A stretch of 64,000 bases of DNA from Eutreptiella sp. 'Long Island Sound 2002' (taxonomy: Eukaryota; Protista; Euglenida): the NCBI GenBank assembly GCA_964036045.1, contig OZ038378.1, positions 53,878,001-53,942,000 on the forward strand. The letters are read 5' to 3'. The notes beneath the pieces are model-generated. The model did not search any database. It saw only the letters and a list, made by a program, of their open reading frames with translations, and was not told where the DNA came from. Every line of letters starts with the position of its first letter. Within the stretch, counting starts at the first letter, position 1. Both the position numbers and the translations under genes were made by a program. Of the stretch, positions 1 through 64,000 are shown one piece after another.

Positions 1-670
1 TTATGTGATCACAAGATCAAAAAAATAGAATTTAGAATCTTTGAGTTTTGAGCTGTATAAGCTGAAAACGTGCATAAGCAGGTTGTGCACCAAGCCCGTT
101 TGACCCCCCCCCCCCACCGCCCCGCACCCAATACGCAAATAGGGTGAACAACACATAAATACGGCCTACAACATGCCTTATATACCTTGGATGGTCATTA
201 TAGGTCATCACGGAATCGAAAAATTCAGAACCTTCCATTTTTGAGCAGCCCAAGGTCCAAAACTGCATAAGCAGGTTGTGCACCAATCCCTTGGGAGACC
301 CCCCCCCCCGGGCCCAATACCCAAATAGGTGCAAAACACAGAACTACGGCCTAAAACATGCTTTACATACCTTGGATGGTTATTTTAGGCTATTACGGAA
401 TCAAAAAAAAAGTTTCGGACACTTCCATTTTCGAGTTGTCCAAGGTGAAAAACCGCACCAGCAGGTTGTGTACCAATCCCTTGGGAGACCCCCCCCCCCC
501 GGGCCTAGTACCCAAATAAGGTGAAAACCATGCAAATACGGCCTAAAACATGCTTTGCATACCTTGGATGGTCATTTTAGGTGATCACAATATCAAAAAA
601 GTAAGTTTCGGAAACTTCGATCTTTGAGTTGTCCAGGGTCAAAAACTGCATGAGCATGTTGTGCACCGGC
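1..670. repeat. ~190-bp tandem repeat, about 3.5 diverged copies
   Basis: The anchor GCATAAGCAGGTTGTG and its variants recur at 72, 265, 455 and 648 (spacing 190-193 bp). The same family occurs inverted at ~36095-36400. Confidence 0.85.
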
Positions 671-874
671 CCATTCACTCATGAACTTGATATCCGGCAC
701 GTTAGGTCACACAATGGATTCCAAAGCCCATAACAATGAGGACCAACGGCTCATACATACCACCGCGCTTCCCAGGAAGGCGAACAATGCAGTCGGATGG
801 GCAAATCAACGACTTGCCAGCCACCGTGGGGAACGGCAATGTGTCCCATGGCTGCAGCAAACCTCGAGAACTGA

Positions 875-1366
875 ATGGAACGAAGCACCAGTTTTGCCGC
901 CCCTTGCACCATGGCCCCTCCACCTGACAATCTTGGTGAAGTCGGACCATGCACAGGATGCAACAAGAAGCAAAGCGCAAGCAAAAGGTCCCCTTGCACG
1001 TTGTGTCAAGAAGAGCTGGTGTGCTGGAGCTGCTCCCAGGCTGGTACATGTTGTTGGGCGTGCCGCACCCACCCACGTTGGCACTTGGAATTCAAGGCGA
1101 AGACGGTCACCGACATCCCTAGTCTACCGTGTACGGCAAGCTTCTTCATGTTCCGCGACGAGAATACCCACTTGTATCTCACGGTGGTTGACATGCCTTG
1201 GGCAGTCGCGGAAGTGCGGAGGATGGGGGACACCGCACCCAGCCCTGAGCATTGTCCATGGTGTGACTTTTGCAATGGCAACTCCATCATTTCCACCGCT
1301 TCCGACACCGTTCTTGCCACCGTGCACGTCCCCCCGGGTATGGGTATCATCCTTTGCAACGTATAG
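875..1366 (+). CDS. Cys-rich hypothetical ORF, probably transposon cargo or a fragment
   Basis: 163-aa ORF with several CxxC pairs (CTGC, CTLC, CWSC, CWAC, CPWC-xx-C). No family recognised. Confidence 0.3.
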   Translation: MERSTSFAAPCTMAPPPDNLGEVGPCTGCNKKQSASKRSPCTLCQEELVCWSCSQAGTCCWACRTHPRWHLEFKAKTVTDIPSLPCTASFFMFRDENTHLYLTVVDMPWAVAEVRRMGDTAPSPEHCPWCDFCNGNSIISTASDTVLATVHVPPGMGIILCNV

Positions 1367-1699
1367 TTTGGGGGCTTTGCATTTCGGTCTCCTCCTGTTT
1401 CGCAGTTCCCAACCACACGCGGTCGTGTCTTTTGGTGCACGCTTCTTTCCCCGCAAACGCCTGTCTTGGATTATTGTATGGCGCGGTACTACGGCTGGAT
1501 CACCCCATGGGAAAAACAATCCTCAAGGGTTTCCAAGTTGGCAACACCAAAGAAAGGAACCGGGCCCAGTGTGGCAGCGGCGACAGCGAGACGGAGGATG
1601 CAGTGCATTGGACGTGTGCCTGTCAGCATGTGCACTACCTAGACAACTCCCACTCTGCGCACAACGCGCGTTTGCCAATTTCTTGTGCGATCCGTGTGT

Positions 1700-1840
1700 T
1701 GCGACAGCCGCCTACGACAGGCATCAAGACAGCCCCATGTCCCGTGACAGCCCCCCACGACAGCCCTACCGACAGCCTCCAACGACACACCGTGTCTTGT
1801 ACCTTGTCTTCATCCCTTTGTCCCACGACAGCCCCCCTCT
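1700..1840. repeat. GACAG/CTGTC-rich short-motif array
   Basis: About 9 CGACAG/AGACAG-type motifs at 10-15 bp spacing. Similar arrays lie at 21255-21330, 22252-22440 and 25350-25505. Confidence 0.7.
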
Positions 1841-1845
1841 CTAGT

Positions 1846-2376
1846 CTTGGGGGTACGAACCTGATATCCGAAGGTCTCGGCCCACACCCGGGATAGGCAG
1901 TTTCACTGTTGCAGAAAAATGACCACAAACCCCCAACAAATCTTCATATTTCCGAAAACACCACTTTTCAACCAACACTGTTTTGGGGATTCCTCTTGTG
2001 CCACCCCAAACTACCAAGGCTTTCACTGTCAATAGTGAAACCCTTGGGTCACGTTTGTGCTGTACCATGCTCTGGGCTGTATGCAACCCCTTAGTCCTAT
2101 CTACATACCCCCCCTTGGGATGGTATTGGTGGTTCATTTTTGGGGGGATGGATTATATGAGCACCAAGGTGTGCTTAATAGTGCAGGTTAGTTTCACTGT
2201 CAACAGTGAAACTCTGCCTTGCTCCGGAGGATATGACATAGCATCAATGACTGGAGCACATAACTGCAGGAACTCGATGAGCGGAAACAGTTTCACTCTT
2301 GACAGCGAAACTATCTGTGATACCGTGGTGTGTGTGTATGTACTGAGAAAGCGGTAACACGCCAGCTATGGGTATA
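1846..2376 (-). mobile_element. Short non-autonomous derivative of the 13339-21251 element, in inverted orientation
   Basis: 2363-2376 (CAGCTATGGGTATA) is the reverse complement of 13339-13352 with one mismatch. 1846-1960 matches the reverse complement of ~21100-21251 (TTGGGG-TACGAACCTGA, GTTTCACTGTT, GCAGAAAAAT, TCATATTTC). Palindromes at 2020-2041, 2191-2212 and 2290-2311, plus a half site at 1900-1910. Confidence 0.75.
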
Positions 2377-2959
2377 GTAACCCAATGGGCTATCAGACTT
2401 CAGACTTCAGACTTTTATGGGCCATCACCCCCAACCCCCAACCCCCCAAGCCCCCCATGATAGGCCTTTGCCCCCCCCCCCCCCCCAGTATCACACTTGT
2501 GCTTTGACCCCCATATCAGACTTGGCTCCCCCCCCTTTTCTCTTGCCCAATTCTGCACCTTGCTTCCTTTGCAGACCATGACCGTAGGCATGAACTAGGT
2601 ATGTGAATAACAACAGGGTCAGTTTTGCTGGTGGGCTACCCCAACGCTCAACCCGAAACCCCCCATCAGGCTTTTCTCCCCCCCCCCCACCCTGTCCGCA
2701 AAAAAAAAACGCAAAAAAATTAATTATTGGCTTCACTCCTTGCGCAAAAATGGGTTACGCAAAAAAATCGCAAAAAAAATATAATTTTTGCCCCTGCCCC
2801 CCTTTTTGCAAGAATGCCAGAATCGCGGGAGAGTTTGCCCCACTGCTTGTTGTCCCCCTCTTCCGTGTCTCATGCCCCGTTCTGCACCTTGCTTTGCTTT
2901 CAGAGAATGATGTATCCAGGATTGTGACAAGTGTTAAAATACCGTGCGACGCACGGTAG

Positions 2960-3125
2960 TGGAATTTGGCTGCTGATGTGCCCCAAAGCAAATAAAGGGG
3001 CTAGTTTGGGCCGTGGATATTTGAATGTGGTTGCTGATGCAGATAAAGGGGCTACTTCGGGATGTGCATATTTGAATGTGGCTGTTGATGTGCCCCAAAG
3101 CAGATAAAGGGGCTAGTGCAGGATA
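2960..3125. repeat. Short tandem repeat, about 3 diverged copies of ~50-60 bp
   Basis: Recurring GCTGATGTGCCCCAAAGCA-ATAAAGGGGCTA and ATATTTGAATGTGG. Confidence 0.65.
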
Positions 3126-3185
3126 TCGCGTTGCCAGTCTTTTTGTGATTGCAATTTGTTTGTTGGTTGTTGGTACAAAGGAGTT

Positions 3186-3405
3186 TTAGTACATTTCGGG
3201 GGGTTTTTTAGTACATTTCGGGGGGGGTTTGAGTACAGTTAGGGGGGTTTTTTAGTACAGTTAGGGGGTTTTTTAGTACAGTTAGGGGGTTTTTTTTAGT
3301 ACATTTGGGGGGGTTTTTTAGTGCATTTCAGGGGATCTTTTAGTACATTTCCAGGGGTTTTGTAGTACGTTTTGGGGGGCTTTTTAGTACATTTCGGGGT
3401 ATTTT
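3186..3405. repeat. ~21-22-bp minisatellite (TAGTACATTTCGGGGGGTTTTT), about 10 copies
   Basis: Directly visible tandem units. Confidence 0.85.
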
Positions 3406-4989
3406 CGGGGCAATGTGAGCCCTGAATCTCAGTCCAGGGAGACAGGCGATGCACGGTCATGGAAGCACATGTGATTGTACATTCAGTGTTTTGCTTCACA
3501 TTGCTCTGTGTATGTGTTTTGCATTCTTTGTGTGTCTGCCTGGAGGGGCATTCTGCTTTGCTTCACACCCCCCGATTTCAGTGGGGTCCCCCATTTAGTG
3601 TGGGGGACCCAATTTTTCCATTGTCTACCGTATACGGTCTACCCCCCTCTCCCCGCTCTCGACTCTTCCCCTCTTTTTTTCAATTGAACGGGGGCCCGCA
3701 GCAGTGTCTCTTCTGCCAAAAACAATTTTTTTTGCAGGTGCGCCTGCTATTTTCCACATGGCATTTTTTTTCTGTCAGTTAAACGACACGTTTTGCAGGG
3801 TTGGTGCCTGGGTGGGGTGCAAGGGGTTCTTCGCCGGGTGTGGGGGGCCCGAGAGGACGCCCAAGCACCAGAGAGTTAAGGATAGCGAGGCTGAGGGGGG
3901 GGTTGTGAAAAGGGGCTCCAAGGGCCACAAGCTTACTTCCTCAGTACAAATGTCTACACTTGTTGGTTGAACAAAATTTTTCAACATACTTCAGCATAAT
4001 CACTTATCCGGGGTGCCCTGAATTTTTCTGGTGTCCTATAAGGACAGTCACAGTAATGTTTTTTTTTCCCACTACGGGAGCCACTTTCTTTTTGCCTGTG
4101 CTTGTGCCTGTGCTTAGCTGCTCGGGTTCCCCTGCGAGGGGGGACCCTGTCAGTTAGTTAAAGGTCAACATTTTTTTCTTTTAAGGAACATTGGTTACAG
4201 GGTTACCCTGAACTATTTTTGCATCTTACCCCATTCTGCCCTTTGCTTCGCTTTTAGAGAATGTCGGTGACGGGAACGTTGGTTGATTGCTGGCGGGTGC
4301 ATGATGTTGTTTTTAATGCGTGTGTATGTGTGTATGTGTGGGCATGTGTGGGTGTCTGTATGTTTGCTCTGGGTCCCCCTGCAAGGGGGGACTCATCGGC
4401 TAGGCAGCCATACCCCTTAAACCCCTCCCCTCTGCTCTCGACCCCTTCTCCGACCCTCTGTTAAACAACCAGCACAAACAAAAGTCAGTTAAACACAAGG
4501 GGGCCACTGACAGCACCGCTTTCGGAAATTTTTTTTTTCATTTTTGGAGAACACTTTCTTGCCTGTTAAACGGTGCTGTCTGATGGCGGGGTGCCTGGGC
4601 AGGCAGGCTTGCCTTCACTGCCCTACAGGGGGGGGGGGGGGGGAGGACGCCCGGGCACCCAAGGGGTCAGAGAGAGCAGGGTGGGATGTAAAAATAAAAA
4701 CCTGTAAGTTCCCCTCCACCCTCCCCGCCTGGGCGGTCCACATGGACCAACCCCTCCTGGCTTCGGCTTCCACACATTTTTAAGGATTTCAAGAGGTTAG
4801 GGATGTTGCAGACAATACAATTTTCTGTGATTTGCCTTGGTGCTTTAGTTAGGAATAGCCCCTGCACTGTACCGCACCACACTGCACTACACTCACTGCA
4901 CTGAAACCGAGAACCCCTGAATTTCCTGTTTGTGGTTGCGATTGTGCATTTGTTCCTTGTCAGCATGCCTCGGTGTGCCACCCATGACA

Positions 4990-6038
4990 TCTCCAATGGC
5001 CAGACCTTGGCACTGCTACATCCTCCAATGCAAATTTGCTTTGCGCTGAACGTTCTGACACTGCTAACAGTTCCAACAGTTCTTCTGACGATTCCTGGGA
5101 CACTTCTTCTGATGATTTTTCGGACAGTTCCTCTGACAGTTCTTGTACCAGTTCCTCCAACAGTTCTTCCGACGATTCATCTGACTAGTCTTCTGACAGT
5201 GACCCTAACTATGGTTCTGTGTGCAGTTGCACTACTAAATCGGACAAAGGGTGTGTGGGTCTGACCTAACGTCTCAAGGATTTGCCCATTTGCCTAGGCC
5301 CATTGCATCTCATTGCGGTGTTCTTCCCCTGCCTGCGTACCCTGTCCCTCAATCTTTGTGAAAATTCTGTGGGAGAGAGTGTGGCACATGCGCTTGCAGC
5401 GCTGAAAGATGCCGCCTCACTGCATACCCTCTACCTCGATCTTTGTGCAAATATCGTGGGAGGCAGTGGGGCACAGGCGCTTGCAGCGCTGAAGGATGCC
5501 GCCTCACTGCATACCCTGTCCCTCGACCTTTGTGGAAATTCTGTTGGAGACAGCGGGGCACAGGCGCTTGCAGCGCTGAAGGATGCCCCCTCACTGCATA
5601 TTCTGTCCCTCGATCTTGGGCAGAATTCTCTGGGAGAGAGAGGGGCACAGGCGCTTGCAGCGCTGAAGGATGCCCCCTCACTGCATACCCTGTCCCTCGA
5701 TCTTGGTGATAATTTTGTCGGAGACAGTGGGGCACAGATACTTGCAGCGCTGAAGGATGCCGCCTCACTGCATACCCTGTCCCTCAATCTGAGGTCCAAT
5801 TCCGTGGGAGGCAGTGGGGCACAGGCGCTTGCAGCGCTGAAGGATGCCCCCTCACTGCATACCTTGTCCCTCAGTCTTAGGCAGAATTCCGTGGGAGAGA
5901 GTGGGGCACAGGCGCTTGCAGCGCTGAAGGATGCCCCCTCACTGAATACCCTGTCCCTCGCTCTTAGTGGGAATTCCATGGGAGGCAGTGGGGCACAGGC
6001 GCTTGCAGCGCTGAAGGATGCCCCCTCCCTGAATACCC
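4990..6038 (+). pseudogene. Ribonuclease-inhibitor-like leucine-rich repeat protein (28-aa/84-bp repeats), disrupted
   Basis: About 8.5 repeats of LHTLSLDLxxNSVGxSGAQALAALKDAPS in 5330-6038. The same frame extends upstream through a Ser/Asp-rich tract with in-frame stops TAG 5186-5188 and TAA 5267-5269. The last repeat is cut off by the satellite near 6040. Confidence 0.8.
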
Positions 6039-6057
6039 GGAGTGTCCGCGCGCGCCG

Positions 6058-9000
6058 CCGTGAATTATATCACCCCTCCGTGAATTATTTACCCCCCTCC
6101 GTGAATTATTTGACCCCTCCGTGAATTATTTACGCCCCTCCGTGAATTTTTCTACCCCTCCGTGAATTATTTACCCCCCCCCCGTGAATTATTTACCCCC
6201 CTCCGTGAATTATTTGACCCCTCCGTGAATTATTTACCCCCCTCCGTGAATTATTTTACCCCTCCGTGAGTTATTTAACCCCCTCCGTGAATTATTTTAC
6301 CCCTCTGTGAATTATTTCACCCCTCCGTGAATTGTTTACCCCCCTCCGTGAATTTTTTGACACCTCTGTGAATTATTTCACCCCTCCGTGAATTGTTTAC
6401 CCCCCTCCGTGAATTATTTGACCCCTCTGTGAATTATTTACCCACCTCCGTGAATTATTTGACCCCTCTGTGAATTGTTTACCCCCCTCCGTGAATAATT
6501 TTTCCCCTCCGTGAAGTGTTTACCCCCCTCCGTGAATTATTTTACCCCTCTGTGAATTATTTCACCCCTCCGTGAATTGTTTACCCCCCTCCGTGAATTA
6601 TTTGACCCCTCTGTGAATTATTTACCCCCCTCCGTGAATTATTTTACCCCTCCGTGAATTGTTTACCCCCCTCCGCGAATTGTTTACCCCCCTCCGTGAA
6701 TTTTTTGACCCCTCTGTGAATTATTTACCCCCCTCCGTGAATTATTTGACCCTTCTGTGAATTGTTTACCCCCCTCCGTGAATTATTTTACCCCTCCGTG
6801 AAGTGTTTACCCCCCTCCGTGAATTATTTACCCCCCTCCGTGAATTATTTGACCCCTCTGTGAATTATTTACCCCCCTCCGTGAATTATTTTACCCCTCC
6901 GTGAATTGTTTACCCCCCTCCGCGAATTGTTTACCCCCCTCTGTGAATTATTTGACCCCTCTGTGAATTATTTACCCCCCTCCGTGAATTATTTGACCCT
7001 TCTGTGAATTGCTTACCCCCCTCCGTGAATTATTTTACCCCTCCGTGAAGTGTTTACCCCCCTCCGTGAATTATTTACCCCCCTCCGTGAATTATTTTAC
7101 CCCTCCGTGAATTATTTACCCCCCTCCGTGAATTATTTTACCCCTCCGTGAATTATTTACCCCCCTCCGTGAATTATTTTACCCCTCCGTGAATTATTTA
7201 CCCCCCTCCGTGAATTATTTGACCCCTCCGTGAATTGTTTACCCCCCTCCGTGAATTATTTCACCCCTCCGTGAATTATTTTACCCCTCTGTGAATTGTT
7301 TACCCCCTCCGTGAATTATTTACCCCCCTCCGTGAATTATTTTACCCCTCCATGAATTATTTATGCCCCTCCGTGAATTATTTTACCCCTCCGTGAATTG
7401 TTTACCCCCCCCGTGAATTATTTTACCCCTCCGTGAATTGTTTACCCCCCTCTGTGAATTATTTGACCCCTCCGTGAATTATTTACCCCCCTCTGTGAAT
7501 TATTTGACCCCTTTGTGAATTGTTTACCCCCCTCCGTGAATTATTTTACCCCACCCCGAATTATTTACCCCCCTCCGTGAATTATTTTACCCCTCCGTGA
7601 ATTATTTACCCCCCTCCGTGAATTATTTTACCCCTCCGTGAATTATTTACCCCCCTCCGTGAATTTTTTTTACCCCTCCGTGAATTGTTTACCCCCCTCC
7701 GTGAATTATTTGACCCCTCCGTGAATTATTTACCCCCCTCCGTGAATTATTTTACCTCTCCGTGAATTGTTCCCCCCCCTCCGTGAATTATTTTACCTAT
7801 CCGTGAATTATTTTACCTCTCCGTCACGGAGGGGGGTAAACAATTCACGGAGGGGTAAAATAATTCACGGAGGGGGGTAAATAATTCACGGAGGGGTAAA
7901 ATAATTCACGGAGGGGGGTAAATAATTCACGGAGGGGTAAAAAAATTCACGGAGGGGGGTAAACAATTCACGGAGGGGTAAAATAATTCACGGAGGGGGG
8001 TAAAAAATTCACAGAGGGGTAAAATAATTCACGGAGGGGGGTAAACAATTCACAGAGGGGTGAAATAATCCACGGAGGGGGGTAAATAATTCACGGAGGG
8101 GTGAAATAATTCACGGAGGGGGGTAAACAATTCACGGAGGGGTGAAATAATTCACGGAGGGGGGTAAATAATTCACGGAGGGGTAAATAATTCACGGAGG
8201 GGGGTAAACAATTCACAGAGGGGTCAAATAATTCACGGAGGGGGGTAAACAATTCACNNNNNNNNNNNNNNNNNNNNNNNNNNNNNNNNNNNNNNNNNNN
8301 NNNNNNNNNNNNNNNNNNNNNNNNNNNNNNNNNNNNNNNNNNNNNNNNNNNNNNNNNNNNNNNNNNNNNNNNNNNNNNNNNNNNNNNNNNNNNNNNNNNN
8401 NNNNNNNNNNNNNNNNNNNNNNNNNNNNNNNNNNNNNNNNNNNNNNNNNNNNNNNNNAATTCCAGGTAATTCACGGAGGGGGGTAAACAATTCACGGAGG
8501 GGTGAAAAAATTCACGGAGGGGGGTAAATAATTCACGGAGGGGTAAAATAATTCACAGGAGGGGGGTAAATAATTCACGGAGGGGTCAAATAATTCACGG
8601 AGGGGGGTAAATAATTCACGGAGGGGTAAAATAATTCACGGAGGGGGGTAAATAATTCACGGAGGGGTAAAATAATTCACGAGGGGGGTAAACAATTCAC
8701 GGAGGGGTAAAATAATTCACAGAGGGGGGTAAATAATTCACGGAGGGGTCAAATAATTCACGGAGGGGGGTAAATAATTCACGGAGGGGTAAAATAATTC
8801 ACGGAGGGGGGTAAATAATTCACGGAGGGGTAAAATAATTCACGGAGGGGGGTAAATAATTCACAGAGGGGTAAAATAATTCACGGAGGGGGGTAAATAA
8901 TTCACGGAGGGGTAAAATAATTCACGGAGGGGTAAAATAATTCACGGAGGGGGGTAAATAATTCACGGAGGGGTCAAATAATTCACGGAGGGGGGTAAAC

Positions 9001-12000
9001 AATTCACGGAGGGGTAAAATAATTCACGGAGGGGGGTAAATAATTCACGGAGGGGTAAAATAATTCACGGAGGGGGGTAAACAATTCACGGAGGGGTAAA
9101 ATAATTCACGGAGGGGGGTAAATAATTCACGGAGGGGTAAAATAATTCACGGAGGGGGGTAAATAATTCACGGAGGGGTAAAAAAATTCACGGAGGGGGG
9201 TAAACAATTCACGGAGGGGTAAAATAATTCACGGAGGGGGGTAAACAATTCACAGAGGGGTGAAATAATTCCACGGAGGGGGGTAAATAATTCACGGAGG
9301 GGTGAAATAATTCACGGAGGGGGGTAAACAATTCACGGAGGGGTGAAATAATTCACGGAGGGGGGTAAATAATTCACGGAGGGGTAAATAATTCACGGAG
9401 GGGGGTAAACAATTCACAGAGGGGTCAAATAATTCACGGAGGGGGGTAAACAATTCACGGAGGGGTCAAATAATTCACGGAGGGGGGTAAACAATTCACG
9501 GAGGGGTAAATATTTCACCCCTCCGTGAATTGTTTACCCCCCACCGTGAATTTTTTTACCCCTCTGTGAATTGTTTACCCCCCTCCGTGAATTATTTTAT
9601 GCCTCTGTGAATTGTTTACCCCCCTCCGTGAATTATTTTACTCCTCCGTGAATTATTTACCCCCCTCCGTGAATTATTCTACCCCTCCGTGAATTATTTA
9701 CCCCCCTCCGGGAATTATTTTACCCCTCCGTGAATTATTTACCCCCCTCCGTGAATTATTTGACCCCTCCGTGAATTGTTTACCCCCCTCCGTGAATTAT
9801 TTTACCCCTCCGTGAATTATTTACCCCCCTCCTTGAATTATTTTACCCCTCTGTGAATTATTTACCCCCCTCCGTGAATCATTTGACCCCTCCGTGAATT
9901 GTTTAGCCCCTCCGTGAATTATTTGACCCCTCGGTGAATTGTTTACCCCCCTCCGTGAATCCTTTGACCCCTCCGTGAATTATTTACCCCCCTCCGTGAA
10001 TTATTTGACCCCTATGTGAATTGTTTACCCCCCTCCGTGAATTATTTTACCCCTCCATGAATTGTTTACCCCCCTCCGTGAATTTTTTTTACCCCTCCGT
10101 GAATTTTTTACCCCCCTCCGTGAATTATTTTACCCCTCTGTGAATTATTTACCCCCCTCCGTGAATTATTTTACCCCTCTTGGAATTGTTTACCCCCCTC
10201 CGTGAATTATTTTACCCCTCCGTGAATTGTTTACCCCCCTCCGTGAATTATTTGACCCCTCGGTGAATTATTTACCCCCCTCCGTGAATTATTTGACCCC
10301 TCTGTGAATTGTTTACCCCCCTCCGTGAATTATTTTACCCCTCCGTGAATTGTTTACCCCCCTCCGTGAATTTTTTTTACCCCTCCGTGAGTTATTTACC
10401 CCCCTCCGTGAATTATTTACCCCCCTCCGTGAATTATTTACCCCCCTCCGTGAATTATTTGACCCCTATGTGAATTGTTTACCCCCCTCCGTGAATTATT
10501 TTACCCCTCCATGAATTGTTTACCCCCCTCCGTGAATTTTTTTTACCCACCCGTGAATTATTTACCCCCCTCCGTGAATTATTTTACCCCTCTGTGAATT
10601 ATTTACCCCCCTCCGTGAATTATTTGACCCCTCTGTGAATTATTTACCCCCCTCCGTGAATTATTTCACCCCTCCGTGAATTGTTTACTCCCCTCCGTGA
10701 ATTATATGACCCCTCTGTGAATTGTTTACCCCCCTCCGTGAATTATTTACCCCTCCGTGAATTATTTACCCCCCTCCGTGAATTATTTCACCCCTCCGTG
10801 AATTCTTTCACCCCTCCGTGAATTGTTTACCCCCCTCTGTGAATCATTTCACCCCTCCGTGAACTATTTACCCCCCTCCGTGAATTATTTCACCCCTCCG
10901 TGAATTGTTTACCCCCCTCCGTGAATTATTTTGCCCCTCTGTGAATTGTTTACCCCCCTCCGTGAATTTTTTACCCCTCCGTGAATTATTTACCCCCCTC
11001 CGTGAATTATTTTACCCCTCTGTGAATTATTTACCCCCCTCCGTGAATTATTTTACCCCTCCGTGAATTGTTTACCCCCCTGCGTGAATTATTTGACCCC
11101 TCCGTGAATTGTTTACCCCCCCTCCGTGAATTATTTGGGCCCTTCGTGAATTTTTTACCCCCCTCCGTGGATTATTTTACCCCTCTGTGAAATGTTTACC
11201 CCCCTCCGTGAATTATTTTACCCCTCCGTGAATTATTTACCCCCCTCCGTGAATTATTTTACCCCTCTGTGCATTGTTTACCCCCCTCCGTCAATTATTT
11301 TACCCCTCCGTGAATTATTTACCCCCCACCGTGAATTATTTTACCCCTCCGTGAATTATTTACCCCTCCGTGAATTATTTACCCCCCTCCGTGAATTATT
11401 TTACCCCTCTGTGAATTATTTACCCCCCTCCGTGAATTATTTTACCCCTCCGTGAATTGTTTACCCCCATGCGTGAATTATTTGACCCCTCCGTGAATTG
11501 TTTACCCCCCCTCCGTGAATTATTTTACCCCTCCGTGAATTGTTTACCCCCCTCCGTGGATTATTTTACCCCTCTGTGAAATGTTTACCCCCCTCCGTGA
11601 ATTATTTTACCCCTCCGTGAATTATTTACCCCCCTCCGTGAATTATTTTACCCCTCTGTGCATTGTTTACCCCCCTCCGTCAATTATTTTACCCCTCCGT
11701 GAATTATTTACCCCCCACCGTGAATTTTTTTACCCCTCCGTGAATTATTTACCCCTCCGTGAATTGTTTACCCCCCTCCGTGAATTATTTCACCCCTCCG
11801 TGAATTGTTTACCCCCCTCCGTGGATTATTTTACCCCTCTGTGAATTGTTTACCCCCCTCCGTGAATTGTTTTACCCCTCTGTGAATTATTTACCCCCCT
11901 CCGTGAATTATTTCACCCCTCCGTGAATTATTTACCCCCCTCCGTGAATTGTTTCACCCCTCCGTGAATTGTTTACCCCCCTCCGTGAATTATTTGACCC

Positions 12001-12165
12001 CTCTGTGAATTGTTTACCCCCCTCCGTGAATTATTTACCCCTCCGTGAATTATTTACCCCCCTCCGTGAATCCTTGCACCCCTCCGTGAATTATTTGACC
12101 CCCCTCCGTGAATTATTTGACCCCTCCGTGAATTATTTGACCCCTCCGTGAATTATTTGACCCCT
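6058..12165. repeat. 21/22-bp satellite (CCGTGAATTATTTACCCCCCT alternating with CCGTGAATTATTTTACCCCT), ~6.1 kb, with an internal inverted block at 7825-9510
   Basis: Directly visible. Orientation flips at CTCCGT|CACGGAG (7824/7825) and GGGGTAAA|TATTTCACCCC (~9510). Confidence 0.95.
8258..8457. other. Assembly gap (200 N)
   Basis: Run of N inside the satellite. Confidence 0.99.
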
Positions 12166-12171
12166 GTGTGT

Positions 12172-12843
12172 GTGTCAATTATTTTGGGGGTCTAGACCCC
12201 CCTAGGAATTGACGCATAGGGTCGCGTCAATTATTTTGGGGGTCCAGGCCCCCATAGGAATTGATGCACAGGGTCGCGTCAATTATTTTGGGGGTCTAGA
12301 CCCCTATAGGAATTGGCGCATAGGGTCGCGTCAATTATTTTGGGGGTCTAGACCCCCCTAGGAATTGACGCATAGGGTCGCGTCAATTATTTTGGGGGTC
12401 TAGACCCCCCTAGGAATTGACGCATTGGGTCGCGTCAATTATTTTGGGGGTCTAGACCCCCATACGAATTGATGCATAGGGTCGCCCCAATTATTTTTGG
12501 GGTCTAGACCCCCGTAGGAATTGACGCCTAGGGCCGCGTCAATTATTTTGGGGGTCTAGACCCCCATAGAAATTGGCGCATAGGGTCGCGTCAATTATTT
12601 TGGGGGTCTAGACCCCCCTTAGGAATTGACGCATAGGGTCGCGTCAATTATTTTGGGGGTCCAGACCCCCGTAGGAATTGGCGCATAGGGTCGCGTCAAT
12701 TATTTTGGGGGTCTGGACCCCCCTTAGGAATTGACACATAAGGTCGCGTCAATTATTTTGGGGGTCTAGACCCCCATAGGAATTGACGCATAGGGTCGCG
12801 TCAATTATTTTGGGGGTCCAGACCCCCATAGGAACTGGCGCAT
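12172..12843. repeat. 52-bp tandem repeat, ~13 copies, each unit an imperfect palindrome
   Basis: GTCAATT recurs at 12174, 12226, 12278 and onward. Unit is GCGTCAATT-ATTTT-GGGGGTCTAGACCCCC-CTAGG-AATTGACGC-ATAGGGTC. Confidence 0.95.
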
Positions 12844-12845
12844 AG

Positions 12846-13035
12846 CAGGGGGGTGCACCACCTCAGTGGAATATCTATCCAGAGGGGGGGTGTACACCAC
12901 CTCAGTGGAATATTTATCCACAGGGGGGGGGGGGTACACCACTTCAGTGGAATATTTATCTAGAGGGGGAGGTACACCACCTCAATGGAATATTAATCCA
13001 CAGGGGGGGGGGGTACACCTCGGTGGAATATTTTT
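12846..13035. repeat. ~33-38-bp tandem repeat, about 5 copies (GGGGGTACACCACCTCAGTGGAATATTTATCCA)
   Basis: Directly visible; the G-run length varies between units. Confidence 0.85.
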
Positions 13036-14150
13036 CCCAGCCTCCCATTTTCCCCAATGCCCCATTTTCCACCTTTTTTTCCTCTTTTGGGGGGGGGGGT
13101 GTTCCCCTGTGTTGCATGGACTCCCATTCTTCCCAACTTTCAATTTTCATGATGGTTTTTTTTGTGGTGGGTGGCTGTGTTGGGGGAGGGGGAGTGCCAG
13201 ACTTTTTCTTGTACCTTTCTGACAGGAAGGAAGGAAGGGAGGGGGCGGGTACCACACTTTTATCAGAATTTTGCTGAGATGTGTTCTGTTTTATGTCCTT
13301 GACACGAGATGCCAAATCAGACTTCAGACTTCAGACTTTATACGCATAGCTGTAACACGCATCAAGCACTTTCACCGTTGACAGTGAAACTATTTCCCAC
13401 ACGGTGGTGTCCAGGGATAAACAGGGAAAGCTGGTACAGTGAATTTTATTTTTTGGAAGAGGCCTGTAAAAAAAGGAACCGGAAATATCACCGGACCGTC
13501 GTCTGGTCCAATGGTTATAATCCTCGTCTCGTGATTCTGGGGGGATGGGTTCGGTTCCCACTAGATCCCCCATCCTAGCCACCCTGTGGCATACCACATC
13601 AGTACACGGTCACCCACTAGGCATGATAAGTGCCCCGTTGCAGAGGGGGTACACTACTAGTACTACCAAACCGGTAGTTTTTAGACATGTTTTGCAGTAT
13701 ATGGTTGACTATGTAGTGAGACACCAGATTTCTAGCCCTGGTTGTAGGAAAAGTACCCCACGAGGACTTGGAGGCATCAATAGAGTTGTACCACACCCGT
13801 TATCTCCTTGTGTGTATGTCCTTGTGTGCATGGGGGAACAGTGGGGTGCCCGGTGAGGATCTCTTTGACTTTATGCCCCCCCCCCCCCCATGTACTTGCA
13901 TTCACTCTATTGCCCACCTGCTTTCAGGTGGGAGGCATCGGATCACAAGAACTTTCACTGTCAACAGTGAAACCATTTACAGCCACTGCCTGTTGGGTCC
14001 ACATGTTGTAATTAATCTCTGCATAAGTTGTGTTATTGTACCTGCTGACACCTTCTCTCCGCTAACTTTCATTGTCAACTATGAAACCACTGGTTGTCGT
14101 CTGCTTGTTCTGTATGTAGGTCATCTGCCTGTACTGCCTCAGAGGGCATT

Positions 14151-16387
14151 ATGACTGACAACATTGCCTCCCCATTCAGTCTACGAGACTTTTGCTCGGG
14201 GTTGTATGACCTCCTGGACCGGGCTGACATGTACCAAGACGGGGACTCGCTGGTGGAGTGCGCTATGGGGGTAGGACCAGCTTTGACTCTTGTGGAGATG
14301 GCCCTGGAGTTTCGTATGAATCCTCGAACAAGACGAGGTATTGCCGACCTGAAGCAGGACTGGCCGAGTCGTGGGTCTACGCAATGGTTACTGCGCTTTG
14401 TGCCTGCTGCATTCAAGCTCTTCCGCTGCATGCTGGTGCTGGCAAAGCCGATGAAAGTGGCAGAAACGGTACCCAATACAGGGGTTGTGACACCATTGAC
14501 CAAGGAACAGCGGCTTGAGTTGCGGGGAAATGGGCTTATACTGCATCGAGAATTACCATTGGCCAACCGGGTTGCCCTTGCACAAGAGCGAATCCGCGAA
14601 GAAATGACACAAGGATGCTAAGTGACATGGGCAGAGCAGTTTTGCAAGAGCCGGTACAGCAAAAATCCACATGGACCACGGGACATCTCCTTGTCATGCA
14701 CTGCTGTTGCCGTCCTCACAGGCTTGTTGGTGAGATTGTCGTACGCTGGTCGGCCTTCCGCAGAGAAATTGACAACACGGGTCAAAGATGTGGCACTGCA
14801 TATGCGGGACTCGGTGAGTGAGTTTTTGACTGTTGTGCAGGACCTGGCATCAGATCGACTGCCCCTTCGTCTTCTTTGCTGTCCGTTGGATATTCGCCGG
14901 GGCAACCCAAGGACGTCACCACGGCAGCCATATGGATTATGGGAAATCAACGTCACCAAGACGGCGGGATTGGGGGACGTGTTGTTCCGGTCATTGCAAG
15001 ACAATCTTGGGAACCGCAACCCAGTGAAGGTATTACTTTGTGACATGAACATATGGTGGAGGGTTGCAAAGGTTGTGTACAATAGGGAGCATGCTGCTTC
15101 TCCAGTACGGGGTGCGCTCCGTGACATATGCCCTGTCTATGGGATTTGGCAGGCTTACAAGGTGTGTGTCATTGCTTTATACAAGGCTTTTTCACCTTTT
15201 TTTATCTATCTGGAGTACGATTGTATCTTAATGGATCCAACTGCCACACGGGTGTACCAGTACCCCGCTCTGATTGTTTTGGAGAGGCTCATTCTTCGTG
15301 CTACCTTGCGTATCCTGCACTGCAGTCTCAATTCGACCGTAGCTTCCGGAGTTTCACTGTTGACAGTGACGCTCCCCTCTCGAAGGAGCGCTGGGAGGCG
15401 CTGCGGCAATTATTGAAGGCTTATGTTCCCGTTGTCTTGCAGTTAGGTATAATGTTGCCCGACTACTCCTGGAGACATCGTGCCTCTGGCACTGGTGTTG
15501 CAGCACGCAAGGTTTTAGAATGCAGCGTGTTTCTGCTGCGGAAAATCAAGCTGACACATAGTGACGGCAACTATAAAAACACTATCCGCATTGCTCTCCT
15601 TCTTTGGAGTTAGTTCCATGATGCATTGCCAGGTACTGCGCATGTTGAAGAGAAAGGCGAATCTATGCTGTCTCGTCTTGTGAAAGCATCAAAGCATGCT
15701 CTCAGTGCTACCACACTGGAGCAATATGAGTCCTTGTTTTTAACCATCAGAAAGGCTCGACAAGGAACCACGTTCCAGCAGAAGGCCCATATAGCATTGG
15801 GCTGCGTCCAAACGGTGCAGGGTTGGTTGCAAAACTTGTTGCAATGTTTGACCTCAGGCACGGCCCCCTTTGTAGATATCAGAACACGTGAGATGGAGGA
15901 TAATCCTAAGCCCGCCTGCGTAACAGGTACCAACATTTGGCCAAACAGTTTCCAATTTCCACCAGCCCTCATGGACTCAACAAGCCTGGTTGAGTCGGAG
16001 TATATCCTACTGCACCAAAGCCTTCACACTCTTTTTTACCTCTCCGGCAAAGCGTGTGACAGGGCAGACCGCTGGGCTGTAGCTGATCAGATGATCCAGC
16101 ACCAGCAATCGCCCCGGGATTGTGACGATAGTTCCTTTTTTGATGACTATGCAGGAACAGCTGCACACCTACGTGGAATGTTACCACATGATGCTATGGC
16201 GTTGGGACTGCCCATTTGGGAAAAAGTACCTAGAAAACGCAAAAGAGCAGGTGATGTTGGTGACCAAAACGGGTCTCAGGTAGACTCCGATGATGATGTG
16301 GACCTTGATGCCGTGGCATTGGCTTACAATGAGTTGTGCTATGTTGATTCTGAAAGAGATGATGACGACTGTATCTTAGTTGGGTAG
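14151..16387 (+). pseudogene. Putative RNase H-fold DDE-type transposase (~740 aa), disrupted
   Basis: ORFs 14094-14621 and 14622-15416 share one frame (stop TAA 14619-14621). After a frameshift near 15300, ORFs 15128-15613 and 15626-16387 share a frame (stop TAG 15611-15613). Ordered motifs TWAEQF, LLCDMNIWWRV, VYGIWQAYK and HVEEKGESMLSRL resemble a D..D..GxWH..E layout. Acidic tail with a basic RKRKR patch. Confidence 0.5.
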
Positions 16388-17673
16388 GGCTGGCAATGCT
16401 CCAGAACACGGATGTATATGGTGGCTAATGGACCTGTCGAACTGCCAATGGTTGCGGTTCCACACCGTGTCCACATACCCCGTGTTTGTTGATGCCTGTG
16501 TGTCCAGTGTAGTGTCCAATGCAATTGCCATCAGGTTGGAGGACAGTGACTAACTTTCACTGTCAACTGTGGAACACCAGGTGAAGGAGGTTGGAATGTA
16601 TCACACGACGATTATGCGATGGTGAGTTCATAATGCCACAAATGGCATGCAAATCACGGATCACTTTCACTGTTGACAGTGGAACCCTTGGGAAAGGGAT
16701 CCAAAATGGGGGACGCTTCAGACAATGTTCGGCATCCAGTGCAACGTTCTGCGCGTGTGGCATATGATGCCTGTGGTTTCCCTCCTCCCTGCCTGTTGTG
16801 GGTCTGTGGCCAGCGCGATATCACTCATGCGAATGAATTTGCGCCGTCATTGGTAAGAATTTGGAGTGCATTTGAAGAAAAGCGCTTACTGCCTGTGTGG
16901 TTTTGAGGCTTTGAAAGGGCTTCGATCACGTTACTAATCATTGGTGAAACAAACAACCAAGCAAGGGTGAGACAATGGAACATTTGGTCTTCACACAGAA
17001 CAAGGTTAACCGAGTATCTGGCATGATAGTGACAAACGAAAACTAGTGCCCTATTGATAACTAAAGACACATACTACTTTGAACCAAATGGCCTGCAACA
17101 CACTTTCACTGTTGACAGGGAAACACCGTTCCAAAGGTGCCTCCAACACGCAATTTCAGGGTGTTTTGGGCACTTTTTGTGCTACTTGTGGCTCCTCCTT
17201 GTTCTCTGCAGGATTCCATAAAATGGAGGACCCCCCTGTGGAGCCTGAGCCCCAAGACCAGGCGGAATCTGGTGAAGTGCCTACGGATGAGAAACAGGAA
17301 GACGTCGAACCGGAGCGCTGCTCTGGCGGTGAAGCACATGCTGATGGTGACGAAAGTGGTTTGGGTCAGGAGGAGGAGGAGAGTTCTGAGTCTGAAGAGG
17401 AGGAAGAGGAGGAAGTTGAGCCTGAGCAGGATGACGAGACCAAAATACAACCGCGACCGTGCATCCTGGAGGGTGGAGACGCAGAGGCTCAGCAGGTCAA
17501 AAAGTACATCATCGCAAGGAAGTACGTTCATGTCAGCAAGTTGATCTGGGATGACGAGCTGAAGTACGGTCAGTCACAACGTGTACAGCGCCCCCGCCTC
17601 GCAAGACTCCGTCGCAGTGTCGCCCACCGAGGGCTGATCGAGGAGGTTCGCGGTTATCTACTGGACAGAGGAG

Positions 17674-17806
17674 GTCTATGCCCCAATCAGTGCAGGCTTT
17701 TGTATCAATCGTTTCACTGTTGACAGTGAAAGTCTCCTGTCCTGTACCGATTGTTTCACTGTTGACAGTGAAAGTCTCCTGTCCTGTGGCCCTTGTCTGC
17801 CTGCAG
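17674..17806 (+). other. GT-AG intron 1 of the ParB-like gene, containing two palindromes in a 42-bp tandem duplication
   Basis: Donor GAG|GTCTAT, pyrimidine tract and CTGCAG| acceptor. The phase-1 join restores the frame. Confidence 0.8.
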
Positions 17807-18184
17807 GAGACATCCAGCTGGTGCTCGGCGGACCACACATGTGCGCCATTGTGAAAGAGCTGTGGCTCGCACTGACATCACCGATTCAGCAGGGGGGTCA
17901 AGCTGTAGCTGAAAGCGATGTACCCCGAGAAATGCGATTCATCTATGGGGTTATACTTCGTGAAGACACAGCACTAGAGATCTGCCGCAGGCCTGCACCA
18001 AAAGGCCCAGAGGGAATTCTGTGAGACTACTTTCTCTGAGGTGGCTGCTGCATTTCTACAACGCTGTGCTGAAATCGTGAAGAGGACCGGCCAGAAGTAC
18101 GCAACGCCCGATGCTGGTGAGATCTGCGAAGTGGTAAGAGATCTTGGGGTGCCATACAAGGAGTATATGGACATTGACACAACG

Positions 18185-18282
18185 GTATGTGACAAGTGAA
18201 TTTGCACTTCGAGGGCCGTGTTTCCACTGAGTTTCACTGTCAACAGTAAAACTATCTCTGTCTTACTCCTCGGCGTACCAAG
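18185..18282 (+). other. GT-AG intron 2 of the ParB-like gene, containing one palindrome
   Basis: Donor ACG|GTATGT, acceptor CCAAG|GCT. The phase-0 join runs into the frame of ORF 18322-18633. Confidence 0.75.
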
Positions 18283-18580
18283 GCTGTCGATGAGTGGAGG
18301 GGTCTGGCGCAGTTTTGTGGGATGATACTGGATGTTGGCGACAAGTTCAGCCAGGCTTTTGCGGCGTTTGACGAGAAGAAGTGTCTCAGTCATGCTGCCT
18401 TCAAGGAAAGTGCTGGGCTACCGCGGGCGTACTGTTTGGAGTTTGTCCACTGGGTGGCGAGTCCAGGGTCCACAATCAACACCAATACAGTCTCCCAGAA
18501 ACTCAGATACCTGAAGTACCTCTATCACGTCCGGAGTCATGTGTTCGGCCAAGGCAACCCAGAGATCCACGAAAGCCAAT

Positions 18581-18690
18581 GTATGCCTGTTGCCATCTAC
18601 TCACATTTGTTGTTGCATGATTCTACTGGCTGACGTCGCGCTGTTTCACTGTCAACAGTGAAACTCATTTCGTGTCTCCTTGCAATGCAG
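18581..18690 (+). other. Probable GT-AG intron 3, containing one palindrome
   Basis: Donor AAT|GTATGC, acceptor TGCAG|GAA. The phase links ORF 18322 to ORF 18672, but the junction codon reads TGA. Confidence 0.5.
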
Positions 18691-21348
18691 GAACTGAGGC
18701 CACCATGCCGATGCTCTGTAACGCAGTCAAGTGGGATGAGAGATATTGGGCACTGGGTGCAACAGGCCGCGAGGCAGCGAGGTACCGGCTGGGAACTGCT
18801 CAACCGACATGGCAAAATTTGCGGAAGTCAAAATTCTGGCAAGACCCTTGGCGCGCTGACACACGCAGGTCACTGCGGCAAGCATTGTGTGCTGAGGAGA
18901 CTGAACCTGGTAGCGGGGGGGCTGCATCTGAGCTGGATGGAGTGTGCACTGCTGCCTTTGCTGGAACCCAGAGGACGATCCACTTCACTGGAGACATGGG
19001 CAGGCATCTGTCTGCCAAGGCCCACCTCCTGTTTATTAAAGTCCCAGAAGGAAGTGAGACATCACTTCTGCCGCCGGGATTCGGAAAGAAGCTTGCTGCT
19101 AAAGGGGTCCCAGCAATCCTGTACGGTCCGAATGTGAAGTACACCCTGGCACGTCTGTTCGAGGAGGCTACACCACTGCGGGAATGGCAGTACACCTGTA
19201 TCCGGCTGTACACCCCCCGGGAAGACTTGCTATTCACAAGCAAAAAGCCCAAGCAGTTGACGACACTAACCCTGTGCGCTATCCTGGTGACACCCGGAAG
19301 TATTGCACAGCACCCGCCATACGCTGCTACGAATTTGGATTGGAGGTCATCGTGGTTCCGCTGGCTTCTAGGATTGTTGGCTGGAAGACTTGTGGTACCA
19401 AATGCACCAAAGCTGCCGGCAATTGTGGTGATGTTCAGCGCCCTCCACAAACCGACACAAGTGTATGGGATGACAGCAGCACTGATTGCCTGCTTGCTTG
19501 GCTGGTCGTGGCGTCTCTCGTTACCGGATGCCTGGGGAGTGGGGACCGACTCAGTGAAGCAAAACTTGGTGCGGGCTGTACAGCAATGTGCACGGGAACA
19601 AGCAGCAAACTTGCAAGCCGAAGGAGAGCCGTGGCAGCCCGGAACGCCGGTGAATGCGCAGCAGCTGCGCCTTCTTGATAAGAACCTCCGATCTGAAGTC
19701 AAAGCGGCAGAGAAAGTGGATCACAAGAGGCGGAAGTTGGTTCTGAAGCAACGGGAAAAGGATGAACTCGTGGCGGCAAAAATGTCACTATAAGGAGAAT
19801 GGTACAAAGGTTGTTGACCACAGGCAAGGAAGCCAGCATCGGAGGCTCCTCGACAGCCCATTCGGTGCCCCCACCACTCCAGAAAACCCGACTGTCCGAG
19901 GAGGTTTCACTGGTGACAGTGAAAGTGTCGGTCCTGAAGCTGCCTCATCTAGTGCTGTCGATCTTGGGGTTCATGTGCCCCCAACTGACCTAGAGCCTGC
20001 TTTCCATGCTGTCAGTGCTGATGCAAAGCCAGCTCCAAAGCGAGCTCCTGCGAACAAGAAGGCAAAGTCTAAGACCACTGCCAAGACAAGTGTAAAGGGG
20101 CAGACTGGGCAGACCACCCTCACTCAGATGGACCTGGAGGCTAGGGTTGATGTACAGAGTATTGACAAGGCCCAGCAGCAGGCAATTGCAGCACAGATCG
20201 AGGCTGCCAACAATGCGGGATCTGGCGGACGAGGAGCTCCAGGGCTGAAACGCAAACCCAAAGCACAGGCCGTGACCATGCCCAGTGTAGTTCAGCTTGC
20301 GCAGGCTTCGCGGAGGACCCGCAGTGCAAAGCAGTAGGCTGAATGGGAGGACCTGTCAGTTGTGCTTTTTTGAGAACTCCTTCTGTTTGTACTATTGTTG
20401 TCCTGTAAACAGTTCCTGGTCTGCTAGGTCATCACATTGCACTGTTCACTGCTGCACTGAGTTTCACTGTAAACAGTGAAACACACTGCCACCATGGCCT
20501 CTGTGGCCGAAATGCCTGAAGCCATCATTCATTTTTCTGCTCTGTGATAATATACCGTTTCATTGGGTAGTGCACTGCCCTCATTTCAGCTTTTGTTTTC
20601 AACAGACAACAAAACAGGGTTATAAGTCCTAAATTTTGCCCTGCAGCTGCTGTCTTGGGCTATTGTTGTTGCATCACCCGCACCGTGTATCTCCTGGCTG
20701 CATGCAGCTGAAAGCAGGCACAAAGTTTTTTTTTTCTACCTGCTATTTTTTTATTATTATTTTTCTATCTGCTTTTTCCGAGTTGCATCTCCAAGTGCAT
20801 TATAAAGATGTGTTTCACTGTTAACAGTGAAAGTGTCTCCCATGCTGGTGTGATTCGCCAATTCCAGAGTGTGGCATCAAAAATACAGTCTGACAACACA
20901 TGCAGCGACACCGTGTGTACACGTACCGTGCTTGTGTTTTGTGTTGCATATTTACATACACGTCTTTGTCACAGGGGAAGTTGTTCGAGTATTACTGCAG
21001 TCCACCGCCGTAGACTGCATGGAAGGGGGGGGGGGGTCTGGGGATACGGTCTGCCACACCTCAATGCTTCCACAACGGTAAGAGTTTCACTGTTGACAGT
21101 GAAACAATATGAAATATGAGCCCCACACTGGGGTTTTGGGAAATTCAATTTTTCTGCGAGTTTCACTGTTGGCCACGAGGGCTAACAGTGAAACCTTTTG
21201 CCCGTTTTTGGGGGCCCCGACGACCCGGTATGTCAGGTTCGTAACCCCAAGCTACTGCCCTGTCCTAAATCCCTGTCCTACGACACCTGCCTGTTGCAGT
21301 CCCTGTCATGCTCTCTTGTCCGTACGTGCTCTCTGAATTCAAGCCTCA

Positions 21349-22048
21349 ATGGATGTTCTTCCGGCCACCGACATGACAACCCTTGTAGCCCTCAGAGTTC
21401 ACCGTTTCGTTCCGTTCGTCAGCAACAAGGATGAGGGGGATAAGGATGCGGGGCAGAAGGATGTGGGGCCGAAGGATGGCGCGCCGAAGGCCGCCCCCTC
21501 GCAAGACTTCCCGCTCATGTCCGGCGAGGAGACCACGGACCCTCACACAGGGGAACCACGTGATGATCAAGTGATACAATTTAGAATGACAATCGGGCGC
21601 ACACATTAAAATTTGTTGCACACTCTGTGCGACTCATGTAGACGGCGACCGATGCATTGACGCCCCCCCCCCCCCCCGAGGTACAGCGAGAGGGTTGGTC
21701 AACTCCCTGTATTGTAAAGAGCCTGCGAGGACCCCCAGACATGGGGTGATGGCAAAGTGTTCCGGGGGATGGGGACAGTGCCAATGCTGCAGAGCTGTTG
21801 ACCGCAATGGGCATCTTCTCGTCGCGCGGCTTGAGATGGCAGAATTTTATGACGGCTCTCTTGTAGTAGACGGTCGCCCACTTCGAGTCCCACGCGGCAT
21901 CCAACGCTGTCCGGACCACTGCACTGCCGCACGGCACCGGGTGATATACATTTTCTTCTTTTGCAGAGGTGGCGTGACGGTCAGCCCATACCAGAATTCC
22001 TTGTGCCACGGTGCTCAGTTTCTTTTAAGGACCATAGAAGCAATATGA
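21349..22048 (+). other. Two short hypothetical ORFs (21349-21609 and 21695-22048), possibly one disrupted gene
   Basis: Protein-like composition (KDxGx repeat, Cys/His cluster). No family recognised. Confidence 0.25.
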
Positions 22049-22251
22049 ACTGAACCTGAATTGCAATGTGCTAGTGAAGCACGGGATCACAATCGATGCG
22101 CCATGCAATGGAATGTCTGCCGTCTTCCGTATGCTTGCCGTGATCACAATGGAGGAAGGGTGTATGCCACCGTAATGGAGGGGGGGGTGGAAGTTTGGTT
22201 CCGCTACATCTCCCGAGAATGAAGGTGATGGAATAGCACGATAGGACACCG

Positions 22252-22440
22252 AGACACGGGTCATGACAGGGGTCTGTCTCAAGACAGGTTACCAAGACAG
22301 GTACTAAGACAGGGGGGCTGTCTGGCGACAAGTTACCAAGACAGGTAGTAAGACAGGGAGGTTTCCGGCGACAACCCCCGTGTCTTAGTACCTATCTTGG
22401 TAACCCGTCTTAAGACAGACCCCTATCATGACCTCTGTCT
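22252..22440. repeat. ~190-bp fold-back: ~70-bp inverted arms built from AAGACAG motifs
   Basis: GGTCATGACAGGGGTCTGTCTCAAGACAGGTTACCAAGACAGGTACTAAGAC (from 22259) pairs with 22382-22433 with 4 mismatches in 52 bp. Pairing extends to about 22252-22322 versus 22370-22440. Confidence 0.85.
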
Positions 22441-22486
22441 GATTAACATGTCTTGAACACGGTGCGTCAGCCAGTTATGGGTTTCA

Positions 22487-23925
22487 TTGCCTGCCTGGTG
22501 TTGCATTATCATTGACAGGAAAATGGCCTCTGGCAGCCTGTCCAACATTCTTGACACCCTGTGCTCTAGTGTGGCCAAGCTCCACTTGGCACCTACTCGG
22601 ACTTTGTCCAACCGATTGCGCCATGAGTGCTTGCGCATGCTAGAGAAAGCCGCCACGGCAATTTTGCGGGAACCCACCAAGATCATCACGGAGACCAAGG
22701 GGAATCACACCCTGCGGTTAGAGGGGCATTTTGCGGACTGCGATGAGAGTGAGGAGGAGGCTGTTTTGTTGATGGGCCAGTTCCGAAAGACGAAAATTTC
22801 TGTCCGCAAGTTGGACAAATTCCCCAGGACATGTAGGGGGGCCACCCTACGACGGGTGCGCCAAGCCCTCATCCCCTACCGGTCGAAGCCGGTGGTGTTC
22901 AAGCCCAGTGTGGGACGGGCTCATTGCGGGGCCCTCTTCAACCTCCGGAGCGTGGTGGAGCAACGTATGAAGTTGCACTACATGCAAGAACCCCCAGGCT
23001 GCATACCTCCGAAGTTTCGTACTGTCATTTGTGTGGATGCCACCCCTTTTTGGAAGGCAAGTGCCACACGTGGGGACGTGTACATCGACTTAGCAGATAG
23101 TACACGCAGCGCAGGGAGGCCTAGTTTATGGTCCCCGTGGTTTACGTCCGATGGATCAGATAATTTCGACCCCTTGCGTCTAGCCGACAAATTGGTGCCA
23201 CTAGATACCCAAATGGTTGGGCTACAACGCAATGGGATTGCCACTCCCACCCTGACCGTTCAGGTGGAATGTTTCTTAACGGGAGATGGGAAAGGGATGT
23301 GCGCTGGGCACACGAAACTTAAATGCTATTGTTGGCATTGTGACCTCACATTCGAGGACTTTGGAGCTGACAACCTCCGCCCTAGTAATTTTATAATTTC
23401 CATCCCATGGGGGGCGTTCCTCCCCTCCATACCCCCACAACGTCGTGTTGGAGACATGGTGCATTGCTGTTGTAGAATAGTAAATGCAATTTTCATATGC
23501 TTATGCTCGGAGGGACGGATTTCACAAGCTCGTGCCCTCGGCCCTTTGCTGCGGAGTGTAGGGCAATCCGTGGTGCAAGCAGCTGCCCACATCCCGTCCG
23601 AAATCAGGGACGCACCGAGGCCTACTAAGGACAGTAATTTTGATTTCGCGGGGAGAACGTGGTTTGCCCGAGTTTAGGCGAACCACGCAAAAGTTGTGCG
23701 GCTTATTCAACAGCATGTGGGGCCTTAAGAGCGTTTGGTTGTAGGCCGGAGAAGCATCCCCTTGCATGCCGTGACCCAGTGCATTCTCGTAAATTTGTGG
23801 TATATGGAAAAGTGTTTGTCGAACAAGATTGGTTTGACCAATAAGGAGGTGGAGTCGTATAGGCGGGCTGTGGGGCAGCTTGGCAATGATTAGCGTGTGT
23901 TGCAACGGCAACCCACCGTGTGGGT
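22487..23925 (+). pseudogene. RAG1/Transib/Chapaev-like DDE transposase, 3' part disrupted
   Basis: The 396-aa ORF has VICVDAT (first D), FLTGDGKG (second D), CYCWHC and VGDMVHCCCRI, in the order of the RAG1 core (D, GYDEK, CTLC, DALH). The frame continues past stops to QPTVWV, comparable to TNYFH, and then meets a repeat at ~23930. The catalytic E region was not found. Confidence 0.6.
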
Positions 23926-24162
23926 AACGGGGGGCGCTCCTAGTCGGGACCCGACCCCAAGGGGGGGCGGGGGTGGGGGGCTCTACGGACCCCAAAATTG
24001 TCGCACGGAACAAATGTGCTTTGTCGGCGCCGGAGGCGCCGGAGATTTTGTTTTAGGCGTACGGTAGGGGGAATTTCTTTTTGTTCCACCCTATGTATCT
24101 ATACTAAAAACACTCAGCATTTCGTGGAGAATTCAAAATTTGCCGAAAAGCACACGGTAGCC

Positions 24163-24375
24163 TCCTTGCCAACTTGTGGGCCACTTCTGCCCCCCGCTCT
24201 GCAGCGCATGGGATCCCCTAGGCAGCAGGGGTCATGTAGCCACCTGGCCCACAAGTGGGCCACTTCTGTTTTTGTCCCCCTCTCTGAAGCGGAGGGGATC
24301 CCCCAGGTGGCAAGGGTTATGTAGCCACCTCGCCCACATGTGGGCCACTTCTGATTTTGCCCCCCGTTGCGCCGC
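24163..24375 (+). repeat. 85-bp repeat family (GTAGCCACC...GTGGGCCACTTCTGATTTTGCCCCCCGCTCTGAAGCGGAGGGGATCCCC), about 2.5 copies
   Basis: GTAGCCACC at 24236 and 24321 (85 bp apart). Confidence 0.85.
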
Positions 24376-24693
24376 CGGCCCTGCCCGCTGTTCTCCCTGC
24401 TCTTCTCTCTGGGCCAAACCAGTGTAGTAGTAGTAGTAGTGGCAGTAGTAGTAGCAGCAGCTCCGCCACCAAAGCCCCCTCCAGTACGAGTGCATCCTCT
24501 AGCAATAGTGCCCCGTCAGGCACTAGTGACTATGTGCCATCGGAATCCATGTCTGATGGGCCGACAGCCTGCCGGGTCACAAGATCACAAGTAGCCCGGC
24601 CAAAGAAGCGTGCTCGCCCCAAGAGTACCGACAAGAGGGCACGTGATGAGCGGGAGGATGATTGTGATGCTTGAGGCTCCTCCCCTCCCTTCG

Positions 24694-24695
<2 letters not shown>

Positions 24696-24732
<37 letters not shown>
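24696..24732. repeat. (CT)n-(AT)n microsatellite
   Basis: Directly visible. Confidence 0.95.
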
Positions 24733-25349
24733 GTATGTGGCTCCCTTCGCTTCTCTATATATATGTCTGTGGTTTGTGAGAAGGGGAAGGGAACGCCTTT
24801 GGGCGAACTCCCGGCAACATTCGGTACTGCTATGAAAGTGCTGCATCACCAATCTTAGTGCGTCCAGTTAGCTTTGTGTGTTTGCGCGCTTGGACGGGGC
24901 TTGACGGAAAAGTTGCCGGGTTTGGGTCAACGGAGGGGGGGGGGATGGGGTGCCCCCCCCCCCCTGGAGCCCCCCCCCCCCTACAACCCCCCAAACTGTT
25001 GAAATCCCCTCGGGGTCACACATTGACTGGCGGCCGCCCCCGTGGTGTGGGTACATTGGACATTTGTCCATTTTGGCTGGTTTGCGGCCGAGTGCTGCAA
25101 TTTTTATATTTTTTCCAGCACCCTCACCGAAAGGCGGAACGTGCAGTTCAAGATGGACATTCGCCATTCATTTCTAGGTTCTGACATATTGCGCCCCTAT
25201 TTTAGTGCATGGGCATTTACCCACGTACTAGAGTTTGATGCCCTTGGCGTGGACTTGCAGATGTGGCATGCGTTGCATGACACAAAGGACAAGAAGCCGG
25301 CACATCGGACGACGAAAGGCAAAAGGAGATGAATGAAATCCAAAATGTT

Positions 25350-25505
25350 GCTTGACGACAGGGCTGTGGGAAAAGTGCCGAGACAGGGGGCTGTCTTAGG
25401 ACAAGGGATCGCGACAGGTGTCAAGACAGGGGGGTGTCGTAGGACAGCTAGACCCAGACAGAGGGGGTTTGTCGTGAAGACAAGGGCTATCCTGGGGTTG
25501 TCGTG
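25350..25505. repeat. GACAG/TGTCG-rich short-motif array
   Basis: Repeated AGACAGGGGG-TGTC motifs, similar to 22252-22440. Confidence 0.65.
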
Positions 25506-28299
25506 TGATTTTACGAAATGGACACGGCGTGTGTGCACATGGCGGCACCGGTGTCCACAGGGTCCCCTTGGCATAGGGAACATGTTTTAATGCCTAAAAG
25601 TCATAGGATGTGAGGCGATATGGTGGAGGAATACGTCCCTTTGGGGGGTTGTCCGCCTCGTCCTGTTTGGCTGCACCTCATGGCGGCGTGACCTACGCCT
25701 TAGCAACACGATCCGCTGCGCGAGGATCCCGGCAGGGTGCAATGCGGGTGGTGGCTGCCGCTGGCCGTGCAAAGGCAGCGTCCCCGCCGATACAACCCAA
25801 GGCTGCTGCCCTCTAGGCCCTGCTGCCTTCGAATACGGCGGTGCAGCCGCACCGCTTTTACCAGGGTGAGTCCCGGGACACGATCGAGGAATGTGGCATC
25901 CCCGAAATCACGCCGGGGCGACACCCGGCAGAGTGGAAACAATCCTCCCAGGAGGGAGGCCTACGATGGGTGGCCTTGGTGGGCTGCACAATCCACGAGG
26001 CCCACCTTGCGAGTGCGGCCGCCATTGCGGCGCATGACGGCGTGCATCGGGTCAGGGCGCTAGTGCACGTTCAGGGTAGCAGCAAAGCGGCCCCCGCAAA
26101 GGCAAACCTGCTACAGGCTCTCCGCAGCTCGAAAACTAGCCCTGCGATGCCGGCACATACCTGCAGGGCGTGGTCCGGACCAAGCGCCAGCCCTGGGAGA
26201 CAACCGACCCGGGGGTGGTGGACCCCTCTTCGCCAGAGCACATATTGCAACTCGTTTGGGAGCGTCTCCCGGACAACGACCTGTGGGAAGCGGCCGAGCT
26301 CCCGGATGTGGACTCCGCAACGCTCGACACCTTGCCGTCCACAGTTAGGGTCGTCTGCGTCCGGGACTCAGCGGTTCTGTTGGATGGAGACGTGCGCTGC
26401 CTCCATGTGGGTGCTTTCGGCAAAGACCACGCATGGCGTCACCGCAAACCGCGGATGGGGGCAGCCCTGCCTCAGCCCCCGCCAATGCAAGCGGCGGTCC
26501 GGGGGTCGAGGGTCGAGTTCTCAGCATATGTCCCGACAGAGGTGGGGCCGCTTGTTATGCGCGCTAGCGGCAAGGCCCGGGGCGTCCACTTCCGGCCGTG
26601 GATCGTCGCCGGCACATTGTGCCAGTCTATACGCCCACAGCCCACGAGGGCGCCCTGCGGCGAGGTGATGGCCCTGCTTCCCTCTCGATGGAGGGAACCA
26701 GCTCGGGTGGTGGCAGGGGGGCCCACTCTGGTGTGGGGTGGTGGCGGGGTGGCGTGGGACTCAGCCGCCGCGGCGTTGCCGCTGTCCCCTGCGCTTGGCG
26801 CAGCCAGGGCCGTGTCAAGGGAATCCCCCCCCCCCCCCCCCCCGGGACGGGCGGTGGCCACGAACCAGGCCAGCAGGGCGCGCCGACTAACCGGGGACGG
26901 CTAGGAAGAAATGTGGTGCGGCAAGATGCCACGCCTGCTAGCCCCCCCCCCCCCTCCTGCCCAATGCCCTGGCCGCCTTGCGACGTGCCGCCGGCGTCCT
27001 TTGCCCATGGCACGGAGACCGCGAGGACGGAGCCAGGGGTGAGGGCGCGGGCACAACGCCCCCCCCCCCCCCACTTCTATAGAGCCGGCGGCGGCACCGT
27101 GGCCTCGCCTTGCTGCGGTGGTGGTACGGTCAAGCCGCCCAGGTGTACCCCGCCCCCCACCAACGCCGGGGGCCAGCACCACCTGTGCCCTTGCCCCCCT
27201 TGAGGAGCTGAGCCCTAGTGTCCTGCGCCTCCAAGATCTCCTTGCCGCGGCCTACAATCGGTGGTGGCATACCCACCACCAGCGCGTGCGCGGCCCTGTC
27301 TGGCTGTCTGCCGTCCAAGGCCCCGATGGCCCCGAGTTCGGGACCAAGGGGGCCATCGTTGACCGGGCCGTGCAGTGGAGGTACCCCCGGGTCCTCTTCG
27401 CGCGCGCCCCCCGGCTGGACGCCCGGAGCGCCGACCTCCCCTACACATGGCCTTGGTACCTGGCGCCACTGTGGGAGGACGAGACAGGTGCGCCGATGTG
27501 GCGGCTGACCCGGCACGGCTGCGTGGTGCGTTGCCCCCCCCCCCCCCCCCCCCCGAGTGCTGGCACCTCCGCCCACACCGCCGCTGCCTCACCCTCTTCG
27601 AGGGAGAGACGGCCGCCGGCCGGACCCACACCGTGGCAGTGGACTAGTGGGGCCGGGTGTGGGATAACGACCCCGCCCGCAAGCCCCCCCACCCCGACCC
27701 CGCGCCCTCGGCTACCTGGCGGGAGGTGGCCGCTGAGGTGCACGCCCTGATCCCCCTACTCACGGACACCTGGTGGGCCGCCATGCTGGAGCAGGGGGAG
27801 GTCTGCGCCACAGCCCGTTGGCTAGATATCCTCCACCGCATGGACCCCGGCCCCCACCGGGACCTCATGCACGAGGTCAGACCCGGAGCCCGGGCCCCTT
27901 GGCGAGGGGTGGGAACACGGCCGACCCCCCCCCCCCCCGCGCCGCGTCTACCTACCCCCCCCCCCCCCCCCGCCGCTTGCCGATGGCGGACCGCCGCGTC
28001 GTTCCACGCCGCCTCCCCCGCCTCCCGGCGCGCGCGCCCACCTTGGGCCAGTGACCTCCGCCGACCGCCGGACCTCGGTGATCGGGCCCGTCAGGCCGAG
28101 GAGCGATGGCTGACTTGCAGGCATGCGTTGTTCGTCCCCCCTCTGACCCCTCCCTTCACGCACCCTGACCAACGGCAGTTGAGTTCGTGTGTGGGCCGGG
28201 TGCTTCCCCCCATCCCCCCCCCCCCCCGGGCTAGGGCGACAGTGGCTCCACTCCTACCCCCGCCTCAGTGGGCTGCCGATGGCACCTCCCCCCCCCGTC

Positions 28300-28341
28300 T
28301 TGCTGCTGCGCTGCGGGGACGTGGAACCCCACCCGGGGCTA
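28300..28341 (+). other. 2A-like (StopGo-like) peptide motif LLLRCGDVEPHPGL immediately before the APE domain
   Basis: Translated in frame with the endonuclease start. It resembles GD(V/I)ExNPGP with N to H and the final P to L. Confidence 0.65.
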
Positions 28342-28759
28342 TTGCGTGTGGCGCATTCCAACGTCACGTCCCTGTGCCTGCACTAGCACACGGTCGCCAG
28401 TGGCGGGTGGACGCGGTGCTGCTCTCCGAGATCCGCCTCACCGCGGTCGCACAGCAAGTGATGCACGGATGGCAGGCTTTCTGGGGGGCTCCCCTAGAAT
28501 CCGGGGGGGGGGGGGGGGGGCGTGGGGCATGTGGGGTGTGCCGGCTGCGGGGGGGGGTATTAGTACACCAGGGCATTCCCACAAGACAAGTCGTCCCCAA
28601 GGGGGTCCTTAAGGGACAAGATTTTTTTTTAAGGACCCCCCTTAAGCATCGCCCCTAGAGGCCTTTTTGCCCCGGCCCAACGTGGGCCATGTCTATCCCC
28701 CCTTTTTGGGGACCACCGAGAAAGCAGGAGTTACGTAGCAATTCCGCCCTCTTTTGGGC

Positions 28760-29318
28760 ACCACTTCTACTTCTGCCCCCCGCTCTGAAGCGGTGGGGAT
28801 CCCTCAGGCGGCACGGCTTACGTAGCCACCTTGCCCACAAGTGGGCCACTTCTGATTTTGCCCCCCGCTCTGAAGCGGAGGGGAGCCCTGAGACGGCAGG
28901 TGTTACGTAGCCACCTTGCGGACAAGTGGGCCACTTTTGAATCTGCCCCCCGCTCTGAAGCAAAGGGGAACCCCGAGGCGGCAAGGCTTTTGTAGCCACC
29001 TTGCCCACAAGTGGGCCACTTCTGATTTTGCCCCCCGCTCCGAAGCGGAGGGGATCCCCGAGACGGCAGGGGTTACGTAGCCTCCTTGTGGACAAGTGGG
29101 CCACTTCTGATTCTGCCCCCCGCTCTGAAGCGGAGGGGGACCCTGAGGCGGCAAGGGTTACGTAGCCACCTTGCCCACAAGTGGGCCACTTCTGATTTTG
29201 CCCCCCGCCCTGAAGCGGTGGGGATCTCCGACACGGCAGGGCTGCCGTAGCCACCTTGCCCACAAGTGGGCCACTTCTGATTTTGTCCCCCGAAGCGGAT
29301 GGGATCCCCGAGGCGGCA
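28760..29318 (+). repeat. 85-bp tandem repeat, about 6.5 copies
   Basis: GTAGCC anchors at 28822, 28907, 28992, 29077, 29162 and 29247. One further copy lies in the opposite orientation at ~29826-29925. Confidence 0.92.
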
Positions 29319-29319
29319 C

Positions 29320-29820
29320 ACGAACACGAGCTTGCCTCAACCCAATCCTCCACTGTAGCACTAACATTGCACTCAATTCCTTTGAATCGTGTTTGCACGT
29401 CTTCAATCAAACTGCGAAGAAACTTCATCCGGCTACCCTTGCTGAGGCTACCTCCTATGTCAACACCCAACGATTCCTCTCACCCACCCGGAATGACATG
29501 ACGCATGGTGTGCAACAGCTGTTGGCACATCGCGTTCGTCAAAGGCTGCACGGCGGTGACCCGTGCCCCCTTGGTCGCTTGAACGTTCTTGCTTGTGGCA
29601 CAAGCCACAGCAAAAACATCGCAAAAAAAGGCCGCCGTGAACTTGAAGAGGGGCTGCGAAAGTGCCTCGAACAAGCCCTGGGCCTTCTCCCTACACCCCA
29701 GGTTAGCCTCATGATCAATGTACTCGGGCAAGTGTTCCAGAACAGCAGGCAGGTTCTCTAGCACAATATCAAGCTCGTGGCACATCGCTTCCACCCAATG
29801 CACACCAGTGCGGCGGGAGA
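29320..29820 (-). pseudogene. hAT-like transposase, central segment
   Basis: HWVEAMCHELDIVLENLPAVLEHL..KAQGLFEALSQPLFKFTAAFFCDVF..SKNVQ and, after a stop, FLRSLIEDVQTRF. This matches the (T)RW..L..D..L..S..Q..L..RF pattern of hAT transposases. Confidence 0.6.
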
Positions 29821-29929
29821 AACGGCTGCGTGGCTACGTAACCCCTGCCGCCTCGGGGATCCCCTCCGCTTCAGAGCGGGGGACAAAATCAGAAGTGGCC
29901 CACTTGTGCGCGAGGTGGCTACATATCCC

Positions 29930-30551
29930 CTACGTGACGGCTACGGACTTTGGCCAAACCACGGAGCGCATGTGTGAGACGCCGTGGGTAAGGTGCAATG
30001 GGGAGGCACCAGAGGATTGGGGGCCCTTTGAGGTTTTTGATGATTTGCACAAGACCCCTTCCGCCCGCGCAAACAGAAGCAATGGCATGCGGTTGAGGTG
30101 GAAGATGGTGGTTTGCTTGGGTTTCCTGCTTTCAAGGATTTGCCAATTTTTTTTGAAGAGGACGGTCAGGCAGAGGTTCAGTTGGACATTCAAGATTTGT
30201 GGGTTGTCCCCAAGAGAGCAACACGTCACACCAACATTGGCGATGTGTATGGGGTTGGGTTGGAGGGTGAGGACGAAGACAGTGAGGACGAGGATTTGGA
30301 GCACCCAGGTGAATTTGGCAGTAGCGCCTCTTCTGACCTTCGTAACCCATTAGCTGTCCCCTCTACCTCTTCTAACTGTGCCGCGCCGTTGATGTTTGCG
30401 TATGATGCGGACGAGGCGGTGTTGAAGGCAATGGAGAGGGGGAAATTGCATGAGTGGACTAAAGTTGAGGTCAAAGCCATTTCTAGGAAGCATGGTTTGA
30501 GTCAGCGGGGGGAACGTTGAGCTTATGGAGCGTGTCAAGGTGCACTTCTAG
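29930..30551 (+). pseudogene. Probable hAT C-terminal segment with an acidic linker and a SAP-like domain
   Basis: ERMCETPWVRCNGEAPEDWGPF resembles the end of the hAT dimerization region. KLHEWTKVEVKAISRKHGLSQ-GNVELMERVKVHF (one frameshift) resembles a SAP motif. Confidence 0.45.
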
Positions 30552-33019
30552 AGGTTGTACCAGCTGTAGGGGGTTTGTTATCAGATGTGCCACAGGCGAT
30601 GGAACATTCGGTAGGTCGAATGCTGCGCCAATGGATTTGATTGAAAAAAGCATTGCTCTTGTTCATGTTGAATTGTGCAGGGTGTGAGGTAGGGTTCGGA
30701 CGCTATCATGCAACACATGTGGGGCTATGATCATATGGTTGTGTGCTTATACAAATTTGGGCCAGGGACTCACGGTCGAACAATTGGGAACACCGGGGTG
30801 AAGGCATGTACTGTCCGCCGGCTCTTTTGAAAATACCAGGTTCTGGAACAACTTTTTTTTTTGCGTTAAGGACCCCCCTGCTCCTCCCCCCCAAAGGAGC
30901 ACCCTGGAATGAGGCGGACTCCCTCGCCCACGGCCTATGGCACTCCACACGCTAGTGCCATGTCCTGGTGGGCCTAGGGCGGGGAGCGGATTCCGTGCAT
31001 GCCCAAGCAGCTTACGGCATCTCCTCCCAGCCGGCCCTCACCCGGGTCCTCCAGGACCATGCCACACAGTATGTGGCGCGCCATGGGGCGGCCCCCCAGC
31101 TGGTGGGGGGGGGGGGCTTCCACTTCGACCTCAACCTCCTGCTGCCCCCCCCCCCCGTTTGTCCTGGCATCCCTCCTGGCTTGCCGGCCTGTGAACGCGG
31201 ACTTTGAACTGGCGTCCGCCTTTGGGCGGGACCCTCTCTGCTTGTACCAGGGCCCGAAGGGCACGCGCCCCTCGCGCATAGATGGGCCGCTGGTCGACAT
31301 GCGGCTAGCGGCACTGCTCCACGCAGCGGAACTGCTACCGCGCAGGGCCATCCCTGGCCACACCCCGGTGCGGTTCGGCTTGCACCTGAAGGGTGCGTCT
31401 TTGGGGGCTGGTGAAGTTCATCCGCCCCAAGCCCGTTGAGCTCCCCCAGCGAGAGGAAGAAGAGCGGCTCCTCTTTGTGCAGGACCTCCTGGACCCCCTG
31501 GAGGCCGGTTGGAAAGCGGCCCTATCCACGGGGGACGTGGACTAGGCTTGGGTTTTCTGTACCATGGCGCCGGGGGAAACCCTCCGCGCCCTTGCCTGCC
31601 CGGACATTACCGAAGATTCCCTCCTGGCGGGGGCCGCCTTGCCGCTGGCCCCCCCGCACCTGCCCTGGGGCAAGGGAACCGACCAATTGCCACACGAGGT
31701 GCACCTCTGCCCCAAACAGCGCCAAGACACCGGGGGGCCGCTCACCTGCCCCCTCACGTGCATGAAGGCGGCCCAGGACCCCCTCGGGAACGTTCTCCGA
31801 TGGCTGAAGCGGCCGGCACGTGGCGTGGGCGCCGCGCCGAGCGGGGTGCGGCATGCGTGGACAGCGCTTCGACGCCGCCTCGAAGGACTCCGCGCACTGG
31901 GCCTAGAGTATACTGACCTGGAGCTCGGGGGCACGCATGACCGGCTAGCCCCATTGGAGTCGCTCAGCCGCTTCCACACGACGCTGGCGGGTAGGCTCCG
32001 GGCCACACTTTGGGCGGAGGACCAGGGCCACCTCCGCGAGTGGCGCGTCTGGTTGCAGGTGACGTGGACCTCGGACCAGGGGGCAGTGTACCGGTGGCTA
32101 AAGGATGATATCTATGCCCCGCCGGTCACCTTCCTCTCCAGGCCGGAGGGCACAGCCACATCCAACCCGGTGGAGATGGATGGCCTGTTGCAGGACGCCT
32201 AGCGCCCGATAAACCGCAAGTATGCGACGGACGCTAAGCCGGATCCCGCGGCCTTCCTCCGCTGGTATGGGCACCATGTCCGGCAAGTCCCCATGCTTGC
32301 CTCGTGGCTGGACGGCCCCCGCCTGGTAAGGGGTTCTCCTGCATGAAGCCCTCGGCATTGGGGCTAGACAGGTGGAGTTTGGCCGACCTCCACTCCCTCC
32401 CCGATAGGCTCCTAGGCTGGCTGGCGGATCTCTTGCCAGAAGTGGACCGCCTGGGCAGGTGGCCGGCCCGCCTGGCCGAGGCCTACAGAGCCCTCATCCC
32501 CAAAGAGGGCCCGCCGGGGCCCCTGAACACCTGCCCGTTCACGGTCCTATACATGGTCCACAGACTGTCTGCGGGTGTGCGCTTGGAGGATGCCATTGCC
32601 TGGCACGAGTCCTGGGCCCACCCGGCGGCCTTTGGCTTCCCCCCAGCCAGGAGTGCTCTGGATGGGGCGGCGGTAACGGAGGTCCTTTTGGAGTTGTGTC
32701 GCCTCCGAGGGTGGGCAGTGGCGGGGATGAGTATCGACTGCATCAAATGTTTCGGTCTCGTCCCCAAGAGGTCGTGTTGGCCCTGGCGTTGGAGCTGGGC
32801 ATGGACCCGGCTACATGCCGTGCCCTCGGAGCCATGTACAAGTAGCTCCGCCGGGCCTTCAAGGTCGTCGGGGCCCTCGGCCTGTGGTGGCAGGCCACTA
32901 ATGGCATCCTCCAGGGTTGCCCCTTGTTGGTGATTGTCGTGAACGTGCTCACCACAATCTGGAAATAGGAGGTGGACTCCCTTCGCCGGTAGATGTGCGC
33001 GCGGACGGCCGCCCTCCCC

Positions 33020-34885
33020 CAGGCGACCGTAGACGCCGGACCCACGAGTCCCGGCAGTGCGTCGCCAGGCGCATAAGCTGCAGCATCACCTTGTGGCGTG
33101 CCGCGAAAAACAGGCGGGCCGATAGTCCCGCACACAAGCGCCCCCCCAGGGGGAGGAGCGAGCGGCACCGCCCCAGTGGGGCCCCGCATAGCAGCGAACC
33201 CGCCACCAGGTGGCGCTCAATCAGGCCCGCCACGTTGCGCGCTCCCCAAGTGGCAAGCATGCACCCCGCAGTCGGTGATCCGGGGAGGCCGGGAGCGCCC
33301 GCCCTGCAAATGCCTCGTAATCCACCCACAACTCAGCCGAGGAGACTTCCGCCGACCACGGCATCCAAGCCAGCACCCTAGCCCACCTGACCAAGTCCTG
33401 GACAAAAGCTTGCGGCCACCGCCAGCCTGGCGGGGCCCCCGGCCAGAGGCGCGGTTGGTTGCGGATCGTGTCCCCTGGTAGGGGGCCGACGAAGTCGTCC
33501 CAGGGGAAGGGGTTGCGGGGCCGCGGATGCGGCTAGTCCGGGAACAGGGAGTCATCGTGGCCCGCCTGGTCCCCGCGGCCCGCAGCCATGCGGGCTGGGA
33601 GGACCGCCAAGTAACTCGTCCCAGAGCCCCCGATCCACCCCCTGCGTGAGCCGGAGGGGGAAGAGGCCCGCCCTCCGCAGGCAGGCCAGCCACTGATCCG
33701 GCGGCCCCAGTTGGGGGATGGCCGCCGCCGCGTCACTGAACCAGGGACGCCATGTCTCCCTGGCCTGCTCCCACTCCGGGCAGTCCCACAGAACGTGGAA
33801 TTCGTCCTCGTGCGCCGCAGTGGGGGCACGAGGAGTTGGTCCGCATGCCATGGCCCGACACCCTTGCCGCCGTCCACAGGCCCCGGCCATGAGGCCACGC
33901 AGCAGCGACTTCTCCAACTCAGTGGAGGCCGCACGCAGCGCCTCGCGGCAGGGCGGGCCATCTGCCCCGTCGCCGAGCCCCCGGCAGGTGACCGGGCGCC
34001 GTGCCTCAAGCTGGCGCAAGGAATGGCAGCGAAGGGTTTCCCGCACCCGATGTTGGATGTGGCGGAGGGGCTCTCGCACGAAGTGCAGCGGGTCCTCTTG
34101 TCCCGGGACGTCACACCACCACCAGCCCTCGCGCGGCCTCCGTCCCAGGGTGGCCGCCGTGTGGAGCGCGCGCCGCACCGGGCCCGTTCCGGGCGGGCGG
34201 CCGCCGGTCTCCCAAATGGCCTGGGTGAAAACCTGGGTGACCCCCGGCCGCGGGGCCACCCGGGCGAGCCAGAGAAGCCGTTCGTAACGCGTGTGCATGA
34301 CCGGGGAGACGCGGTGCCGACGATCTCCTTGGCCCGGGTCAGGTGTGTGGCTCCCCACAGGGCCCGCACGACCGCGATATCCTGTCCTTGCAGGTCGGGG
34401 TCCGTCACCGAGGCGACGGCCACTCCATGGAGCGCCAGTGGGGTGACCAGCGTGCCGATGACCCGCCCTCGGCCTTCGTAGGTGGAGAGGTGGGGGAGGC
34501 GGCGGAGTGCGCTCCGTACCGCTTCCAGGCGCCGGCACAGCACCGGCCCCTCGGCTCTGGAACCCCCAATGGCGACGTCGACGCCAAGTTGGCGTAAAGT
34601 CGCCGCCATCGGGATTGGGACACCCCGGAGCAGGAGCGCCGGGGCGCCCTGTTCCCCCTGGACCCAGGAGCAGGATTTGTCCATGCGGATGTCTTGGTCC
34701 GTGACTTGCAGCCACTACTCCGTCGCGGGGATTGTCCACTGCATGCAGGCCGCGCCCAAAGCCACTGCCTCGGTATCGTCCCCATAGCCCGAAGAGCCCA
34801 CCGTGGCGTAGCCGGGGCCCGCATACTTGAGGGGGATTGGGCCCCCCACCTCCAGGTCAGCCGCTACGTCCTCATCCATAACGAG
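33020..34885 (-). other. Inverted internal segment of the LINE ORF2
   Basis: The plus-strand reading stops at RTAALP (33019). Its natural continuation LVMDEDVAADLE..GYGDD starts on the minus strand at ~34885. The minus reading ends WVRRLRSP at ~33020 and continues on plus at ~34887 as ARMPPPLGDRFLMDY. Confidence 0.85.
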
Positions 34886-36094
34886 TGCCCGCATGCCGCC
34901 GCCGCTGGGTGACCGTTTCCTCATGGACTACTATCCCCGTCCCCTCGAGGGAGGGCCCCCCTTGCTGCCGTATGCTGGGAGGCCCCCACGGGCGCCACCC
35001 AGGAGCATCCCACTCGCCGCCCCACAGCGCAGCCGCCCGCCAGGGGCGGGCAGTGGCACTCAGGGCGCGCTCTGCTTGGAACATGGGGCGCCATCGTACC
35101 CCAGATGCAAAAGCCTGGGCTGGGGCATCAGACGCTGCTGCCGGGCGGACCACGAAGGGCACACTGACCCCTCGGCGGACCCGCGCTGTCCGAGGGTCCC
35201 GCCCCGGGTCGCGCCGGGCCGCCAGGTGCTCGTCCTCGAGGACCGGCGCGCAGGAGAGGCGGCGCTGTCCTCCTGGCTTGGACGGGCCCGCGCAGCCTCC
35301 CAGGCCCTCCCAGCCTCGGGCCCCCCGGCGTCTCGCCGGTGCACGCCCCCCCCCCCCCCCCCGGACGCTGGGCACCCGCTCCTCCTCTGCACTGGGGCCT
35401 GGCAACCCTAGACCCCTGAAACACCCTGCGCTTAACCTCCTGGCTTACCCGGGGGGCTTGGTAGATGAGGGGCCAGTAAGTTCGGGTGGGGGGAACGTTG
35501 ACCCGTTCTCCCCTCCACCAACGGCCGGGGCGGACAACCCCGGGCCGTTGCCCGCGGGCGCCGCTGCTTCTTGCGCCTACAGGGGCGCTTCCCGCGCCGT
35601 AGGGCTCTCTTGCCCCCCCCCCCCCCCCTCCCCAGACGAGCAGCCCCCCCCCCCCCCCCCCCCCCCTCCTCGCCGGCGGCTAGGCCACCGGTGTCGCTCC
35701 CCGACGTTTTTAGCCGCATCTCAGCGGCCCTCCACAGCCGGGCCGGGCCGCGGCGTCGGTCCCCGCCTAGGGGACGGAGGCGGCCCCAGCTAAAGGCCAC
35801 CGGGTTAGTAGCGGACATGCTCCGCGCGCGCCCCCCTCGCGCTGCGGCCGACGCCGCGGGGGGGGGGAGCTCCTCCTGTGACGCGCCCTCAGCGCCTGCC
35901 ACCCCAGTCCACACTGCCGCAGCAGCGGCCGCACGGTAGGGCAAGCAAGGAAGAGACCTAGTCCCTCCGGCTCGTCCCTCCTGGCCGCCATGCAGGCACA
36001 GGCGGGGCGCCTGTAGGGGAGGCCACGGGCGCCTGAACTCTACTCGGCCCACCTCCCCGCCCCTCTCCCTCTGTACATAGGCCAGCGGACGCTA

Positions 36095-36400
36095 AAAGAC
36101 GAATGTCCTGTTTGTATGTTTTTCACCCTATTTGGATGTTCGGGGGGGGGTCCCCAAGGGGGCTAGGGCACAACTTGCTTACGCAGTTTTCTAGCCTCTG
36201 TAGCTCAAAAATGGAAATTTCCGAAACTGATTTTTTTGATACTTTAACATTCAAAAACGATCAAATATCCTATGTAAAGCACATTTTAGCCCCTTTTTCT
36301 GTGTTTTTCACCCTATTTGCGTGTTGGGGGGGGGTCCCAAGGGGGCTGGGGCACAACCTGCTTATGCAGTTTTCTAGCCTCGGCAGCTCAAAAATGGTCG
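36095..36400. repeat. ~186-bp repeat, about 1.6 copies; inverted member of the family at 1-670
   Basis: TTTTCACCCTATTTG..GGGCACAAC-TGCTTA-GCAGTTTT recurs at ~36119 and ~36305. Confidence 0.75.
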
Positions 36401-37561
36401 TCCCTCTCCCCTATTCGAGGTGCCTTGCCGAAGGCAATACAATTCTGCGGTAGTGTTATTTTTGGTATGGTAATTACCATTGAAGCCCCTGCTGCACCTG
36501 CCCCTTAGTAGCCTATTGGGTGACCTTCAGTAGTTTTGATGTGGTGCTGGTTGTGCGGTCCACTGCGACCCAGGTGGTGGTGAAAGTGATGGTGCAAGTG
36601 CACCAGAAATCCAAACCCGGGAGGATTTGCAAGAGAATGGGAACCCCGGTACCAACAACTGGCGCTCAACATTGTGGAGGAAAGGGGGTCTATTTTTGTT
36701 TTTGTATCTGTCTACCCAGAATAGTTCACCCAAGTTTATTTATATCAACATCCATGCAGGGACGAGCAGGAATTAATAGCATCCATGTAGGGACCACCAA
36801 GAATTAACAGCGTCCATATGGACAGCATCCATTGAGACCACCAGGTGTCAACAGCAACCATCCAAGGATCATCAACAAATAATAGCAACCGTCATGGACC
36901 ATGAGGAAGTACCAGCATTCATCCACAGACCGTGGTGCTGTCAAAGGAGCTTGGCGCTGCAAAGAACCACTTCCAAAATAATCTGCTCAGAGCGCAAAAA
37001 ACCCCCCAAAAAGTTTGTTTTTTGGTGCAACTACCAACAAAATTTAGAAATTGCTGCAAAATTTCACAATCTGCCATTCTAGTGTTTTGGAGACCGTGCA
37101 CAAATTTTGCCTAAGTAAAATTCATATTGCCTGGTGAAGAAAATAGTATTTAACAGAATTCAAGTATTTGTATGGTAGCACACAGCCCTTTTGACTCTTG
37201 TGTACACTGCCCCATTGCATGGGGCAGTGGGGGGTGGGGCTCATTCAATGCAATGCTTTATTGCATGGGGTAGTGGGCAGTGGCGATCGATTTGTGTGCT
37301 GCCTCGATGTATTGGGAAGTGTGCAGTGTACAGTGGGGATCCTTTCGTACACTTTCTCGTTGCATTGGGCAGTGGGCAGTGGGGACCTTCCTCCATCCTT
37401 CCCTATGTGTCTCCTTCCCTTCCTCCCTCCGTCTCCCCCTCTTTCCTGCTACCTTCTCTCTTCCTGCCCACCTTTCTTTCCTTTCTTTCTTGTCTCTGCC
37501 CTCCCACCAACACCCGCTTCCCTCCCCTGTGTCCTGGGCTGCCTTGCTCTCAAGGTTGCAG

Positions 37562-37917
37562 ATTATGACACACAGAATCAGAGCGTAGATGAGCTCTACA
37601 AATTGATTGCGTCCCTTGGCAAAACAATGGAGAGCTTGGCCACTGATGTGACCAGCGCAACGAGTGGTCACATGTTGGAGGAGGCGCTGCAGTTGCGCAT
37701 TGAGAGTCTTGTCAACGAGATTTTCCGCTTGGACAAGCATAAGGTAGACCGGGGGGAGCTGCAGCAGTGGACCGAGCAGGCGATCAAAGCTGCGGCGGGT
37801 ACCCGCACAGGCTACAACTGCTTGTCATGTGATGGCGTTGCGGGCCCCATCCCATTGCCTCTGAACCGGAAGTCAGAGGAATTCCCGCCATCTTCGATGT
37901 TTATCTCGTCGCTACAG
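37562..37917 (+). CDS. Internal exon of a host gene, DUF4795 (QRICH2/C16orf96)-like coiled-coil plus CLSCD motif
   Basis: Flanked by TTGCAG| and CAG|GT. Encodes RLDKHKVDRGEL..AAAGTRTGYNCLSCD, similar to the KVDR..AAA..CLSCD pattern of that family. Confidence 0.6.
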
Positions 37918-38099
37918 GTCTGGTTGGTTCGTCTGTATGCGTGTTCTCTGTTCTGGCACAGGCAGAGGTTGGGCAAAGTCCAAAAGGATCAATTTAAATG
38001 GGGTACATTTTGTAGTGCGTCAATTTCATGTTGGACAGGTTGTTTCTCCGTTTCGGCAGTCCAGTAGAGTCACACCGTATCCTATTTCGACGATATAGA

Positions 38100-39690
38100 T
38101 TGGATGGAGTATGTATCAGGGGGCTGAGGTGAGGAAATTGGGGGATGAGGTCTGCATCACGGGGTTTTGATATGTATCACAGGGGATGACTTGTGTCTCA
38201 CAGGGGATGAAGCGTGTTTCACGGATGATGGCGCATGTGTCACGGGGGGGAGGGGTATGCATCACTTGGGAAAGGGTGTGCACTGCGGAGGATTGGGTAA
38301 TTTTCACGGGGATGGGCAATGTTTGACGGGGTTCATGCAGTACAGACGTCTGTTTTGAAATGCAACACCCAGGTGTCACAAATAAAGCTGCCCAACAAAA
38401 GTTCACAGAAATGCGTTCACCACAGAATCGCACCCAGGCTGACCCTGTTTGCAAATATCTTCTTCCTATCTACTCCTCTTTAGAAATGTACGTCCCCGTG
38501 GTTCCTGCACTGCGAGATGTACAGTCCCACATGTCCCCAAAAGCCCGTCAACTCGGGAGGGACGCGCATTAGCTCATCCACGTGACACATACTGTAATTC
38601 CCCATGACACAGGACCTGTGGCCTGTGATACACATCCCATTCACATGATGCATACCTCATCCCTTGTGATACATACCTCATCAATACTGTGAGTGCCATG
38701 CAAGCACGATTTCTGAAGGTTTTGGAGCTGTTGCTAAAGTCAAAGAATGATTGTTCCCACACATTCAGCCAAGTTTAGGTCACTGCTCCCACACAATTTG
38801 GCAAGTTTAGTCACAACATCATTTTATATTCGTTATTGAGTCCAATTGAAAAAAAGCACACCACCATCGAGAAAAGTGGTGAGCAGAGGTGGTGTTGTGA
38901 AAAGGTGCAGGCCATTAACACAATGTTGGTGGTACCTTGGTTTGGTGGGGCAGCATCTGTGATTGTTTGCCCGTATTGTAGAAGTTTGACCACCGTAATT
39001 TGGCAGTGAAGACGACGTCATGTGACGTGGAATGTGTTCTTTGTCCGTCTAGAGTAGAGTGCACCCTACAAAGCAGCACAACATGAAGCATGGCACTCAC
39101 AAGGTATATGTGTTTTTTTTCCTTGACTGCCTTAGTGCCTCTGCCACAATGGACGTTGAACCAAGCCATCCCTGACATGTCAATTTCTGCATGTTGTATG
39201 CGCCGCAATTGGCAAGGGTTCACAATTTTAGGTTGTTTTTTTTATCACAATTTTCTTACGAGTGTGCAAAATTGGCTGGGGACCACAGGGCCAGCCACTT
39301 AGGATGCCTTTACAGAATGACGCATGTGACCAAGAGGGGTGGTTTGTATCACAAGGGATTATGTATGTACTACAAGCAATGAGCTGTGTATCAAAAGAGT
39401 AAGGAATGTATCACGGTGGATAAGGTATGTCTCACGGGCCATGGGGTTTAAATCACAGGGGAGAGGGTATGTATTACGGGGGCTAGTGTATGTATCTCGA
39501 AGGATAAAGGATGTCTTAGTGAGAAAGAGTAATGCATCACCGGAGATGAGTTATGTATCATGGGGGATGGGTTGTGCATTTTTAGGGGACGAGATATGTA
39601 GGGTATGGGGTAGGTATCACCCGTGGACGAGGTATCTCTCGCGAGGGGTAACCTATGCATCAACGAGGATTATGCATGATTCACATTGAA
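38100..39690. repeat. Diverged GTATCACGGGGATG-type repeat clusters (38100-38350 and 39320-39690 forward, ~38560-38700 reverse)
   Basis: Recurring ATGTATCAC/GGGGATGA motifs and their complement. Confidence 0.5.
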
Positions 39691-39824
39691 GTTGGATTTA
39701 GATTTGGTGGAAGTTGTTGCGGCCTTGGAGGCCTTTCTACTAGACGGAATGCCATCTATGTCTATTCTACCAAGCAGTGTCCTCGTGCTCTGCTATGGTG
39801 GGCATTGGGGCTGCAGCTGTAAAT

Positions 39825-40400
39825 TGCCTCACTGCATGAGGCAGCTGGCAAGGGGGCTCCTCAAAACGCTGCCTCGCTGCATGAAACAGTGGGTGGTGGG
39901 GCACTCGCTGTACATTGCCTCATTGCATGGGGCATTGGGTAGTGGGGCTCCATTAGAACACTGCCTCGCTACATGGGACAGTTGGCAGTGGGGCTCATTC
40001 ACTACACTGCCTCACTGCATGGGGCACTGGGCAGTGAGGCTCCCACAGTACATTGCCTCATTGCATGGGGTAGTGGGGCTCATTGAGTACATTGTCTTTG
40101 TGAACATTGCCTCACTACATGGGCTGGTGGACTGTGGGGATCCTTCAGTACATTGCTTGGGGTTTCTTCTGCACATTGCCTCGCTTCATGGGCTAGTGGG
40201 CAGTGGGTATCCTTGTGCACACTGCCTCACTACATGGGGGAGTGGAAGGTGGGGATCATGCATTACACTACCCACCACACGGGTCCCTGAGAGGTTGGGA
40301 TCGTGCGGTATATGCCCCACTACCTTGGAAGTGGGAAGTGGGTATCCTTCGCTCCACGGGTTGTGGGGACCCTTCAATAGTTTGCTTCGTTGTCGCGGCA
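39825..40400. repeat. Diverged ~60-bp repeat (CATTGCCTCACTGCATGGGG-AGTGGG), also present at ~37200-37390
   Basis: About 9 recurrences of CA(C/T)TGCCTC..CATGGG. Confidence 0.75.
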
Positions 40401-41089
40401 CAAGTGGGCAGCGGGGCTACTTGGGCTTAGTCGGCTTCTTAGGTCAACACCAAGGGGGGCTGCGTCTTCGAATTTCAGACCCCCCCTCCCTTCCAGACCC
40501 CCCAAAGTTTTCCAACCCGTCTCTCTGCAGTTTGAGATGTTGGGGGAAAATGTGAGGTTTTTTTTGCATTTGGGACACCACCGATAAACTATACCCCTTT
40601 GAGCTTTCCGTGGTATGCCGTGCACAAGACCAGTAAGAACTGCTTCATGTTCGCAAAGTCTGGTCCACTCCATAGAGCGCAGCAGAGCCAAACTGTCAAG
40701 TGAACCCATCATCTACAACAATCTGAGCCATTGCGTTGTGCATCGGCTCTACTGTAGGGACTACCCATTTTCAGCTTTGCCTTTTAGTAACCCACCGACA
40801 TTTCCACCGTTTTTTATCTGTTCTCACTCCGTTGCAGTGTGAAGAACGTGCCAAAGCAAACTAGTGCAAATATTACTACCTTTCGAAGTGCATTCCTATC
40901 AATGCGCTCTATAGAGCGCTGTTTTGATCAAACTACAATCACTTGAAGAGAGATTGTTAGATCAAGCTAGGACGTTACCTAAGAGCCTGTTTTTTTTCTC
41001 TCTTACGTAGGGTTGGTTGTAGGGTTACCCTGAACTATATAGGACCGCCGTGAGGGGCTTTGTTCCACTGGCCCGGTGAGGGCCCTTTT

Positions 41090-41965
41090 TGAACCCCTGT
41101 TCGGGGTCCCCCGAGAACGAAGGGGTGCTGTAGCATTTCTGCCCTCATTTGGGCCCCCGACAAGGTAGGGGTGAGGCAGCCACTTCTGATTTTGCTCCCC
41201 GCGCTTGGCATTGGGGATGCAGGTGTGACATAGCATTTCCGCCCTCTTGTGGGGCCGCGAGAAGGTAGGGGTGAGGTAGCCACTTTTGATTTCATTCCCC
41301 TTTGTTGGCGACCACTCCTAATTTTGCTGCCCACCCTTGGCGTTCGGGACCCCCGAGAATGCAGGGGTGACATAGCATTTCCGTCCTCTTTTGGGCCCCC
41401 GAGAAGGCAGGGGTGAGGCAGCCACTTCCGATTTTTTCCCCCTTTGTTGGCGACCACTCCTGATTTTGCTCCCCACGCTTGGCGTTGGGCACCCCTAAGA
41501 ATGCAGGGCTCACATAGCATTTACGCCCTGTTTTGGGCCCTTGAGAAGGCAAGGGTGAGGCAGCCACATTTGATTTTGCTCCCCGCGTTTGGCTTTGGGG
41601 ATCCCCAAGAAGGTAGGAGTGATGCACCCACTTCTGATTTTGTTCCCCGTTGTTGGGGATCCCCGAGAATGCAGGGGTGATGTAGCATTTCCGCCCTCCT
41701 TTGGGCCCCCGAGAAGGCAGGGGTGAGGCGGCCACTTCCGATTTTATTCCCCTTTGTTGGTGACCACTCCTGATTTTGCTCCCCACACCTGGCGTTGGGG
41801 ACCCCCGAGAATGCAGGGGTGACGTAGCATTTACGCCCTCTTTTGGGCCCCTGAGAAGGCAGGGCTGAGGCAGCCACATTTGATTTTGCTCCCCGCGTTT
41901 GGCGTTGGGCATCCCCAAGAAGGCAGGAGTGATGCACCCACTTCTGATTTTGTTCCCCTTTGTTG
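41090..41965. repeat. Composite tandem repeat (GGGGTGAGGCAGCCACTTCTGATTTTGCTCCCC / GAGAATGCAGGGGTGA), related to the 85-bp family
   Basis: The core GCCACTTCTGATTTTG is shared with the 85-bp repeat and recurs many times. Confidence 0.8.
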
Positions 41966-44900
41966 GGGAACCTTATCTTATTCTCGTGTTTTTTTTGCTC
42001 TCATACGCCTGTGGGGGGCATTGGTGGGAAGGCACAAAATTCATGTTTTGTTTGATCCACCTCATGTTGGAGCATGCAAAAAGTGAGTCACCAACCCCAC
42101 TTTACTTTGCATGCACTTTCTCGTGTCCTCGCCAAGCCACACCTGCCAATCGAATTCATTGATGAAGTAGGCAAGCAAGATTTGTGACTCGGCAAGAAGC
42201 TTGCCACCCTTACTACTACTTGTGATGACTATAGTATTAGGGCAACCCTTAACGCCGAGGTATGTATGACATTTACAGGTTGTAGTCTCCGCCACTCACA
42301 TGTGCATGTGTGGAAATTTGTTTCCAGTGGCGTGGGTTTGGAAGAGTGCATGCCTAGTGCCTGCTCATAGTGGTGTGTCACTATTGAGCACATCATACGT
42401 CCACTGCTAACCCTACATTTGGTCGAAGTCCTTTCTTACCCTCCGACCCAAATGATTATACCACCATTGGATTGTGCGGTTCAAGCACACAATGTGTATT
42501 GTATTTGCGGACGGTGTGGGATAGAATGCAATGGGCTATGTGAGTGGGTTGCATTCCCATTGGAAATCATACAAAGCTAGCACAATTATACTTTGTAGTC
42601 AAGGAATTCTTGCGTCACCGGCAACACAAGGCAAAGGCCCAACCTTTGAGACCTGAGAAGACGTGAGAAGAGAAAAGGGAAATTAAATCCCCCTCAAAAA
42701 TTTTGGAGACGGCCAGTAAGTGATTCCACACTATCATTGATGTTAGGCATGCTGCTATGTTTGTTGATGCCGCCATATGTGGCAGTACTTTGCCAACAGT
42801 CATACCCCCCTCTTGAAATACCCCCCCCCCCTAGCACGTAATGGTCTCCCCCCTTATGGGGGGGGGTCACCAAGCGACGGTCTCCCCCCTTGGGGAAATT
42901 GCACCCAACTTGATGCACCAAGATTCGTCCACATAGTATATGCCACCAGGGCATGCATCTCAGCCAAAGGGCTTTGTCAAGCACACATGCATGCAGCCAA
43001 GCTACATCGGCGCATCATGGTTGATGCTAAAGATTCGGCAGGGGCTAATCCACATCCCTAGTCTGATTCATGGAGTCCGTAATGGATGGTCGCGATAGTG
43101 GTAGGGGTGGCGGGAGTGGCAATGGTACTAGCAGTTGTCTCTTGTAACCAACACAGCTGCCACTATGAGCAATTCAAAAACCGAGGCAACTCTTCCCCCT
43201 CCACCAGCCAAGAAACAGTTCCGTCAAACAAGAGTGCGCGCAAGCCAAAATACTACACAACTAGCGGCCCGTGGTGCTATTGAAGTGGATTCAAAATCCA
43301 TTCCAGCCCCATTACCGTAAATGGTAAGGGAGGTAGGCGAGGTAACTGTCAACGTGACCGTGACCTCGGCTAACCACTTACCTGTGCGAGGGAGGGGCTA
43401 ACCGGGCTTGTCAAGCCAACCTCGCAACCAACATTGTGGCGGGAACGTGGCACTTCGTGAGTTGATCCCATGATCAGGAACTTGTGATTGGCCACATGTG
43501 GATTTGCAAGACGGATCAGCTCTTTTTGAGGAGTGGGTGAGCACGTATATGCGGGTGGTTGCCTAGGGGAAAGGGGAGGGTGGGTCTTTTCGCTTTAAAT
43601 GAGGTTGTGTGTGTGGGGGGGGGGGATTGTTTTTTACATCCCTACAACTCTCATCAGCTGCACGAGTTGAGACACAATCAATACACAAAAAGGGTTGACA
43701 TCTCTTCACCACATGCGGCTATGGTGAGCAACACATTGGTCCCGGGGTCCCTGCTCAGTGGACGATGTGGAATTCCTTAATGGTTAAATTCACATCCACT
43801 AGAACCACATGCCCGCGTGCCATCCCACCCTTCGGCCGCATGACCCATGCCGTCACAAGGCCCATGGTAGTCCTCAAATGCACGATGTGCAGCAACCCGC
43901 TATGGCATAGGATTGCCCCCTTTCCAAAGAATTGTCTTGGCTGAACTTGCGGCCGTATGTGGTGGCCACTTGATGGCTAGTGGTGGTGGCGGCACAACAA
44001 CTCCGCCGGACTGCATAGCCTTCTTTGGCTGCCAACAGACATCTTTAAGCCGGCTGTGTCATACCCTTTGATGCCAGGGTGTGCATGCAAGGACCTTCTT
44101 GCCCTGTCTAGGTTACATTGTATCCACACTCGGCATTGGCAACAGTCGGCTTGCGGAACTCTACAGCGGCAATCTACAGCCTTCATTTGCAATGCGGCTA
44201 CTGGAGGCCTGCGCTCCCGTTGCCACAATTCGTCACAACTGCGCGCATTTTGCTTCAGTGTATGCACAAATCAGAGTGACACACGCCTTTATAGCTCTTG
44301 ATGCAAATGACGGTTGTGAGGATTGTCGGCTAGGTCCAACACGATGTACTCATGGTTCGTTATATCCCGCATGATGGGACTACCCCGTCAATTGATATTG
44401 GTATCGGCAATGGTGCGGTGCTTTTTCGCTAGAGAGGCGAGATCATCATCACAATCGGAGTCACGTCCATACTTCTTGGCTGCTGACTACTCTTTGGGCC
44501 GCACCGGACTGGTAAATACGTGAGCCTTTGGCACATTGTTTAGGCATGTGCTTCCTTGTGCCTTTGCCTGTTCCTTGGACACATTGACCGCCATGCTGGC
44601 GGTGTTGCCCCCCTTCTTCCGTTTTGGGGTTTCTCTAATAAATGCCTCTTGCTTTGCATTGCTGCGACTACTTTCATTTGACCCTTGTTGGGCAAAGCTC
44701 AATCAATCATCGCAATTTACTGTGACCATTCCACTAGCTACTTGGCACAATCTTTAGCAATGGAAAGGCTAACCCGGCGGCATAGGTGGAAAAAATGCAG
44801 CCCCGAGAGCATGAAGCACAGCACCCAACACTCCAATGCAACACTCACACGACACGTGGTTTGATGAAAACTCTTCGTTGAGCCCACCGTTGCGAAGTAC

Positions 44901-46907
44901 TACCCTTCCTACGGCACTCACCAATCATGGAGCTTGTTCTTGTCCGTCTTCTTTCGCATGTACTTTGCACGTGGCACCGTATAGTAAGGGTCACCGCTAG
45001 CAGATATGCTGCAAGAGAAGAAAGGGCCGCATGTATGGGGACAGATTGTTAGCGTGATATGTTGCAAGGGCAATCACCCTTGGGGCATGCTAGAACACCC
45101 AATTTCATTGTAGGCTAGAACTTGTAGCCTTGAATGTTTTAGCCTAGGTTTGAATGCCTAGGTACTCCTTGCGTGCGTTGGTGGGCTGCGGGCGAGTACA
45201 TGGCTTCAAGCAGTGTCGAGCAACTCAACCCCCAAGAGTAGCAGCCCGGCACATTGGGGCAGTGGCCGGCAGCTCCTCGGTGAAGAGACACCCATAAGAC
45301 GTGACCCAATCAATGGTCAGTGATTACGGGATGAGGAAGGTGAAAGGCTCTAACCTCACCAGTCGCGCCGTGCCATGAACGCCGCACACCGACCCCTGCA
45401 ACTCTTGCACAAATGCGTGGCAGCTATTTGACAATATCTAGATGAAGAGCAAGGTGAATGATAAGGATGTTTGCTCTATCCACTACAACGCACTTCAACG
45501 GGTAGTTTAGAGAGCTTTAAATTTCAAGCCTTCGAAGGGTCTTGGGTTGGCTCCCTCAAGATGGAGAAAACAGCACTTGCAAAGGAAGTTCCAAGGGCTT
45601 TCAGATTCGATGCTTTCCCAAGCTCTCACATAATCTTGTGTTGGCCCTCTAAGGTTAGAAACCCTATACTTTCAATTGCAAATGAAAGGGGCTTTGAATT
45701 TAAATGCTTCACAGCACAAGATTTTCTGCAAGGTGTGCATTTGTGTTCCAGTTGCGTGCTGCACAACACGCACAACAAAAAAAGCACAAAAAAAAGCTTT
45801 TTGGAAATGGCATTACAAGCAATGGGGGCAGACTAGGACTCTGATTACGAGCACCCGTAGGAAAAACACGCCGAAATCGCTTTGGATGTTTCCCATCCCC
45901 AAGGATTTTGGAAGGCCTGCCCCCAACTTCAGTTGGGATTTGTCTAGATTTCAGCTGGGATTTTGGTCCAGAAATCGCTTTCGAATTTTTGCCATCCCTA
46001 GTCATGATCCGAGTGTTTGCCTAGCATGTGGCGTTGAGAAATTGGAGATTTATTGTTCACAATGCTGGGAAGGATGCCAAGAATTCCGTGTTGTGCGTTG
46101 GAGAGATCATTCAGTTGGATTGCTATGTGTTGTGCCTACCCACTGCCCACATGCCTGCCCACAGCCCATATGGCAGTATGATGTCAAGTGGTGGCGATGA
46201 TCGGATGCATCTCTTGCTGCGCTCCTCTTGCTCCTCTACCCACACCACAGCACACCAACACAGGAGTATGTTTCGCACCACACCGCACTAGACATGCCAC
46301 GCTGCATCCGGGTCACTTGTGCGATATATGGCTCCCATACAGTCACTCTCTCCCATCGTTCTTATGCTGTCAGCTCATTTCAGTTCCGCAATCCAATCCC
46401 TGCAGCTTGCGCAGGGTCCACCAAAAAGGGGGGGGGGGTTCAGAACTGAGGGGCATTTTTGAATTCCCTGTATCATTCGGAGCATTTTTGAACAAAAGCA
46501 CCCGGCGAGCCGTGTACCTGCATTGGGACTGGTAGGTCATTCTGGCCCGTTCTAGCCAATCTGGGCTGGCTGGCCGAATAAAAAAGTTGGAAGCCCATTT
46601 ACCCCCAAACCGTCCACCCCACGCAGCGGGGTGAAAACATGTTGTGTGTGTGGCTCGGGGGTGCCCGCTGGCAGTGCAGAAACAAACGGGGGGGCTTCAG
46701 GTTTCAAATCAGCTCGTGGTCAAAAAGAATTTCACCGGAACGCCGCCGGAATGTGTTTCCAGATCACCACCTGAAAGGCCCCAGCAGGCACCGAACCAAA
46801 ATTTTGTTAACCCAAAAAATGCTTTTGGAGGGCAGGGGTCCTTGGTAACTTACTCTGAAACAAAACAAAGCCCAAAAAAACACATGTACCACTTGGGTCA
46901 CCCCTCA

Positions 46908-46976
<69 letters not shown>
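46908..46976. repeat. (CA)n microsatellite
   Basis: Directly visible. Confidence 0.97.
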
Positions 46977-46979
<3 letters not shown>

Positions 46980-47559
46980 TGGTGTGTGTGTCAATATGTG
47001 AATTGCTCCTTTTTCACAAGGTTCTCGATGCAGTTACTTCAGAATGGGATGGGGTGAGGCGCACCTAAGAGGACGGAGGGTGTTGCTAATTTCTTGGGGG
47101 GGTTTCGCCATGAAAAATGGCGACCAACAAAAGACGAAAATTTTGACAAATTCGAAAAATTGCACATATGCCTGTGTGAGAGTGTACTGTGTGTGTTGTG
47201 CATGCTGTGTGCCGCATGTGCGCCCATGCCTTGGAGGTGTGAGAGGGGGAGGTTCACACTGACTGGTTTGTCAACACCATCTTGGACAAGTAGATGCGGT
47301 TGGGCAGTCGTATTAGTAAGGCCCCCTCAACAACAAGAAAAGTTGCTGGTGTCCATGTTTTCCCCTGCACATGGAGACACCGATGTAGTCTGCTGTCCGG
47401 TGCAAGTAGACACGGTCTGCTAATTGTAGACGCTTCCAGCATTCTTTCAATAAGTTTTTTTTGGTTGTGAGGCTGTGGGTGCTGAACCTGGGAAGAAGGG
47501 GTAAGGAGGTTGTGTGTGGGGTATGGGGCGCGGGATTTCTTGCATGCAGTGTGCAAGAG

Positions 47560-48270
47560 TGACAGTCCTGCAGTGCTTGTGTGACACTGACAGTATGGAA
47601 GTGATGTTATGGGACAGTATGGGACTGACCGTATAGGAGTGATGGCATGCAAATAGCATTGTGGGAAAATGATTCAATTGCATGGGCCGGAGTAGCAGTA
47701 TGGGACTGGCAATATGGGAGTGATAGTATGGGCAAATGCCAGAATGGCAAGTGACATATAGGAGGGTTAGTGTGGGACTGACAGCAGGCTAATGAGGAAA
47801 TTAGTCACTGTAGTATTGCAGTGACAGTGTGGGAGACTAACAGTGTTGGGGAGGTACAGTATAGGTGTGTCAGTATGGGCGTGACAGAACGGTAACATGG
47901 GGTTGACAGCATGGAAGTAGACTGACAGTATGGGAGTGAACATATGAGAGAGAGGCAGTATTGGCGAGGGATGGCATGAGAATGACAGTATGGGAAGAGT
48001 GACTGTATGGAAATGACGTGCGGGAGTGAATGGGAGTGACAGTGCAGGCATGGCGGCATGAGCGTTGCAGCATGGCAGGATGATGGAATGGGAGTGATGT
48101 GATGGCATAGGAACAATCTTATGAGAGCGACACTACGGAGTCACAGTATGGGATGTATGGGATACACACATACGCAATACTCTCACACCCATACTTTCAT
48201 TACCATTCAGCCAATCCCACACGTTCACTTCCATGCTCTCAGTCCCATCACTATATTGTCACCACGGGAC
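47560..48270. repeat. Diverged CAGTATGGGAGTGA-type low-complexity repeat
   Basis: Recurring GACAGTATGGG motifs, with reverse-complement pieces near 48160-48260. Confidence 0.65.
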
Positions 48271-48305
48271 AGGAAGCTTTGCATCTCGCCCGCTGGTGAC
48301 AACAG

Positions 48306-48893
48306 GTCAAAGGAAGCAGTGTTGACGATGGCAAGCAGCAACGGCTACAGCGTGTCACGCCAAATGTCAATTCTACGACGCGCAAAAAGCTGGGTCACTT
48401 TTATGGGTGGCTGCAGACCCGTGTGACCGACGTGCAGAAAAAACATTCGTATGTGATTGAGGAGGTGCATAGCGCATTTCAGAAGACCGACGCCCCCCCC
48501 AGTGACCCAGCCGACAACCCCATCCCTGATACTACGCAGCCCTCCCCTGTTGGCTGTAGTCCCGACACTGTTGAGAGCACTCTGCCCGAGAGCCGGCACA
48601 GCCCATCAATGCAGCACAAGGAGGCGGAAGGGAAGGAGGAGATGATAGTTGATGGTCCTTTGGAGGATCTGGGTTCCACGCCAGAGGCCCCAAGGCCTGA
48701 GGCGCCGGAACAAGCGTTCAGGAAATGGAGCGACAACGGGGGCAGCTCGGAGGGGCCAAAGCTGCTGGTGAAGGCGCAGTCAAGGCCGTTGTCCGTGAAG
48801 CCGTTGGATTTGATGCAGCACGGGAGTAGTGCGGCAGTGATCCCGGTGGGCAGGCTAAAGGCCAATCCGAGCAAACCCAAGGCAAAGCGGTAG
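48306..48893 (+). CDS. Probable terminal exon of the same host gene (low-complexity Pro/Ser/Glu tail)
   Basis: Acceptor ACAACAG| at 48305. Open frame VKGSSVDDGKQQRLQRV..GHFYGWLQ..KPKAKR to TAG at 48891-48893. Phase 0 matches the end of exon 37562-37917. Confidence 0.55.
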   Translation, partial: VKGSSVDDGKQQRLQRVTPNVNSTTRKKLGHFYGWLQTRVTDVQKKHSYVIEEVHSAFQKTDAPPSDPADNPIPDTTQPSPVGCSPDTVESTLPESRHSPSMQHKEAEGKEEMIVDGPLEDLGSTPEAPRPEAPEQAFRKWSDNGGSSEGPKLLVKAQSRPLSVKPLDLMQHGSSAAVIPVGRLKANPSKPKAKR

Positions 48894-51800
48894 TGGAGTG
48901 CCGCAGCAGCGCTGGGGTATTCTTTGCTGAATGCTGCACAATGGGGGCCCATAACCTGAGTGAAATGGGGAAGAATGTTGAGACATGTGTTTGTGTGTGG
49001 GAGGGGAACTTCGAGCCCCCAATAATTGGGGGAGTGGTTGTGATTCAGAAAAGTGGCTCCTGTGGCGACCCCTTTATTGCAGCAGTGTTGAAGGCTTTTA
49101 CTGGTGTTTACTGGCCTGCACTGGCTTGTAAACAAGATAAACACTTTTTCAAGAACTGGTTTGGGTCCTCCTAATTTCATTGTCATTGGTTTTCTGTGTC
49201 ACTTTCAATGCAGAACCCCTGCTCCTGCTGGACGCAATGTGATCGGAGCCTCAACTGCTTATCCCTTCCCTTTTTGTCTTTGGTATTGCTCGTGTTTTCG
49301 TTCACTGTTTGTGCCCGAGCAAAACAGCAGAAGCTGCTGCTCCCGTCCAAGCTAGCCTCGTCCAAACCACACTACTGGTAGTGAGCCCACCTCTCTTGTT
49401 CAATGTCCAAGCTGAAGCAAACTGTAGGAACCACAATTATTTTCGCACCCAATTTTTTGCAGTCCCATTATGTTGCCACCTGTGTTGCGTGTAAGCCTGT
49501 CCAACCCCCCCCCCCCCTGGTGTTAATTTTTGAGACTGGGGTGTGGCTTAGACAAGGGGGGGGGGTATTTCTGCACCCAGCTTGTGCAGTCCCCCATTTG
49601 TCATTGCATTCATCATACTATTTCCATGTGACAGTTGGCGTTTTGGTGTCATGCCCAACCCTTGCTGGGGAATTGTGAGCCCACCTCTAAAAGCCCTGTG
49701 TTTTTAGCAGTTTGCTTCGTGAATCAGTCGGTGATTGACGGAGTGAGTCAGTGGGTTGGTTGGTGGGTGGGTGGGTGGGTGGCTGTGTGCCAAAGGGACT
49801 GTTACCAAAAGGCAAAGGCCGGGATGTACCCTTGGACCTCCACCGGGGGTATGTCCAAAGTTATCTCTAGCAGTGCCTGTTGCTCGCCTATGGCATTTAG
49901 CAAGGTGCTCATTCCAAAATGTGGGCCATCTTGTTGAATGCCCGAGCACGGCGAGGGCAGGATGACGTGGGCGCCCTGCAAGCTGCAGCAATGCACCAAC
50001 CGAGGGGTGCCTCTCGTTCCTCAGATTGAAGAACATGAGGTGAAATGGGCCTGCTAGATCATGTCGAAAGGCAAGCATGGACTCTCTCGGTGGCTTACGG
50101 TTTGTTTGTAGGGTTCAGTTTTGAGGGCCCAAACCCCGTCTAGCAATTGCCATTGGTATGGGTGCCAATATGTACTTCTACGGCAAACCCTTGGCTCTCC
50201 GTGACCTCTCGTCTTGAGGTTGGTGATCTCGGGGATGTGCCCACAATTAACCCAAAAGGTTGCTACTATGCTCCTTGATGCCAAGGCAACATCAAGCTGC
50301 CTTGTGATTGTATGCCGTTGAGCAGCAATTTTCCAAAAGACCAACAATGCGCTACTGGTGAAGTGCGACAAACACATAGCGGGCATTTTGCACCATACCC
50401 ATACCCCGGTGGGAACGTGCCCTTGAGCCTAGATGATGTCCTTCTGTTGTGGCAGGCGCAATAGTGTCCGCCAAGAGTTCTCAGACCGCCCCCATCTTTG
50501 GGAAGCAGGAAAATATAGATTGCAAGCCGGACAAAGGCGTGAGTCGCGTATACTTGTTGTTTTCTCTTGTGTGTCATGTACAAAGAAAAGTGATGGAAAA
50601 GTTGTTTTTCGCATCCAAGTCACACACACTTTTGTTATGTTCTTCATGTGCACCTTGAAAAGAGTCATAGAAAGAACAACCATAAGAACCCCAACAAGCA
50701 CGATTGCTACTTGAAGAGGTCAACCACGTTGTCCCCATGACCATATGAGATAACTCCAATCTGGGTAAAGCAATGGAATTGTAACCTACCGGGAAACTTA
50801 AGTCTGAAGTAATGAAGAGGTGGTTGCCTCAAGACAAAGTGCTACCAAAAAGTTTGAGGCCGTGTGGACCCTCCATGAGGTTTGCACCCCACAAGACATG
50901 GCGACTTGAGGATGACATGAAATTGGATCCAACATCACAAAAGGTGCAACACTACAAGTAATTGCGGAATGCAACCTTATTGATTTGGTGAGGTCATCAA
51001 TGAAGGGTTGGTCACCCTCCAACGGACCCATTGCATGTTGAGGTTGGCCCATTGGCCACCTTTGCCACACTCTGCGGAGTTTGACAACTTCACGGCCATC
51101 TTACGCATCACAGGCTTCAATGTCTTCATGCTAAGGCTTGGCGCTCAGGTGGCATCATTTCCTCGCTGCAATGGGGTGACCACAATATTTTCCTTTGGCT
51201 TTATGCAAGAGGATTTTTAATTTCAAAAAGGTTAGTGAAGTAGATCTGGCCGGGTCCTTGCATTTGCAGGTTGTTCAGAGGACAATCTTTAGGTATTGAG
51301 CAACACAAATACTGCTTCCATTTTTGTTCCGGTCCACAAATTCGGAGTTGAAAAAACGATCCAAGTTGATGGAACCCATTGCATCCCACATAAATCTTTT
51401 CGGCAAAGGTTTACCACCAACACCCTCCAAGCTTCTCGGATAATTAAACACCTCTTTGCATCGTCGCAGAGATTGGTAGCTTTTTGATGAACCTTTTTTT
51501 TTTTAAAAAAAAACAAAACTCAAGGCCGAAGCATGGATCAAAATTTCAGTTTGTGTGATGCATTTCAACATTGGTTGGATCAATGGATCAACGAGGTCTG
51601 GCACAATGGCTCCCAAATCCACACTTTGAACACCCACAAATTTGATACAGCTAGTTTGGGTGTTTTGAACAGACGAGCCACCGTCCCCACTCGGACAAGC
51701 GAAATATTGTATGCAAGCATCCCCCAGGAGGTTACTTTTGTGCGCATCTCCGTATCACAAATCAGCACCCACATGTCGCGTGTATCTACCTCAACACCTA

Positions 51801-54699
51801 TTGTGGAGGGAATTTGGTTGAAAGACCTGGACTTCACGGCATGGTTTGTTGAGAAGTTATACCATAATCAGGCGCACGCAAATTGACGATTGCGGTGACA
51901 TACATTGTGTACTCCCTCCAAGAAAGGAAGCAATATGAATGCAATGAGGCAATCCATGATGAGTTGGCCTGGTGTTGTCGCCACAAAGTTATAGTTAGTG
52001 TTGATGATCATGCCGGAAATTACTAGTCTCTTTGTGGCATTGTTGCAAGCCTCATCAGTGTTTGTAAGGAAGATGGTACAATACGGGTTGTTGGAGGGAA
52101 CCTATGTCATCCTCTATTTTCCAGAAGGGCATGCGCATGTTCGAATTCAAACACCCCAGCCCCTCCCCTTTTGAGACCCTCCAAATTCTTCAAACTTGTC
52201 TTTTATCAATTTGACGTTTTGGGGGAAATTGTTGGTGCCATATATACTGCAATTTTTAATTTTTTGCCGCTCAAGGGCAAAAACTTTTTTTACCCTACCT
52301 ATCGAAATCCCAAAAGCTCAGAATTTCGTGGGGAATTCTAAACTAGTTGAAAAATACAAAAAAATTTAGCCCCCCGACCCGACCTCCGTGTTGGACTTTG
52401 GCTGATGGGAGCCTGGAATGATGGGAGCCTAGGATGATGGGCCAGTTTGTTTGAAAGTTATTTTTACCTCAGTGGTGTATCTTCAAAATGATGAGCGTGT
52501 CGAGGTGATCATTTTGAGGCATGTATGTTGAGGTACTATTGGCTTGCCAAACCAATTTTCCCCGGGAGTTCTCCGGGGTTGTTGCCGAATACCACTGCAA
52601 GATCTTTTGGGTGACCCTTGGTTTGGCTCACCGTTGGGCTTGTGGTTGTTGTGGGTAGCAGTCCCTTGCTGGGGGCTGAGACCTCTTTAAAACCCTTGCT
52701 TTATCTACCTTGCAAAAGCTTGTTTTCCAAGAAACAAAAACACAACCCCTCCCGGCACCGTGCACAACGTATATACATGGGCATGTGGAACGGGTTGGAA
52801 GTTGTCGTGGTACTCCCCTTGTGCTTTTTTGATTGATTGTTTGATTGATTGATGTATGATAAAAAACACTTGTAAAGTACAATGCACCATGGGCCCTACT
52901 TCCGTGAAAAAACCCTACTGTTATTCTTACAAATCCCTTTTCTTGAATTCCCCACCTGTCGCGCTTAAGAATCCCACTCTGTGGTCAGTATTCCCGGCCC
53001 TCCGCCCCCGACCCTACGTGCCTGCAGGTAACACCCCCTTTCGAGAGCCTGCCCCAATGCAGTCTCCAAAGCAAAGAGGGTGTCTGCTCTGGGCAGTTGA
53101 AGGTCAACAGGACGCAATTCATGCCATCTGTGGTGAAGTAATGAATGGCAGGGATGGTCGCCCTAGCTCAGTTGGCCTCGGTGGTTCCCCGCAGGTTATC
53201 TTGGCTTTGGACCATTGCACCGCCTCAGTCCCCTTACCCCTCGCTTGCACCGTTGACCCCGGGCTTGGTTGGCCGGCGGCCCTCATGGATTACGGCACAG
53301 ACCCGTGCACTAGGTTAAGTTGATGTTCAACATACATATATACTCCTCCATATAAATATACATATATCTGGACGGCCGTACGATACACAAGCAGTCGCCT
53401 TCAGGCTATCTTGCCTTGCTGAGCGCCGCAAGGGACGTGCACAAGATGCATCCCGGTTGGGTGCCCTTAAGGCCCGAGGCCCGCCTGGCTCCCCTTAGCA
53501 GCCTCACTGAAGTGGTTGACAACGGAACCGAGTGTGCGAAAAGAAAAAACACGAGTGCAATCTTCCATAACTGTCCTTATATTAACATTGCTCCATGGAC
53601 CTGTATCCCCGCTGGCATACTTTTCCCCGGGACCGGGCATAAAGAAATGGTTCCCCGTATTAGTCATTCCTCGTTGCGTTCATTTGTGGTTGCCCTGGAA
53701 GTCTCACGCCGTGGGGCCCCGGGCCACCCATGGTTAGGTATCCGTGCCTTCGTTTCCCGGCTGGCGTGTCCCCCCCCGTTTTACATTGGAACGCGCCTAC
53801 TTGATTCCACTGTCGCTTTCATTCTAGTCTCCTCCCTTGCATTTCACCCGACTGGACCCTTGGTGAGGTTCCGTACCGTGTCGCTTCACACTTGCATTGC
53901 TTGCCCGGCCATCGCGTCTCGCACTCCTTTGGCGGCCATCGTGCCCACTACTCCCCTTGCTTGCTCAACTCAAATTGGAACAATCGCCCGGCCACATAGA
54001 CCACTCCTTCGCGGATCAATTCCCAGTCTGGTCCCGTTCGCTCCCACACGACCATGGCTGCCCCCCCTCCTTGTCCTTTTCCCTATCCCTTGCTGCTTCC
54101 TCACTATCCTGCTCCCCCACTGCTACTTGCCGTCTCCGGCTCCTCGTCCATATCCTTGCCTTCGTGTTCCCTTTCTTCGGCCGCGGCACTGGGTTCGGAT
54201 CTCAACGAGTCGGACTCCCTGGGCTTGGGATCATTTAGTCCCATGGGCCGTGCCACTGCTCCTCGCGCTTCCGAGATATGCCGCACCACCTTCAGGAACA
54301 TGTGCATGCCCTCCTCTGCATGCAGCTCCTGCCACACTCTTGCCATGATATGCTAATCATCAGCATGCAGCTGGCGGTAGGGCTCCTCCCTGGAAAATCC
54401 TGCATATGGCAATGCCAGCAACCATGCGCCTTCGAACAGGTGCATGGGTTCACCACGTCCATCGTCCGGTCCTTCATCGTTGTCGCTGTCCACAGCACTC
54501 TGTGTAAGGCCGTGGAGCAATGGGACACATTGATGGTCCGTGGTGAACAGTGCCGCCGTGTGATGCCAGACTTCCTCATCCCCCTCTTCTTGGATCCATC
54601 CTCCCTCCACGATCACCCCCTGGCGCTACTCACTCGCCTTCCTCCAAGGCCCCCGCATCGCGGGGGGCACCCACTGGGTTGGTGGCTTACCGCCCGCTT

Positions 54700-55460
54700 T
54701 GGCCTCCCCGAGCATCACTTGCAACGCTGCCCGCACCATGCCTTCCCTTTTCACCTCCCCCCGTCCCCGTTGTTGCCGCGATGCCTTGAATTTGTGGCCT
54801 TGGAGCTTGTGGGTCGGGATCCACCACTCCTCCGCCTCCTTGCTGGCCACTGCAACTATGATGTCCTGCAGTGACAAGGTTTGCGGTCGTACTACGTTCA
54901 CTAGCTGACCAATTTCCGGCATTAGCCAGGCCTCGTCTAGGGCACTTGGCCGCCCTTCCGCCAGCTTGTTCAACCGCGCTACCGCCTCACTGAGCACCCG
55001 ATGGCGGCCTCCCTTGCCACCTCCTCAAAAGCCTCCGTGGGTTTGGGTAAATTTCTGTGCTTATTCACCTTTGCTTCCTCTATCTTGTCCCCTTCCTGTG
55101 TCTTGTGTTGCTTGTCCGCCTGCACCTCCCGCATCGCGGTCTCGGTGTCCTCGTCGTCTAACACCACGTTGTGCGCCGTGACAGTCCTCACCGGTAAAGC
55201 ACGCAGGAGGGCAGCAGCCGCTAGGGAGGCAGATAGGTGGCACAAGCCTAAGGAGACCGGCCGGGGCAGGTCCTAAGAGTGGTACATGGGACCGATTCCC
55301 CGCCGCCAAGGTTTCGCCACCAAATCGAACCTTCGACCAAGAGTGAACGGACCCCTTCACCACCGACGAAGACAGGGGCGGTCAACAGCGGCGGGGCACA
55401 CCCCCAACCAAGAGGCCCGTCAACTAGCCGCAAACTCCGCCAGGGCAAGGGATGCTGTCA
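54700..55460 (-). pseudogene. Degenerate integrase C-terminal GPF module and chromodomain-like segment
   Basis: RRW-RGPFTL around 55370-55340 and SKEAEEWWIPTHKL around 54840-54800. Weak by-eye similarity. Confidence 0.35.
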
Positions 55461-56599
55461 TGGACGGCGCGGCCAGAGGGCGAGGCTGAGCAAGGGTAGA
55501 GACGGGTAGGAAAAGGGGAGGAGTAGCAGAAAGCACACAAGGGGAAGAACAGTCAGGGTAAGGGCAAGGGTAAGGGCATTGTCGCCAGGGAAACGGGGAA
55601 AGGGAAGGGGCACACAGCAAAAAGGGGAAAGGGCATGGCCAGCTACTTGAGGGACCCACCAAAGTTCCACGAGTACAAATGCCAGCCGCCCGCCTGCAAC
55701 GCACAAGCCGGGACCGCTCACCGGACGAAATACTGGCTACAGGGTGGGAAGATGGCCAAAGCGTGTCCACGGCGGTGGGATACGCCGAGGCCACAGCCGA
55801 TGCCTCGGATATGGCAAGCGGAAGTCGGCTGTTGGATCCAGGAGTGGGAACACGACCATGAGTTGCAGCAGCAGCAATAGCTTCACACGCAGCATGGGGC
55901 ACAGGAGGAATCGGCTAAATGGGCCTGAGAGGTGGAGGCAGCTAGCACTGAGAGGCAAAAACGCAGCAGGCAATAGGGGAAAGAGAAAAGAGGGACTGGG
56001 CACGGCATTCGCCGCCGAACGCCGAGCGATGGGCACACTGCCAATACGCAGAGTGTCTTTGGTTTTCTTCCCGGCTTCCTCCATAGCGGCCACGAAGTGC
56101 AGCTTGTGCTTGCTGGGGTCCACGTTCGCCAACGTGTACGCTTGTGCGGACCATGTGTCCACCTTCGACAGCGACCCCCTGTATGACATTCCTTGCTTCA
56201 GCTGCGGCGCCGGCACCGCTTGTGTGTCGCCGGCGTTTGCTGCTCGCCGTTCCCTTGATGCTTCCGTTAGTGCCGGTGCGGCCATGGGCTCCGGTTCAGC
56301 TTTAAGCACCGGCTCGTTCGTGGACTCTGGTGCTGTGGTAGGCACGGGCACTGCTACAGCCGTTGGAGTTCGGGCGGCTGGTGGTGCTGTGCGAACTGTG
56401 GGTACTGGTGTTGTAGCTATTGTGGATGGTTGAGCTGCGGGCGCCGTTGCTTTGGGTCTTGCTGCGGGCATGTGTGCTGCTTGCTGGCTCATGGGCTCAG
56501 CACACTGCTGCCTTCCCAAGACCCGTGGCGGAGGTCCTTGTGCCCGTGCTCCCGTGCTCAGCCGCCCCGCAACCCAGCTAGCGTTTCCCCTGGTGCTCT

Positions 56600-58740
56600 C
56601 CCCTTTGGCTTGGTTGCCCAGGGCAACTGCGAACCTGCTGGTGGTACCCTACGCGAGGGCGACCTGTTCTGCGGCTGCCCCTCGCCCTTCGAACCTCCTT
56701 GGGCATGAAATTTGCCTTAGCCCATTTGGCCCACCATGCCAACAGTAGATATCCCCATCTTGTCCCTTACCCTTCGTCTTCCCCCCCTTGAATCCCTTGC
56801 CCTTGTCTCCCTTGCGTGTGCTCTTTTCCCTCCATTCCCTTCTCTCCCGCGACGTCCGCCCACGGTACTGGATTGTATCTGCAAAGCTGGATGTAACGGC
56901 AACACTCTAACTCGTACAGTTCATGTGCCCAGTGCCCCATGGGGGTGTAATCCTCCAAGGGCTGCCTCCATCGCGCACGCTCAACTTGGCGATGCCACCA
57001 CGCGCGGTCGCCAGCTTTAGCTTGCGGGTTGCGGCTGCTTGGCAACCGTGACTGGCGGACCCCATGCGTCGCACATGCTTTGCATGGTCGCTTGCTGCTC
57101 CGCCCATTGCTGCGACTTTGACTGCCGCGTTGGGGGTTAGGCCTCTGGTCGTTCACGGCCTGTGCTGTGTTCGGCGGTGGCCCTTGATGGGCCTACCATG
57201 CTAGCTTCCGCGCACAGTGCCCAGACTACCGGGCTCGGTTGGGTGGGTGCGTTCTCCTCCGGTTGCGGAGCCTTAGCTTCCGCGCTTGATTGGCTTGCTG
57301 TACTCACTTTCGCACGGGGCCACGGTGTGCTTTACACCACAATCTTCATGTTGTGTAGGACACTGGCCACGTGAATCGCCATTTCCATTTTCGTCTGTTT
57401 GTCCTCCTTTTTTCCACAATACCTCCTGCGCATCGGGGCCCATGAAAATTTCCCGGATCCCGCTGCCGGACCCCTTTGCTTGGTTTGCGGCAAGTTGTCG
57501 TATTGACCCTTGTGGTCTTTTCATCGGACGTACTTTTCGCGACTTCCTGCCATTTGTGTGCCGCCGCCATCCTTCGTTCCTGAGCATGATGCTGATGTCC
57601 CTTTTTGTCCACCGTACCCCCCGCCCGCGCGCTCGTGAATTGGATCTAGAGCGGGGCATGGTGAAGCCCGTAGCGCGTTTGGCCAATCGTCGTCGAGTGG
57701 GCCCATCAGGGCATGGCAATGCAGGAACGCCCCCATCATCTGGATCGACTTCGGGATGTGGTGTTCCCGGAGCAATGCTAGCATGCACTCGCTCCTTTGT
57801 GCCTGCCATGCCTCTTGACGCTTTCGTCGGCCGGCCCATTGCTCCCGCACTAGATGGCTATGCTCGTCATCCTTTGCGCGTGGGGGGGGGGGGGGGTTGA
57901 GGATGCGGTGGTGCATACACTTGTCACTGCGCTCGTTGCTGCCCCATCGGATGTCGCTGTGGTCGTGGCCGCCTTCTCTGCACCGCCAGTGTTCTTGGTG
58001 GGGTCAGCGTGCGCTGCCGGCTTTGCAGAGGGCTTGGTTACGCCTTCTTGTGGCTGGACGGTTATGATGTTGGCGAGTCCTTGGAAGGCTCGGTTGCGTC
58101 CTTCGCCATTGGTGGTATCGATGTGCTCCTTCGCGTTGGCGGCAACTCTGCTTGGGACTTGGGCTTGGCCTTCTCTTTGGTTGTCTGGCCCTTGTCCGCC
58201 ACCTATGTCACATGTGTATCTGTTCACCTCCTTTCCGCCTGCAGTGAGCGCACTACCTAGCAGTCCGCAGTATCCCACTCCCTTGTGCCCCCTCATATTG
58301 TGCACAAGAAAGTGTTATCCCCCCCCCCCTTGTACCGGCCCTGTTTCCTCCTTCGTTCCTTGTGGAGGATTTGTGGCAAGTGCCGAACCTCTTCCTGGGA
58401 TTGCCGGTAGATTGATGGGAATGTACCCGCTTGCCCAACCTTGCATATTTGCCGGGCTCCAATATCTTTTGGCGCTTCATTGGTGAGATCCGCATCGACT
58501 CCATGTCGCTTACAATAGTTGAACCACTTCTTCGTCACATCTCCAATGAAGCTTGTCACGGCTTCCGCAGTCCTCCAATCATTGGTGAATTGTTCCCATG
58601 GTGTCCGAATTTCCAGTTTTCCTATTTCCTCGTTGACTCTGTGGTCAAGCATATCTTTGGGAACATACTCCGGATACTTTGAGTACTCGCAATGCCTACC
58701 TTCCAGATATTTTCTATATCTCAAGGGCATAGTTTGCCCC
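56600..58740 (-). pseudogene. Gag-like region of an LTR retrotransposon with degenerate CCHC knuckles
   Basis: TPWEQFTNDW..ARQICKVGQAGTFPSIYRQ resembles the W..F / L.Q..Y pattern of retrotransposon gag. Knuckle-like remnants are CGVKHTVAPC, GHWAHE and IYCWHxGQMG. Confidence 0.45.
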
Positions 58741-58849
58741 GCCACTTCACAAATGGATGCACGATTGCGACATGCACTCACTCCGTCTTCTCTTCTTATC
58801 CTCCTCCGCCCGCCACGAGGTATACCTGCCCGCTGATGCAATCGACCAC

Positions 58850-59800
58850 TTGATGTGGTCCTCGCCAATATACCCCTTCCCACACGTAATCACCCTTGGT
58901 GTACTTGCGTGCTTGGCTTCGAGTTGGTTACACGCCTTGGCTGCCAGATCTCGCAGCTTGGTGACTGCTGCCTCTGCCCTCTTGTGACACTCCTGTCTCT
59001 CCCTCACGAAAGCCGTAATTTCACGTGTCTCCTCATGGAATGCTGCAAGCAACCCTAGTACCGGTGGTTTCCTTCCCATATACAGCTCATATGGGCTCCA
59101 CTTGGTGGGCCCCGGTAGGGCATGTAGTGCAGGCGCACACTGTGTCACCATCTTGGTCCACTCGGTCTCCTGCTTGACCTGCAGCGCCATGTGTGCGGCC
59201 TTTCTGAACTGCTTGCCCATGTTTTCCACCTCCCCGGTGGTAAGGTGGCGCCTGGCTTGTGCGTACGCCACATTTATGCCGTGCATCTTGCGGTACCCCC
59301 GCCCACAATCGGCGATGCACTGTGGCCCCCGATCGCACTCAGGTCTGCCGATACTCCATATGGGTCCCCCACATTCTTGGCAAAAAGCCGCACTGCTTTC
59401 GCCGCTGTGAACCCCACCGAATCCACTATCATTGGGATGGAGTAGTTGCCGTGTACGTCCGTGACGACATATCGCGGTAGCAGTGGTTCGCACTAGAGCT
59501 ATCCATGTGAACCCGGAGAGGTGTAAAGAAATGGCTTAGTATCAATGGCCACCATGTTAAATAGTCGCAAAATGCCACATCTTGGGTTAGGATGATAAAA
59601 AAAGGTGACCAGTTGATTTTTCTTGACAGTTGTAGTCTCTTTTTGTGGAGCTTAATATCGCAAATAAGGTTTTCACGATTAGTTCGAACAACCAAGACGT
59701 CATTGAGTCTGGCACCATAGAAGCCAGCAAACGTGACCGCTCTTGGGATTTGGTCCTCAGGGCAAGGTGTGTCTCCCTACCCCCATGTCTAGAGAGCATA
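58850..59800 (-). pseudogene. Ty3/Gypsy-type integrase core (rve)
   Basis: GRPECDRGPQC, HGINVAY, TTGEVENMGK and WSPYELYMGRKP match canonical integrase motifs. The upstream NCQEKSTG resembles the end of the HHCC zinc motif. Confidence 0.8.
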
Positions 59801-59899
59801 AAGTAAATAAATCAAACACTTAAGTGCGGATTAGTCCCAAACAATGCTTTGCCGGGCGTTTTTTGCATAAGATCAACCCTTGCACACCCATACTTTCGT

Positions 59900-61100
59900 C
59901 ATGTAGGCTTTGCAGGTTTGTAGCTTTGTGGTGACAAGGAGGAAGTGCACTATACAGGCTAATCATCCATAAGAACCGGTACATATGCTGTTCTGAGGTG
60001 TTGAATGCATTGTTGGCATGGAATTTCATCCCTATGAGCCACCAAAATATGTTAATCCTGCTCTTCCATACCTTGCTACTAAATGATCTTGTGTACACTT
60101 CTACTACAGCGCTCCGTTGGTTTTAGTGTAGTCAATCCATGGATGACTCTTGTAGCGAAGAGCATCACCATTGTTTTCGTTGGACAATCATAAGATGTCT
60201 ATGTGGCTTTTGCTGAGAGTGTATAACTGTGGTTTCCTGTGAGCAAGGGTCGTAGTTGAATCCTCTTTCCGACTGTCCGCAATTTATGGGCCTGTGGCAG
60301 ACCACCTATCGGCGCAAATTTTTCACACATATAGGTTTGATCTCAAAGGTTCCTTTGGCATGTCCCATGGCCTTCTATGCCATGAGGTGTCGTTTTGTGC
60401 AGCTACCCCAACCGGTCTCGTTGAAAACAAATGCTCCGGGGGGGGGGGGGGGGGTTCTCTTTTTCGGTGTTGTTTCTCCGTATTTTTCGACAAAGCGCCG
60501 CAGATCTCTTTGTGGACGCACAAATAATACATATATCCCTCAAAGAACACGCACCATGTTCCTGTGCCTGTAATGGTTGCTCTTTTGTGTTGATGTTCTA
60601 GTCCAATGGACCTGTGTTTGTACATGAACTGGATTGTGTCCACGCGTCCGTGCCGAATCGACGGGCTCAAAAAGCAGGGGAGCGGGTTAATTTCAATGGA
60701 TACAATGACTGGTCGAGGATTTTGGAGTGGTCAAATGACGGGTCAGATACTACCTGGCTCAGGGTTGTTCTTACAAGGGGTACATCATCAATGAGTTAGG
60801 TCAAGCTAAAATAGTTAGGGTGTAGGGCTTGATGCACGCTACTCATATATGCAAAAAGAATCCTCATTTTTAGGCATTGGGCCCCATCGTAGGAAGAATT
60901 TTCGTGAAGGGCTTAGGGAGCAGAACAGAAAAAGTGGTACATTGTTGATCGGTTTGCGTCACGATCGGGCTGCAAAAACACGTAAATGGTGACATTGTAA
61001 AACCTAAAGTGACCACTGCGTTTGGTTTCATCCAAGCCTCTCATATATGCAAGCATTATGAGAAATCGACATATCTACCCCATCCTACAAAGCTTGTTCC
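59900..61100 (-). pseudogene. Highly degenerate RT/RNase H region of the same Gypsy-like pol
   Basis: LIDDVPL at ~60795-60775 sits where Y(I/L)DD is expected, and VYTRSFS appears at ~60100. Many stops and frameshifts. Confidence 0.35.
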
Positions 61101-64000
61101 CAAATTTTGTAAATTTGGACTAGCACAGAACTCGATCTGCTACAATTAACACGCACCAAGCACAAAGCAAAAACCTTCAACGAGTTTTGCATTGCTCATG
61201 CAACGACAAGCCTCTCCCCCATCCCCAATTTTGTCCAAGATCCCTGGTTGTACACCCATCCCCCTCTTTCTCTTCATGCACCCTCCCCTATCTAGGTGCC
61301 GTTATGCAGAGTCGCTCTCAGACATGTTAATTTGGTAGTCTCCATCGGACCCCGCTGCGGCATCGCAGCTCGACCTGCACATGGTGCACTACCAACGAGA
61401 ATCCTCTTGTTGCACATAGGAACCATCACGGCTCCACACAAGGCCACTGCACCCATCGTGATTCCACCGCCGGCGCGTGCCACAGAGAGCCCAACTTTCT
61501 GTTTCTCCTGTCCCAGCACCGTTTCTACCAGGGCACGTGGTGCCATTGTCCCAGTGTGTGTCTGCAATTTACGTGCTTGGGCATCCTTAGCATGTCTCTC
61601 TCGTTGTTTCAATTCCCGACGTTGTCGTTTCGTTCATCTCCACCGAGGCCCAAAGTAAAGACACGAACGTGACAAGAGACTCTCTCTAGAAAATTGCAAG
61701 TAGGCCGAAACTCGTTTTGCCACTTCGCCCTTCGGCCGACCACTAGCATTGAGCTGTGATTCCGCATCCATTGTGGCATGTGCCCGTCGCTCGGTGGCAC
61801 TAGGATGATGGTCATCCAAATGCTCATCATCGTCGGGTTGAGAGCAAGGAACAACTTCCTAAACCAGCTTTTTCCTCTTCTCCCCCAAAAGCGGTATGGT
61901 AGTGCCTTCGTTGTTGACCGGCACAAATTGTATGTGGGAAAAAAGCAACTGGCCATCACTCCCAAGAGAGTGCTCTCTACTCAATCCATCCTGACTCTCA
62001 TCACCCGCCACACCCAAAAGGTTCGATGTGGTCATAAGTGGCTCGAATGGTGCCAAGTAAAAGTCCTTGGGTTTTTGCATTGAAAAAAGGGAGAAGAGCG
62101 TCGTGGCAACACGATTTGCGAGTGGTGGGAGCGACCACGCGATCATGCCACCCAAAATTTCAGCATGGAATCCACCCCCCCTCAGTAGCCTGGGTCCTAC
62201 CCCGTTGGCAGGCATCGATTTTGCAGCAATCCGTGCTCCTCATCGCCCACAGGAGGTGCTAGTATGAAGTCCACAAATTTTCGACCTTGGCCAATGGTGA
62301 TTTGAGCTCATCGCTGAATGTCCTACCTTATGCGGGCGGTATATCAGGAAATTTGGCACCAAATCTCGAAATTTTCTTATGGATGAATGGCCTAGCTCCG
62401 AATCTACAAATTTATAAAAAATACCGACAAGATGGCAAGTTCCAAAAAAAATTCTCGCAACCGTGAAGCACGGGCCGTTTTGGCCTAGCATTCGGCAAAT
62501 CACCCTAAAAAGAGACACATGACGTTGCCCAATTTGCTCTAAGGTGATAGACATGTACAAACATGTAGGTACATTATATCCAACCACAAATGTCGGGCCC
62601 AAGATAAGGGCCTAGTTCGCTCATGCATGGGGGCCATAAGTTCAATGCTACCCCAATTCAGCCTTGCACAAGAGCCAGGATTTCAATGAGGCTTTAGTGC
62701 GTTGACGCAAAGGCGCCAAGGGTCAAGATTTTAATGACGCCCCAGTGCCCTCATGCATACGGGCCATGGTTTCAATGAGGTTTGTTGTCGTACGGTAGGT
62801 TGATTTGAGCAACTGCTGAAAATCGTTATGGTGAGGGTCACTGCATTTGTAATGTTCTGTACTGATGGGGCTAAATGCAGAGTGCGCTCCCATTGGGCCA
62901 AGTCCCAAAGCATGATGTACCTGACTTCATGCCGTTGCCACTTTTGTGGGACATGTCACATCCTGCCACCACGAACTCCTTTTTTCAAGAAGCTCTTGCA
63001 ATCCCAGACTACACTGGGGCGTAGCACCTCACCCGGCACGCGCGGCGTAGACTTTTGCCCAGGCAAACACACCACCATGATGTGTTCTCTCAATATCGGT
63101 TGTTTTAGGAGGGGGGGAAGCTTAGGCCGCTGTGGGAAAATCCACTGTAAAAGTAGCACACAACGCACATGTGGTGCATAGCCTCTAGGGTGCATCTGCA
63201 TCCACGGCGGGCCACAAACCGCTTTTGCTATGCTGGCAAAGGACAACAACCGCTCTGGGTATGACTCTCCCGTAGCCATAGGAGGAGCTTCGGTAGACCT
63301 CCAAAATGCGTTTGAGAACACTCTATTGGCGTCAAGCACACAGGTGGGGGGAAATACCCCCTAACGTCCACAATTGTGAGTTTGGGGGGTGGTGCGACAG
63401 AATGGATCCCTAAAAGTGGAGGAAGATGATCAACAGGAAATGCAAACTAATTGTGGATGTCGACAGAGCGCCCTGTTAGGTACCATGTGTGATACAAGTA
63501 GTGGTCTCCGGGCCCTATGAACGCTTGATGAGTGATCCACGGAGGCCCCGGATTTTCGAACCAGAACCGTTGTTAAATGGCACGCTTTGCAAAAAACTAG
63601 CAGCACCGCCACCAGTTGAGGGCTCTAAATAGAACGGGTTGATACCCATCCTTGATTACATTGCACAATCCCTTTCCGCCATGACTAGTCAAGGCTCACG
63701 AAGAAAAAACGGTGGGAAACGGCTCCAATGAAGAGATGGAGTATGAAACCTTACCCGACGCAACGAAATATGTGTTTTGAGTTGAACTGGCCGTCTCCCC
63801 ATCCCCAAGTTCATTGACTAACCCTTTTGTCCCGGGTGCCGAAAAGGTTCCTTGCAAGAAATGATTGATGTCACTGCAAAAAAATTGCCATGCCTAGAGG
63901 TCTCCACTCCTCGTCAAAAATTCTCTCATGTAGTGTATGAAGCAGGTAGTAGGTCTAACCCCGCCGACACTCATGATCTTGAACGGAGCATCAACAGTGT

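Follow-up and report, generated by a model that had tools for sequence, protein, structure and literature searches.

The locus raises two questions: what kind of element occupies it, and what role the many copies of one palindrome within it play. A sequence-only reading of the window (the whole 64-kb stretch of DNA that was analysed) had placed at 13339-21251 a eukaryotic DNA transposon with a DDE-like transposase, a ParB-like protein and parS-like palindromes.

Structure of the transposon

We observed that this interval belongs to one degraded copy of a eukaryotic cut-and-paste transposon with two genes, whose family is unclassified. Many copies, 77-94% identical and with different flanks, were found in one Mb-scale eukaryotic assembly. 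The element is 8,408 bp long (1846-2362 plus 13361-21251) and has 24-bp terminal inverted repeats that start with CTTGGGGG. The target duplications of the family are 5 bp long, and perfect ones were seen in other copies (CCACT/CCACT in L001, ACAGT/ACAGT in L003). In the window this one transposon was cut in two by a nested 11-kb insertion. The insertion is 10,990 bp long, has the termini CAGCTATGGGTATAG... and ...CATAGCTG, and is flanked by an 8-bp duplication, TAACACGC, at 2355-2362 and 13353-13360.

1841-1845: left target-site duplication CTAGT, agreeing with CTACT at 21252-21256 at 4 of the 5 positions
1846-1869, plus strand: left terminal inverted repeat CTTGGGGGTACGAACCTGATATCC, aligning with the reverse-complemented right ends of five copies
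1846-2362, plus strand: left arm, which in L001 and L003 runs unbroken into the sequence resuming at 13361
2363-13352: nested insertion, unrelated and not part of the element, without counterpart in L001 and L003
13361-21251, plus strand: main body, 93-95% identical to L001 and L003, 89-91% to L002 and L005, 77% to L004
21228-21251, minus strand: right terminal inverted repeat, from the alignment of copy ends
21252-21256: right target-site duplication CTACT, pairing with CTAGT at 1841-1845

Termini and target-site duplications were defined from alignments of the copies, as had been suggested with the earlier reading. The inverted repeats, the 5-bp duplications, the multiple copies with different flanks and the GT-AG introns of gene 2 bear out its assignment to eukaryotic DNA transposons, and its end coordinate, 21251, was exact. 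Its start, 13339, falls within the terminal repeat of the nested insertion, while the main body resumes at 13361. The segment taken for a short derivative (approximately 1850-2420) belongs to this same element as its left arm, L001 and L003 being contiguous over that junction.

Distribution of the dyads

The palindrome, hereafter the dyad, is GTTTCACTG-N4-CAGTGAAAC; it spans 22 bp, with 9-bp arms and a non-conserved 4-bp centre. The window was scanned with up to 3 mismatches allowed. There were 20 dyads in the element: 16 in 13369-21194, and 4 in 1900-2311 of the left arm (three full sites and a half-site). The 16 reproduce the earlier count, when one degenerate and one expanded-loop copy are included. 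The rest of the 64-kb window contained none, and neither did shuffled sequence.

1900-1911: subterminal half-dyad GTTTCACTGTTG
2020-2041: dyad
2191-2212: dyad, perfect on the minus strand
2290-2311: dyad
13369-13390: dyad
13952-13973: dyad
14066-14087: degenerate dyad CTTTCATTGTCAACTATGAAAC (family D7)
15351-15372: dyad within gene 1 coding sequence, reading FTVDSE
16554-16575: dyad, intergenic
16664-16685: dyad, intergenic
17103-17124: dyad, upstream of gene 2
17711-17732: dyad, intron 1
17753-17774: dyad, intron 1, within a 42-bp duplication
18231-18252: dyad, intron 2
18643-18664: dyad, intron 3, the place of a nested insertion in L001
19904-19925: dyad within gene 2 coding sequence, reading FTVDSE
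20461-20482: dyad, 3' non-coding, kept in the 77%-identity subfamily L004
20812-20833: dyad, 3' non-coding
21084-21105: dyad, perfect
21160-21194: subterminal dyad with a 17-nt centre

Density peaked at the ends: five dyads lie no more than 526 bp from the left end, and four no more than 800 bp from the right end. Elsewhere the spacing was up to approximately 1.3 kb, and every intron, every intergenic stretch and two coding sites were occupied. The two sites in coding sequence are both translated as FTVDSE, and the one in gene 1 sits in a linker not conserved among relatives, which argues that a constraint at the DNA level overrides coding. The centre was found both ways round (TTGA and TCAA), as expected if a symmetric dimer does not read it.

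The dyads were private to the family. In six copies we counted 69 within 38.8 kb of element DNA and 0 in 132 kb of flanks, and exact matches were absent from metagenome, bacterial and archaeal genome, and viral collections. In the 3' non-coding region compared between the window and L004, 90 of 101 dyad columns were identical, against 549 of 831 in the remainder (Fisher p = 6.5e-7). The dyads thus form conserved islands between subfamilies, and on this comparison they appear to be under selection.

The two genes

The presence of two genes in the same orientation, carrying stops and frameshifts in this copy, was confirmed.

14151-16387, plus strand: gene 1, single exon, candidate transposase, broken here
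17223-17673, plus strand: gene 2 exon 1, acidic tract and first half of the putative DNA-binding region (open reading frame, GT donor, intron position common to L010)
17807-18184, plus strand: exon 2, with a frameshift near 17990-18020 here; the five-copy consensus restores the frame
18283-18580, plus strand: exon 3, last base C in the consensus and T here, giving a TGA junction codon
18691-20337, plus strand: exon 4, methyltransferase-like fold, coiled coil and basic tail, with a frameshift near 19780 here

In gene 1 the damage comprised one frameshift near 15296-15368 (tblastn) and in-frame stops at 14619 and 15611; another copy has an intact reading frame of 745 aa (P0109). Relatives from other samples were 34-47% identical, and other lineages conserve the protein over its full length. 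It matched no known family and no Pfam model, including any Plavaka/EnSpm or KDZ model held there, and neither family searches nor the AlphaFold2 model (pLDDT 38, unusable) identified a DNA-binding or catalytic domain. We infer a DDE transposase from conserved motifs, and the label stays tentative because there was no family match and the structure model failed.

Gene 2 has four predicted exons separated by GT-AG introns and would encode approximately 930 aa: an acidic N-terminus, a putative DNA-binding region, a methyltransferase-like C-terminal domain, a coiled coil and a basic tail. Exon 4 is intact as P0002 (537 aa). The C-terminal half is conserved, and was modelled with a mean AlphaFold2 pLDDT of 50.7 (core 55-81). 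All top 50 Foldseek matches in PDB were beta-class N6A/N4C DNA methyltransferases or MT-A70 (best E = 2.4e-5, TM 0.50), and the top BFVD matches were N4/N6 methylases, among them a phage protein that carries the annotation ParB/Sulfiredoxin (A0A6J5MMM5). This medium-confidence model with modest TM-scores suggests a beta-class N6A/N4C DNA-methyltransferase-like fold. Sequence and profile searches gave the assignment no support. Canonical motif I (FxGxG) was not visible and motif IV appeared only as HPPY/xP[YF]; in the best hhalign match to E. coli YhdJ, which was non-significant, motif IV aligned as GPN. The domain may be catalytically dead.

The ParB/Srx domain proposed for gene 2 found no support. 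Its spliced N-terminal region contained no ParBc/Srx match in Pfam or NCBIfam at E <= 10, PDB phmmer and profile searches returned no ParB, and hhalign against P1 ParB gave 0.4% probability. The stretch GGQHMCA lacks the arginines of ParB box II. None of the Pfam, NCBIfam, PDB and hhalign searches identified a DNA-binding domain in gene 2.

Lineage-specific dyads

Five related lineages each carried their own, different palindrome of approximately 20-26 bp. On the lineage contigs, the dyads of each lineage accompany a relative of gene 1 or of gene 2 (22-47% protein identity): they lie beside a gene 1 relative alone in L012 and L013, and beside a gene 2 relative alone in L008, L010 and L011.

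L013: CAGTAGTCG-N4-CGACTACTG, 3 copies
L012: GAATTACCTT-GG/CC-AAGGTAATTC, 4-5 copies
L010/L011: ACGTGATGG-GCGC-CCATCACGT, 7 and 4 copies
L008: ATTTCTTCTCG-N4-CGAGGTAAAAT, 4 copies
Gene-less nested 3.9-kb element, of the same terminal style and with a 5-bp duplication: GCTGGCCGAA-AT-TTCGGCCAGC, 30 copies

None of the dyads of L013, L012, L010/L011 and L008 was found in another lineage. The gene-less element is made up of long inverted arms that are crowded with dyads of its own, so these sites are what a non-autonomous derivative keeps. Since each related element has a different palindrome, the dyads probably serve as binding sites for a protein that the element encodes, and the lineage-specific pattern fits cognate protein-site pairs. 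In L010, a distant relative, an intron holds a dyad of that lineage; a deletion there joins two introns that bear dyads.

Proposed role of the dyads

We infer protein binding at the dyads, the identity of the binder and the purpose of the binding as follows. The 20 dyads would be cis sites for a dimeric, sequence-specific DNA-binding protein of the element. The gene 2 product is the favoured candidate, although the lineage contigs do not discriminate, dyads lying beside a relative of either gene alone. We hold this reading to be slightly on the probable side. Because the sites lie at both ends, in introns, in intergenic stretches and in coding sequence, no more than approximately 1.3 kb apart, the bound protein would span the entire element. 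It might label or alter the DNA or chromatin of the element itself, or bring the ends together for transposition.

Alternatively, the gene 1 transposase could bind the dyads for end recognition and synapsis, in the manner of the subterminal repeats of CACTA, Mutator and Foldback elements, gene 2 being an unrelated accessory. The peaks of density by both ends and the dyad-filled inverted arms of the gene-less element are consistent with this, as are the dyad-flanked gene 1 relatives of L012 and L013, where gene 2 was not in view; its absence there means little, as these contigs are only approximately 3 kb long. End recognition leaves the intron, intergenic and coding sites unexplained, however, and no DNA-binding or catalytic domain was identified in gene 1. 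We consider this reading rather unlikely.

The sequence-only reading had made gene 2 a ParB/Srx CTPase clamp that loads at parS-like dyads, slides, and coats the element or an excised intermediate. In its favour, the parS half-sites quoted there are identical to the outermost 7 nt of each arm (GTTTCAC / GTGAAAC), the exon 1/2 junction region shows by eye a ParB-like hydrophobic and glycine pattern, and ParB fused to N4/N6 methylase occurs in phages (the BFVD match above) and algal transposons (PMC12477816). The negative domain searches and the missing box II arginines argue against a clamp, and so does the separation of the half-sites by 8 bp instead of abutting. Moreover, 0 of 5 other lineage dyads are parS-like, and a site every 0.1-1.3 kb would be superfluous for a sliding clamp. 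We consider the clamp very unlikely, though less so than the two readings below.

RNA hairpins in element transcripts, acting in splicing control, stability or small-RNA production, would suit the one or two dyads in each gene 2 intron and the L010 intron; many sites lie upstream of the genes or beyond plausible transcripts, including both subterminal regions, the gene-less derivative keeps 30 dyads, the centre is found either way round, a stem of 9 bp is short against known processing signals, and Rfam returned no family match, which together make hairpins highly improbable. Equally improbable are favoured landing or recombination sites for elements of the same terminal style: a nested element of that style in L001, with the duplication TCACT, sits exactly within a dyad, there is a likeness between the inner dyad arm and the four known duplications (CCACT, ACAGT, CTAGT, TCACT), and the L010 deletion links dyad-containing introns, but target sites number only four, and the different dyad of each lineage and the conservation between subfamilies would be left unexplained.

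Comparison with known systems

In En/Spm (CACTA) elements, the non-catalytic TnpA binds many short subterminal 12-bp repeats in both orientations, and also influences the epigenetic state of the element. CACTA repeats are subterminal only, the duplication is 3 bp, and one alternatively spliced unit gives rise to both proteins. The window element resembles En/Spm as a two-protein transposon with many short repeats near its ends; it differs from CACTA in having dyads beyond the subterminal regions and a 5-bp duplication, and sequence similarity was not detected.

With bacterial ParB-parS the element shares palindromic sites, proposed dimer recognition and the half-site GTTTCAC. Unlike in that system, a CTPase motif was not found in gene 2, the half-sites are 8 bp apart and the dyads of other lineages are unrelated. 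The putative DNA-binding N-terminus and beta-class methylase-like C-terminus recall phage ParB and N4/N6-methylase fusions (PMC4738411; BFVD match).

The earlier statement that no precedent was described is outdated. For red and brown algal transposons, accessory proteins resembling ParB have been reported together with inverted-repeat arrays or with methyltransferase domains (10.1101/2025.02.11.637652; PMC12477816), and these self-binding, self-modifying accessory proteins serve as precedent. Bostrychia Plavaka PAG3 has ParB and a 2OG oxygenase with adjacent inverted-repeat arrays (bioRxiv 10.1101/2025.02.11.637652), PAG2 an N6A methylase and SET (10.1101/2025.02.11.637652), and Ectocarpus Sola1-1_Ec32 a ParB-like protein and a DNA methyltransferase (PMC12477816); ParB-HTH and Dam fusions occur in chlorophytes and chytrids (PMC4738411). 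Terminal inverted repeats, an accessory gene beside the transposase and family-specific internal inverted repeats are common to both, as are a DNA-methyltransferase-like domain (here a predicted fold) and the proposed logic of self-binding, perhaps with self-modification of DNA. In contrast to the algal systems, the window element has no ParB profile match, its methyltransferase motifs are non-canonical, its gene 1 matches no Pfam model (any for Plavaka/EnSpm or KDZ included), and it is 8.4 kb long, not giant, with a 5-bp target duplication. Its dyads are single and dispersed throughout, introns and two coding sites included, whereas the algal repeats form a tandem array adjoining a gene.

VANC of VANDAL (Mutator) elements, as cited in 10.1101/2025.02.11.637652, binds short motifs across its own family and alters the methylation of that family. 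VANDAL belongs to another superfamily, homology was not detected, and the window motifs, unlike those of VANC as described there, are long dyads. The two are alike in having an accessory protein, here putative, on short motifs spread through its own family.

Structure of the element and its copies

The boundaries of the window element were obtained by alignment with its other copies. Its features are as follows.

Features of the window element (window positions)
1846-2362 and 13361-21251: window element, 8,408 bp in total
2363-13352: nested insertion splitting the element, 10,990 bp, termini CAGCTATGGG... / ...CATAGCTG
14151-16387: gene 1, candidate transposase, single exon
17223-17673, 17807-18184, 18283-18580 and 18691-20337: exons of gene 2 (accessory gene), from a five-copy consensus, about 930 aa
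15351-15372: coding dyad (22-bp palindrome) of gene 1, translated FTVDSE
19904-19925: coding dyad of gene 2, translated FTVDSE

Other copies were traced with the last-exon ORF of gene 2, and six loci were fetched from the ENA assembly ERZ25074135 and aligned. Copies were found at unrelated loci (more than 25 protein clusters, on many contigs of this assembly), and the copies were 77-95% identical. Terminal inverted repeats of about 24 bp, CTTGGGGGTACGAACCTGACAT.., were observed at both ends in several copies. Target duplications were 5 bp long: CCACT and ACAGT in the fetched copies L001 and L003, respectively, and CTAGT/CTACT in the window. The inverted repeats, the fixed length of the duplication and the presence of many copies at unrelated loci all agree with the sequence-only reading, which had taken the element for a eukaryotic DNA transposon. 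We regard the element as a true cut-and-paste transposon of a eukaryotic host: the host contigs are of Mb scale, reverse transcriptase/RNase H and protein kinase genes lie nearby and the introns of gene 2 are of the GT-AG type. A search for a relic of the dinoflagellate spliced leader was negative. The same reading had described a "short derivative" at approximately 1850-2420. It is in fact this element's left arm, as in L001 and L003 the arm is continuous with the sequence that resumes at 13361.

Four of the 5-bp duplications (CCACT, ACAGT, CTAGT and TCACT) fit N-Y-A-S-T and are similar to the inner arm of the dyad; in these four cases the likeness hints at a possible target preference. The flanks of the element (1690-1845, 21257-21300 and 22252-22440) are rich in GACAG/CTGTC repeats, and an inverted repeat with 71-nt arms lies just downstream. 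The element itself is probably embedded in a further repeat. Further along the window there is a GC-rich block (26000-36000, GC 0.61-0.72 vs about 0.5 elsewhere in the window), whose long ORFs gave no Pfam match.

Distribution of the dyads

The dyad of the window element is GTTTCACTG-N4-CAGTGAAAC, 22 bp long. The 16 palindromes reported from the sequence alone were recovered: 14 sites at 13369-21105 (up to 3 mismatches), a degenerate one at 14066 and one with an expanded centre at 21160-21194. Three further full dyads and one half-site were detected at 1900-2311. The rest of the 64-kb window contained no dyad, shuffled sequence yielded none, and an Rfam search of the window returned no family. 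Both orientations of the centre are present (TTGA, TCAA), and at times it differs, so the conserved unit consists of the two 9-bp arms.

Dyads are clustered at both ends of the element, and elsewhere their spacing never exceeds approximately 1.3 kb. Each of the three introns of gene 2 carries one or two of them. The FTVDSE peptide encoded by both coding dyads appears to be dictated by the DNA motif; that of gene 1 falls in a linker which is not conserved among relatives. The presence of dyads in introns and codons means unusually strong selection at the DNA level within a selfish element.

We counted 69 dyads in 38.8 kb within six copies and none in 132 kb of their flanks; the palindrome is thus private to this family. 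Exact searches of metagenome, prokaryotic genome and viral collections gave no match. The palindrome is absent outside the family, for which reason an introner- or MITE-like dispersal was rejected; excision footprints were rejected because the identical 22-bp sequence recurs at conserved positions. Between subfamilies, 90 of 101 dyad columns were identical vs 549 of 831 columns elsewhere (p = 6.5e-7). The dyads are thus islands of conservation between subfamilies.

Related lineages carry their own dyads

Every related lineage fetched carries its own dyad, which differs in sequence and is alike in size and symmetry. None of the dyads listed below was found in another of these lineages.

Dyads of related lineages (by contig)
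L013: CAGTAGTCG-N4-CGACTACTG
L012: GAATTACCTT-GG/CC-AAGGTAATTC
L010/L011: ACGTGATGG-GCGC-CCATCACGT
L008: ATTTCTTCTCG-N4-CGAGGTAAAAT

Further, a gene-less element of 3.9 kb was identified at L001:6022-9935 (TIR CTTAGGCGTCACAAG.., 5-bp duplication TCACT). Its terminal style (CTTAGG...) is the same as that of the window element and its structure is foldback-like. It contains 30 copies of its own, different dyad, GCTGGCCGAA-AT-TTCGGCCAGC (whole: GCTGGCCGAAATTTCGGCCAGC), and its insertion point lies exactly inside a dyad of L001.

A distant relative of gene 2 (L010:1588-3810) has an internal deletion which fuses the first intron to the last. As both joined introns carry the dyad of that lineage, the deletion may have been caused by recombination between dyads. 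L011 retains exon-3-like sequence upstream.

Gene 1 as a candidate transposase

In the window, gene 1 is disrupted by one frameshift and two in-frame stops; it is intact in another copy, as a 745-aa ORF (P0109). Other samples, one of them a sediment metagenome, yielded full-length relatives with 34-47% identity (P0037, P0082, P0083). The motifs W-x-D, PLDxxR, LxD..WRV, GIWHAYKxCV, DGNYKN and EEKxE are invariant in four lineages and are compatible with a DDE enzyme.

The intact relatives and the alignments of gene 1 had no match in Pfam, NCBIfam or PDB sequences, nor had those of gene 2, and Pfam returned nothing relevant for all ten ORF pieces of both window genes. The AlphaFold2 model of gene 1 (10-sequence alignment) reached pLDDT 38 and was unusable. 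Therefore we infer a transposase only from conservation and context. For the proteins P0037 and P0028 and all window pieces (E <= 1-10) there were zero hits to Plavaka/EnSpm, KDZ, MULE, hAT, PIF, piggyBac or other Pfam transposase families. Transib is the classic superfamily with 5-bp duplications. We rejected it, as gene 1 had no Pfam match (RAG1 models would be included) and no match to RAG1 or Transib sequences of the PDB; the termini of the element, starting CTTGGGGG, are presumably not Transib-like. Fanzor/TnpB was rejected as well, with no Pfam match whatever and just two invariant cysteines.

Scans of JGI metagenomes and IMG/VR revealed no gene 1 relatives. An intact 731-aa relative recurs in several samples on contigs of a near-constant 2.5-2.6 kb (L006, L007, P0089-P0092), none of which carries a dyad. 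The resemblance of these contigs to transcripts suggests an expressed, active lineage elsewhere.

Gene 2 and its predicted methyltransferase-like domain

The window copy of gene 2 has two frameshifts and a stop in a junction codon: the last base of exon 3, at 18580, is changed from C to T (CG to TG), and the spliced exon 3/4 codon CGA becomes TGA. With the intact last exon (P0002) as query, distant relatives with 22-27% identity were detected in other samples by exhaustive search.

The AlphaFold2 model of the C-terminal part (11-sequence alignment) had an alpha/beta core at residues 76-300 of moderate confidence (pLDDT 55-81). When this model was compared with the PDB by Foldseek, the top 50 matches were all beta-class N6A/N4C DNA methyltransferases or MT-A70 proteins (best E = 2.4e-5, TM 0.50), including M1.HpyAVI, CcrM, MboIIA, TTHA0409, a type III Mod subunit, rotifer N4CMT and METTL3/14. 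BFVD independently returned N4/N6 methylases, among them a phage protein annotated as ParB/Sulfiredoxin.

At the level of sequence, Pfam detected no N6_N4_Mtase or MT-A70 match in 11 C-terminal members (E <= 10), a PDB profile search with the C-terminus found no methyltransferase, and hhalign of the C-terminal alignment against E. coli YhdJ was not significant (probability 0.07%). In beta-class methyltransferases the catalytic motif IV is (D/N/S)PP(Y/F/W) and the SAM motif I is FxGxG. The motif IV candidates of gene 2 are limited to HPPY/xP[YF] and a conserved ILYGP(N/G), and FxGxG is not visible in the C-terminal domain. For these reasons we describe the domain, with moderate confidence in the model, as a methyltransferase-like fold of uncertain activity; judging by the motifs, it may be inactive.

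Candidate proteins that could bind the dyads

On the simplest view, a dimeric, sequence-specific protein of the element would recognise the dyads as its cis sites, and the dyad and this protein would co-evolve. Dyads are spaced along the whole element, so the putative bound protein would cover all of it rather than recognise the ends alone. This favours the gene 2 accessory protein over the transposase as the predicted binder. Such coverage by an accessory protein fits published proposals in which accessory proteins of algal transposons bind to, and modify, the element that encodes them (10.1101/2025.02.11.637652; PMC12477816; PMC4738411).

Binding of the dyads by the transposase stays a serious rival, because dyads were observed both on short contigs with gene 1 relatives alone and on short contigs with gene 2 relatives alone.

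A CTP-dependent ParB clamp would be a narrower version of binding by the gene 2 protein, and the sequence-only reading had assigned gene 2 a ParB/Srx-like domain and called the palindromes parS-like. We used as a query the 116-aa stretch spliced from exons 1 and 2 of the five-copy consensus, as an intron splits the candidate domain in every copy. No Pfam or NCBIfam family was detected in it at E <= 10, and phmmer and small-profile searches of the PDB (with a shallow query profile) found no ParB, Spo0J, KorB or Srx chain. The only trace of similarity was to a TFIIIC winged-helix region (E = 1.4, not significant), and hhalign against phage P1 ParB gave 0.4% probability. Box II of ParB is an arginine-rich, nucleotide-binding GxxRxxA. 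The stretch probably taken for it is GGQHMCA in the consensus and GGPHMCA in the window, with no arginine. Membership of the gene 2 N-terminus in ParB/Srx is thus not supported by these sequence comparisons.

The one positive point for the clamp lies in the DNA. The outer 7 nt of the dyad arms (window 13369-21105) are identical to the parS half-sites GTTTCAC and GTGAAAC, with a chance of approximately 2e-3 by a rough, post hoc estimate. In the dyad the half-sites stand 8 bp apart, whereas the parS quoted in the sequence-only reading, TGTTTCACGTGAAACA, is a contiguous 16-bp palindrome, and none of the dyads of other lineages resembles parS.

Returning to the gene 2 protein as binder, the broadest reading, which we regard as rather unlikely, is a new superfamily of eukaryotic cut-and-paste transposons. 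Its members would possess a co-evolving pair: a DNA-binding dimer, encoded by the element and joined to an N6A/N4C-methyltransferase-like domain, and a lineage-specific dyad of about 22 bp placed every 0.1-1.3 kb along the element, introns and codons included. The element would in this way single out its own DNA and either mark or shield it. This would correspond, in a eukaryote and on a transposon, to ParB-parS or to modification-methylase self-marking.

Novelty and use of the family

The absence of a described precedent had also been suggested; this does not hold, as eukaryotic DNA transposons with a DNA-binding or -modifying accessory protein and internal inverted repeats are already in the literature. 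What is new here is a candidate transposase family for which no relative could be detected among known profiles, the occurrence of CTTRGG termini together with a duplication of 5 bp, the scattering of single dyads through introns and codons and, clearly, at least six lineages each with its own dyad. With no counterpart in Pfam, NCBIfam or the PDB sequences, gene 1 may represent a new superfamily in transposon classification. If a protein encoded by the element binds the dyads, the co-evolution of protein and DNA could be studied in this family as a clean natural experiment (one architecture and six sites in at least six lineages), and the family would provide a compact 8.4-kb model for the epigenetic self-marking recently proposed for some eukaryotic transposons. 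Together, the dyads and the TIRs form a simple signature by which the family can be annotated in further genomes.

Nested insertion in the window element

The termini of the insertion at 2363-13352 are CAG...CTG, and its duplication is 8 bp long (TAACACGC). It contains an LRR_6 ORF (5282-6124) and is packed with satellite arrays, whose units measure 41 bp and 52 bp; the 52-bp unit is in turn a palindrome of 44 bp (GCGTCAATT..GGGGGTCTAGACCCCC..AATTGACGC).
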